Position numbers and translations under genes: made by a program | Notes under the pieces: model-generated | Seen by the model: the letters and a program-made list of their open reading frames with translations, nothing else | Database searches by the model: none | Told to the model about the DNA's origin: nothing | Shown: positions 1-64,000 of the stretch, in pieces | Layout of the letters: every line of letters begins with the position of its first letter | Numbering within the stretch: the stretch's first letter is position 1 | Origin: Marsupella aquatica | Taxonomy: Eukaryota; Plantae; Marchantiophyta | NCBI GenBank assembly: GCA_973895155.1 | Contig: OZ316891.1 | Coordinates: forward strand, 2,595,324-2,659,323 | Length of the DNA: 64,000 nucleotides | Direction: 5' to 3'

Positions 1-2364
1 ATGCTCCCTGAAACTCACTAGCACCTTGTACATGGTATGCGACCTGTATTGGTCTACCCACAGTGAGCTTGATGTACTTACAAAAACTGGTTTACCCTCA
101 TGACATCTACCACGTCCATCTGGGATCTTTGCTTCACATATCACGGCCATTTGAGATCTACTACTGGGATTTTCTATCTCGAAAATAGTTTCAGGCTGAA
201 CTTTTAAGCACATAGAAGTATATCCATACAAGCTAATTGACTGACCGCCTGTAACGCCCTGGTTAATACACTTCACTCTCCAGAAGACTTTCAATTGTAC
301 TATTTGTGGTTCTTGTGGTTGCAGACCCTGGTTTCAAAGGGTCATGGAATAAGGTCACAAAGTTGATGGTGCAACTTTGGTGCCCTCAACCAAGTAAGTT
401 CTGCAGACCTAAAACCCCTTCTGTTTTGTCCCTAAAAATAGGACAAATTAGTGCCAGGACCCCTTGATTATGTAAGCTTGTTTTATTAAACTATTGGAGC
501 CATGAAGAGTTGCACATTGGAATAGATTGGATGAGAGGACAAAGATTAAATGGAGGATTCTAAATGAAGTGAATTCTAAAGATAATTAGGACAATTTCAT
601 GAAAGACAAATAGGAGTACATTCATGGTAAAACAGAGGGTATTCTCCATGCAAATTGTTTCCCTTAGTACCTCTATGTCTATACAATACAAGGAACATTC
701 CATATATTAGTTCATGCAAAATTACTTTGTCCATAGTAGTTAAAGTCCCTTGGTATTTCTCTACCTTGGATAGTAGTTATGGTGTTTCTTATCTTTGCTT
801 GTTGCTCCTCTATCCATAGTAACCAATGGGTTTCTTAAGTTACCTTGATAAATGTTAGAGAAGTTGAAAAGTTTCTTAGGTTTCCTCTATTACCTGGGTA
901 AATGTTAGACTAGTTGAAGAGTTTCTTTCTACTTGTCTTTTATTTCAAAAAAATGTAAATTAAATATAGAATTGGAATAGATTTCCAGAAAACATTGATA
1001 TATCAACCCGTATATCAATCACAACTCATCCAAAGATTATTTCTTTCACCCCTATTTTACCCTTTTCTTTGTTTACATGAAATGTTCCTTTTCATTTTTC
1101 TATTGTTTTTACAGCTACAGGGCTAATTGTTTTTATGTGCCTTGCCTCAAATACGAAGAGTCAAATTTGGTTCGTCTTGCACAACTAATGTTTCTTGTTT
1201 GTGACAACTCATACTAATGTAGCTACACGGAATTTTGGGAGGAACTTCCCATGGGGTCAGTAACAATGTGAAAAGCACCCATGTCAAACAAAGAATCTAG
1301 AGGAAATTACTAAATTGCCTCTACAAGTTACCAAATTTTGTTAAATACTTGTATAACTTGTCCTTGAATTTGTTTAGCTAAAAAAACCACCCTTTCTAAA
1401 CAAAATATCTAAAAATTAATATCAAAACTGCCTAAGTAGCTCTATGGCATGCAACGGTCCTAGCCATCCATGATAATGCATTCAAGACAAATACATGGTG
1501 GTTGTAACAAAATTATACCAAAGAGGTTTTCTGTGCGGAGCAATCCTTTCAGGTTTTACTTCCAATATTTGGGCTGGAAGAGAATTCCCAAAAAAGATCC
1601 TTGTAATTGAAGTGCCTAGCCATATGTTTGTAGATTTCCAACTTCAAGGATATTGTCTGATTTTTGTTGACTGACTAGTATGATAAATTTGGTAAAATTT
1701 CCCTAGAATCAACTTTGAATTGGGTGACTTTAGTTGTGTGGTTGATTGGGCAATGTTCTAAGAGCTATTAATTTTTGTGATTTGGGCTACTGCTTGAAGA
1801 CAACTGATCATATAGCTTTCAATTTCAACATCATCCTTGAGCCACAGCAATTTTGCTGCAGATGTTAGGCTCTTTCAACCCAGAAAAGTTTGGCTGTCTA
1901 TCGGTTCAAACCTCTGCAAGGAACCAAGAAATATGGAGAGGTGGAAAATACTCTAAAATGTATGATTGTGCACTACACCAACACTTCTGGTCATTCTGCA
2001 AGTTTACCGAATCCGCCCCTCCGCCAAAAAAAAAGGTCTTGATGCATGGCTAGAGGAGATGTATGTTGGGATATATCTAGACCAAACAAGAGAAAGTCAA
2101 CACATGCAAATAATTTCCATGGACTCCTACACTGAAAGTATGGGGTTCACCCCATCTGGGTTACGGTCATGGCCATGGAAGAAATCCAGGGCTACGTCCA
2201 TGATTACACCCACCATAGCCAGCATGCTAGAGCTCCTCCTCACCCTCTCACTCTCTCTCCTGAAGAGTGAACCTACAAGTGTGAGCACAAGTTTGTGTCC
2301 CCTTGGGTATGTACCCCCTCCCATGGTGCGTGTATGGGAACGTGGAACTCAAACAAGTGCTATC

Positions 2365-2648
2365 CTCGGGGGTTTCACTTCCACAAAAATGGCACATCAC
2401 GTGCGACGAAAGATAGTGTCGTTTCATTGGTTTGAAGGGAAGACACAAGAATTTTTGCAGAAAAACAATAGGGTCTTTTAAATTCAATTTTGAAACTTAT
2501 AAGAACATTAGTGTATTTCTAACCAAATTTTTGGAATATTCCAACTTTATTGGGGTTGAAAATATTATTTTTTCTTACATTTTAGGGGGTCTGAGGCCTA
2601 AAAACTTCGCAGGGGATGGGGAAGCATCCATATAGTGAGACCCCCGAG
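2365..2648. mobile_element. MITE family A, copy 1 (CTCGGGGG termini, 8-bp TSD)
   Basis: Terminal inverted repeats CTCGGGGGTTTCACT...AGTGAGACCCCCGAG. Flanked by the perfect 8-bp direct repeat GTGCTATC (2357-2364 and 2649-2656). Internal sequence resembles 23499-23743. Confidence 0.85.
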
Positions 2649-2711
2649 GTGCTATCCTATTTCCCAAAAGTCTAGCTAGTATAATAGAAGTAAATAAGTT
2701 ATAGAGGTCCA

Positions 2712-2935
2712 GATGAGAAAAGATGTTGAGGTGAGTAAAAGATGTTGAGATGAAAAAAGACGTGGATGAGAGAAAAATATCTCAAGGTGAAGAAAAGAAC
2801 TCAAGGTAAGAAAAAAGAACTCAAAGTGAAGAAAAGAACTCAAGGTAAGAAAAAAGAACTCAAGGTAAGAAAAAAGATACCGAGGGGAGAAAAAATGACA
2901 AAGTGAGTAAAAAATGACAAAGTGAGTAAAAAGTA
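2712..2935. repeat. Purine-rich degenerate tandem repeat (e.g. AAGAACTCAAGGTAAGAAAA units)
   Basis: Repeated ~20-bp units visible directly. Confidence 0.7.
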
Positions 2936-4330
2936 AACATTCAATACCAAGGAGAGAAAAGATCATGAACACTATTTGCCAGAATCTACTCCTTTAGAGA
3001 AGCAAACATTCGCCACACTGGCTAAAAAATAAAAATTATTAAAAAATAAGCTGCTATGGATAGATTTGACCGAGTGTCTATGAGCTTGTAAACGGAAAAT
3101 TCCGCCAACCGTGGCCCATCACCATATAAGCTATTCTGGGATTGCCGAGTTCCGAGAGGTACTAATTCATAAATGTACAGTAGGATGATGGAAGTGACAC
3201 TAGTGACGGGAGGCACTTGAGTTCTGTTGAATGTGATTTATCAGCGTGGAGCATTCGGCTTCTTGACATTTCTCGGAATACAGCAAGGGATAGCCCGGTA
3301 ATTTCCATAGACACAACATGACTGGCTTTGTTTCTGTTATGAATTTCGTCTTTTGCAAGCTCTGCAGTCGATGCTGATCTGATTGAAGCTTTACAGCACC
3401 GGTCTGTAGCTTGTCAAGCATAGCACATCAATCCAATTCGCTCAAGTCAATGACAGAACCTTGCAGCAATGCAGCAGCTCTCGACAGTATCACTTCGCTC
3501 AGAGAGCTTGACTGAACTGATCTGCATTCAATTGCTGCGTGCTGTTTAGGTTCTATTGCACCGAATTGGATCCATTCCTTGATCCATTCTGAGCTCTGCA
3601 CCGTCGGCGGCGGCTGCTGCTTTCCAGCTATGGCGGCCACGAGGTAAGCTGGACATAGAAAACTCTGAAGGCTGTTGCACGTTGCTGAATAAAGAATTGT
3701 CAATCACGTACAATGCGACAAAGGGCTGATCAAAAGCTTGGCTTCGTTGCATACAAGTGCTTTAGATTGGCTCATTTTGAATGGTATTGTGTCACTTCGT
3801 GGTACCTGCTCAACGCCAAGACATTGGACTATTCAATGAAAAGTTTCCTGAGGAGGAATGAATACCCATGCCAGTGGACTTCCCGAGGTTCTGACCTCAT
3901 GGTGCCACCATAATCACAGAAATTCCGGGCCGGCCAGGTAAAATACTTGTGCTGTAAAATAAGCGTTCGTCATGCGTGCCAGCCGGGCAATCATGGTCCC
4001 TCACAAAACCGTAATGCGCTTGCCAGGCTGTGGCGGGTATTACGAATAGATGGTCTGGTCTGCACTATCGGCAAATACTAACTAGAAACAAACCGATCGA
4101 TTTTACGAGAGCGATGTCTCGGTTTGGTGGCTTTCGAGAGGGAGCATTCTCGGGAGCATGTGGACTGCGGTAATCATTGAATTCAATCAAAGTGCGACGA
4201 ATGTCTTTACTGTGAACAGCAGGACATCATCGAGGCTTCGTTGGTGTCCTACTGCAGTGCTACCCAACTCTCCACCTACTCACTCACCACGCCCTGACTC
4301 TGGAGTCTCGACCGAGGCCAGCACTGTGAA

Positions 4331-4382
4331 GCAGGCAGGCAGGCAGGCAGGCAGGCGGGAGGACGGGAGGACGGGAGGGCGG
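4331..4382. repeat. (GCAG)n / (GGAGGACG)n microsatellite
   Basis: Direct inspection. Confidence 0.8.
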
Positions 4383-4725
4383 AAGGACTCCCGGACAAAC
4401 AGACGGGCATTGAGTAGGCTCTTAGTGCGGTGCGTACCCGTGCGTGGATTTCTTCACTCTTTGGTCTCAACTAAACACTCAATCAGGTGCCTGCGGACCA
4501 CAATCTGAATTGTGTAAACAGTGCAGCTGACCCATCCCCAGCTCAATTAGAGTTTTTCTGAGCCTTCGTTTCCGAACTTGGCACGACGGAAGAATGAGTT
4601 TCAGTCCGGGAGGATCGATCCTGGTGAATGAACATCGTTCAAGAGGACGATCAATCATGAGCTGGCTTTGAAGCTAACATGCTTGCAGAACTCGAGTAGT
4701 CGTCCCTGTAGACTGAATGGTTGCT

Positions 4726-4886
4726 GGCGCTGAGAGAATTGTTACTGGTGGGTGGCGCTGAGAGAATTGTTACTGGTGGGTGGCGCAATACCGTTCCAAT
4801 AACAACAGATCCAGCGAGAGCGCTGAGAGCATTTGTTACTGGTTGGTGGCGCAATACCGTTCCAATAACAACAGATCCAGCGAGAG
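4726..4886. repeat. Nested tandem duplication (GCGCTGAGAGAATTGTTACTGGTGGGTG and GCGCAATACCGTTCCAATAACAACAGATCCAGCGAGA units)
   Basis: Near-perfect repeated blocks seen directly. Confidence 0.85.
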
Positions 4887-5623
4887 TAGGCTCTGACTGC
4901 GTGAATTGCAGGCGAGTGAGGAAACGGAGGCGGTAGAATCGGACTGGGCCTCTGCCTGCCCTCTGGACTCATGTCTTCTTTGCCAAGCGCTTCGGCAATA
5001 TTAGTAGCAGCTTGCATGATGAGGAACTGATGTTTCCTTCGTAGCTCAGTGTATGGGGGGAGCTCTCTCTTCCAAAAAATTCACACCAACGAGGCACATC
5101 GTGTGCCGCGATGTGTTTCACTTCCGGGCCTACAAGTGATGAACGTGGCAGTAGCCTGGTGCCGTCTCTTCTCCTTCTATCATAAATTTCATCAGTTGAA
5201 CTGTTCAGTCAGTGAATGAATATTGAATAAATGCGTGTTCGTATTCTTTTAACGTATGACACGAAAAGTCTATTAAACGGGAGAGTTCTGTAGCTTGTAC
5301 TCAATTTTTTGAGGGAGCTTTCCATCTGTCGAGTTCCAATTGCTCGGATTACCTTGGATCTCGCCTTCGATGGACGCGTGTGCAATGAAGAATAGTAATC
5401 ACAGGCGAACTCTTCCCTGGTTTTCCCATGTTGTCCATCATGGTTCCAGTGATTTCAATCTACAGAAGTTCCTTTTCCGAATAGACAGTAGAGCACATCT
5501 CGTCATAAAGGTCACACATGCTGTACGTACTTATGCTCGCGGCGCTCAAGCCCAACCACCATGAACCAGTTGGCATTTGCTTCTTGGCTTGCGATTAACA
5601 TTCTGGACTTTGTCATCTTGTAG

Positions 5624-7378
5624 AAGGACGGGCTTCGCGCCAAGCAGCCAGGATCCAAACGCAACAAATCGAAGAAACCGAAGTACATCTCGGGTCCCCT
5701 CGCAGCAACATACGTTACTTCTCCATTCATGGAGGTTTTGCTTTGATTCTTCGTGAATCGCTACTTTTAGTGCACAGAACTCTGCGATGAACTACTCAAT
5801 CGGGTCCCTGATCATGCTTGCAGGCCGTCCGCGTCCAGGCTGTCGACGAAGGAGTATGCTAGCGCCAAGAAATCTGGAGTTGTAGCAAAGGTTGTGAGTC
5901 TTGCAAAGGCGGCCTCGCCATCCAGGACTGACTTCAAGGGTTCCCAGTCCAAGACTGCCTTCACCAGATTAGGATCTTCGGCCGAAATTAAAGGGATGCA
6001 AAACGCAGAAGAGATGACGAACAGCTTGTCCCCCACAGGCGTCGGATCCAACCCTTTTGTAAGCAAGTCCCTTACAAGTGATTCCAAAGGTAGCCGATCC
6101 CAGCGATTTGTGAGCAACTCTGGCCAGATTGTTCCTAAGGAAGTACCATCCGACCAGCTTGGAAGCAATTCCGAGATCGCTCGGAACAACGTACAATCCG
6201 AGCGGTTTTTGCGCAATTCTGAGATCGCTCGTAAAGATGTGCAATCCGACCGGTTTCCAAGCGATTCCGGGAGTACTCCGAAGCTCGACAAAAAACCTTT
6301 CATTTCGGCTCAATTTATGTCGAAGGTTAGTAAATGTGAATTCTCACAATTTGCTTCAATTCACTCAACCTTGTTTTTTCGGATTGCTTCAATTATCCTT
6401 ATGACGCTAACAAGTCGCAAGTCTTTGACGTCTTTCATCTGCGTCTGACCAAATTCAGGTGAATACTAAGCAAGTGAAAGGTGCGATGAAAGGAATGGGG
6501 AAGGAGTTGAGGCGCGCAGCGTCCACTGTTGGGGAGAAGCTCCCAAACTATTCGACGAGTAAGTCATGCTCCAAGTCCTAACCTTCTGATATGCGTCGTC
6601 CAAGGAGAAACCCAGAGTTCATTCCCGTCAAAACCAATAATTCTAGAGACGTGGCTCGTAAGGCTTTGTTGATGGATATCGCTCGTATCTAGCTCCGTAA
6701 CAAAGAGGGTTCGACGATGGGCCCTGCACTCACAATCGTGACGCATTGTGTCCAGAGAAAAAGAACAAAGAAGACAAAGACAGTCGGGAGCTCCTGGAAC
6801 CTCAAAAGCCTCAGGTTCGCGACCCTGGCGAAATTAAAAAGGCGTATGGTCACGCACCTGCAGTGGTATGTGTAGTTTCATCCCCTGTCATCATTTTTAC
6901 TGAGGCTGCATTTCCAGTCTCAACAATTGGTCTGGACAGATATGACAAAATTCGGACTGAGCTCGTGAAGTAAATCTCTTCTGCACTTACTGGAATTGCT
7001 GTTTTACGCAGTGTTGATTGACTCACTGGTGCCCAGCAAAGAATCAAAGAAGTGTCTTGATTCGTCTCTGTTTTCCAGGATACTACCAATCAAGCAGCGA
7101 TGGTAACACGCGAGAAATTGCACGAACGAGGAGAAAAAATATCGGTGAGAAACACTCAGAGGTTGCCCTTCCATTTTCACAAATTGACCAGATGCTTGCA
7201 GTGAATTGATCCAGCTGCAGCAAAATTTAAACTGTCCTCATGGATCTACCCCTTCCTTCCTCTGCAGGCTCTGCAAAGAAAAACCACAGACCTGGAGGCT
7301 GACGCGGCCAACTTTTCGTCCCTAGCTCACGAGCTTGCCAAGAAGATGGAGGCCAAGAAGTGGTATGAGTTTAGTTGA
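5624..7378 (+). CDS. Multi-exon gene: Ser/Lys-rich disordered region plus C-terminal tomosyn-type R-SNARE coiled coil without a transmembrane anchor; 5' end unresolved
   Basis: Phase-consistent GT-AG exons 5824-6325, 6459-6558, 6756-6865, 7079-7144 and 7268-7378, plus a probable exon at 5624-5734. Spliced C-terminus: ...KPQVRDPGEIKKAYGHAPAV-DTTNQAAMVTREKLHERGEKIS-ALQRKTTDLEADAANFSSLAHELAKKMEAKKWYEFS*. This matches the tomosyn R-SNARE pattern (ERGEK zero-layer Arg, A..F...A.EL, KKW ending). Confidence 0.8.
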
Positions 7379-10300
7379 TCGCCGACAATGTCTTCACGAT
7401 TGGAGTACCCTCCTTGATCTGGCTCGTGGTGATCACTCCCAGATCGCTCACAGTGTGCTTATGTAGCAGCTTTGTTCGTCTATTCCAAGCGGTCTGCCCA
7501 CGAACTTATGCAGCTTGGGGACAAGACGACTACGATTTCTGAACGACTTCATCGTGCATAGGGCGACAGAGCGTCGCTACAACACTTTGACAGAACAAGG
7601 ATACATTGATTTCTTAACATGGCTTCATCACGAATCCCATGAGGTAGAATGCCGGAGCGGAAGACCTAAAATTTTGAAAGCCTAAAGCGTCGAGTTTCAC
7701 CACATCAAAGACTCTGCCTATAGTAAGCATTTGTCTCCGCGATTGATCGACACCAGTACAGAATTTCCCTTCCGCTTCGGTCAACACCAAATAACTCGAC
7801 GTCTGTCATCGATCTCTTGCTGCTGCCGGTTTAAGCTCTGGCCGACGACAATCCTGCTCGATCAACGCCCGGCATTGGTGTACATATTGCAGATAAACCC
7901 GGAGCTGGGGCAATTCTCCATCAAAAACTAAAATCCCGGTCCTGAGAATTCGCGCGCCGGACCAATTTTCACAAACTTTGCTCCCATCTGACCACTGCGA
8001 TGGAACAAACATCCACTTCAGCCTGCCAAGGTCACACTAGGCAAATAGAATACGATGAATCTGCTATTTTGGTACTTGTATGGACAGGGGAAGCTTCTGA
8101 GTGAGCCATCGACGAGGTCATACACGAAGCAAGCGATCGGAATCCAGATTGTCAATTGAAATGGTGGCGAGCTGAAATGTAGGACAGCATTCTTGAGCTA
8201 GAAGGATCAACCCACTCCCGCTTGGATCCTACAATCCTGTATAAACCTGATTCCGTCACAAGGCCGGCAACACGAGTATCAGATCTCGGTATCTCCTTCA
8301 GCTTTAGTTCGAGACTATCATCGACCATTGTGGATTGCGAGCTCACCAACGCACTGATGTCTTCCTCGCATTGTTCTCTCAGTCAACATTGATGCATTGT
8401 TTAGAGTTATTCCTATAATTGAGCTGAGCTCTCTCGACCCTCCTCTATTTTTTTAATTTTTATTTTAAATTTTAAATGGACATAAAGGGAAGAGTCGGTC
8501 ATAACAACATAACCTGCTCTATTTTTATTTTTATTTTAAAAAATTAACAGGAATCTTTTGTATTTTTGTTGTTGTTTTTTTATTTAAATTTTAAACGGGA
8601 AATCTATGAAACCTCACAGAAAGCATAAAGAGAATCAGTCATAACATTTGAACCCAGACCTATCAATCTGGGCAACCCTGCTCTATTTTGATGTATTTTT
8701 GGGTCTTCACAGTTCCCATTCAGCTTGTATTTCTAAAAGTGATTGAGGCTGTATTTACAAGACCTTGGTGCACAATTAAAACACAAGCTAGGGTAACTCT
8801 CAATATATCAAGTGGGTAACTTTCAAGAAAATAAGTTCATGAATGGGCATTTACCAGACCTTGGGGCACAATTAAAACACAAGCTCTGGTAACTTTCATT
8901 ATAAAGTGGGTAAGTCTCATTATAAAGTGCACAAGTTCAGGAATGGGCTTGAGCTCCACAACAGGTGACAAGTGCTTCACCTTTTAATGGCAAGTCCTAT
9001 AAAGAGCTTTGGTAACTCTCATTATAAAGTGCACAAGTTCAGGAATGGACTTGAGCTACACAAAACGTCATAGGTGCTCCATCTTTGATTGGCAAATGCT
9101 CCACCTGTTTTGGTGAGAAAATGTTCATGGTAGGACAAGAATGAAGAGTAGTGAGAGAGGGAATGGGACTTTTATATGGGCAGATGTGATTTAAGTTTTT
9201 TCCTGGTCTCCAAGATGTTGATCAGGGCCATATGTTCCTGTTCACTTTATAAAAACTTGGGGGTACTTTCAACCTTACTCTCAACTTAACCTGTTACCCA
9301 TCATACATGTATAGGATATTTCAACCTAACCTGTTATCTATCTTACATGTATAGAATAATGATGGGTTGGGCACAGGGCTCCTCAGTGCAGTGGAAGAAT
9401 CCTTGCTCAACAATGAAGCACTTGCTTGGGCACCATCTAACTCCTGGAAGAGGCTCTAACCTTGTGACTGGAAAGTGAAGAAAGCTGACTGGCAGTAGTC
9501 ACCAAGCTTTTCTGAGCACTATGGGAGTTCAGACGCTTTTCTGAGCACTATGGGAGTTCATACTGGAACCCCAGCCCAGACCTTCATTACAGTATGGAAA
9601 TGTGTATGGGGAAAAGTTGGCTATCATGACATTCCAGGCAGGAGGTTATGGAGATAGCAGAGACCTCCAGAAGTGGTTACTCACCAGTAACCTTTACTTT
9701 GGACCAAATCTATTGAATGGAGTGGGGGCCAATCTCTTTTGGTACACCTTACCTTCATCCCTGTAAACCCACAGCTGCCACTGCAAAAGGGGCTCTATCT
9801 CTAACCTGCCACTATTCATTAGCCGAGGGAGGGCCGAGGCAAATAGTAGACCTATCCTGCAGGCTCTCCCATTTGCCAAGGCAAGGGCCGAGGCAAATAG
9901 CAGACCTATCCTGCAGGCTCTCCCCACTCACTTCTCATCATATGACCTTCATACCGTGAAATCATTTTCTCACTAGTTCTTTAAAAATGTGATCTATTTC
10001 CATTTGCTGAGCATAGATCTGGATGAGATCTACATTGATATCGTGAACTAACGAGATGACATCAATACTCTAAATACATGATTACACTTTATGTCAAAAA
10101 CAATGGCATTCGCTGCCCGGCCTGAAAAGCGACCGGGAATGTCAAAATTGGTCTAGGACGATGATATCGTTGATAATATTCTTAAAGTGGCTTTACAAGA
10201 CATCCAGGACCCAGTGATTTGTTTTTTCATTCTCTCTCACATTGGATGCGTCCTTTTTTCATTTTCTCCGATATATAATCTGGAGAGAGTAATGAGGATA

Positions 10301-10682
10301 CTGCTTCAATTGGCTTTCCAAGCACAGGGGGGCCATTCAGGGTTGGAGTCTGGTGGCCCATTCAAGTTTGGGGTCTGATGACTTGTTGGCCGAGACAACA
10401 AAGTATTACTTTTACAGCATTCTCCTTACTTTGGAGGGCTTTGTTTTACAGTGGGAGAAATTCAAAAGTAAGAACCTGATGAGGCTCTGAGAGAGATAGC
10501 CTCCTAACAAAAATGCCTTGTAATCTACATCAAGTGTGATACCTAGAGAGCGCACTTGCTCGAGTAAGAACTTACTGTCAAGTCAGTGGGCAACTCTAAA
10601 GTAGAACATTACGACCTGAGTAGTTTGTCACAAAATTGTCTTCAAAAGAAGGGTGGGGCCGACTGGTGTCTGTTTCGACTTC

Positions 10683-13600
10683 TCATAAAACACCCTTTCG
10701 TCTCAAAAACGCATCTTGAGATGGCGCCCTCCCTAGAAAATCCTCCAAGATTTCAATCCCATCTTTGCAAGCTCCAGGCTGCAAAACCTACACATCACAC
10801 AGAACAAATGTCAAATTAAGATGCTACTTAAAAACTTAGAGCAATCAAACTTCTCAGTCAAAGCAGCAACTATGTTCACGACCAGCTTATAAGATGTGAT
10901 ATAAGTTGCATACTCGCAAGGCCCTGGAGGATGCAACGTACCTTGTCCCTGTACTCCCTGCCTGTAATTCTGCTAAGAATGTTCCATTTAAACTTTGTTG
11001 CAAACATGTCCGACGAGTACACCTGAGCCAAGTAAACGAAGCTTAATTAACGCATCCTCTTTTAACCGGTTGCCTGAAGAAAATGATCATGTAGTGCCGT
11101 GTAAACAAAACCTGTATGCCAAAAAAGGTACATCGCAAGAGTGACTCACCTCACTCCACAAGTAACCATAATATCCTCCATCATAACCCCCCACTAGGTG
11201 GCTAAACGATGCACCAAAATTCGTTCCATCATCCATTTGAATGCCCTCCATCACCTGCATCCAGTCAAAGTTCCTTCAGGTGGTCTCATATAGTAGAAGC
11301 CTCTGTTCAGAAACATACCCCTGGATCTCGTCCTTGCTCTAGTCTATATTGAAAGAGTATAGACTACACCAACGTATCCAGTTGAGAGCTATCCCATTTT
11401 GCGCTATATGAACTAACGACACCATGGAAATCAAAATGCATTCACAGTTCTTCTGGATCATTAGAAAACGTAGTGGTTCAGTAAACACATACCTCAGAAT
11501 GTAATTCTCTCAGGAGAGCAGTTGTGTCTACGTTATTGGTAGTATGAATTGCTTGGTCAAAAAGTCCTGTGGTGTAAAGAGTACACACAGGGCAAACACC
11601 AGTCAAGAGATATCCCACGAACCAGATCAATTTCATATACAGCTAGGATTTGCTTCTAAACATGTGGTAAGCAAAATTAAACTAATAATGCAGCCCATTT
11701 AGATAACCAACGTCCATTTTCAGCATCAGGCATTATCGTTCAGTCTAGCACATTTAAATGAAAAGTATCGTTTGAGACACCCCGGAGACATTGAACTGAC
11801 CACAATCGGCCGGAACTCGTATGACGACCATTACATACCAAGGAGCACTTGGCGCTTCGTGAGAATGGCTGAATAAGATCGTCTCTTTTTCGACAATGCT
11901 TGGCAATATTCACCAGGGATAGGTTGTTTAATATCCTGTAAAAATCCACGAACAACTCAATCAGATTGAACTTGCTTTTCAGAAGGACTTTTGTGTGTAC
12001 ACGGTCCTTATAATATAAGACAGGCAAGTCAAAACTCCCACTGAGTAAGATTGCTATGAGTTCGTTTTTGAATTCCCTTAAGAGTAAATCCCAGATTAAC
12101 ATTTAATAGGTGCACGATAGATTTATATCAACACAAACCTTGTAGTACCCACTCATCAATTTCAAGGCTGGGGCCTCAAAGCACCTGCAAAACCAGCGAG
12201 AGAAGCTCAAGACCTTACAGAGTAGAGGCTAAGAACTTGGGCCCACCACAGGAAATCACTCTAGACAACGCAAGTTGGAGAAACTGTTTCAAAATAACAT
12301 TTTTCAACCCTGATATGATCAACTTTCTCCAAGAATGGGATCGACTCAAGACATGAAATTGAAGATTATACCAGTTCTCCAGCATTTGACTAGGAGCCTC
12401 CACAAAGTCGTCTTCGCCTCGGAGACCACTGAACCTTACAAAGGATGACCGGCTGCAAATATGATGCATCTGCAAATTCAAATAATTCTACTGTGATGAA
12501 TATTCTCATTGATTTCTAAGTTAGCACGTAGGACTCTAGACGTACGTGTAAAGTGATACACCGGATAGAACAAGACTTCACTGAGTGCTACGTGTTTTAA
12601 AGGGGACTTTAAAAATGGGTCTCCTTACATAAAAAAATTCCATTAGCTAGTAGAAGACATGACAGACATGTGTAACAAAGCTCTTTGATGACGCGAAATT
12701 CAAACTCTCTCGAATAACAGAACCATTAAGCCCCAAGGACTCGACAAACACAGTGCTAATGGGTACAGGACAAACTGCGATGAATTTAGACGATATCAGT
12801 TTTCCCTCCGCCAAACTGAGAAATGACTTACCACATGCCCAAACTCATGAACGAAATTCACCACCTCCTCATGGGTTAACAATGATGGCCCCTTCGTTGG
12901 CTTTGTAAAGTTGGCAAGCATCGCAACTACTGGCAACTGCGCACTTTTTGTAGGATGTTGCCGCAGAGTTAGGTAATACATACATCAGCCAAGACTGGAG
13001 GTGTCAGGCACAAATAGAGTCCACTCAACATGACAAATACACTTACTTTTGGAATCAGAATTAAGCTTGCAAATTTCCTCATTTCTGAAGGCTATATATT
13101 CCAGTTTACGACAGCTACCAAATCAGACTATGCAGATCCTCATTAAAACTACTCAATTTGGAAGCCGTTATGTACCTGTCGTGTTCCGTTTCCTCGCACA
13201 CAGCCTGACTGAAGCGAGCAAACACACGTCTGGGAGTACTTTCCGTTTCTACAATGTACATTGAAGATATTTATTAAGTCACTTACATTGATTACGAGCA
13301 GCTGATTGACAACAGAGCCCTTCAAACTCTCAAATTCACCATTACAGTTCAACAAAGGACAGTTCAAGCATTGCAGACTGTCACCGAGGGTCATCATATG
13401 AGGCATTTCATTGGTAATAAAATGTGTTTCTATCTCAGACACCGTACCTGGGATAGAGATCAAGATAAAAGTAACCCATCAGCTCTCCAGTCTCCGCATC
13501 CAAAACAGCAAAGAGCTGCACTTCGGAATCCCAGACTTGTGGTCTTTCCAACCCTTTGAATCTAAGACCTGCCAAGATTATTCAATTCAACGATTGAGCA

Positions 13601-16600
13601 TGACATTGAAAAAAAGACCACTAATTGCATACTTGTGCAGAGCCCAGACAATTAAACTAGTCAAATGTTCAGCCGAGAGAACTTTAAGGATGTGTATCAC
13701 CCCTCTACAGCCTTACCTAATAGATCCTGGTAGATCTTGAAAAGACCTCGTCTGACTACCTCCATGGGGAAATACAGCTTCACTTGGGTGAAGTCCACTT
13801 TGAGTTCAGACTCTTCCGCTTTGCAGATATAGTATCTTAGGTCAGCCATTGTGAATTCGTCACTTCCCTCCTCGGCTTTCTGAGAAAATGTCCAGCAAAC
13901 GTTTTATGCTTGTCATTGAAGAAACAGCCAAAGAGATTACTTCCTGAACTTGGCGAAAAGAAAGAATAAAGTCAACTAATCACAATCAGCACCTTCATTG
14001 CCTTCAGATTTCTCAGCTCTATTCTGGCCAGTCCTGACATCCTTTCTGATATACTTTCCAAAAACTCTTTCACCTGCGAGAGCCATAAAGCCGGTCAGAT
14101 CCTGACTTGAAACTTAAAGAAATCCCAGCAACAAAGCTCAAATAAAATATATGATATCCTTGTTCGAATTATATCTTCCTTGAGTTACAGACATAGAATT
14201 TCCAAATACCACTTCCTTACACCTTTTCAGGAGTCTTGGCCATGCGGATTGAAGTCGCATACTCTGCATAATTTTTGTAGCCAAGCAACTGAGCCATTGA
14301 ATGTCTCATTGCTACCTGCGATGTCACGTGACACCGTTTAGTTTTAATAATCCATGTGAGTTATGGCGAATGTGCCGATAGGTTTGAATAAAAGGCCCCA
14401 GCATGCTCGATCAACAAGAATATCAAGAAAAGCAAGAATGGGGGTTAAACGTGGAAGTTGAGACCTGCTACCATCTAAACTGAGCACAGTAATAGGATAG
14501 AAACTTGACCACGTCCTACAGGAGGGGACTAATATCAGTTGGCAATATACATACCACTTTCTCAAGAATTGGGACATTCTCCTTCATACATCTCTTGTCA
14601 TAGGCAGTGCCCACTACCCGCCTCGTGGCTCCGACCTGTATATGGCGCAAACGTCAGCAAAAAGTGGTTTGTCCACTCATATCTTCCCATTCTTAGTGAG
14701 ACAGTCTTACGAGGTTGTGCCATAACTTGACGTCAAAGTCAAAAACAAACCTTGCATCTCTCCATAATGGGGGCATAGTGAGGATACTTCAGACTAACTT
14801 CCAGCTTCCCATCTTTTCCCTTCTTCAGGCCCTGTGAGAATGAAAACAGATAAAGTTGTACAGAAGTTAAATTGAATTCTCCTCAGAGTTAATCCATAAA
14901 GACAATTATATCAATGTTCACCCATTTGTTGATGCTTATTGAGGTAAGATGAAGCTACAACACACGCGTTCGACAGTCCAGGACCATCAAATTAAGGAAG
15001 ACAAAATATCTGCCTTGAAAATTAGCATTCCAACCTTAATGAAATCAGCTGGAAGTCCTTCCAGTTCAGCTTCCGTGAAATACAACCGGAGATTCTCCTC
15101 CTCTAAGTTTTGCTGAAACATTCTGGAATGCTCTTCAATACTTGAGTTCAAAAAGTTTATTTCGGCCCTTGCTTCCTTGCCAAGATTTATGCCCAGACGC
15201 TCAAAATCTCTGATCTACAAGCATCGTGATTGCCCCTGGTTAGAACGAAGGATTGGTTACCGAACTAGATTATTACTGAAGAGAATACCGAGAAGTAAGA
15301 CGAGAAAGATTGTACGGAAACTTGCAGATTCTAGAAAAGGTAAATCTTACCAATCGGTTCACATAGCGTTCAGCTTCGGGCCCTAATGGCTCCTGCTTCT
15401 CTGCAAACGCTTTTACTGCAAGATACACGTCTTCCCGCATTCTGTTCAAACAGTAAATATTTGTCAATCACTGCTCAAATTTAGCACACACTGCACGTCA
15501 AGAGGGCACGAATCAACTTTGTAAGCAGAGATACAAACAAGTAGTGATAGTTAGTTCTATGCCATAGCCTTGAAGAGTAACAGATACAGAATAAACATTT
15601 ACATACAACACAACGTTCGCTTATTTCAAAAAGTCAAAGGAAAGAGCAATTTGTCATGCTGGAGTTCCCCCTATACTTCAATAAGTCGGTTGAAATCAAC
15701 ATCTTCGTTGAACAGACAGTTGACTAGATCTACTCTGAGGATAACACTTCTCAAATTGAGCTTGTGATTACATTCAATTGTCTAGACAAAATAAATGTTT
15801 TCCCGAGGGAAAGCTCTCCATCATAAGTGGCTGATTTACTTTTTCACTTTACAATGTCTGGGGTCGCACTTCAATTCCGAAGAGCACATCTGCAGAGTGG
15901 AGGTACTCAAAATCAAGAAAAAGGTAGAGGACTTCCTACTCATCTGGCTTCATTTCGTATCTCAATTTTCGTGGTCAAATACAAATAGCGCACTCACACA
16001 CCGGCCCATTTGGCTTGACTCTCCTCAACCAGGTGCATGGTACTGCCAAGCCTTGATCATCAAGGATATCCTAATGCTCTCTTCAATGTGAGATTCCCAC
16101 GGAGTACCCATTCGATCTTTATGGCTCAGTCACTAGAGCCACCCGTTTATTAGCATCACGTCTGCCGGTAACAAATACACTATCTCATCCACTCGTTGCC
16201 AAAGGTAGCCCCAAGTTAGATCTCGACAACGAGAAGAGAGTTCAGGATTTCTGAGCAAGCAATCGGAGCAAACCTGCATCTCGCAATTTGGGTTTCAATC
16301 CTCTTTTCAGCCTCAGCACTGGCTTCACGCACATCTTTTGATGCGGCAACTAAACGAGGAAATACACACTCTTGAATCTTAGGGAATTCCTCTGCTTCTA
16401 GATTTGCCAGTGGAGCAATGACATTCTCATATGTTACCTGCGAAAAAATGAAGTTGTCTGTGAACCAAGTCATCAGATTATGACGCAGGATTTCAAAGAA
16501 TGCGCTGCCGGGCTGTCTCTTAAATCATCCAGGACTGCAGCAGCGATATGAGTCAAAGCAATTGATTGTAGACTGATTGTCATACCTCCTCCAAAGGCAC

Positions 16601-16948
16601 TGCTGAGACATTGTCACATACTTGCTTTGATAACGCAACCACGTCATCAGCTTGCTTAAGAATCTCTGAAGGACTCAAATCAAATCGAATCTGGATACCA
16701 GTGACATCTGCAACCAAAGGAGATGATTGAGATCCAAAGCCATTCATTTTGGTGCAACGAGGGAACAAATGAGGGCGTCACTGTGGAATTTACACCTAAA
16801 CTATGAGACACTACAGCTTACCGCTTCCAGCATCAGGGCTCCTTGGTTGGGGGTCACGACGGCCACTTAGAAAAAGCTGAGAAATCAAAACCACCCCAGC
16901 AGCAGCAGCTGCTGCTCCAGCCCATATCACAACTCCAGACTCCTTCAT
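10683..16948 (-). CDS. Thimet oligopeptidase-like M3 zinc metallopeptidase (multi-exon), with hydrophobic N-terminus
   Basis: ATG at 16948 ([25 protein letters not shown]). Spliced exons give [41 protein letters not shown] (HExxH, ~12836-12850), [34 protein letters not shown] and [18 protein letters not shown] (stop 10683-10685). The introns I checked are GT-AG. Confidence 0.95.
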
Positions 16949-17769
16949 CTCCGATCAGCCACTTCACATTCAAAGAAGTGAATGGCCTTGTAAACTTGAA
17001 TTGCCAGCTACTGCTGCTGCTCCCTACATATCATGTGCGTCCACAACACATGACCAAATCCAAGTACAGCTCGTAATTCATTCTTTGGTGCTCAATCCCG
17101 TTGCTCCCTAATTCACCAGGGATGATGTACCATCGGTATTTGCTCACACCTCCCTGCACGTTATACCCAGCAAAATGTTGTTCATCAAATATCTAAAACC
17201 CTTCCGAATTTACTGTCTCGCCCTGCAGTACTACCCCTTTGCCCTAAACTCTTGTCTATGAGACGTTGAACGTTTGGCTTGAATTGGGTTGGGTGGGAAA
17301 CACCGAATGCTGAAGGGAATGCCTACCTGGGAGGCGCTGTGGCAATCAGAGCCTGAAAACGAGATATCATTGTGGAGCGTGTCCGTAAAATGACAAACCA
17401 GATTCACTTAAGACGGGCAAACCTCAAGAAGGGCGGCTGCTTCGTAAAAGTACAGCGCCGGATGAGCAAAAGATTGGAGGGAGCCACTTCAGAATGATAT
17501 AGATCGGTCCCGCATTTCATCAGATTCACTTGAGATGAGCAAGCCTCAAAGAGGACGGCTGCTTCATAATTATACGTACTGTGCCTGATGAGCAAGATTT
17601 AAGAGAGCCACTTCAGAATAATGTGCTGTACCTCGGTCCCGCATTTGCTGTCCTGCTGCAGTTAACCATTGTTTCCCAAGCTCCCTCGATGGCTCATCGT
17701 GATTGCATAATGGGCACCAATTTGAAACAACCACGTTGGGAGAGAAAACTATCTCCTAGTGAGACTCAA

Positions 17770-18290
17770 ACTATAGCACTAATAAGCAGAGTTTTATGGG
17801 CTGAAACTTTTTAGACATAAGATTTTTATGGGGCTTGTATTTAGGTAGGGCGAGTCAAACTACTAATAAGCAGAGTTGTGTTATGGGGCTTGTATTTAGG
17901 TAGGGCGAGTCAAGCTATAGCACTAATAAGCAGAGTTTTATGGGCTGAAACTTTTTAGACATAGATTTTTATGGGGCTTGTATTTAGGTAGGGCAAGTGA
18001 AACTATAGCACTACTAAGCAGAGTTTTGTTACGGGGCTTGTATTTAGGTAGGGCAAGTGAAACTATAGCACTACTAAGCAGAGTTTTGTTACGGGGCTTG
18101 TATTTAGGTAAGGCGAGTCAAACTATAGCACTAATAAGCAGAGTTTTATGGGCTGAAAGTTTTTAGACATAAGATTTATATGGGCTTGTATTTAGGTAGC
18201 CCCTAACTCCTTGCTTCCTGGCCATAAAAACATTTTAGACATGAGATTTTATGGGGCTTGTATTTAGGTAGCCCCTAACTCAGACCATAA
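17770..18290. repeat. Composite tandem array (GGGGCTTGTATTTAGGTAGGGC...ACTATAGCACTAATAAGCAGAGTTTT modules, 60-bp core)
   Basis: Repeated modules visible directly; an exact 60-bp period is seen at 17983-18102. Confidence 0.9.
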
Positions 18291-18650
18291 AACATTTATG
18301 GACTTGGCCCTGCCTCAGTCATGGTGTTGTTTGGACACACCCTACTGGAGCCCAGTACATGTTATAGTGAGTTTAAGCTACTTGTAAGATGACGTCCTGG
18401 AGAGAATATTAAGGGTGATATGCCATGAGTTAGGCCACAATTAAGGGTGCCCATTTAGGGCCGTGCACTCTATTCATGGATGAAACACCAGGCGAGACAC
18501 GGAGCAGCACTGCCCAAGGTGAGCAAAAAAGAGTCACCCTGAGTTCTTTGCCAGCCTGTGTTTTATTTTCTGCACTGTTGTGTGTAGGCAGATGTAGAAT
18601 GTTGCCATGGGAAATGGAAGTGAACTAAAGTCACCATACCTTGATATAGC

Positions 18651-18858
18651 ATGTTCATTCTATTACATGCCTATTTTGACTTATCTAAAATTATTGAAAT
18701 GGGTAGACATTTTAACTTAACTAGTTTATAAAAAACAAGTATTGAAGAATAATTATGTTCATTCTATTACATGTCTATTTTGACTTATCTAAAATTATTG
18801 AAATGGGTAGACATTTTAACTTAACCAGTTTATAAAAAACAAGTATTGAAGAATAATT
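18651..18858. repeat. 104-bp tandem duplication
   Basis: ATGTTCATTCTATTACATG... starts at 18651 and again at 18755; the copies are near identical. Confidence 0.9.
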
Positions 18859-20192
18859 ATAAGAAAGTTAATGCACATATTTTTAAAAATTAGAAAAGTA
18901 TAATATTTGAAGACATGTGCATTAATTTCAAGGTATTAGTCAATGTACTTGTATAAATAGAGCAGCACTTTATGATTCAATTCAAAGAGAAGAGTGTGAA
19001 TTACTAAACTTTGTTTTCTAAAACTTTTGCCTCTATTTGGGGCTCTCTATTTAGGTGACACTTGTTCATCAATAAACCATGAATAATGTAAATTCTATAA
19101 CTAATCTTATTTATAAATCTGCAACTATAAACTAGAGTTGGGGCCTACGCTTCTGGAGTGAAACCTCTAGACCATAACTCCATGGTTCATCATGTGGAAT
19201 GATGAGAAAACTGATGTCTATGATGTATGTCATGTCAAACGATAATCATGGTTGCTTTTTGTTATGATTTCTATTTATATTAAAAACTGATCTCTATGGC
19301 CCTACCATATTATATGTACATAAGTGGGATGTAGGATAGACAAACTAGGGATGTGCATAGAAAAGAGTATTATGGTATGTTATGTCTAATTATTAAAATG
19401 ATGATATGCATGATAATTTTTTTATCATTTCATTAACCTTCAAAATATGTGAATAAAGAATATATTTTGATGACATTTTTATTGTCCTCCCCGCTATTCA
19501 CGTTCAAAGAACGGGTAGTCGAGGCTAGTGGCATATAAGGTGCACTCATCAATGAATAGTGTACTAGTTGCTTGGTTGAAGGGTCAAACCTTCTCTCATG
19601 CAGGTAAAAAAATATGCCCCTCAAAATGCTAAGAAAAATAGGAGGAGACCTACTACAAATGAAGGACATTAAAAAAGTTAAAGGGGCTGCCAAAAATGAC
19701 TAACTTCTAAATAATACATAGCTAAAGCATAGACTAGGCCAAATGAACATAAAAATACATTTCAATCAAACTGAATGAGACAAGATAGACAAAGAGTGTC
19801 CCGCCTTATAGCAGCCTCAAATTTTGGTATTACATTAAGGCATTTCTCATACAAATGTATTCTCGAGTATTTTTGGACCCCTCTAGTCAAAAAAACAATT
19901 CTTGTTCATCTTAATTTATTTTTCCCCTCTAAAAAACATTAAAGTTTGCATTCTACCCCAGAATAAGCAATGTTTGAAAAACATTTGAAGACAGCAACTG
20001 CAAAGTAATGATTATTTGTTGCACAAAACTTTCATGGCAATCATTAAAAAATAGCAATAGTGTCACATGTCAAATTTGTACACAATAACACACTTATGAA
20101 TCCACCCAGAAAAAATAATGTCCGAAAATAATTTGAAGATAATAACTACAAAATAATGACTGTTCATTGCAAAACTTTCATGGTAGTCCTTA

Positions 20193-20388
20193 AAAAATAG
20201 TAACACTGTCACATATCAAATTTGTGCACAATTACACACTTATGAATCCACAAAGTTAAAAATAGTAACACTATCACATATCAAATCTGTGCACAATTAC
20301 ACACTTATGAATCCACAAAGTTAAAAATAGTAACACTATCACATATCAAATTTGTGCACAATTACACACTTATGAATCCACAAAGTTA
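20193..20388. repeat. 65-bp tandem repeat, ~3 copies (older related copy at ~20046-20105)
   Basis: GCACAATTACACACTTATGAATCCACAAAGTT recurs at 20226, 20291 and 20356. Confidence 0.9.
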
Positions 20389-20862
20389 TCCACAAAGTTC
20401 TATAGTTTCATGAATCCAGAAAATTAAACAAAGTTCTTGTGAATGAGATCTATTTATATTTATCAAGGTAAAAAATCAAAGGACTCTGGTGGGGAATTGA
20501 ACCCCAAACTGTATGTATATACAATACTCCAAGCAGAGTAACCCCCCCTCTCTTCTTTCCTTCCCATTCACTTCACACACACACACAAATTATACATTGA
20601 ATATATTTATTTATCTACATTGAATATATTTATTTATTCTCTCACTCTCATCTATAAACTTACCCTATCATAAACATTAAATAAAAGAACATTAAGTAAA
20701 AGATGATAGATACTTCCTGTATTACTTACTTGACACTCAGTTTTAGCCATCTCCATTGCATCCACTTACAGAGGATCTTGGCTTAGTCTTGACCTTGACA
20801 AGGCTCTTTCTTAAGAGTGTTGTGCAGCCTTTAAATTTGATCCTTTATCTGCATCAATATAA

Positions 20863-21995
20863 TTACACTTGTGCAGGTTCTATCTCTTCATCATCAGACA
20901 ACACAATTATGTGTGCATTTGTCATCTTCTCCTTTACTTTCTTAGACCCTAAAGAATGCTCTACAGCCAATACATCAATAGTCTCCAAATAATTATAGTT
21001 CGGAAATGGCTGCTTGTTTGCCAATGATACAAATTTTCCCAATGAATCATCAAATGTCAATCCCTTCTCAAGGACCCTGGTTTCTACAAACATATCATCA
21101 AAACGAACAGATTTTGGTTTCACCTTTGACTTCTTGAGAGAACTCTTTGTTGGAGATCCTTCGATCACTATGCTAAATTTATTTACACCATCATCAACTG
21201 ACTCAGAATAATACCTACCAAAACCACCAGTCCAAGCTTTTCTAACAAAAACTTCTTCAACATCAGCTCTGCATACATTGATAGGATCAATAATACATTT
21301 CCAAAGACAAATCATCCTCTTACAATCCATTCTTTGTCCACTTAAGGAATAATTCAGCTTGCAGCAGGCATGAAGATTCCAGATTTCACCATCTCTGTTA
21401 ATGTTGAAATGAATGTTGCATGCAAAGGTCTCTATGACGTGTATTTGTGTCATACATAAATTCTATCAATTACATTCTTGTTTGTGAGAATTACTCTCGA
21501 CTTCAAATCTGCTATGCCAAAAATAGAATGTAACTATTTTCCTACAATCACTTCTTCATCAATAATGTTAAACAATGTTTGCTCAAAATGGGTAGCTCCT
21601 AAATCTTTCAAACAATAATCAATCATTCCTTTCCACGTATGTAATTGTCTATTAGTCAAACATTTACACATAACTTTACCAATAGGATTCATATTGTTCA
21701 CCCCATGCCAACCCATATATTTTCTTACAAGAAAACCAAAGGACCTGGCGGATTTTGTCTTTGCTCTCACAACCATCTGAAAATGGAGATGATTCTCCAA
21801 TTCACCCCTCTCAAGCCCAATCACACCTGCCACACAATGATCAAGCATGAGACTATGGAGCTTGTGAATCTCATCTTTATAAACATCAGAACCCAAGTAT
21901 CCCACAGTGATACTCAATTCAAAAACACTATCAACCAATGAAGCTTCTTCCTTATCCTGCATAGGAAGTCTTGCTTTTCGCTTTAAAGAAGCCAT
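20863..21995 (-). pseudogene. Replitron-type HUH endonuclease (Rep, single catalytic Tyr), disrupted
   Basis: Motif I SITVG, motif II ERG..ENHLHFQ (21777-21791) and motif III YCLKD (21603-21617). The frame continues through stops at 21534, 21450, 21432 and 21354 (K*LHSIFGIADLKSRVILTNKNVIDRIYV*HKYTS*RPLHATFISTLTEMVKSGIFMPAAS*IIP). A 1-bp frameshift then leads into SGQRMDCKRMICLWKCIIDP...VEEVF. No helicase motifs are visible. Confidence 0.85.
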
Positions 21996-22459
21996 GTTAA
22001 TTTTGCACAAAGTTCTCTAGACTCTCAAAACTACTTTTGTGAATCTATATTACAACTACAAGAATTCAGTTCAAAAAGATAAGTTGGATAAGTGTCAACT
22101 ATTTTTACTATAAAAAAAGTTTTTTCTTTTGACTCTACCACTGTTTCGTCTTGCCCTATATTCTCAGTTGCATGCAAAATCCAACAAGCAATTTCTCTTC
22201 ACCTAACCTGCACACCAGAAAACAAAATTCAATATCCCTAACATAATGTGGTGACTCTTTCTTTATGTTTTCAAGAATTACTTGGACTAAATCCTCGGGT
22301 GTGTAAGGAATGATATTGTTGTCTACTCCTAGTTGTGATTTGCTGGACATTAGTACAAGCAAAATAGAGTAATCTTCCTAGAAACACAAGGCACAAGAGA
22401 CAAAGAGCAAACACAAGGGACACAGGGCAAACACAGGTTAACCAATGTTAGAGACCTTG

Positions 22460-23070
22460 AACTGTTAGTTTCAAGGGTCGTTAGTGAATAATATGAGTTC
22501 ATAGGATGTTAATAATCTTGACAGACTCAAATTGTTAGTACGAGTCTTGACAGACTTGAAGACGGTTAGTAAGTATCCTGGATAGACTCAAACTGTTAGT
22601 AATCTTGACAAACTCAAAGACGATTAATAAGTATCTTGGATAGACTCAAACTGTTAGTAATCTTGACAAACTCAAAGACTGTTAGTAAGTAGTCTGGATA
22701 GACTCAAATTGTTAGTAACCTTGGCAGACTCAATGTTAGTAAATGACCTTGACATATTCAATGTTAGTACATAATCCTAACTAATTCACATTAGAAACAC
22801 CCAAGGGCTGTTAGTAAATAATCTTCATCCACTCCAGACTCCTAGTAAAAATCCTTGACAGATTCAATGTTAATAAATAATCTTGGCAAACTCAAACTGT
22901 TAGTAGATAATCTTGACTATCTGACTATTAGAGACATGAGGACTGTTAGTGAAACAGAGAACCCAAACACTATTAGAAAAAAGACTCAAATACAATGACC
23001 GAGAACCAAGACTTGTAAAATGCAACACAATGTTAGAGACCACCTCCATTGACCCAAGTATCTGTTAGAA
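22460..23070. repeat. Degenerate ~28-31-bp tandem array (ACTGTTAGTAATCTTGACAGACTCAA)
   Basis: Roughly twenty TGTTAG(T)-containing units seen directly, upstream of the HUH ORF. Confidence 0.85.
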
Positions 23071-23498
23071 CTATCTGACAAGGGACTGAAGAGACCTGGA
23101 CCAAACACTATTACACACTGGAGCGAGAACAAGATCAAGAGTTGAGAGAGCTCAAGGGAAGGCAAAGACAATGCTTCTCAAAGACTGAAGAACTGAATGG
23201 ACAGATGCAATGGAGTTTGCTTAAGTAGCAGTGATCAGGTTTTGTCTCCTCCCAGATTAAAGATTGAGGTTTTTGTTGTCACTCAACTAAACCTTTAACC
23301 TAGAGACGTACCAGAAAAATAATTGATCACCTAAGTGAAACGTTAAGTGAAAGGTATTGTATATTTTCAAATCTCCAAGATACATGGAAGCTGTCATCAA
23401 ACAACACACATTCCAGCTTATGTACAGGAGCTTGTGCCATATAGCAGCCTCAAAAAAATCCTATAACTTGAGTATTCACATTCATAGCTGATTGTGTA

Positions 23499-23743
23499 CT
23501 CGGGGGGGTCACTTCCATGGAAGTGGCATATCATATGCGATGAAGTATAAGGCTATTTAAATGGTTTTGGCAGAAGACTTATTAAGTCTTCTATGGAAAT
23601 ATAGGGTTGTTTAATTGCAAAATGCATACATGTCATCACATAATTGGTGTCGTACAACTTTCTAGAAAGTGACTTAGGGGGGTCATAAATGACCCAAACC
23701 ATCGCACGTGATATATGACCCTTCATATAGTGACCCCCCCGAG
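23499..23743. mobile_element. MITE family A, copy 2 (CTCGGGGG termini, 8-bp TSD)
   Basis: Perfect TIR CTCGGGGGGGTCACT...AGTGACCCCCCCGAG. 8-bp TSD ATTGTGTA (23491-23498 and 23744-23751). Confidence 0.9.
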
Positions 23744-26700
23744 ATTGTGTAAAGTTGTAAGAGTGAGGTCACGGTTAGTATTGGCCCTTAAGACTTTATA
23801 CAGGTCTGTCGTATTAAGGGTAACTCATCCTGCCAACTCATTGGTGGAAGACTACAGTAGTAAATGTATTAAGCAACTCATGTTTTAAATTATCTTGCAA
23901 CTTCAAATACATACCAAGCTTTTACCAATTGCAATGAGCTAATTCTGGGTTCAATGAGTTAGAGCCCGTAGAGTCTTTCAGTTGAAGGATTGGTGTCAGC
24001 GCCTTCAATATAAACTAGTCATTGACCTCATTTACAAGTAGCTTAATCTCCCTGGTTGCAACCAAAGAATATCTTTTTGATTAGGAAGAGGGACAGTGAT
24101 TGGGGGTTCAAGATATCTTGGCAAGTCAGAAGTAAATACTAACAGATATGTTAAGAATACCCATGTCATGTACACCAAGCAAACTGAGAAATTCCAAGTA
24201 CAACTGATCTTAGCAAGGAGGTCTAGAAACCTATTCTTAGTTCTTGTAGGAATCTAACTAAGTGATTGCAACTAAGGCCTAGAGTGAAGCCTCTAGACCA
24301 CTACTTTGGGAAGATTTGGTACATGATAATCAATCAATTTTGAAACTTGGACAAACATTTAAACTCAATTGTTGTTGTCTATTGGGTCCTGCCATTCAAT
24401 GTCGCCTGTTGCACACAAAACAAAGAGTGTATGTCTTCACACTTTTGAATGCTACCTACAAACAAGAGAGGCACAAGAAGATATGAGCTATTATTGTCCC
24501 ATTGCTGCTTCCAACTCTCATTAGATTCAATGTACCCATCTTGTGAGGAAGAGTCATTCTCCTTGTTCCTCTGGTCACCAACACTATCCCTTGTACAACT
24601 CCTTGGCCTTCTCCAATGTTTTTCAGAATTGGTTCTAGAGATTTCGAGATTTTTTGCAACTTGAAAGCATCTGATAAATTTAGAAACATCATTTCAAACT
24701 TTGCCCACTTTGATTCAAAGGAGTTGGCAATTTGCACCTTGGTCCCTCATGGCTTGTTGTAGAGTCTCCAATTTGCTTCCAAATGTTGTCCTTCATTTGG
24801 CCCAAACCAACGCAAAGATCTTTAGATATTTTCAAGTAGCTATAGCACAAGTGCTTCAATTCAGGACCACTGAGAATTTTTCAGGTGCTGCCATGTGTAG
24901 AAAGCCTCGTCAAGTGCATGGTGCTTGTCTTGCATGGGCAAAGCTTTGGCACATTCAAAATGGGACCACAAGCTTTGCCACAGTACTGTAGAATTGTATA
25001 GTGTGACCTCAAAGCTCGAGTACAAACCTCAAAACACACCTATCTTAAAGCGCATATTTCTGTTTCCTACAAATTGTTGGTAGCAGAGGCACGGGAGGGG
25101 ATTCCAAATCACACCAGATGCAAACATGTGACAACCTGCCCGATGTTGATTAGTTTTGCCAGGGCTCAAGCATGAAAAACTGGTTTTGTATGGGTTTGGA
25201 TGTGATTTCCAAATGCAAACATGTGGTGTGTGTAGTGTTTTGTCACCTGGCTAAATCATGTCGGTTCCACATTGCTATGGATGCATGTCGATAATTTTAT
25301 ATCAAAATGTGACAATATATAGTGTACTATATCACTCCATCAAACACTATAATATTGAATCAAACCATTTTTCTTCCTTTGTCCAATTATGAAATGCAAT
25401 CTAGAAGGCATAAGTCACCACATTTCTCTTGCACTCTATATTTTGAGTGCCATTGGATTCAAGAAAAGTGGTTTACAACAGGTAGAGGGATGAGAATGTG
25501 AGGATGGACTCCAATGGGATGGGGATGTTTGGATGGTTGTCAATCATGTGTACGGTGGAACGAGGAGGGAGTGCAAGTGCTTGATAAATGACAAAGGGGA
25601 TCAAGGAGGAGGGCATGTGTGCTGGCAATGGGGTACTAAGCGGAGTGAACAAAAAGGTGTGATGTACACGTTGGAGTACAAAGACATGTCTACACAAAAA
25701 ATGGTACAAAGTGAAGGGAGGGGAGAGCAAAAATACACAGTGGATACTAAGGCGTGTCCTATACAAAGCAAAGGAAGGGGTCAAGAAATGGAACGTGAAA
25801 GATCCTAGGAGTGAGAGTGAGGTCACAATTATTTTCTTTTCATGATTTCTAGTTTGTCTTTGAAGGAAATTGAAATGATAAATTTAATTCCTTAAGATGA
25901 GGAGGAGACTAATATATCCCAAGGCCACATATAAACTTTCTAAATATGTTTTTTTGGCTATGAATGATTTTTCTCGTTTGTAGTTATCTTTAATAGAGGG
26001 GCGCGGGGAGCGAGGGGGGGGCGCTGCTATCCTTTTCGGCTTTATTTTTGGGAGAGTAGTTTTTTGGGGATTGGTTGTTGTGTTGTGAAGAAAGGGGGGG
26101 AGAGGTGCAGGGGAGGGATTATGTATCTTGCCCTGCATCTTGGCTTAAATTTCTTCCTTTTGATTGCCCCCAATCTTGCATATATTTTTCTTAGCTTTTC
26201 CAAGGTTTTTCCTTCTCTGTGGTCTTGTCTTTTCTCAACATCTTTTTTGCATAAAATCTTTTCCACTCGACATCCTTTTTGCTTGACAGAATTTTTGTTT
26301 GACATCTTCCCACCCAATAACTTTTTTGCTCTCTATCTTTTCCGAGATGGATATATTTCCTTTTGGCATCTCATCTTACAATTTTGTGCATCCCACAGGC
26401 ATTGGGCTATCCAACACTAATAGACAATCCCTTAAAATGGGGGATGATCCCTTTACAAACAGGAAAAAAGAAGAGAGAAAATCCTAACTGTTCACAAACT
26501 ATGAATTTTGGGCACTATCTCACCTACCTGCCTAGACTACCCACAATTACATTGACTTCAAATGATGGACTTCCTTTCTGTCACTAGGAGTTTTTTAACC
26601 CTAAACTCAAAAAGCATTATGGTCAGTAATGTGTAGGATAACCCATCTCCAAGAGGGGTAATGGGATGTAATCCCAGTGGGAGTTGAGCCCCAGAGGGTT

Positions 26701-28461
26701 ACAACCAATTATTCCTAAGTGAGTATGAGTTACCAAAAGTCAAGCATGTATCCTAAACTCAGCAAAGAGGCAAAAGTACCACCCGCGTAGGGGTAGCCAA
26801 TCCAACCCGTTACGGTATGTAAAGTCTTCCCCAACGGGCCACAAAATTAGATGAATTGTTAAATTCTGACTATTTTCATCCATTCATCTAATGTGGTGGC
26901 CTGTTCCTATCCATTTCTCTAATATGGTGGTCGAGAACTCGTGTTGGATGTCTTATTTCATGAATTCATTTCAAGACATTGTAAAAATGATAAAAATTTC
27001 ATTATTGTCCGTCACTTGCTAGAAACCGAAGCTTGGATGGACTTGAAGGTTGTCTTCCATCATCCCCATGGACTGTGACACATAAACTAAGCATTTTACA
27101 CCTAATGATGAGAAAACCTAGGTAATCAATGTCCTAATTAACTGTTTACGTACATTTCAAGTATGTTAGGAGACTCTCTACACTTGAAAGTGAGCTGAAA
27201 ATATGTGTTGAATGAAACAAAGGTTTACATCTAGTAGTATATTTGAAATTGTTGAGACCTTTGTGACAACAAAGGACTGGAAGCGCTTATTGTAACAAGA
27301 GCAACACTCTTTGAAAAATATCATTTCTTGGAGCTCTGCAGTGGGAAATTTAATTGAAGCCCTCTTTGTGAAAGAGCATTGCTCTCCGAAAAATAATATT
27401 TCTCAACAATACCCTCTTAGATTAAAATCTGAGATAGCTTTGTTGCAGAAAAATAAGTCAAACCTCCCCTTAACAAAAGAGCAATACTCTATGGAAAATA
27501 CAATTTCATCTCAAGAGCAATGCTCTGTGAAAATCAAGATTTGCACCCAGTTTTCCTAGTGGAAATTGTTATATCGGTTCACGGGGAATGTGTTGCTTCT
27601 TGCCCCCTTTTGTGGGATTTTTGCAATCTATTATAAATATAAAATATTCTTGAGAAAAAAATTGAATTAATTTTGCTTTTGCTCATTGAACAAACTACTT
27701 GAGACGCTAGAGTAAATTGTGAAGAGCTTAGTCTATATAATTTTATTACCATGAACGCCAGATAAGGCATACAAATAACTAAACATATTTTACATATTTT
27801 ATGATTTTTCATTGAACTAAAAAAAGGGTAAAGTGACTAGCTTGAGGGAAAATGATATTAAGAGAATACAACTATGCTTGCAATCAATGATAAGGTTGGT
27901 ACATGGTATCCTTGGACAAAAATATATATAGAGGTGATGCTTTGACAAGGTACTTTTGGAGAGGTGAACAAAAATGATAATGTGACATGATATTTTGGGG
28001 GACAAGTGTAACAAATAATATCCAAGCATCTACAATTATAATAAGGGATCCCGTCTTTTTCATCTTTGGTCACCATACAAAAAAGCTTATGGGCGGGAAA
28101 GATCCACAGCCGTTGAATTTGATTAGCTATTTTTGCTTACCATTGATGAGAGAAATGTATATCCCTATCACGTATTTGATTCCCGCTGCCCCGTAATGCC
28201 CCCGACCAAACCCTATGGGCCTGCCCTCCTTGCAGAGTGCAAAAGAGTGACATAGGGCTTGTATATGTATGTTTGAGCCAAATCCATCCAAGTTTGGTTT
28301 GTCCACAGGAGCTTCGTAGACAACATATGAGTCTATCTGGACTTCAAGTTACACTTGCTGCTTAGTATATTTTCGTATATATTGAAATTTCAGAATCCCC
28401 AAGCGAGGCTGACATCAGTGGCTTCTCACTCGGGATAATAATTATGCATACCAAACGTTAA

Positions 28462-28635
28462 GGTCGTCCGGGTAGTTTTTAGTATTTTGGGGCTTTAGGC
28501 TGCTGACACGTCAGCACATTTGGCCTTGATTATTTTCCATTAAAATACACCATATTTTAATACGGTTTACATATGGTCTCCCACGCAGGGAGATATTCAA
28601 AGTGGATTAATCAGTGTTAAACCACCCAGACTACC
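28462..28635. mobile_element. TTAA-flanked MITE with GG...CC termini (Kolobok-like signature)
   Basis: TTAA|GGTCGTCCGGGTAGTTT...AAACCACCCAGACTACC|TTAA, an imperfect TIR. A related palindromic element follows at 28651-28767. Confidence 0.55.
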
Positions 28636-28650
28636 TTAACGTGAAGCTAA

Positions 28651-28767
28651 GGGCGCCTGCTCACCTCTTTATGCGTGTATTTGGTCTCCCGCATATGGTC
28701 TCCCCGCATACGCGGGTCGACCATATACGGTCGACCGAAATACCTCATAAAGAGGCACCCGGCGACC
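28651..28767. mobile_element. Related near-fully palindromic element (fold-back)
   Basis: CCTCTTTATG/CATAAAGAGG, GTATTTGGTC/GACCGAAATAC and ATATGGTC..CCGC/GCGG..GACCATAT arms pair around ~28710. Flanks are CTAA and TTAA. Confidence 0.5.
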
Positions 28768-29343
28768 TTAACTATATACATAAAATGCACGAGGGGTTTA
28801 GGGCACCTCAAACTCGAGGTGATTCTCTATTTTTCGGGGCATTATAGCACACAATTTTTATATCCAATGCCGGAGTCCCGGAGTGTTCCGGGCGTTGTAT
28901 CCCACAATTTCTACATACACGGGCGGAGTGTCATCAAGCACCGCAGCTTACGCGCGTGTAATTAATCAAAGTCAACCTCCACTCGATTAATTAAGTGGGA
29001 CGAAGGTGAGGTTTTGAATTTCGAATGTTTGAATTCAATTCAATTCCGCGCTCCCCATCCAATGGACATGGAGTCATGGAATGGTGCTGCTTGCATGCGC
29101 CACGCATCATCGCCTACACCTCCTCACGCCAGTAATGTCCTGTACGGCACGCACCCCGTACCTATGCCGCGACTGTACCGTATCCAGTGCCTCCGTGGCG
29201 CATCCTCGTCACCAAATGCGTCCGCCAGGACGGTGTAACGCTCCCGATGTACCAGAGTGTCCCAGTCCTCGGACCCGGCCCCGGGTCAGGTGGCCTGTGG
29301 CCAGGTGCACGTTCGTGAGTTCGCCCGTGCGGTTCTTACACAT

Positions 29344-29539
29344 TACAGTCTGCTCTTCGTAAGTGCACGCTCCGGGAAATAAATTAAGTACGAAAAGCAA
29401 TATTGATACTAATTAATGTTTATTAATATTGATTAACTTTACAGTTCTGCTCTTCATAAGTGCACGCTCCGGGAAATAAATTAAGTACGAAAGGCAATAT
29501 TGATACTAATTAATGTTTATTAATATTGATTAACTTTAA
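29344..29539. repeat. ~97-bp tandem duplication
   Basis: TACAG..CTGCTCTTC.TAAGTGCACGCTCCGGGAAATAAATTAAGTACGAAA... occurs twice. Confidence 0.9.
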
Positions 29540-29728
29540 GTAGCTTGCTCCTGTGGCCTGTCTGATCTGATTATGCGGATAAATATCAAACGTGAGTGCA
29601 TGATGCCATACACTAACCCCAGGCTCGGTGGGTAGAGCACTCGGGAAAATTCGTGGTTTAAATCTTGTTGGCGCAAAGTGTACGAACATTCACCCAAAGG
29701 GTTTTCTTAGTACTCTATAGACAGTTAG

Positions 29729-29906
29729 GAGGTATTTGCTTGATTGACCCCAAAATGAAACTTGCTATTTGGTTGACCCCATGAGGTCTATCAACTGTCT
29801 AGATCTGAGATCGAAAGGTCCATCAATGATCCAGATCGAGGAAAAATATTGAGAGGGTTGATTAAGTAAATTTTTTCCAAAAGGGGGTCTACTAAGCATA
29901 TCTCTC
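29729..29906. mobile_element. Mutator-like MITE (family B), 9-bp TSD
   Basis: Imperfect TIR GAGGTATTTGCTTGATTGACCCC...GGGGGTCTACTAAGCATATCTCTC. Perfect 9-bp TSD GACAGTTAG (29720-29728 and 29907-29915). Confidence 0.8.
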
Positions 29907-30526
29907 GACAGTTAGAGAAAACTTGGACTGAGCGTGCAGTTATGGACGAGAGGCTCTTAATGGGAAGAAGAAGATGGGTCTTGCACACACATGTGATTTA
30001 CACTAAGTAATAAATGAACATTTTCAGAGTTTGCACTTATTTCTAAATCTCATCCGCACAATCTTATGTGTAAATCTTATGATCTATTACAAAATCTTAT
30101 GGATAAGTGCATGCCATTTTTATGTAGAGTTAATGTTCCACTTATGAGATAGTTAACTAGGATCACAGTAGGGATGTCAAATCTGAGGGATGTACAGTAT
30201 ATGCTTTAGGGAAGGGGAGATGACAATCTAGTAACAAGAGAAGTCCTCTGAAGCCATCGGCCAGAAACCTAATATTTTAGATCAAGAATATTCTTAGCAT
30301 CTTCCCTTTAGACACACAAAAAGAAAAAGAAAACTTGAGAATTACTCTTGAACATGAAAGTATTTAGTAAGCAAGTGCTGTAAATAAAAATAGGTATTGC
30401 AGACTTAACATGATTTAGATAGATATGAAACCAGATCTACATATGCTTTATTTCCATAAAAAATGTGCATACTATTATGCATGGGCCTCTAAGAGTTGAT
30501 TCTTTCAATGTTACACATTCCATGTT

Positions 30527-30800
30527 GATTGCTTGATGAGACCCCAAAATGAAACGTGTTACTTGGTAGGATCCCTGAGTGATCCAGACCGTTGATTGAC
30601 CTCAAATCAATGTACCCAAAACGTCAATGTCGTATCAAATAATGCAATTAGTTTTGGGGTCTCATCAAAACAAATCCCTCTTCCCTGAAGGAATTTGCTT
30701 GATAGACCCCAAAATGAAAAGTGTTAGTACCCCTGAGTGATCCAGACCGTTGATGGTTGAATCAATGTACCCAAATCCTCAGGGTCCTATCAAGTAAGGC
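30527..30800. mobile_element. Two further family-B MITE copies, back to back (~30527-30680 and ~30687-30800)
   Basis: Both begin TTGCTTGAT..GACCCCAAAATGAAA and share CCCTGAGTGATCCAGACCGTTGAT...AATCAATGTACCCAAA. The first ends GGGGTCTCATCAAAACAAATCCCTC. TSDs are unclear. Confidence 0.7.
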
Positions 30801-32128
30801 AAATAGAACGAGAAAGAGATTTTACCCTCTTACTGCAGTATGGTTTGCACTTATGGAATGTGCACTTAAGAGAAGCCGACTCTACATTACACCAGATGGA
30901 ACGAGATTTCCTAGTCGTGTACGTTTATGCTCATCGTCGATTCCTCGAGAGAGTGTGAAGAAGTCGTCTTCTTCCTCTCTGCCAAACTCTCTCAGAGATC
31001 ACCTCTAGTCCTGATCGATCAACCCTCGTCCTCCTCCATCTCCCACCACGAAAAAGCTTGGAGTCCTGATGAATTGTGGAGTGGCGATTGAAGCCGTGGA
31101 GGGAGCAAAACAGATAGACCCATTTGGGCAGTCTCGCGTTGATTTTGCGAAATTCTGTGTTCCCGCGACGGACCTCTTGAGTGCATCGGGAATGTGATGA
31201 TCAAGGATTACCGCCTCTTCTCCTTCGCTTCGCAAGGTCCACGAGTTCCCTTTTCGACTGAGAGCAGTGTGGTGGAGACCTCTGGGTGTTTGCGTGAAGG
31301 GCAATCTAAGCGGCGAGATCGATTTCTGCACTGTCGCTGATTTGCGAAATTCTGCATCCGCTTACTGTTGTCGGATCGCCTTGTTTTCGTCGGGAATGTC
31401 GTGATCGATGGTTACCCCGGTTGCGTCAGGAGGTCTTCGAGGTCTGTGTAGGACTGAGACCCTAATTTCCTGCGCTTCCTGTGGCATCACATTGTTTGGG
31501 CGGGCTTGTGCTCGAAATTGATTTTCTCTTCGTCCTTTAGTCCTTGCTATCGGACGAGAGCTGCATTGTGTTCGTAGGAGGTGGAGTAGCACAGATTGAA
31601 GGACCAGCAATTGAAGAACCAGCGGGAGCCTGCAATTTTCTGATGTAAGCCATGAGTTTCTCCCTCCTGCTACCGTACTAAGTCTTTAATGCTGAAAACA
31701 ATCCAATGTGGAAATTGAGTGCATCCAATTTGGAAATTGAGCACTCGGCCCCGATTCCGACTTGGACGTACTAACCTTGCTTCTGTTGGCATTGCATTAT
31801 GAGGAGCAGGCGCTGGAACGCACACAAGGCTGTTCAGTAATGGGAAAATTTTTAGTTCCGCATCGTTGGGTTTCGAATTAGCGTTTGCGTAGTGTAGGGT
31901 ATTCCTCGAGAATGGGATTCTTCGATCGATTTGGATTGGAAGAAATTGTTCCGTGTGGCGCTGTGAATTTGAGACAGCGCCACCACAAGTGAGGAATGAG
32001 GGTGGGGATGCTGCCCTGTCATGTCCACTTGGAAGTGAGCCACGGACTGTGTCGACCAAGGCCTCAGGTGCAGTTCTATGACTAACGCAATACATTCCGT
32101 GAGATCGAAATTGTCCAAATTGAGGGAA

Positions 32129-35100
32129 ATGTCGAACGGGCCGCTGACCGCTGAGCGTCAGGCCGAGTTGCTGAAGGACCGAGGAAACAGTTTATTCAAG
32201 AAAGACCGTCTCGGCCCGGCAATTGAAGCCTACACCGAGGTTTGTAGTTGCATCCTACTACATAATTTTTTTCTTCCACCCCACCCAATGACGGAGAAGG
32301 CGTTTCATGCTATCTCGACTGGATGCTTCTCATTTGCATTTCTCATGGAATAAAATTGCTAGCACAGTGAGGATTCCGCTGCCGGTGTGGTCATTGGCGG
32401 ATAATTTTTGCCAGTGTTTCATTTGCTGCCGAGCTCAGCTAACATATGGAACCATACATCCAATTAGGGTCTGTCAAGTCTAAATTCCCATTTCTACATG
32501 AGTCGGAAATTTGTTCTCACTCAAATTAGGAGAACTTCATGCAAACGGTGAGATTCACCTTAACGTGTGTATAGAGTGTTCAAAAGTTTTCTTAACCTTA
32601 GGAGTTCCACGCACTTGTCGTTCTCACTCTTCGCTATCTGTTCTTCTCTCTCCTTGAAGACCATCGAAATTGCGTTAAAAGTTATATGTTGTGTTCGAGT
32701 CTTTTAGACTTCAGTCAGCCTCTAAGATGAAGAAAATGCAAACGATAGTAGCTGATGTGTCTGAACTCCCTTGATCATGAGTAGAGCACAATTCCACTCT
32801 CACCGAAAACTTTGCGGATGATTTCAGGTCTTATAGAAATGTAAGATGTGTATTGAGAGACAATTTACCACCAAATCTCGGTTTGAGAAGTGCGAGGGGA
32901 TATGTTTTTCTCATGATAAGATGCTGCTTGGTCCTTTGGTGTGTATCAGAGATTTGCCTGTTTAAGCTAAGCATGTTTTGGGGGCTTTTGGGTACAGGCT
33001 ATAGCATTGTGTCCCCGTATGCCTGTCTACTGGACAAACCGAGCGCTATGTCATCGCAAGAGAAAGTATGCTGGACTGTCGACACTTTTCTTAGAACACT
33101 GCTTCCCGGCTTCATTGCATTCGCTTTTCAATGGCTTTCCATAGTTGAACTCTGTTGATGGAATGGATTCAGCGGGAAGTGCTTGACCCAAGTTCTTAAT
33201 ATCTCAACGGAAGTCTCAATGACACCGTACCTTATGCTGCCAATAGGACTCAGTTTTCAATTGTACTCACTGGAGAAACCTCTGGATTGTTTGTGCAGGG
33301 AGTGGAGGCAAGTCGAGTCAGATTGCCGGAAGGCGCTTGAGCTGGACTGTGATTCTGTCAAAGTAGGCTGCTTTCTTTTTGTTAACGATATGTTTCACCG
33401 AGTTCTCGTTTTGAAAATAGATTTAACCGTAAAAACCCTCTATTTCTAGAAAAGCCTGGCCATTCCCTGTCAGTATTTAGCTCTGTTGATATTAACATTC
33501 AGGGCATCTTTGAGAAATCGGTGGATCAACATAGACCTACTTGACTTGCCCTCTGTGAACCCTTTAGCCAAATTTCAGGGCAAGACTTTTAATAAATTAA
33601 GCTGGTTGCAGGCTCATTACATGCTGGGACTCTCATTGATTCAACGTGAACTCCTCGAAGAATCGATTGTGCACCTTGAAAGGGTTCTTTACCTGTTCCT
33701 TACCTTGATCTGTATTTGAACGATATTATTGGAATCCTCGCTGGTGGAAATCTGAAAGGATTCCTGAGAAACGGACAAATTTTGCGCTTTTTTCGATAAG
33801 CTTTGGTTTCATTCCTAACAATTTTTCCCTTCTTTGGCCGTAGGCTTTGGACCTTGGCAGATCGGGAAAGCCGGGGAACTACATGGTAGAGGAAATCTGG
33901 CAAGAGCTTGCTAAAGCGAAATACATACAGTGGGAACAGCGTACCAAGACTAGACAGCAGGAACAAGAAGAGTTGAGGTGAGTGTGCTTATGACCTCTCT
34001 TGCTTTGGAAGGTGATCAAGTTTGAAGCTAACTTGAAAGGTTCTAGAGTAGATCTCAATTATCCCAGTTTCTTGTCTGATCAGTAGACCTGATCTCTGAA
34101 TGCACTGCAGAGAAGTTTGTGAAAATCTTCTTAGAGAAGACCACCAGCGCCGGTTGAATGAAGCTTCGAGCAAAACAACATCCTCTAAAGGTGTGGAAAT
34201 TGATGGCGTTATCCATCTGGATGATGAGGAGACTGTCTCTGGGAGCACAGAAGCTCGAAAAATTGAGCCTGACTCTAAAATTATTGATGAGCAGTACAGT
34301 AGCCGCCTTCAAAGTCTTAACGAAGTATTCAGAAAAGCGGGTGCACACGATCATCCAACTGAGGTGAGTGCACATTATATGCATGTTCAAACTTGGTGTG
34401 AAGGCTGAATCTCCGTAGATGCAGAGTTTTACTTACTTGGATCCTCAAGCATTTGTCACCAGCACGAAGTCTTAGAATCTACCTAGCAAACCAAAATTTC
34501 TTCATCAAGCTTTAAACAAGTATTAAACATGTGTTTGGTACTTCCCAGGTTTTCTTCTCACTGCGTTTAGCCATTCGGCAAACATAACGAGTAGAGCTGA
34601 ATATGATAGGGTAGGAAGTAGCCTTTTGCTGCTGCTTGAAAGGGACAGGACGCAGATCTACTTTCTTTTCCTCTCTCCAATCAGAATTATGTATCAAAGA
34701 ACTACGTCGCAATCTAGGGAGACAACTCTGTCTTTCGTTGAGTGAACTTCTAGAACTTGTTTGGGGGTCATCCTGCACGTAGACTTACGTGTTCTTCTTG
34801 CTAACTTTTGTTAAAACTTCAGATCCCAGATCATTTGCAGTGCAAGATTACAATGGATATATTTAGAGATCCTGTCGTAACCCCAAGCGGTATCACCTAT
34901 GAAAAGGCTGCTCTACTGGAGCATCTAAGGAAGGTAACAAATGTTTAATCAAACTGCTGCCGATTTCGTTGTGCATGCATTGCGTGGGTTTCAGTATTAA
35001 GAGGTTTTGACTCACATCATGACATATTTGTGGAAATTGGCTGTGGTTGACCTACAAATCGTGTCGCTAATCTGCAGGTGGGGAAATTTGACCCAATGAA

Positions 35101-35200
35101 TCGAGTTCCGCTGCAACCTGAGCAGATTGTGCCCAACTTGCAACTTAGAGAAGCTTTACAGACTTATCTACACGACCATGGATGGGCCTACCAGTCTTAG
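32129..35200 (+). CDS. CHIP: E3 ubiquitin ligase CHIP (TPR + U-box), 8 exons
   Basis: Exons at ~32129-32239, 32998-33065, 33299-33362, 33612-33683, 33844-33977, 34111-34363, 34823-34933 and 35078-35200. TPR: AELLKDRGNSLFKKDRLGPAIEAYTEAIALCP..VYWTNRALCH. U-box: IPDHLQCKITMDIFRDPVVTPSGITYE...GKFDPMNR...PNLQLREA...HGWAY. Confidence 0.95.
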
Positions 35201-37269
35201 GAAATCGTGTGCAACTTGCATTTTTACGTGGCAAATGTTCTTTGTGTCAGAAGCACCTGGCTGTCATGAAGCTTTTTCACATGCGATGTAAATTCTAGAC
35301 ATCTTTCCTGTTGTTTTCGTTAGTCAGGATGATTGTTGTCGTGAGGTGACTATCAAGGGGGAGAGAGCCCGAACAGAAGGGCCACCTGAGGATGGGGAAT
35401 GGAAGCCTTGCAGATTATAAGGCAATTATACAAAGGAGGTGTTGTAGACTCCTTCGGCCAAATCCACATGATAGCCTCTAGTTGCTGAGGTTGGTATTTT
35501 AGAAGTAAAACCGCCTGCCGATGAGCAGATGGGAACATTTTTTCAGCGCACCCTGTGTGCTTGTAAATCATTTAAACAGAGAATCCATTCAATTTAGACT
35601 CAACTGAAATTCTCGTTCTACCCTGCCTTCGCGATGAGCCATCTCTATGTCCAAATCGATCTCATTTCGGTAATCTGTTTTGGAAAAATCATTGTAGTAA
35701 TCATCGTTGCGTTAAATGTGATTCAATTAGAATATATGTCCAAGAATTTGCCTGCAGATTATGCTGCTATCGACTGGGTGGACTAGCCCACCCAGGCCAA
35801 AGAGGCCAAAAAAGACCACTTAAAGTTGTGTAACCTACTGTAGAAATGAAGCTGGTACCCCCGCAGGCAAAGTCTAAAGGAGGAGGGTCATCCAACTGGA
35901 AATTGAGCTAGCATTTTGACTTCCTGTTGTAATTATGAAATTATTCTCTTGTGAGGCTTACCAAGTTCTATGGGAGCGCCATCTGACTTTGCGCAATTAA
36001 AAAGATATATTGGAATGAGCTAACAGATTCTTGGCGTGAGCTAAAGAGAGAAATAATGGATTTAGAATGAAAAGTAGAAAACTATAATTTCAATAATCGA
36101 GTGAATAGTAAACAAATGGAAATGAGCCGAAAAGTAGAAAACTATAATTTCAATAAAGAGTGAATAGTAAAGTAAACAAATGAGAGGACAATGAGTGAAA
36201 ATCCTCACTAATGACATTTTAAATTGAAAAAGAGAAAAGAATCCATAGAAAGAGAATAGTAAAGGAATGACAGGGTAATGACTGCAAACATACATTAAAC
36301 GAGAAAAAATAATCAGAGACTCTAGTTTGATTCTTAACTTACACTCAATTTGCTTGAGCAAATGTGGGTCACTTTATTAGCAAAAGCCATCTCAAAACTT
36401 TAGAGTACCAATCCAAGTTTTTGTTTTGCATGGACAACATAACTTTAGCAATTCACAAGATTGAAAAAAGTCTACTGCATGGAGAACGCAACTTCAACAA
36501 TTTGCAAAGGCTAAAACAATGTAAGTCTATTGGTCAATCTCCTTAACCCTCCTTAACAAGTCACATTTCATTGGAAACCAATACTTAAAAGGACGCATCA
36601 GATAAAGCTTGAGTGTATTATTAAGTTTATTGATGAGCCAACTTTGCATGACATATTTTGGGCTAGGGCCTCCACAAAAATATGTAATTTAGTGGTCTTT
36701 GCCACATTTCGCTCTACCTAAGCGAGCCTCTGATGGTAGTATGTGTGAATTGTTGGAGTATCAGTTATTTTGATGTCTCCCCCAAAAACAATTTACACAC
36801 AAACTCCCAAAGAATTTATTGACGATGAGACAGTGAAGATTGAAAAAAAAACCAAATGTAAGTTGAGCCAACACATCAAATCTGCCACTTCGCTCACTTG
36901 TAACGTATTGTCAGATAGCACTAAGTATTTCAGTAGTCTTCATATCATACCAACTATGATTTAGGTACGAAACTATAGCTAGAGTACCGTACAAGAGACA
37001 GCATACTTGATTACATAGGATTGATACACATACAAGAGAGAACACAATGGGTTATGAACCTCCTAAGTATTAGAAATCCTTAGATAAAAATTGTGATCTA
37101 CTTGAGCACCAACTTCTATGAAATCACTCGATCTAAGTATGGACTTCCAACTTTCTAAGTATAATGACTTGCTGAACATGGGAATCTATCTAGGATTCAG
37201 GTTTCTCCATCTCAATATCAACCTGCTTAAGCCTCCTTTATGTTACAAAACATTGTCCATCAAGCTAAA

Positions 37270-38440
37270 CTGATCAGATGTGGGCAAGCCAAATGGATCA
37301 GTGTGGTGGTCTATTTGAGCATCAACTTCCATGAACCATTTGAGTCGAACCAATCCTAAGTGATGAGTGTATTACAAAGCATTATCCATCACCGATCAAA
37401 GATGGTTCACTACCTATCCAAGTCCCTTTGGGGGGTCACTATATAGAGAAATATATATCATGTGCAATAGTTTGGGTTTTTCATGATTCTCTTTATGCTA
37501 GGCATTTACTCTTGGGTTTAGAGTTACGATTGTACTTATAGTTAGGCTAACCTTAGTCCCAACTTTTGTAAGTTAGTTGAACTATACACTATATACACAA
37601 GTGGGTATTCGTCTGTTTGGAGAAACTCAGGTTCATTGTTATGGAACCAGTTGAAAGATAGGAAAAACTTATGTTGCAGAGATTCAATATAACCAATGCA
37701 CATAGACTAAAGTAAACTTCTTGTGTGTTTCCATTAACATAACCTCACCTCGGGTGAATCACATATCTCTTTGTTTCGACTACTTGTTCGTTAGATATCC
37801 ATGGGCGTGCCGTTGCAAATGTAGTCTTTACTCAACACTTGAATCATTCTACAACGCCGATCATAAAATGACACATGTATTTTTCAATTAGAAAATCACA
37901 TATTTCCATTGACATCCTACTAAAGTTTTTATTAATTGGTTAAAATAATATTATATTTTGTTGCACTTGATGTGTCCTTTTTGTGGAAATGAATCTCCCA
38001 AGCCAAGTCCATGAATTTGTTGAGCCAAACCAATCAATTGGTGGTCTATGGAAACCTCAACTTTTATGAACTGTTTGATTCAAATTGATTGAACATGGTG
38101 GTCTATCCAAGTCCATGAACCAGTTTGAGCCAAACTGATGAAACTCGGGGTGGTCTATTCAAGCATCAACTTCGATGATTGACCTGTTTGAGTCAAACCA
38201 ATCAAACAGACTGATCTATCTGATCAAACGTGAGGGTCTATTCAAACTCCTATGAACCACTACTTCAAACCGAGCCAAACCCATCAATCTTGGTGGTCTA
38301 TCCAAGTCCACGAATTGTTTGAGCCAAACCGCGCAATTGGTGGTCTACTCAAGCCTCAACTTGTATGACCCGATTGAGTCAAACCGATCAAACGTACTGG
38401 TCTATCCAAGCGTCAAGTTCCATGAACCGTTCCATCCGAG
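37270..38440. repeat. Degenerate ~55-60-bp tandem array (GGTGGTCTATCCAAGTCCATGAACC.TTTGAGCCAAACC), interrupted
   Basis: GGTCTAT/GAGCCAAAC units repeat densely at 38000-38440, with scattered copies from ~37270. Confidence 0.8.
37426..37490 (-). mobile_element. Terminal fragment of MITE family A, opposite orientation
   Basis: GGGGGGTCACTATATAG...TATATCATGTGCAATAGTTTGGGT resembles the reverse complement of the 3' end of 23499-23743. Confidence 0.6.
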
Positions 38441-38699
38441 CATCATCGTATGATTGAACCTCGTCCCTGTTACGAAGCGTTATCCAGCATCGAACCAATT
38501 TTACACGAATGAAAGGTCCGCACAACTTTCCATTCATCGCCAATTTACACGAAAGGTCCCCACAAAGAAGTTGCTCCATCACCGGAGACGATTCCCAATT
38601 CCAGCTGAGTTTGCAGTTCCAATCTTTGCAATACAGGACCTGATTGACTGCTGCTGAGCTTGGAGTGAAGGACTCGTCCATCGTCGTCCTGAGAACGGT

Positions 38700-40882
38700 A
38701 TGATGGCGAAGCTCTTGCCATCGTCGGCAGCAGTAGCAACAGTTGCCGTTGTTGCATCAGCTTGCTCCCAAGAGGTGCACGATTGCAATGCCTCCGCTGG
38801 TCGGTTCGCTTGCCCTGGTCCGTGACCGCTTTCATTCCATGGCTTGTAACCTCGTCAGTTTTGTAAGCTGTCACTTCCGTAGCAATGTTGGGGTGACGTT
38901 TTCTTTGCCATTCCTCTGTTTTTTTTGGGTTTGTTTTGGGTCTTTTTGGTTCTGGGTACTCCTTGTTGGCTCCTCTTTTGCGGCTCGCTCGAATTTCGAA
39001 TCTCGATAGGATTGTTGGGATGAGCGGGCTTCGAGAAGTGTGAAATGAGTCATGGAGAAAACGAAATGCAGGTGTGGGGAGAATGGGCTTTGGAACCAGC
39101 ATACCTTGTTTGAGGCAGTCGAGGGCGTTGGCGACTCGGATGCCGAGAATTGTATGTCAAGCTTCTGAGAAAGGTAGGTTTGGTCTGTGCCTTGGGTCTC
39201 GCCTCGCCATTTCCTCTGCTTCTTCTGAAACAGACTAGAAACGCGAATTCCAACGATACTAGTCATAATTCATTGAGAGAAAGATAATGCAGGCGTGACG
39301 GGATGAAACTCACCATCAGAGAGGAGTGGCTAAGTGTCCATCTCCGAAGACCACCACCACAGTGGCAGACTTATTGTGTTCTGAATCTTTGATTGGAGAC
39401 TGCAGATAAAATACAGGGTGCAAGGAAGAATCAGTTGCAAGCGACAGAGCTATTTGCGGAGTTACTCAAGGCGGACGATGTGAGCGCCGCAGCCCAAGAA
39501 CATGTGGCGGATCTCTCAGAGGACTTCTTCATGATCGCCTCGACATACCTAGACTTGGTAATGGAGCTGATATCCTCTGCCCATTATCGTCTCGTCCGTC
39601 TCTGTGCTTCACTCCCCAGTAGCGTGTCCTCTCCTGTCGATGGGTCTCTGTTTAGTTACCTGAAGCTGTTCTTCTTGTGATTGTCGATCGTCTGGGACGA
39701 ACTCCAATTTGCACTGGGATACCTTTTGTGGCCCATCGGCCATATGTCCACGGTTCTGTTTGCCTTCGAAGGACAGAAAGGATTTGGTGTAATTTGCTGG
39801 AGATCAACCCATCCTATCTTGATGGGGTTGGTAAATTGTCACATTAAGTCGCTGGAGGACTGGACTTATTGTGAAAGCTAACTTCATATATTCACCGTTC
39901 CATAACGTTAGGAAGGCCAAGAAGGAAGGTAATGTGGAGGTTGTCACGAAGCTGGAGAACACGTTGAAGACTGCAATGTCCGTGAAAGAGGCCACGTTAC
40001 GACCTGAAATTCGACTTTTAAATCAGGTATGGTGTGAATTTCTGACATGACGCTTATTCCTCATACCCTGAGAATAGTCCATCCTGGACTGCATGGATAC
40101 TCTTGATTTGCGACTTCTCTGAATCACTTGTTGAGACGCCTTTGGAAAGGTTTAGCCTCATCTGACATGTTCGAATGTAAGGTCTCCCCTTTTCTGTAAC
40201 GTAACTCAGTTAGCTCCCACCAATGAAACACCTTTAACTTCGTTAGTCTTCAAAAATCTTGAATGGAGTATGTGTCTCACCGACGGAACGAAGTCTCTGC
40301 CTCGATGTGTGCCATTTGATCGAGATTGGAAGCAAACTGTTTGCACGCATATGTATTTCTGCCATTACCATTTAATCTCTCAGCTTTGAATTGCGATCCT
40401 TTGTAGCATTTCCCCTTGAAATTGTCAATAATTTTGATTTGGTGATTGGGAAATGTGCAACCCTATTCCTTCCTTGCTCCTGGTCCACAACCTGTTTCCG
40501 TCTGACTCATTATTGTTAAAGATGCTGACACAGAGTGTTTTATTGAACTACTGTGCCTTAAGTTGTTAAATTACAGTGTCTTTGTCTAATGTACGTGGAA
40601 TTGTTATAAAGTCTCTGACCAATTGTCGTCGGACTGGCTGTCTACCAGCTCTTACGACAGAAGGATGTCAAGGAGGTTTCGAACACTATACAGTCAAATT
40701 TGGAGTATCTCCAACCAGATAGTTACTTCTTCCAGCTACTTAAACGAATGATTGCTGATGTGGAGAAGCAGACCCAAAACCCCAATCGACTACAACTCTT
40801 GGCTCAACTTCGTCATATTAGTAAGGAGACAAATGAGGTCAAATCGGCAGCAAAGAAAAGTAAGGGTTTTGGAAGTAGATAA
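38700..40882 (+). CDS. Uncharacterised helical protein with probable chloroplast transit peptide (possibly related to the PRDA1/At4g37920-type family)
   Basis: Phase-consistent exons ~39072-39173 (...RQSRALATRMPRIVCQASEK, transit-peptide-like), 39406-39557, 39916-40026 (..KEATLRPEIRLLNQ) and 40649-40882 (..KKSKGFGSR*). The first exon 38700-38799 is tentative. The family assignment is from memory and weak. Confidence 0.75.
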
Positions 40883-41504
40883 GAGGAGGAGCAAGACTAG
40901 TCAAGAAATTCTTGAGTGTGAGCAGGCAACACTCGAGCCTTAAAACCAAATGCACGTCCAGATACTGAAAACGTTAGCGCCATCAGGTAGCAGTACGTTT
41001 ATTAGACTCTTTGGGCCTGTGATTGCTGAAGTCGCTGTAGAGTGGAGATAGCGTTCCTTTTGCCTTAAAAAGAAAGGTTGGCCCCTTTCATGGGCAATAT
41101 TATTGGGAGGACATTTTGTTCTTCAGTTTTATACGTGGTTACCGGTACAACACGGGCTTTTCGCTCCTAAGTGCACCTGATATAGACTTCGTGTTTACTA
41201 GTTGCACTGTGAAGCTCCTGAAGAGCTCTGTCGGACGAGAGCTGAGAAGCCTTTCCTCCTTCAATGTGGGCGCTTGAATCTCAGAGAGGCCTAGTGAAAA
41301 TTACTTGGAGCGACGTTGTGCCTAGAAGAGAAGGAGATCATAAGTTTCAAAGCAACTGCGGGGACAAAGAGAGAACAAAACTTACTGCCTCCAGTAGCTA
41401 AGTAAAACAATATGCGTGGTTGTGTTGTGTAATTTCTCTCTGATGGGTGCTTGAGCAATTACTTAAGGAACCGGAATCATCGTATCCATTGAAAAGAGGA
41501 CAGT

Positions 41505-41847
41505 ATTTTTTGCCTTGAAAGTAGAATGCAGACCCATCCAACAGAGGATAGACCTAATACTTTGGAGTATGCACCACTGTAGGGTAGCTCACAAGGGGGG
41601 GATGATACCCAGTGGACCCAGAGCATGAGGGAGAGATGGTTGAACCAGGGCCCAAAGTAGGGTAGCCAAGGGCCCCAAAGCGGGATAGGGGCCCCCAAAG
41701 AAACCAAGACTCCGACCACTACACCCCAACCACACACACACACACACATACCCTCCACACTCCCTTGCCTGTGGAGGGGGATTGAACCTGGGACCTCTTG
41801 GCTGTAGGCTCATCCCCGAGCCAACTGACCAAAGCCAGCTGGTTTTT
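41505..41847 (-). mobile_element. tRNA-derived SINE
   Basis: Minus-strand Pol III A box TGGTCAGTTGG (41821-41831) and B box GGTTCAATCCC (41778-41788). Internal (GT)n tract and short A tail. Flanked by the 13-bp repeat AAAAGAG(G/A)ACAGT (41492-41504 and 41848-41860). Confidence 0.75.
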
Positions 41848-41962
41848 AAAAGAGAACAGTTGTAAGAAAAGGAAACCAAGAAATATCTTTATTTCAAAAC
41901 TCTTTGAGAGTAGAACCTTCCAAATGTGACTGTTTTCTATGCATTGTTTTGTAAGTAGTATA

Positions 41963-42234
41963 TCTTCTAACTATATGCTGCAGTTATCATGACTTGTTTG
42001 CAACTCTTGGCAGTTACTAAATTTAATGCCCTTTGAAATTTCTCTCCTTGTAAGTTTTGGTACTTTATGGAGAAGAATGCACACGCCAGACTTGGATGTC
42101 TTCTAGCTATATGCTGCAGTTATCATGACTTGTTTGCAACTCTTGGCAGTTACTAAATTTAATGCCCTTTGAAATTTCTCTCATTGTAAGTTTTGGTACT
42201 TTATGGAGAAGAATGCACACGCCAGACTTGGATG
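41963..42234. repeat. 136-bp tandem duplication
   Basis: TCTTCTA.CTATATGCTGCAGTTATCATG... starts at 41963 and at 42099; the copies are near identical. Confidence 0.9.
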
Positions 42235-42449
42235 GGCAATCTAAAACTACTCCTTTACTTTACTAAAACTAACTAAACTTAAATTTCTCTTATGTTGTGT
42301 TAATGCCCTGTAAGTAGGGCATTGCAAGCAATAATAGTCCCTCAAAACTCAAGCACTTAGCACTCATTTTTTGGATCTTATAGCCCACAATGCCAGGCAA
42401 TACTATATACAACTGGCCCATGACCAAATCTTTATTGTCTACACCAGGC

Positions 42450-43819
42450 TCGTGACCAAATCTAGGCCGGTCACAATACTCTTAACAATAAAGTTTTGAC
42501 AATATTGTGTACAATTATATGGTTTCAGATATATTGCCAACAATAATTTCTAGGGCCATGTGTCAACCCCATCACTTTCCACTGAATTTTCTAGCACAAT
42601 ATAATCACTATATATGTAATGCCTCATATGTAAGTAGAATCCACATTTACATAGTGGGCACAAATAGTGTCCGTCAAGGTCACAGGGTCTTTGGGAGGTG
42701 GCAGGACCTTAGGGCATCTCCACTACCACAGTATAATCACCAACAAGTGATACAATTGTGTATCCCATACAGCAACTCATCGTAGCCAATGGAGGATCCA
42801 GGTTGTGTGGAGATGACCTTGGCCCAACACATGAGGATGGAAAGAGTGTGTAGCCCAACTAAGGTCATTATGCCATGGCAAATTCTCAGGGGCCAAATAC
42901 TGGTTGAGTTAACACAAAATATGAATTACTGATGTCTCCCAGAAAGCCAACACTTTTCAAAAACATGCACAACCTACACCCTTACACCATTTCAATAAAC
43001 GGGAGATGGTTTCTAGGATGCTTGTGCCCATTCCAACAATGCTATTGATGGACTGTAAAGATAAAAGGTTTTATGTTTTCTGTGTGGACTTGTGGAGTGT
43101 AAGTCAGGGTGCATGCACAATAATGAGGCTTTCTGAAGTGCAAGATCACACAAAAATTGTTGAATAGGTCCTTTGATGTTAAAATGGCCTCTTGCCACCC
43201 TCTATGCTGGTTGTTTGGACTCCTTGCTTGAAATCTCTCGCACAATTTGAAACCATCTAGCTTGCATCAAATGCAAGCCCCTGTTAATTGAGCAAAGTGA
43301 AGCTATAGTTGTGAGATCCCAAAAACGTGAATGAGGTGGTAGAAAAGTCATAGGAGATGTTGGTTGAGTCCCCTTGTGACCATATAACTCTTTGGCTGTG
43401 GAGAGTATTGATATGTTTCAGTTTCTTCATTACCTGCACATTGGTCCTATTACAAAATTGTAACTTGTTGCTCGTTGGAAGGTAGATTCAAGGATGTGGA
43501 TCATTACAGGATAAAAACAAGTCTGGTCTCTCTTGCAGGTGAATTTAGAAGTATTTTAAGTATGTGACATTAATAACAGTAAATGTGGAGGACATTGTAT
43601 GGTACCCATGGAAATAGAAGTAAGTAAAATAAGATGATACTGGCATATTTTCTTTTTCCAAAGGCATGCTCTAGGATGCTGGAGAGAAGCACAGAGTTGG
43701 CTGAATGGTGATATTAGAAGAAATGGTCTGAGTTTTGTTGGATTGCTGCTATCATCCAAGGGAAAGACTCCTATCTATACTTTACTTAGTTTTATGCTCT
43801 ATCAGACTCTGTGGAATAT
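42450..43819 (+). pseudogene. Decayed L1-type LINE, part upstream of the copia insertion (left boundary approximate)
   Basis: Remnant WHIFF..RHALGCWRE (zf-RVT-like) at ~43640-43690. Joining across the copia restores QTLWNIWQAR, the L1 C-terminal W.IW..RN motif. Confidence 0.55.
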
Positions 43820-44276
43820 TGTTGAGCATAGACGACGATCGCAACGGCAAGCCCATGAACCATCCAACGCACAATAGTCGACACAAGAGATACGTGGTTC
43901 ACCTCCTTGAGGCTACGTCCACGGGAACACACAAGAGAGCTTTACTGAACTCTAAGCCCATCGACTATACCGAGTCTCCACAGTGTAAGCTCTCCCTATC
44001 TCTCAAGTGGCTCCATAACAATGAGCCTTGGTTCTACCTCTCCAAGCACACATGTCTCTTATGATATAGTGTGCAACTTAGTTGTACCTAACCACATAGT
44101 TGTACCTAATCACGTAGTTGTACCTAACCACATAGTTGTACCTAATCACGTAGTTGTACCTAACCACATAGTTGTACCTAATCACGTAGTTGTACCTAAC
44201 CACGTAGTTGTACCAACCCACGTTGTTGTACCAACCATGTCATACCTAACCTAGACGTAAGAGTAAATACCCAACA
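43820..44276 (-). repeat. 3' LTR (457 bp; 9 copies of an internal 18-bp repeat)
   Basis: Near-identical to 49935-50319 apart from repeat copy number and ~5 transitions. Confidence 0.97.
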
Positions 44277-44288
44277 ATCTTCCCCTTG
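44277..44288 (-). other. Polypurine tract
   Basis: CAAGGGGAAGAT on the minus strand immediately before the 3' LTR. Confidence 0.85.
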
Positions 44289-44466
44289 ACTCTGGTCTAG
44301 GGGAGAGTAATACTGCCAATGTATATGATCCCTCAGCGGGAAGTTCTGGACAAAAACCAAACCGGTTTCCCTCTCTAACTAGAGCAAACCAGAACTAAGC
44401 CGTAGCCTAATACATAGGAATGAGGAAGAGCATATATCAGTAATTACAATGAATGTTAAGAAAACT

Positions 44467-47400
44467 CTACTTGTGATGCAATTGCAAAACCTGCAATACG
44501 TCACGGTGTCTAGAGAAACTCTCCAAAGGAATCACTTTGGTAAATGCGTCAGCCGGGTTGAGTTTACCATCAATCTTGACTAGCTCAAACAAATTATCAA
44601 ACACAGCCTGCCTGATAAAATGGTACCTAACGTCAATGTGCTTCACTCTGCTGTCCATCACCTGGTTCACAGCAAGGTGGAGCGCACTTTGGCTATCACA
44701 ATGGAGCTTCACATTCCCCTGTGGCAATCCCATTTCAGTGATAAGTCTATCCAACCAAATCGCTTCCTTTGCTGCTTCCGCAGCTGCAACATACTCCGCT
44801 TCTGTAGTAGACTGAGCAATACACTTCTGCAAAGTAGACCTCCAACTTATGCATCCATCGCCAAGTGTGAACACGTATCCTGTTGTTGATCTCCTTCGGT
44901 CCAAATCTTGTCCATAGTCAGAATCAACATAGCCAATCAATGATTTAGCATTCTTTGCATTCGCATCAAATAAAAGACCATGATCCACGGTACCCTTCAA
45001 GTACCTGATAATCCACTTCACTGCTTCCCAGTGTACCTTCCCTGGATTTGACATGTACCTGCTCACCTTGCCCATAGCCATGGCAAGATCAGGTCTAGTG
45101 CAAGTCATCAAATACATGAGACTCCCCACTGCCTTGTCATACGGAACCTTTGACATCAACCCCTTCTCTGTGTCATCCGTAGGACAGAACGCTGATGATA
45201 ACTTGAAGTGTGGAGCCAACGGGGTACTTACTGGCTTGCTATTCCCCACGTTGAACCTTGCAATTACCTTCCTCGCATAACTGCTCTACGTCAACCATAG
45301 CTTGCCAGCCTCCAAGTCCCTAGTGATCTCCATACCCAAAATCCTCTTAGCTGGCCCTAAGTCCTTCATCTTAAACTCTGCACTAAGCAGTGCCTTGAGC
45401 TTAACAATCTCAGACCTATCCTTGGCTGCAATTAGCATATCATCCACATAAAGTACTAAAACAATGAACCCAAAGACAACATTCTTTACCGGTTTCAAAT
45501 ACACACAAGGGTCAAATACACTTCTGTGAAAACCTTGTGACCGAATCCAATCGTCAAACCGCTTATTCCACTGTCTTGGTGACTGCTTCAACCCATACAA
45601 GGATTTCAGCAATCTGCAAACCAATTCCTCCTGTCCTCTCTTCACAAAACCTAGCGGTTGTCTCATGAAGATCACCTCTTCCAATGTGCCATAGAGGAAA
45701 GCTATGACAACATCCATCTGATCTAGCAGTAGACCAAACATTACAACAAGTACACACAATAGTCGTATTGTAGAGTACTTAGCAACTGGTGAGAAGACCT
45801 CATTGTAATCCACACCTTTCTCTTGTGTGAATCCCTTTGCTACCAATCTAGCCTTGTAGACCTTCGATCCACCTCCTATGGAATTATCCTTCAGCTTGTA
45901 AATCCACTTGCTATCCACCACTTGCTGACCCTTAGGCAGCTTAACAAGCTCCCAAGTTTTGTTGTCCTTTAGTGACTGCATCTCCGTTTGCATTGCTGCA
46001 GTCCACTTCTGCTTCTCCTTTGAAGCACTTGCCTCATGAAATGAAGAAGGTTCCCCTTCTTCCAAAATTAACGCATCACCCTCATCATCAGCTGTAAAAT
46101 CATCCTCTTGCAGTTGAGATGAATCAACCCACTGTCCATACCTTGGTGGAGCGCGTACAGTGCGACCAGATGTTCTTCTAGCCGATGACTCTGGTTGATC
46201 TGCGTGTGCTGGTACAATTTTAAGCTCAACAGCATCCACTTGCTGCTCACCAGCATCAACAAACTCCTCTGGTTCCTTTGGCACAGGAACCAGCTTCATA
46301 ATTGGAGCAACTTCTTCTCTCCGGTCATGCACCTCATAACCAATCTCCCCCTCAACGAGATCCGGGATAGGAGATTTTCCTTTGTCAGTACGGGAGACCT
46401 GAGTATTCTCCCCCTCCTTCAATAATCTGGATTCATTGAAGGAAACATCCCTACTAACAACGAGCTTACAGGCAATAGGATCCCATAGCCTATAGACTTT
46501 CACACCACTCTTGTACCCAAGAAAAACACATTTCTTGGAGGTAGGATCCAACTTGGTCCTATTCTGCTTCGGTGTGAGAGCATATGCATCACTTCCAAAA
46601 ACTACCAAGCCATGATAGTCTGCTTGCCGCTTATAGCGCATCTCAAACGGCGTTTTGAAATTGATAGCACTAGAAGGAGAAAGATTTACCAAATAAGCTG
46701 CGGTATTGACAGCTTCTGCCCAAAATTCTTGTGGTAAACCTGATTGGCTCAACATACTCCGTGACCGCTCCAACAGTGTCCGATTGAGCCTCTCAGCGAC
46801 ACCATTCTGCTGCGGAGTATAAACTGTGGTGAGATGACGAGTTATCCCCTGTTCTGAACAGTACTCTTCAAATTCCATTGAAGTGTACTCCCCGCCGTTG
46901 TCTGACCTCAGACTCTTCACCCTTGTATCCAAACACTTGATCGTGTTTCCAGTCTGATTCTCCACCTGGGCCTTCCACTTCTTAAAAATGGACAAGACAT
47001 CAGACTTATGCGTCATGAAATAAATCCACACAAATCTTGAGTAATCATCAATAAATGATACATAGTACAACTTTCCAGAGTGTGAGAGAGTCGGGGATGG
47101 ACCCCACACGTCACTATGTATGTACTCAATAACCGCTTTGGAACAATGAGTTCCAACACCAAAAGCACGACGATGCTGCTTTCCAAGAATGCAATACTCA
47201 CAAAACTCTAATTTACAAGATTGCAAATCAGAAATGAGTCCATTCTTCCGTAAGATAGCCAAACCCTTCTCACTCATGTGGCCTAGCCGTGAATGCCACA
47301 GTTGAGTCATCTCCTCGTGAGACTTGGTTACATTGGCCTCTCCACATTTTGTATTGCCCTGTAACACATACAAATTCTTTTGTCTACTCCCCTTCAAAAT

Positions 47401-48780
47401 CACTGTCTCTCCCGACCTGACTTGAAGTTCACCATCAATAACGCTCCATTGATGACCATTTGAATCCAACACACCGAGTGAAATCAGATTCATACGCATG
47501 CCAGGTACATACCTGACTCCGGACACTGTGCGCACAGCGCCATCAAACATTTGAATCTTCACAGACCCAATTCCCTCAATTTGACAGGAGTGATCATTTC
47601 CCATCAAAACTGAACCGTTTGAAACAGAGTAAGAACTGAAAAACTCACGAATGTAACAAATATGAAAAGAGCAAGCACAATCAAGAATCCACACATCATC
47701 TGCTCTCCTAGATGACGTGCACAGGGCATACCCCCGGCTTCATAAAACATACTCATCATTGAGTAAATCAGCTTCTCCATCAGCCCTAGCCACATTTGTC
47801 GATGAAGTTTCCGCTGCCTTTCCCTTACAGTCTCGCTTGAAGTGTCCAACTTGGTTGCACTTCCAACATGTCACCTGCCTCCTCTGAGGGGATTTACCCT
47901 TGGACTTAGATATGGATTTAGATCTAAACTGGGTTCTACGGTCCCCAGTTGGTCGCTGCATACTCCTCCCACGGTTAACATTGAGGGCAGCACCAGATGA
48001 TGAAGGCTGTGACGTGATGTGCATCTTCTGCTAAAGATCATCACTAAGCAGAGAACTTACCACGTCATTGTATGAAATGGTATCCCTATCACGATGCAAC
48101 AACACTCGTGATAGGGACTGGTAAGATGGAGGCAATGAACTAAGAAGCTGCAGAGCCTTCGTCTCATCATTCAAAGTCTCCCCAAGGTTTTCCAAGTCAA
48201 CGACCATGTCGTTGAAAGCATCCACATGGTCTTGCAACTTCGTACCAGATTTCTTCATCCTGAAACTCATCAGTTTGTAGGAAGTGTAGAGCCGGTTCGA
48301 CAACTCCTTGCGGTGATACTTGCTCTGCAATTCCGCAAACAAGGACATGCAATCCTTATGTGCACCCAACTGCTTGATGATGGGAGGCATGAGATAGAGT
48401 GTAACACACCATACTCCTTGCTCCTGCATGCGGTCCCATTGTTTCTCATCAACATCGTCTTCACGAGGGCTCAACAGTTGTCCCATCCCTAACGCATAAA
48501 ACACTCCCTTCACCTGCTTCTCCCATAGCAAGTAGTCAGAGCGCCCATCATACTTTGTCACTTCATACTTGGGTCCCCCAAGCTTGAAAGTCCCCATCTT
48601 CTTATTTGGCACTACCGTGAGCTCCGGTAGTAGTACTGCTTCCTCCACCACACGCCGCACCGGTGATGGTATCGGTGTCACGTGCTCTTCCTCCTGCTCC
48701 TCTCTCTGCCCCTGAAACCTCCACGGTGATCCTCGTGCTTCAAGTTTCACGTCTTCGAAAAACTCCTCCGAATCACTCAT
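44467..48780 (-). pseudogene. Copia gag-pol, single reading frame interrupted by three stops
   Basis: ORFs 48031-48780, 47740-48024, 45286-47694 and 44467-45249 are all in the same frame. Motifs: CCHC knuckle CWKCNQVGHFKRDC; protease WILDCACSFH; GAG-pre-integrase WHSRLGH; integrase HSDVWGP/RSDNGGEY/QQNGVAER; RT YKARLVAKGF/LYVDDMLIA; RNase H DSDY..STTEAEY..CDSQSA. Confidence 0.95.
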
Positions 48781-49920
48781 ATGAGAAAATCACAAAAAAT
48801 GTTATTTTTCACAACTTCTCAAAAAACTCGAAACTCAACACCGTCGTGTAGCCCACAAAGCTAGGAGTCCAATACTGAAAACCGAAATCAAAATCGAAAT
48901 TTGACGGAAAAGTTATTCAAATTTCGGTCGAGGTGGGTAAAACCTTGGGAAACTCCCCCGTTTTGACCACCTCAGGGAATAACCGAAATACCAAGTACAA
49001 CCCGTTGTCGGAATTGCGATATGATTGGTGCGCTGCGTTGCCAACTTCAATGGCTACGACCTCGCCGAAAAATAACCAAAAAAGTTACCATTCGGCGGAT
49101 GAAATCTTTGTCGGACGGTCAAAAAATAACTCTCTAGTTTTTTGGAATATTCTATGACCCTTGTACAGGCCCTGTGGGAATTTTGGAAGAACAATCGAGG
49201 GGTTGACATGTGTCCTTGAACCCCCAAAACCCCCTACCACCCTTCGTCGTCGAAATCTGGTCGCGCGCGCAGAAAATACACACGGCAGAATGTACCCCTC
49301 GACACCAAACGCAAGATATCTCACTCGGGTTTTGACGAAATCAAGATCCGATTTCAGATTTGGAAACTAGACTCCGAGGCGATGAAGATCGATATAAGAA
49401 GCACCCAAAACGAGGAAAGAACGAGGGAGAAAAAAATTGGTAAAGATGACAGATTTCTCTCAATTGCCATAGCCAATTTCGAATCAGTTTTTCAAAGAGA
49501 AAAAAATGGTACCTTGTCAACAACGAATGTTGATCAATTGCACTTGGTGCCGTCACCAAGTCCAACAAGGTAATTGATTTTGCTTAGCCTTCCTCTTTGC
49601 ATCAAAGAGCCAATCCCAGACTCAAAAACAATCGTCTTGCCTCAATCTCTCCGTTGAGTCAAAACACTTGATGCTTCTCCCTCCGAGTCGATTGCCAACT
49701 TTCTTCACAAAATCCAGAACGACAAAAACTTAGATCTCTTTGCACCACGAGCTCCGTTCAACGATTTCTTCACACCGTTAGAAAGCTCTTGCCCTGATCT
49801 ATCCGTTGAGCCCATAAACTCCAAGTTCCATGCGATGGAACTCTGGAAAATCCACCAATACTCAACGTTGGAAAATCCGTCATGAAATCCCGTCACAAAC
49901 ACACGTCACCTCCCAAGCAT

Positions 49921-49932
49921 GCTCTGATACCA
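49921..49932 (-). other. Primer binding site complementary to initiator Met tRNA
   Basis: TGGTATCAGAGC on the minus strand, 2 nt after the 5' LTR. Confidence 0.95.
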
Positions 49933-49934
49933 AT

Positions 49935-50319
49935 TGTTGAGCATAGACGACGATCGCAACGGCAAGCCCATGAACCATCCAATGCACAATAGTCGACACA
50001 AGAGATACGTGGTTCACCTCCTTGAGGCTACGTCCACGGGAACACACAAGAGAGCTTTACTGAACTCTAAGCCCGTCGGCTATACCGAGTCTCCACAGTG
50101 TAAGCTCTCCCTATCTCTCAAGTGGCTCCATAACAATGAGCCTTGGTTCTACCTCTCCAAGCACACATGTCTCTTATGATATAGTGTGCAACTTAGTTGT
50201 ACCTAATCACGTAGTTGTATCTAACCACATAGTTGTACCTAATCACGTAGTTGTACCTAACCACGTAGTTGTACCAACCACGTCATACCTAACCTAGACG
50301 TAAGAGTAAATACCCAACA
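49935..50319 (-). repeat. 5' LTR (385 bp; 5 copies of the 18-bp repeat)
   Basis: Bounded by TGTTG...CAACA; adjacent to the PBS. Confidence 0.97.
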
Positions 50320-50324
50320 AATAT

Positions 50325-50873
50325 ATGGCAGGCTAGGATGGTCACACCTTTGATCAGAACAAGAGAAGAGTTTTTGACCAACATTCGGTGGTTGCGGAAA
50401 CTCTGGATCATATGGCGGCAATGGTAGCTGCATCTACCTCAAATAAGAACTCACTCAAATTCTCAGTGCTAAAACTATGCTCGAAATAGAGAGACTGAGA
50501 TTGTTTACCCATAGAGCTAGGACTTGGATCTCCAGTTGAGTGATAAGCCGTGCTGACCAAGACGCTAGGTGTGACAATTGTTGATAGGCAGAAGCAATGG
50601 CCTCTTACTTAGTAGATGGAGATTGTAGCCAGACATTGAGAGACTAACCTCATTGGAATGTACTTATCTCTGTGTTTGGTCTCCCTACCTAGTGTGCTAT
50701 TCTTTTTGACTTGTGGTTAGGATGGGTTTCTTGGTGAGTTATCCATTGTGTTACAGATCTCTGAATTCTGTTTCACAGCCTGTTGTGGCTCTTTTGCCTT
50801 TTGGCCTGTTGTTTCCTCCCATCCTTGGGGTTCACGTGAAATAAACTCCAAATTTAAATAATAATAATAAAAA
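50325..50873 (+). pseudogene. 3' end of the interrupted L1-type LINE with (TAA)n tail
   Basis: Continues ...IWQAR(N)GHTF after the TSD with a 1-bp frameshift. Ends in AATAATAATAATAAAA at ~50858-50873. Confidence 0.5.
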
Positions 50874-51693
50874 GATGATACTGGTCATAATTATTTGCAC
50901 TTATGGACTGTGCACTCAGCAAGAGCTCACTCTACATCATCATCATCATCCTCCCATCCAGTGTTTCCTCTCTTGGTGATTTTCTTCACATTTGCTACCA
51001 GGTGAAGGGGTTTGCCAATGATACAAAGAGATTTAAAAAAAACAAGTATTGACGCTAGAATCAATGGTTCAGATCTGGCCATACATACAGCTAAAGTAAC
51101 TGTACAACTAAGTACACAATTTTGGCTAAACCTAGGCTCCTCAACTCACTGTAAGTGCCACATGCCCAAATTACAAAAGATAGCACTGTGCCTGTCCCAT
51201 TCCATCCACTTTTCTTTTTGGTGGCAAAACAATTCTAGCTACCACTTCTCTAAACAATCTTTGCCATTTTTGGCAAAAAATTGCAAGGTTTACTTTCTTC
51301 CATTAGCCAATTTCCCGTCTAGCCACACACCCTATCTAACCAGAATCTACTGGCCATCCTTAAATGTGGGGAGGAGTTCTGATGGTCAGTATCAATCTAC
51401 AAAATTAGACAAGGAAGATTCCTAGAAGTTCTCCTGCCACAAGACCACATTAGCCACACTGGTTTAAAAAAGATCTTGAAAAATATGCCCATCCCATCCT
51501 ATCCCATCCCATTCCATCCCAAGTATTATTTTTCAATGATGTGAAAATAGTAATACCCATCTAATAAAAAGCAATAGAAAACCAGACTGTGAAACTGAGG
51601 GATAGAACTGGAAAGGGACATCATGATACACATAATCTATTTATGAGGAAAAGTATAATATTCAGGCTAGTTCTGTAATACTCTCCTCTTCCA

Positions 51694-53407
51694 TCTACTA
51701 CTATAATAACGAATCCCGCCAATTTTAGTCCTTCGTCCCGTTATAAAAATGAAAAAGGAGGGAACAAAGCTAAGCCATCAGATATTTTCTTGAATTATTT
51801 ATGGCTCTTGGATTGAGTGAGATGGGAACCTAAAATTGGCTGGAAGTTATAGTACAAGGTAGATATGTAAGTTATAGTACAAGGTAGATATAATATATCA
51901 TAGATTCATAGAGTACTTGCATGTGCTACTTTAGTTATTTTGTAGCTTGAGTATAATACTTTTTGGCATGGAGCATTAAAGTGCAAGTATATTATTTTAT
52001 GGTCTATTAATTTAGAATACATTTGGCATGGGGCATGAAAGTGAAAACTTTACTTGAGATAATGGTTTTGGTAGGGAGCGAGCACTAAGGGGAAGAGAGT
52101 AGGTTGACATTATATTATTTTGGCTTTTGCTCTTAAAAAGGAGATTTAACTCTTTGGAAATTAGTTAATTTTTAGTTATCTTGCATGGACCCCAATTTCT
52201 ATTTTGTACAATGATATCTTTCACTCAACAAAAGTTTTTGTGTAATAATGTATTTTAACAATTATTATTTTTATTCAACGGTTATCTTTTGCACCACGTA
52301 CGATCTATTTCTCAACAACATCTTTAACCAAACAACATCTATTATGCAACGCACTGGGATTGAAAGGATATCAAGAGAATGGTCATCTTTGCTAAACCCT
52401 AAAACACTAAATCTGAAACCAATAATATAACGTTGCTCCAATTTATAGTGGTCGACATTCAAATGCATGGGTATTTTTGGGTAAAAAAACAAAACAAAGA
52501 AAAAGATTCACTCCTTCTTAGTTTCCTTGATTTTTTATTTCATAACATCTTTCACATAACGATAGCTTGGGTGAAATAACACCATTTTTCTTTTAACATC
52601 TTTTACTTCACAATATCTTTGGCAAAATGACACCCTTTTCTTAATAACATCTTTCACACGATGGCATGTTTGGCAAAACTACTTTTTCTTAAGACATCTT
52701 TTTACTTTGTGACATCTTTCACTTAACAACATCTTGGGCAACACGATATCTTATTTCTTAACAACATCTTTTGTGCAACGCACGGGTATTTTCCGTGAAC
52801 GATGTCTTGGCCGACATGATGTTTTTTTCTCAACATCTTCGCCAACATGACAATTTTTTCTCAATGATATCTTGGCCGACACAACGTCTTTTTTCTCAAC
52901 AACTTCTTGGCCGACATGACAATTTTTGCTCAATGATATCTTGGCCAACACAACATCTTTTTTTCTCAACGTCTTCTTGGCCGACACAACATATTTTTTT
53001 CTCAATGACCTCTTGGGCAACAAGACATCTTTTTTCTCCACGACCTCTTGGTTGACACTACATATTTTCTTTCAACGACCTCTTGGCCAATACAACATTT
53101 TTTTCTCAACGACATCTTGACCAACACAACTTCTTTTCTCTCAATGACCTCTTGGGCGACACTACATCTTTACTCTCAACGACCTCTTGGGCGACATGAC
53201 ATCGTTTCTCTCAACGACCTCTTGGGCAACACGACATCTTTTCTCTCCACAACCTCTTGGGCAACACGACATCATTTCTCTCCACGACCTCCTAGGCAAC
53301 ACTACATCTTTTTTCTCCACGACCTCTTGGCTGACACTACATCATTTTTCTCAATGACATCTTGGCCGACACGATTTCTTTTGTGCAACGCACAGGTATT
53401 GAGCTAG
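51694..53407 (+). mobile_element. Non-autonomous Helitron
   Basis: 5' end A|TCTACTACTATAATA. 3' hairpin TGTGCAACGCACA (53382-53394) followed by CTAG|T. Inserted between A and T. Internal ~37-bp tandem array at 52800-53372. Confidence 0.88.
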
Positions 53408-54942
53408 TAAAGTATAATATTCAGGCTAGTTCTGTAATACTCTCCTCTTCCATTTTTTACGGACTTGATAGTTAGATGGCTTTATATTAGGTTTACTCTT
53501 TGTTCCACGTTGTACATGAGGGTTTAGCAGTCTCAATACTAGTTAGATACATAGCAAAATAACAATTAAACTTAGATTGTCCTGAATCCATGCAAATTAT
53601 TCTAAACATTGATATAAGTAGCTTTCATTAATAAACAGGGAATATTCATGGCACATTCCTTTCTCTAAAAACAAGTAGCATTATTAATTACTAGCCTGCC
53701 TGTTCATTGAAAAGCACATAAATAGATGTGATGACATTCAAACCCAAGTTAGAGTTTCACTCTAGACAGTAACACTACCTTCACTTTGCAATGATATTTA
53801 TGACCGGCCTGAATGCCCATTCCTAAAAAGTGATAACAAAAATTAGCATGCATGATCATTTTGACATACCATACCCATTCTCCTCTCTATCGATATACAT
53901 TTGGTGGGCCCTAGAGTTAAAGTCTAGAGGCTTCACTCTAGAAGTCTAGACCCGACTCTAGCTTCTGTTCAAGAATTAATGGTAAGATTAGATATGAAAA
54001 GGGAGACTCATATATCTTTGTTTGGTATACCTTTGTTTGGTAGGTTTATTATCATTGGAAGTCATACCAAGAGGGTTTAGCAGTCGTAATCATGGTTTGT
54101 GAGCCAGCAAAATGACAATAAAATAAGGTTTCCCGAGTAATCCTGGTTTGTGAACCGGCAAAATAACAATAAAATAAGGTTCCCCGAAATTGAGGAAAAT
54201 CATTCGAAACACTGATATGAGGCAGTTTTTATTATCCAGAAGGGAATATTCGTGGAACACTCGTGCTTCTTAAAAATGGGAAGGCTTCCATTCTTTTTTT
54301 AATCTTGAACGTCATACTTTACTTATATGTCAAGTAAAACCCAATAAAACCCGGAAGGCTTCCATTCTAATTATGTGAAAATCGCACCCATACAGCACAG
54401 TGGTAGCGCTCCAATGAGATACAGTAATCTGACTGGCGATGAGCATCAGACCTTAGCGAAATCCAATGCACGCAGCAGACGACAGATCTGACCCGTTCAT
54501 CCTCTCATGAACGGCCCTCATTCGCGCTCTGGCGATTTCCAGATTATTAAAATCGCGAACCCAAATCACAGCGCATGAGGAGCGCTCCGCTCCAATGGGA
54601 CACAGCCCGCTAAGTGAATGTGAGAATCAGTAAATCGCCGACACCGAATATACTACGCCGTCGTCAGATCCGAGCCTTTCATTCATCGGCCCCGGAGCGG
54701 ATGAGATTCAATCGGGTCCCTTCATTGGCGCCAACGCGCAATCCGCACGGTGATGAAACACGACGGGAGAGTTATGACTCGGAGGAGACCACGGTGTTAC
54801 AGTGATGGGTGTGTAAGCGGGGGGAAACAAGCAAGGAAGGTCTTGTCCAGTAACTACAGTACCGCTGTCTGTCTACAGTAACGCTGTCCAATTTTACACA
54901 CTGTTACACTGTTACTCGGCTACTCCCCTGCCGCAACCCTCC

Positions 54943-54952
54943 GTTAGGGTTT
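54943..54952 (-). promoter_or_regulatory. Telo-box (AAACCCTAA) upstream of LARP1
   Basis: GTTAGGGTTT on the plus strand, just before the GA-rich leader. Telo-boxes are typical of plant translation-related gene promoters. Confidence 0.5.
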
Positions 54953-55571
54953 TGTGTGCCATGTCCCGAGAGCGAGAGCGATGGAGAGGAGAGGAGACAG
55001 AGAAAGGGAAGTGAGAGGAGTGGAGACAGAGGAGTGAATGGAGATTGGGGACGAGAGCAGCACGAGGAGATGATGAGACGAGGAGAGGGGAAGCAAGAGA
55101 TGAGCTAGAGCGAGTAGGAGTGATACGTAATACGGTAGCTGTGGGTGGTCTTTCGGTGACATTCCTGAGGTGGAGGAGAAGAAGCATTACTGAGTTTGGA
55201 GGTGGAGGAGGAGGAGGAGGAGGAGGAGAAGATTGGGAAGGGGTTAAGGATTTCTCGAGCTTTTTTTAATCGAGGAGGACGGATCTCGGTCGGGCATTAC
55301 GGAGGCGGAGGAGAAGAAGATTGGGTAGGCGGAGGAGGGGGTAAGGATTTCTGGAGCTTTTTTTTTCATTGAGGAGGGCGGATTGACAGAGGAGCGGAGA
55401 GGAGACGTCTCGTGGTGGTGCGGAGGTTGGGGGGAGGGTGGAGCTAATCCATATAACGCCATTGTTTGCCAGCAGGGTGATATCGTATCGGAAGGGGATG
55501 AATTGCTGCGGAGGGCAAAGGAGGGGCAGCCGGCGCTTGTGAGGCAGAGGGAGCTTGCCAGGACGGCCGAC

Positions 55572-58500
55572 ATGGCGTCGTCCGAAGCGCCTCCTTCGCC
55601 TTCTGTACCTGCTGCTACTCCTTTGCCTGCCCCTCCTGTTGCAGAGCCTCCCTCCACCTCCTCGTCGCCGTCACCTAGCAACAGTACCGGCGTTAGTAAT
55701 AGGTCCGGGGATTCTCCTTCTTCTTCTGCTCCGGCCACTACTATCACTACCACGGGGAGTCCTGCAATTAATGGGAGTAGCAAAACAGGGATTGTTGCTG
55801 GAGCAGGAGTACAACGAATTAGAGGGGCGTGGTCTCAGGTTGTAAGGGGCCAGGTCGCTGCGCAGGACAATGGTTTGGCAGCTTTGGTTAGTGGACCGCC
55901 TTCTTCTGACTCTGCTTTTTCTACCATTTCTGTACCATCGGTTTCCTCTGACCCCGCCCCTGCCCCCGCCCCTGCCCCATCCAAACGCCTCACAAAATCA
56001 GGAGCATCTGCTTCAACGCCTCCCGTCTCAGCGCAGCCTGTCACTACAACCTCATCATCCACCCCTCCGCCTCCGCCATCCTCCTCATCCTCTCCCGCGT
56101 CAAGCTCAGCTGCTGTCTCGAAGAAAGTAGAGGATGTTGGCAAGGATCGATCTCAGACGGAGTCAGCTGGGGGAGAGGAGGCCGTCGAGAGTGGAGGGGA
56201 GGCTACTTCATCGCCTGCGCCAGATGTCGCTGTGGATAATCTTGTGAAGCCTTCGAAGCCTGCTTGGAAAAAACCCGTTGTCAATTCCAGTAAGGTGACG
56301 GTAGTCGGGCCAGTCATGGGAGCCGACTTGTGGCCTGCACTAGCAGATGCTCGCAGCTCCAAAGCTGGTCCTTCGGATGCGCCGAAATATTCTGCCCCTT
56401 CTCCCGCTACCGCTACGTCATCTGTGGTGCTGCCGGAAGGATCATCACCAGAGCAGGTGTGTTTGGCATATTTTCAACTGTCTGCTTCTCGTGTATCTTC
56501 TTCTGATTAGGAATGGCTAGAGCAATTGCGTCGCGTTTTTTTGTTGGCTGAGATGACCGAGATTTTTACTGTTTTGGACACAATCTATCTTAGCTTGTAT
56601 CCCTCTCCGACTCGCTGTCGCTGCGCTTCCACACCCTCCTTATTCACTTCGTTCTGTATCCATCCCTCTCGATGCTGTTTGCCTGCATCGATTTCTCTAT
56701 TTGCTTGCATTTAAATCTGAGGCTATTTCGTCCATTTCGTTGTTTTTCTTTGCTTACAGTTAAATCTGAGGGCTGTTTTCGTTAGTTAATCCTCTTTCTC
56801 TCGCCCTCTCTCTCCCGTCATTTTGCGTCGCTTGCATAAATTCTGAGGGCTGTTGTCTACAGTTGCTGCCCATTTCCATCCATGTCACACTCTCTCTCTT
56901 TTGATTTGCTCGGATTTAAGTCTGAAGGCATTTTCTTCGTTGGTATCGCGTTTGTTCTACTCCGCGTCGATCTCAATTCCCTTCGTATTAATGCAACTGC
57001 ATTGTCGGTGATTGGTTTGAATTGATCAGGCAGCATCTGCGGGTTGGTCGAGGGCAGGCGGTAGTAACCCTACCCGTAATTCTACTAGTAGTTCTGCTGG
57101 TGGAAGCAAACAGAAAGCACTGAAGCAGAGGGCTGGGTCCAGTACAAATGGCGTCTCAACGCCTCCTCAAGCTACTTCTTCAGATGTCCCTGCTCCGTCT
57201 CAGAGCGAGAGCACTGTTCCCTCCTCTCAGCAGCTACCTCAGAATGCTGCTGACATTGCTCCCACAGCCGAACCTAGCACACGGAGCAGTGGTGAGGAAG
57301 CGGCGAAAGCCAACAATCAATTTTCGAATGCTGCAAATAACCAAGAGCCTAGGCGCCCCTTCCACCAGCGGGGTCCAGCTGGGTTTGCTGGCAATTCTGG
57401 TAACAGGCGTAACAACGTGCGAGGGGAACAGGTTCGAGGTAATCATGGGGGCTGGCATCATAATAATAATCGACCATTTAGCAATAACCCAAGAGACAGC
57501 AATGCTCCAAGCGCACAACAACGTGTTGGGCCTAGACACTTCGGCCGTGGTGGGGCCGCATTTGTCGCAAATAATCAACCGGGATTTGTGAACCCAGCAG
57601 GTTATCTACCGATTCCTTTGTCCAACTGTCTATCGTCTGATCAATCAAGCTTCAATTTTGCAAGGAATGCACTCATTTCCTCCCGGTATAGATATAGAAA
57701 TGCGTTAGATGTTGTTTGGTCGATCAACCTTCGTACTTGCAAGGAATTCCCTTATATCTCTTGGCATAGAGATCGCCTGTCCTAGGAGAACGATCAACTT
57801 TACGGTTCTTAAAGAGTTAGAAGGGCACAGAACAGTTGCAGGGCACCTCACATCGGGTCTTGAATGTTGTAGGCGTCCAGGGAGGTATGTATTATGTGCC
57901 TGCTGGCACGGCTGCTCCTGTACGGGGCGCTTATTTTACGCCTCCGGCTGTAGGAGTCAACGTCGAGGGCGCTGCACCTCTGCGTGCGTTGGTGGTGAAG
58001 CAGATTGAATACTATTTTAGGTTTGCGGTCTCTTGATCATTTCTCGTTCTCTCAGTTTGTATCTGATCCAAGTACCTGCCGAGATCGATCAGTTATGTAT
58101 TCAAAAGGTGGGTAACGCACGCTGACAGGGTTGTTTTTGTCCACAGCATTGAAAATTTGTGCAGAGATATATTTTTACGTTCCAAAATGGACGAACAAGG
58201 CTTCATCCCCGTGTCTGTTATTGCCAATTTTAATAGGGTAAGCGCTCACCGGTGGCCTGTGATGACGGTGCCTTATTGTGCTCAACGCCTTAGTTGTCCT
58301 AACTGGTTGACCACGGTTTCTTCACATTTTGTTTGCAGGTAAAAATGCTTACTGGGGATACGGTGTTTATTTTAGAGGCTCTGCGAACCAACTCCACTTT
58401 GGTGGAAGTCCAGGTAGTTAACTCGACTGAGTTATTTTCAGTGGATTTGCTTGCTGTGCATGAAGTAGGGGTTATCTGAATGGTCTGGTATGGCAGGGTG

Positions 58501-61500
58501 ATAAGCTACGAAAACGGGATGATTGGGCCAATTGGCTTTTACCTCCGAGCCACGTGGTCGGACCTTCGGTTGTCCCAGCTCCAGGAACAGGTGAAGATGG
58601 TCATATTGGTTCGGGTAACAGTAGTCGTGAGGATACCGGACAGCAACCGGAAGAGCAAGTAGTGAAGGTTGCCAATCCAGATAGCACTTCGTCTCTTGCT
58701 TCCTCTTCCTCCGGAAATACAGCGTTACCGGAAGGCAACAGTAGATTGGAAAGTGGTTCAAAGGATATGGAAACTTCCTCTACACTACATAGAGATGCTC
58801 AATTATCGACTCTCTCACATGATGGTACAGAATCATTGAATGAGCTGGGTTCTGCGCCTCAGAGTGACAGCTCTGGTGTGGCAATTGCGAACTCTATTTC
58901 TGGATCTTTGCAACCATCAGAGACAGATCTTTCTTCTGCAAAAGTACAAGCAAGAGAAGGTGGGGCTAGTAGATTAAATGGTTCTGGCCCCCAAGCTAGC
59001 AGCCTCCATGGAATTAAGTCCTCTGCTATCGAGAGTGACACTGTCCGGGAGTTGCCTTCTTCTAATTCTGAAGAGAGTGGAGTTGTAGCAGATGACGAGG
59101 GAGATTGGTTAACCGCTTCTGTTAGGAATGGAGCAAAACGCAAGGGTTCAAGCAACAAGAAACCTCCGACTTTGAAGTCTGGAGAGCAAAAGAGGGGAGG
59201 CCTCACCGCTGCTTTTGCTGTTGATGAATCTACTACGAGTCATGATGAGGACACGTTTCAGTTTGATGAAGAGCTTGAATCAGAGAGACCATCGAAAGAT
59301 CATCAGACAGCTGTTCCCAAAAGGTACACTTAAAGTCCTCATTACACGCTGTTTTCCCCCATTTGTACTGTGCTTCGGTTAGCCAGCCAGGTGTCACCCG
59401 CAGGTGCTAATTCAATGAAATGTCAATTAAGATTACAAGGGAGGAATGAAGTTTTTCACATGTCAGTGCGTTGTCCTTCCCTGCAGTCACGAGGAGGATG
59501 AAGATGGTGATTCTGATGTTGATGATAACGATGTACATCGATTGATCATTGTTACACAGGTAAGGATTAGTGTTTAGTCCCACGAATGTGAGAAGCCGTT
59601 GTACTTCAAGCAGTGAGATGATGGTTGTTGTGTCTTTGATGATATGAATTCCCGGTATCTAGATCGATCGATCGATCCATCGAGAAGTGCCTTGGCGAAC
59701 GGGAAATGAGTGTATCGAGGATGTGTTAAATCTGAACTTCTGTGTGAGCCAAATTTGGAATGGCCTTCAAATGTAAACTTTGCTCCTAAGATTATCTTTA
59801 CAATTGCAATATCATATGACCAAGATTCCTTGGGAGAGGAGATCTCCGGCTAGTTATGGGAGAGCAGTAGTGGTTTCCAAGTTTCCATTGTGTATCTCAT
59901 TCATGATGTTTGTACTAATGCAGAGTAGGAAACCAAATAAGCATGACCGTAGGGGACATGATGGTCGTGATCACGGGCGAAAGTCCATCTCAGATGAGCT
60001 TGTGTCAGTCATAAATGACGGCCTTTTCTTCTATGAGCAGGTAAGTTGCAGGTACTTCAAGAATGAATGGGACATCTCATGAATGCCTTGCATGTTTTAG
60101 AATCTATGAGTCAAGCTCTGAATTTGTTTCTATTGTTGTTTGTGTCCATCCACTCAGGAATTGCGGATGAGCAAGACAAAGCGTAGTGGTACTTCTCATA
60201 CCTTTCAAGATCGGAAACAGGGTACCACAGATAGCGCGGCCAGCAGTGGGCTGGAGATTGCAAGCTCAAGGTCTATTGTGGGCAGCTTTGGTAGCAGTGC
60301 GGGTAGCGCTGGCAGTGGATCTGAGAACCATGGGCTGGTGCGTCCACCCAGAGCTTACGCCAAAGCAGGCTCTACTGTGCCATCCACTCAGAATCAGCGG
60401 TTGTTTGCTAGCGCCCCAAGAGATGTTGCACATGGAGGGCGACAAAACCGGTTCAGCCTTGCTGCAGAAAGTCCTCCAAGTGATTCCGTGGGATTTTTCT
60501 TCGGGGCTACTCCACCTGACAACTACAGGTCCTCCAAATTTCTCCTCTAATTATTCTGCATTGCTTACTTCTCGAGACGACGCTATGCAATTTTGTTCTT
60601 GATCCCCTTTGTAGACAGATAACTGCATTGCAGTAACCCTGGTTTTTTAAAATGCTAAGCTGCTCCGTTGGCAACTTTTGTATGGTTGCAGTGGAGCCGG
60701 TCGTATGTCGTCGTCATTTGGATCACGACTTGGCACGTCTTCTCCTTATGGCACACCTCCTGGTGGTGGTTTCTTACCTGGCAGTAGCCCTCCTGTGGGA
60801 TCTGTACCAAAATCGTTCCCGCATTTTCAACATCCTAGCCATGCCTTGCTTGAAGATAATGGCTTCAAGCAACAAAAGTGAGTCTTTTTTTGGTGATATT
60901 TCTCTACAATATTCGGCTTGGTTCCTATTATCATGTGGCTTGTGAAACTGTTATGAATCCTTGGAAGAACAAGGTACATCTAGCCTTCTAATGGATTTTG
61001 CTGGTGCAGGTATTTCAAATTTTACAAACGTTGTCTAGATGATCGCAAAGTTCGAGGAATCGGTCACAGTGAGGTAATTTGTCGTTCTTAAGCATTTTTG
61101 ATAGGCATTACCAGTCCTTCATGATGTTTACCCCCATGCAAGTGACAGGTAGAATGAATCGTTAGCTGTATGTTGTGGATTACGTTTCCTGCTCAATGTA
61201 ATCAAAGGATTGAGAATTGGAGTTTTATAATTCAATTTTCTGACCACGGAAGTTTTGTTTTCAAAGTCGTTTAGCATTAAGACAGCAATACAGATATTCT
61301 CTTCTCTCGGTAGCTTTTGCCGTACTTGTCTGCTTATGTGGAGCTTGTATTGTTCTAAATGTTCTTGGCAACCTAGCACATTGCGGTTTCAGATGTGTTT
61401 TAGTTGATTGAACCCTTGACCTTTTATTGCATGTACAATTTCGTAGATGAATACTGCTGCGTTTTGTCGATGTTATCGCAATTTCAGGGTGAATTTGGTT

Positions 61501-62385
61501 GCCTGAATACAGTGACACTCCTGACGACAGTGCACATGCTGGCATTGCAGGAAATGAATACGCTATTCCGGTTTTGGTCATATTTCTTGCGAACCAATTT
61601 TAATCAGACCATGTACAAGGAATTCTGCAAGCTAGCAGAAGAGGATGCAGCTGCAAAATACAATTATGGCCTGGAATGTCTGTTCCGATTTTACAGGTTA
61701 GCTATGTTTGAAAAGCTGTTCTGGAGGTGCCTTCTTTGTGTATACTGCAGTCATCAATCCTTTGATGAAGTAAATCGCTAATGAAGTGCTAACTGTTCCT
61801 CACACTGTTATGTGGCAGTTATGGCTTGGAGAAAAAGTTCAAACAAGATATGTATGACGATTTTGAGAAGCTGACCCTTGAAACCTACAAGAAGGGCAAC
61901 GTATATGGCCTGGAAAAATATTGGTATGTCTCTTTACGAAAGATGCTGATGATTCAGCTACCTTACTTAAGGGTATAACTGCAAGGGAGCAAATGGTTTT
62001 TCGTCAATTTTCGCTGTCTAAAACCCGTTGAGTGTATAACTTGAGGTCAATTGAAAACAAAGACCAATTGTCTACCGCTCATAGTGAGTGTCTTGAGTGT
62101 CTTGCTTGCAGGGCTTTTCATCACTACCGGAAGGACAAGTCGAAAAGGACCATCAAAAAGCATCCAGAGTTAGAGAAGCTTCTGGCTGAGGAGTTCCAGT
62201 CAATTGAGGACTTCAAAAGGGCTAAGGAGAAGCTAGCACAAGAGAATAAAGGGAAAGATGCGAGTGGTAGCGTCAGTGCCATTAGAGACAGTGGAGAAGC
62301 AGGAAGTTCATCGCAGTCACTATCAACTGCCCAATCACTGATGTCTGTGAGTGCCACATCCTCAGCATCTATTGCGGTATCTTAA
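55572..62385 (+). CDS. LARP1: La-related protein 1 (La motif + DM15 repeats), multi-exon
   Basis: ATG at 55572. [20 protein letters not shown]. Spliced La motif [45 protein letters not shown]...[24 protein letters not shown] and [14 protein letters not shown]15 region [62 protein letters not shown]. Stop at 62383-62385. Confidence 0.97.
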
Positions 62386-64000
62386 GTGTAGCCAATAGAT
62401 GGAAAGATTTTTTCAATGTAGTTAAGGATATCAAACAGACCATCTTTTCAGTATATTCTGGCCAACTACAGAAAGGAGTCTCTTAGAGATTGATGAACGT
62501 GCCAAGGGAGCACATGAAAGGCTAAGTGTCTTAGCCTAGCGTTTATAAATGAGCTGGCCACACATTAGTGGCAAGTTTGAAAAGGTCTACTGAAAGTGGA
62601 GTGTCCATAGGGTCTGTCATGTATCACTCCCACTTCACTTGCCATAATTTTCGCATTTATCTGTAGAAGCTGCTAGATGAAATACATTTCTGCTATCTCA
62701 AATTGGGATGGGTAAGGTCTGTTGAGAAATCCATCTGTTGGGATATGAGCATCAAGTGTAGGACATGTTTCCAAGAAAAAGTAGAGCTCTCAGGATTCGG
62801 CTTTAGGTAGGTGTAATTAGGAATTTTTTTGAGAACCTCCAAGAGGACAACGGGTTGGTAATGAGTCCTTATGGATGCGGGCAACTGATGAAGAAACGCT
62901 CCTTTATAAGATGTGAATTGTGTTTCACTAGTTGGACAGCAGCGTCGTCTGTGATCGCTCTCAAAACTGCAATGAGTTTTGTGTGCCTCATGGCATGTGT
63001 GGTGTCCACTATTAGAAATGAGGGTAGAGACTTCGCAGTTATGCATACCCGTGTTACTCCTGCTGAAACAAAGTTGAGGTGTTTGGCAGAGAAGCGCTGC
63101 CACAAATGGGCAGATGTACTTAATTTGAGAGGTAGCCTGACATGTTAGTAAGTTGTGAATGGTTCTTTATCTTGATGATATGCTGTTAGTCTTTTGAGCG
63201 AGTACCTGGACGATTGTTCTCACTTTTTGGTGCGACCAATCTAACGGACAAAAATAATTCCACTGTGCAATAATTGATTGCTCTTCACCAGTCATCTTGA
63301 AATGAGTTCTGTAAATTGTAATGCTTCTATCGTTATGTGATCTAGTCAGCTCTCTAAAATGTTTTTTAGGCGAGGCACTTACTATATGAGTGTCATTGAT
63401 ATTTGGTTGAGCATTCTGTGAAGATTGGAATTCGATGTAACACAACTGGTAGCGGGATGTGAGTACTACGTTACTCGGACTGTTGATTTAATATTAGTGC
63501 TGGCGCAGCTCTGTCATGGCTCTACTATGCCACTTACTTTGGAGTACGGTTGGGCCATTTACGTTTTGTTTTCAAGTACGAATGTTTTGATAAGTTTCTG
63601 AAGGCTGCCTGGAGTTGAGTAGCCACTAATTATACCGAGATGTTTTGGCTCTGAGCTTCCTTTACTTCATTTTTTGGGCAAATTATGTTAGATTAGTATA
63701 GTATTTCTGAAAGCTGAACGAGAACGAATGCGGAAATGCATTGCAAAGTCCACCCAGCCGTCCTGGTACTTAGTACATCAAAGGGCCAAATGGAGAGCCT
63801 AAAAAATTGGATTTCAATGCACAAATCTTGGAATGATAGTCACCTTCTATAGTCACACCATCCATGCATTACTCTCTTGCAAATATATTGCTTACAGCGG
63901 AGGAAAAATAGTCAATCAAGCACTGTAATATGTAATCCTGCGTCTGCTTTAGAACTTAAATGGATAGAATAAGATCTACTCATTGTTACATTCTAGAGTT

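What the first reader, a model, noticed from the sequence alone, without database searches (positions are those of the whole stretch)
20863..21995. Helicase-less Y1 HUH (Rep) endonuclease in plant nuclear DNA: a Replitron-type rolling-circle transposon
Seen: rolling-circle motifs I (FELSITVG), II (GLERGELENHLHFQ) and III (MIDYCLKD). A downstream helical region is hidden in the ORF track by four in-frame stops and a 1-bp deletion (RVILTNKN...EMVKSGIFMPAASWIIP.SGQRMD..R...LW.CIIDP). There is no SF1 or SF3 helicase, so it is neither a Helitron RepHel nor a typical CRESS-virus Rep. Known: Replitrons are a recently described group of eukaryotic transposons with a single-Tyr Rep related to CRESS/pCRESS Reps, abundant in non-seed plants and often missed by annotation. 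Inference: a decayed autonomous copy, probably of an uncatalogued family. All four stops are one C>T/G>A change from Gln or Trp codons, consistent with methylation-driven decay.
Basis: partly seen in the sequence, partly recalled or inferred. Interest (0 to 1): 0.85.

Follow-up and report, generated by a model that had tools for sequence, protein, structure and literature searches.

The report
Dead Replitron transposon in a liverwort
This is a broken copy of a Replitron, a known kind of plant and algal jumping gene with a single-strand DNA-cutting enzyme and no helicase, in what is likely a leafy liverwort; it is an ordinary member of its group, apart from repeated end motifs suggesting it sits end to end with a shorter relative.

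Summary
Confirmed. The minus-strand ORF at 21995-21537 matches Pfam Replitron_HUH (E 4.7e-15). Read with X through four stops and a 1-bp frameshift at 21342-21345, it continues into the Replitron second domain. All 41 homologues scanned are Replitrons, none with a helicase. The fold is CRESS-Rep-like. A host LARP1 exon is 72% identical to Calypogeia fissa, so the host is likely a leafy liverwort, a group where Craig 2023 reported Replitrons from transcriptomes only.

Public contigs show a multicopy family. They carry the motif III Gly that this copy lost, and C>T/G>A decay dominates. Only two of the four stops sit at Trp columns, none at Gln.

Added here: an 18-of-19-bp direct repeat (19803-19821, 23436-23454) likely bounds a 3.65-kb element. 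Its lower copy is also the contig-defined end of a higher-copy gene-less element (18644-19821), whose far end repeats the 7-bp core. This head-to-tail layout hints at insertion into the family's own ends, but the upper boundary lacks multicopy support. The scan noted a similar layout in another genome (e1-7304131). New member of a known kind; modest interest.

The parts
21537..21995 (-). Open 5' part of the transposase gene (153 codons): Y1 Rep HUH domain
   Evidence: PF21859 E 4.7e-15; AF2 mean pLDDT 93.6; best Foldseek PDB match circovirus Rep 7kii, E 3.5e-4
21903..21914 (-). Motif I (S-I-T-V; Replitron signature SUTU)
   Evidence: S28 in 95 of 99 and T30 in 97 of 104 homologues covering the column
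21810..21812 (-). [quoted passage not shown]
   Evidence: E in 119 of 126 homologues; role proposed by Craig 2023
21777..21785 (-). Motif II as HUQ (H71-F72-Q73)
   Evidence: H in 122 of 128, Q in 124 of 128 homologues
21606..21620 (-). Motif III D-Y-C-L-K; single catalytic Tyr127 (21615-21617). Asp126 is a private change from Gly
   Evidence: G in 126 of 142 homologues. At 21619 all listed depth of sibling contigs (6, 16 and 18 contigs in X1, X2, X3) reads the Gly base
21238..21470 (-). Replitron second domain (putative oligomerisation domain), broken by three stops and the frameshift
   Evidence: Local profile from 23 homologue stretches that hit PF21860: X-joined read 64.2 bits over profile positions 2-80 of 81; each half 23-26 bits. 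Pfam PF21860 itself did not report the separate pieces
21342..21536 (-). Stretch holding all five breaks: stops at 21534-36, 21450-52, 21432-34 and 21354-56, frameshift at 21342-21345
20863..21237 (-). Open, poorly conserved C-terminal tail; original end uncertain (sibling contigs show indels at 20848 and 20860)
   Evidence: table 4
22208..22281 (-). Possible 74-bp 5'-UTR intron (GT...TGCAG); unverified, no RNA run listed
   Evidence: sequence only
23436..23454 (-). Upper copy of the 19-bp end motif; likely left (5') end of the autonomous element
   Evidence: 18 of 19 identical to 19803-19821; next best site in the window has 5 mismatches. Depth here is about single-copy
19803..19821 (-). Junction motif: end of the higher-copy gene-less element and likely right end of the autonomous element
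   Evidence: Loose ends at 19818 (12 and 12 contigs) and 19821 (7 and 8) in X2 and X3 with unlike flanks; depth falls about tenfold or more beyond it
19807..23454 (-). Proposed whole autonomous Replitron, 3648 bp, with variable internal tandem repeats at 19957-20391 and 22508-22953
   Evidence: Bounding repeats; sibling contigs join 19981 to 20443 and 20444 to 20864, bridge 22221-22484 and join 22469-22799 and 22767-22939; repeats
18644..19821 (.). Higher-copy gene-less element, likely a non-autonomous partner (about 750 bp without the Helitron-like insert)
   Evidence: Loose ends at 18644 (13, 35 and 33 contigs) and at 19818-21; 7-bp core TATAGCA at 18645 and 19807; weak hairpin at the low end, z -2.7, best of 7 folds
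18645..18651 (.). Third copy of the 7-bp core, one base inside the contig-defined end at 18644
   Evidence: chance about 8e-4 for one of 7 offsets

Best explanation
This is a pseudogenised copy of an autonomous Replitron transposon, with a single-tyrosine HUH nuclease domain, the Replitron second domain and no detected helicase, in what is likely a leafy liverwort; when intact it would likely have moved by copy-and-paste through a single-stranded DNA intermediate. Shown: the motifs, both domains, the Rep fold, five breaks, a diverged multicopy family, and a bias to C>T/G>A changes. Inferred from HUH biochemistry and Craig 2023: His71, Gln73 and Glu62 hold the metal; Tyr127 nicks and rejoins one strand; the second domain would let a multimer supply a second Tyr; host replication or a host helicase would supply single-stranded DNA. 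Inferred from this locus: the enzyme would have nicked at or next to the repeated end core, the element likely spans 23454 to 19807, and the adjoining gene-less element (19821-18644) would have been mobilised in trans. This copy cannot make a full transposase.
For: PF21859 at twice its cut-off. 418 relatives at E<=1e-3 among 1.84 billion representatives. I scanned 41 of the 152 retrieved, chosen mostly for length (136-695 aa): 41 of 41 hit PF21859, 25 also hit PF21860, none hit any other family. Domain 2 spans the frameshift. The AF2 model has pLDDT 93.6; best PDB match is a circovirus Rep domain at 14% identity, the link Craig reports. The family is multicopy in three runs of two studies, most contigs under 95% alike. 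The majority-difference spectrum is 72:30, 96:31 and 97:24 for C>T/G>A against the reverse. CpG observed/expected is 0.19 in the element and 0.59 in the window. Host: LARP1 exon 72% to Calypogeia fissa, 45% to Marchantia paleacea, 40% to Riccia sorocarpa; moss and fern hits far weaker. By eye the closest published proteins are from Bazzania, Plagiochila and Barbilophozia. The 3648-bp length fits the 2-4 kb range.
Against: The ends are not proven. Depth at 23388-23492 is about single-copy (49, 50, 97, against roughly 60-80, 34 and 73 for unique flank contigs). No loose ends at 23454 or before 19807 appear among the rows shown (529 rows not shown). Pfam PF21860 did not report either broken piece. 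No hairpin stands out at the proposed right end of the autonomous element (z +0.7). The longer part of the end motif lies on the gene's 5' side, whereas Craig saw 5-11 bp extensions at the right end. All five breaks cluster in 65 of 377 codons (p about 0.004, post hoc), which even decay explains poorly. The mechanism has not been shown experimentally for any Replitron in what I read.
Confidence: 0.88

Rival explanations
1. Same protein, different boundaries: the upper 19-bp motif is the displaced tip of the gene-less element or an unrelated fragment, the Replitron is shorter (for example about 19820-22300 or -23390), and the gene-less element belongs to another transposon class.
For: Single-copy depth at 23388-23492 and a depth dip at 22332-22595. 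The gene-less element has imperfect subterminal inverted repeats (34 nt at 71-74%; p 0.01), which other non-autonomous DNA transposons also have (recalled).
Against: Sibling contigs bridge 22221-22484 and join across the 22.4-22.9 kb repeats. The 7-bp core recurs one base inside the far end of the gene-less element. No terminal inverted repeat or target duplication is visible at its tips.
Confidence: 0.3
2. The Rep domain was kept under selection for a time after the stop at codon 154 (a truncated, domesticated or regulatory 153-aa protein), which would explain why the breaks cluster just behind it.
For: All five breaks lie in codons 154-218; 7 stop-prone codons remain intact in codons 1-153 and none in 154-217. 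Mismatches at conserved columns are 4 of 59 in Rep and 7 of 37 downstream.
Against: That difference is not significant (p 0.10; 1 of 25 against 2 of 14, p 0.29). The tail behind the frameshift is also open for 159 codons with 5 stop-prone codons intact, which selection on a 153-aa product would not explain. The near-invariant motif III Gly is lost privately.
Confidence: 0.05
3. An endogenised CRESS-virus or plasmid Rep fragment that lost its helicase.
For: Best structural matches are CRESS Reps.
Against: Those matches are at 7-22% identity, while Replitron-family proteins reach about 60%. Domain 2 is Replitron-type. No helicase or capsid family was found in the flanks. A viral-contig scan found no relative (0 of 3 candidates; close relatives only).
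Confidence: 0.02
4. The Rep is a remnant of a Helitron RepHel.
For: A canonical non-autonomous Helitron-like insert lies 1.3 kb from the gene's 3' end (19105-19528).
Against: Single Tyr, HUQ motif, Replitron domains and no helicase. The insert is separate, with empty-site contigs.
Confidence: 0.01

Closest known systems
Replitrons (Craig 2023, PNAS, PMC10288648; Pfam PF21859 and PF21860)
   Same: Y1 Rep with SUTU, HUQ and (G)YxxK motifs, upstream Glu, adjacent second domain, no helicase, multicopy, non-seed-plant host, likely short direct repeats at the ends, proposed length within 2-4 kb.
   Different: This copy is dead and has Asp for the motif III Gly. Its bounding repeat is longer (18 of 19 bp, 7-bp core) than the 6-bp repeat of Replitron-1. 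The extension beyond the core lies on the gene's 5' side. It appears to share a junction with a gene-less neighbour; my term search of the paper's main text found no tandem or nested elements.
Leafy-liverwort Replitron proteins in Craig's Dataset S5 (1KP codes WZYK Bazzania trilobata, NWQC Plagiochila asplenioides, OFTV Barbilophozia barbata)
   Same: By eye (not computed) they share clade-specific stretches around motifs I-III and in domain 2, including His where most have Tyr at position 156 and Lys before the GM of motif III.
   Different: Those are transcript-derived proteins with no DNA ends. Dataset S1 lists no liverwort genomic family.
CRESS-DNA virus and pMV158-type Reps (circovirus 7kii, smacovirus 8fr5, RepB 3dky)
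   Same: Rep HUH fold, one catalytic Tyr, HUQ as in circoviruses.
   Different: 14-17% identity for these three; no SF3 helicase and no capsid; Replitron-type second domain.
Helitrons (RepHel)
   Same: Eukaryotic HUH transposons that increase in copy number.
   Different: Helitrons have a Y2 Rep fused to an SF1B helicase and insert between A and T or T and T; neither the second Tyr nor the helicase is here.

Membership tests
Replitron | Rep HUH domain of the Replitron type (PF21859) | tested here: met
   56.5 bits against cut-off 28.5
Replitron | Motif I SUTU, conserved Glu, motif II HUQ | tested here: met
   S28-I-T30-V, E62, H71-F-Q73
Replitron | Motif III with one Tyr, signature GYxxK | tested here: met
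   Y127 and K130 present. This copy has D126, but 6, 16 and 18 sibling contigs carry the Gly base at 21619
Replitron | Second conserved domain of about 90 aa after Rep (PF21860) | tested here: met
   Local profile 64.2 bits for the X-joined read, 26 bits for the post-frameshift piece alone; Pfam's own model did not report the separate pieces
Replitron | No fused helicase | tested here: met
   0 of 41 homologues and 0 of 18 flank frames hit a helicase family; moderate sensitivity for spliced exons
Replitron | Multicopy, dispersed in the genome | tested here: met
   Up to 16-20 contigs per site in runs X2 and X3, most under 95% alike. No genome was held, so there is no copy number
Replitron | Short direct repeats at or near both termini | tested here: inconclusive
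   18 of 19 repeat flanks the gene, and the lower copy is a contig-defined end of the neighbour; the upper end lacks multicopy depth
Replitron | Right-end hairpin (seen in Replitron-1) | tested here: inconclusive
   z -2.7 at the low end of the gene-less element (best of 7 folds); z +0.7 at the proposed right end of the autonomous element
Replitron | Clusters with Replitron transposases in CLANS or a tree, apart from other HUH groups | not tested
All 41 scanned hits are PF21859
Replitron | Copy-and-paste transposition | not testable with these tools
   Needs de novo insertions or an assay
Helitron | Y2 Rep fused to an SF1B helicase | tested here: not met
CRESS-DNA virus (endogenous) | Rep fused to an SF3 helicase, with a capsid gene | tested here: not met

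The most novel reading that the evidence does not exclude
Liverwort Replitrons use a short end core (TATAGCA on the window's plus strand) both as nick site and as preferred target, so new copies insert into the ends of older family members and build head-to-tail chains that share one motif per junction. This locus would be the first liverwort Replitron with defined ends plus its non-autonomous partner, and would give a concrete nick and target sequence for testing the unknown Replitron mechanism in land plants.
Probability: 0.35. Interest if true: 0.55.

Novelty: new member of a known kind. Interest (0 to 1): 0.3.

Why it matters
As a gene it matters little: Replitrons have Pfam models and were already reported from leafy-liverwort transcriptomes. 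It adds a genomic liverwort family, which Craig's Dataset S1 lacks, and which repeat annotation could miss. The more useful lead is the three-motif layout. Craig lists the transposition mechanism, the role of the terminal repeats and target choice as open. A candidate end and target sequence shared by an autonomous element and a higher-copy gene-less neighbour makes those questions testable.

Tried and rejected
No whole genome is held, so no genome-wide copy alignment. A word-based search for longer homologues of the 153-aa piece found none among 275 candidates; the full HMMER search then found 418. The viral-contig scan gave 0 relatives among 3 candidates. The metagenome scan gave 1 locus from 48 candidates (L001, 35% identity); its repeats were uninformative. 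The PDB sequence search gave nothing under E 1. VIA-align jobs did not run because the machine was busy. No RNA holder was listed among six runs; this says nothing on expression. The two read-laying runs did not list the stop codons or the frameshift among the rows shown, so sibling states at the stops are unknown. Self-BLAST found no second copy of the gene or of the gene-less element in the window. Considered and dropped: a seed-plant host, which would have been new (rejected); a solo LTR at 22300-23320 (sibling contigs bridge its supposed start; not excluded); a TGGTATTAC word next to the junction as a virus-like origin (resemblance recalled, untested, likely chance). No complex prediction and no tree were run. 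The paper's SI Appendix gave only 531 characters of text and Fig. 5C could not be seen, so the published land-plant termini were compared only through six short passages of Dataset S4.

Full report
1. Observation. The minus strand holds an ORF from ATG at 21995 to a TAG at 21534-36 (153 codons). It carries motif I (S28-I-T30), E62, motif II as H71-F-Q73 and motif III as D126-Y127-C-L-K130. It scores 56.5 bits on Pfam PF21859 Replitron_HUH (cut-off 28.5). The same frame continues through stops at codons 154, 182, 188 and 214. A fifth stop at 21342-44 coincides with the frameshift, after which another frame is open for 160 codons to 20866.

2. The frameshift and second domain are real. A full HMMER search with the upstream piece (stops as X) found 418 proteins at E<=1e-3; 150 were listed, giving 152 with two more. 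The downstream piece, not used as a query, hits 15 of these 152 at E<=0.01, at the residues that follow the upstream match. Pfam PF21860 did not report either broken piece. A profile built from the 23 homologue stretches that hit PF21860 over positions reaching the model's end scored the X-joined read at 64.2 bits (positions 2-80 of 81) and the downstream piece alone at 26 bits. The best unrelated window ORF scored 6 bits.

3. Family. I scanned 41 of the 152 homologues, chosen mostly for length. All 41 hit PF21859, 25 also PF21860, and none any other family. Six read-through frames of the flanks (15000-20865, 22000-24500) gave no Pfam hit; this control also missed short exons of the neighbouring peptidase gene. 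The AF2 model of the 153-aa piece (88-row alignment) has mean pLDDT 93.6. Foldseek ranks a circovirus Rep domain first in the PDB (E 3.5e-4, 14% identity), and the best named viral matches are CRESS Reps. Craig reports the same distant link. Named homologues come from Coccomyxa, Adiantum and Diphasiastrum; the closest ones are unnamed.

4. Host. Craig found Replitrons in liverworts, mosses, lycophytes and ferns, and none in hornworts or seed plants, so the host decides novelty. A poorly conserved 275-aa LARP1 exon (58497-59321) is 72% identical over its full length to Calypogeia fissa (E 1.6e-112), 45% to Marchantia paleacea and 40% to Riccia sorocarpa; moss and fern hits are far weaker. The host is therefore likely a leafy liverwort. 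By eye, the closest proteins in Craig's Dataset S5 are from Bazzania, Plagiochila and Barbilophozia; this comparison was not computed. His Dataset S1 has no liverwort genomic family.

5. Decay. Six public runs hold part of the stretch. In three runs of two studies, hundreds of contigs lie on 19560-23492, most under 95% alike. The best holder may be the window's own source. At 21619 all listed depth reads the Gly base (6, 16 and 18 contigs), so D126 is a private G>A change in the GYxxK motif. Where most contigs differ from the window, C>T/G>A changes in the window outnumber the reverse 72:30, 96:31 and 97:24 (p<=4e-5). These counts cover the whole laid stretch, the runs are not independent, and direction is inferred from the majority. 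CpG observed/expected is 0.19 in the element against 0.59 in the window. This fits methylation-driven decay without proving it. One oddity is unexplained: all five breaks fall in 65 of 377 codons (p about 0.004, post hoc), while conserved-column loss differs only weakly between regions (p 0.10 and 0.29).

6. Ends. A flank-against-flank scan found a 15-bp direct repeat at 19807 and 23440; 3 of 200 shuffles reached that length. It extends to 18 of 19 bases (19803-19821, 23436-23454), and the next best site in the window has 5 mismatches. The lower copy coincides with a contig end seen earlier. The second laying, run after I noted the idea, showed loose ends at 19818 and 19821 with unlike flanks and a steep fall in depth. 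With that anchor, the expected number of such matches in 4.7 kb is 9e-7; 2 of 1500 random window anchors had a like partner 1-6 kb away. The anchor was chosen after the repeat was seen. The higher-copy element ending there starts at 18644 (13, 35 and 33 loose ends), and the 7-bp core TATAGCA recurs at 18645 (p about 8e-4), beside a weak hairpin. Sibling contigs link the gene to 19981 on one side, and bridge or join the stretch from 22221 to 22939 on the other. The simplest reading is three motifs bounding two elements head to tail: a 3648-bp autonomous Replitron and a gene-less partner. Against it: depth at 23388-23492 is about single-copy; no loose ends at 23454 or before 19807 are among the rows shown; the proposed right end has no hairpin; the motif's extension is on the gene's 5' side, unlike Craig's two examples; and the partner has imperfect subterminal inverted repeats. 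An earlier, unchecked note of this scan (e1-7304131) describes a similar three-motif, head-to-tail layout in another genome. It raised my odds for the self-targeting reading but is not independent proof.

7. Mechanism. Shown: domains, motifs, fold, breaks, multicopy family. Inferred from HUH enzymes and Craig 2023: metal binding by H71, Q73 and E62; nicking and joining of one strand by Y127; a multimer through domain 2; single-stranded DNA supplied by the host; copy-and-paste, possibly by a rolling circle. Inferred from this locus: nicking at or beside the repeated core, mobilisation of the gene-less element in trans, and possibly insertion into existing ends (35%). This copy is dead.

8. Literature seen. 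Craig 2023 (PMC10288648): parts 1-5 of 7 of the main text, passages, Datasets S1 and S3 whole, S5 all four parts with long rows cut, S4 part 2 of 9 and six passages; the SI PDF held almost no text and figures were not visible. Searches: 'replitron' 11 papers, 9 listed; with 'liverwort' 3; leafy liverwort + genome assembly + transposable elements + HUH, 0. The other papers were seen only as listings. I found no paper on a genomic liverwort Replitron in these searches; subscription journals and Dfam were not searched.

9. Verdict. A new, dead member of a known transposon group in an expected host. Interest 0.3, resting mostly on the candidate ends.

Noticed in passing
window 19105-19528: High-copy non-autonomous Helitron-like element inserted between A and T (TC...CTAG, imperfect subterminal hairpin) inside the gene-less element; contigs skipping the 424 bp show empty sites. 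A related end lies at 53914-53995.
   Followed up: partly
window 23499-23743: High-copy MITE with terminal inverted repeats starting CTCGGGGGG and an 8-bp target duplication ATTGTGTA, hAT-like by that length (label recalled); related pieces at 2365-2433 and 37430-37486.
   Followed up: partly
window 21342-21536: All five breaks of the transposase gene cluster in 65 of 377 codons; unexplained.
   Followed up: partly
window 17734-18300: Array of about 60-bp degenerate repeats between the peptidase gene and the gene-less element; five units contain the same 7-mer TATAGCA as the end core. May be chance.
   Followed up: no
window about 11090-16780, minus strand: Multi-exon peptidase M3 host gene (four exons hit PF01432); its 5' exons are read by eye. 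The transposon cluster lies 2-7 kb upstream.
   Followed up: partly
window 44470-48789, minus strand: Copia-type LTR retrotransposon with long open gag and pol frames.
   Followed up: no
window about 55500-62400, plus strand: LARP1 host gene with short introns; one exon used to place the host near Calypogeia.
   Followed up: partly
run X5 (organism C) on window 21200-21900: A third coded organism label holds diverged contigs on the Rep gene and a few identical low-depth pieces; the latter may be contamination.
   Followed up: no
L001:1191-1670: A metagenome contig encodes a Replitron-like protein at 35% identity; ends not identifiable.
   Followed up: partly
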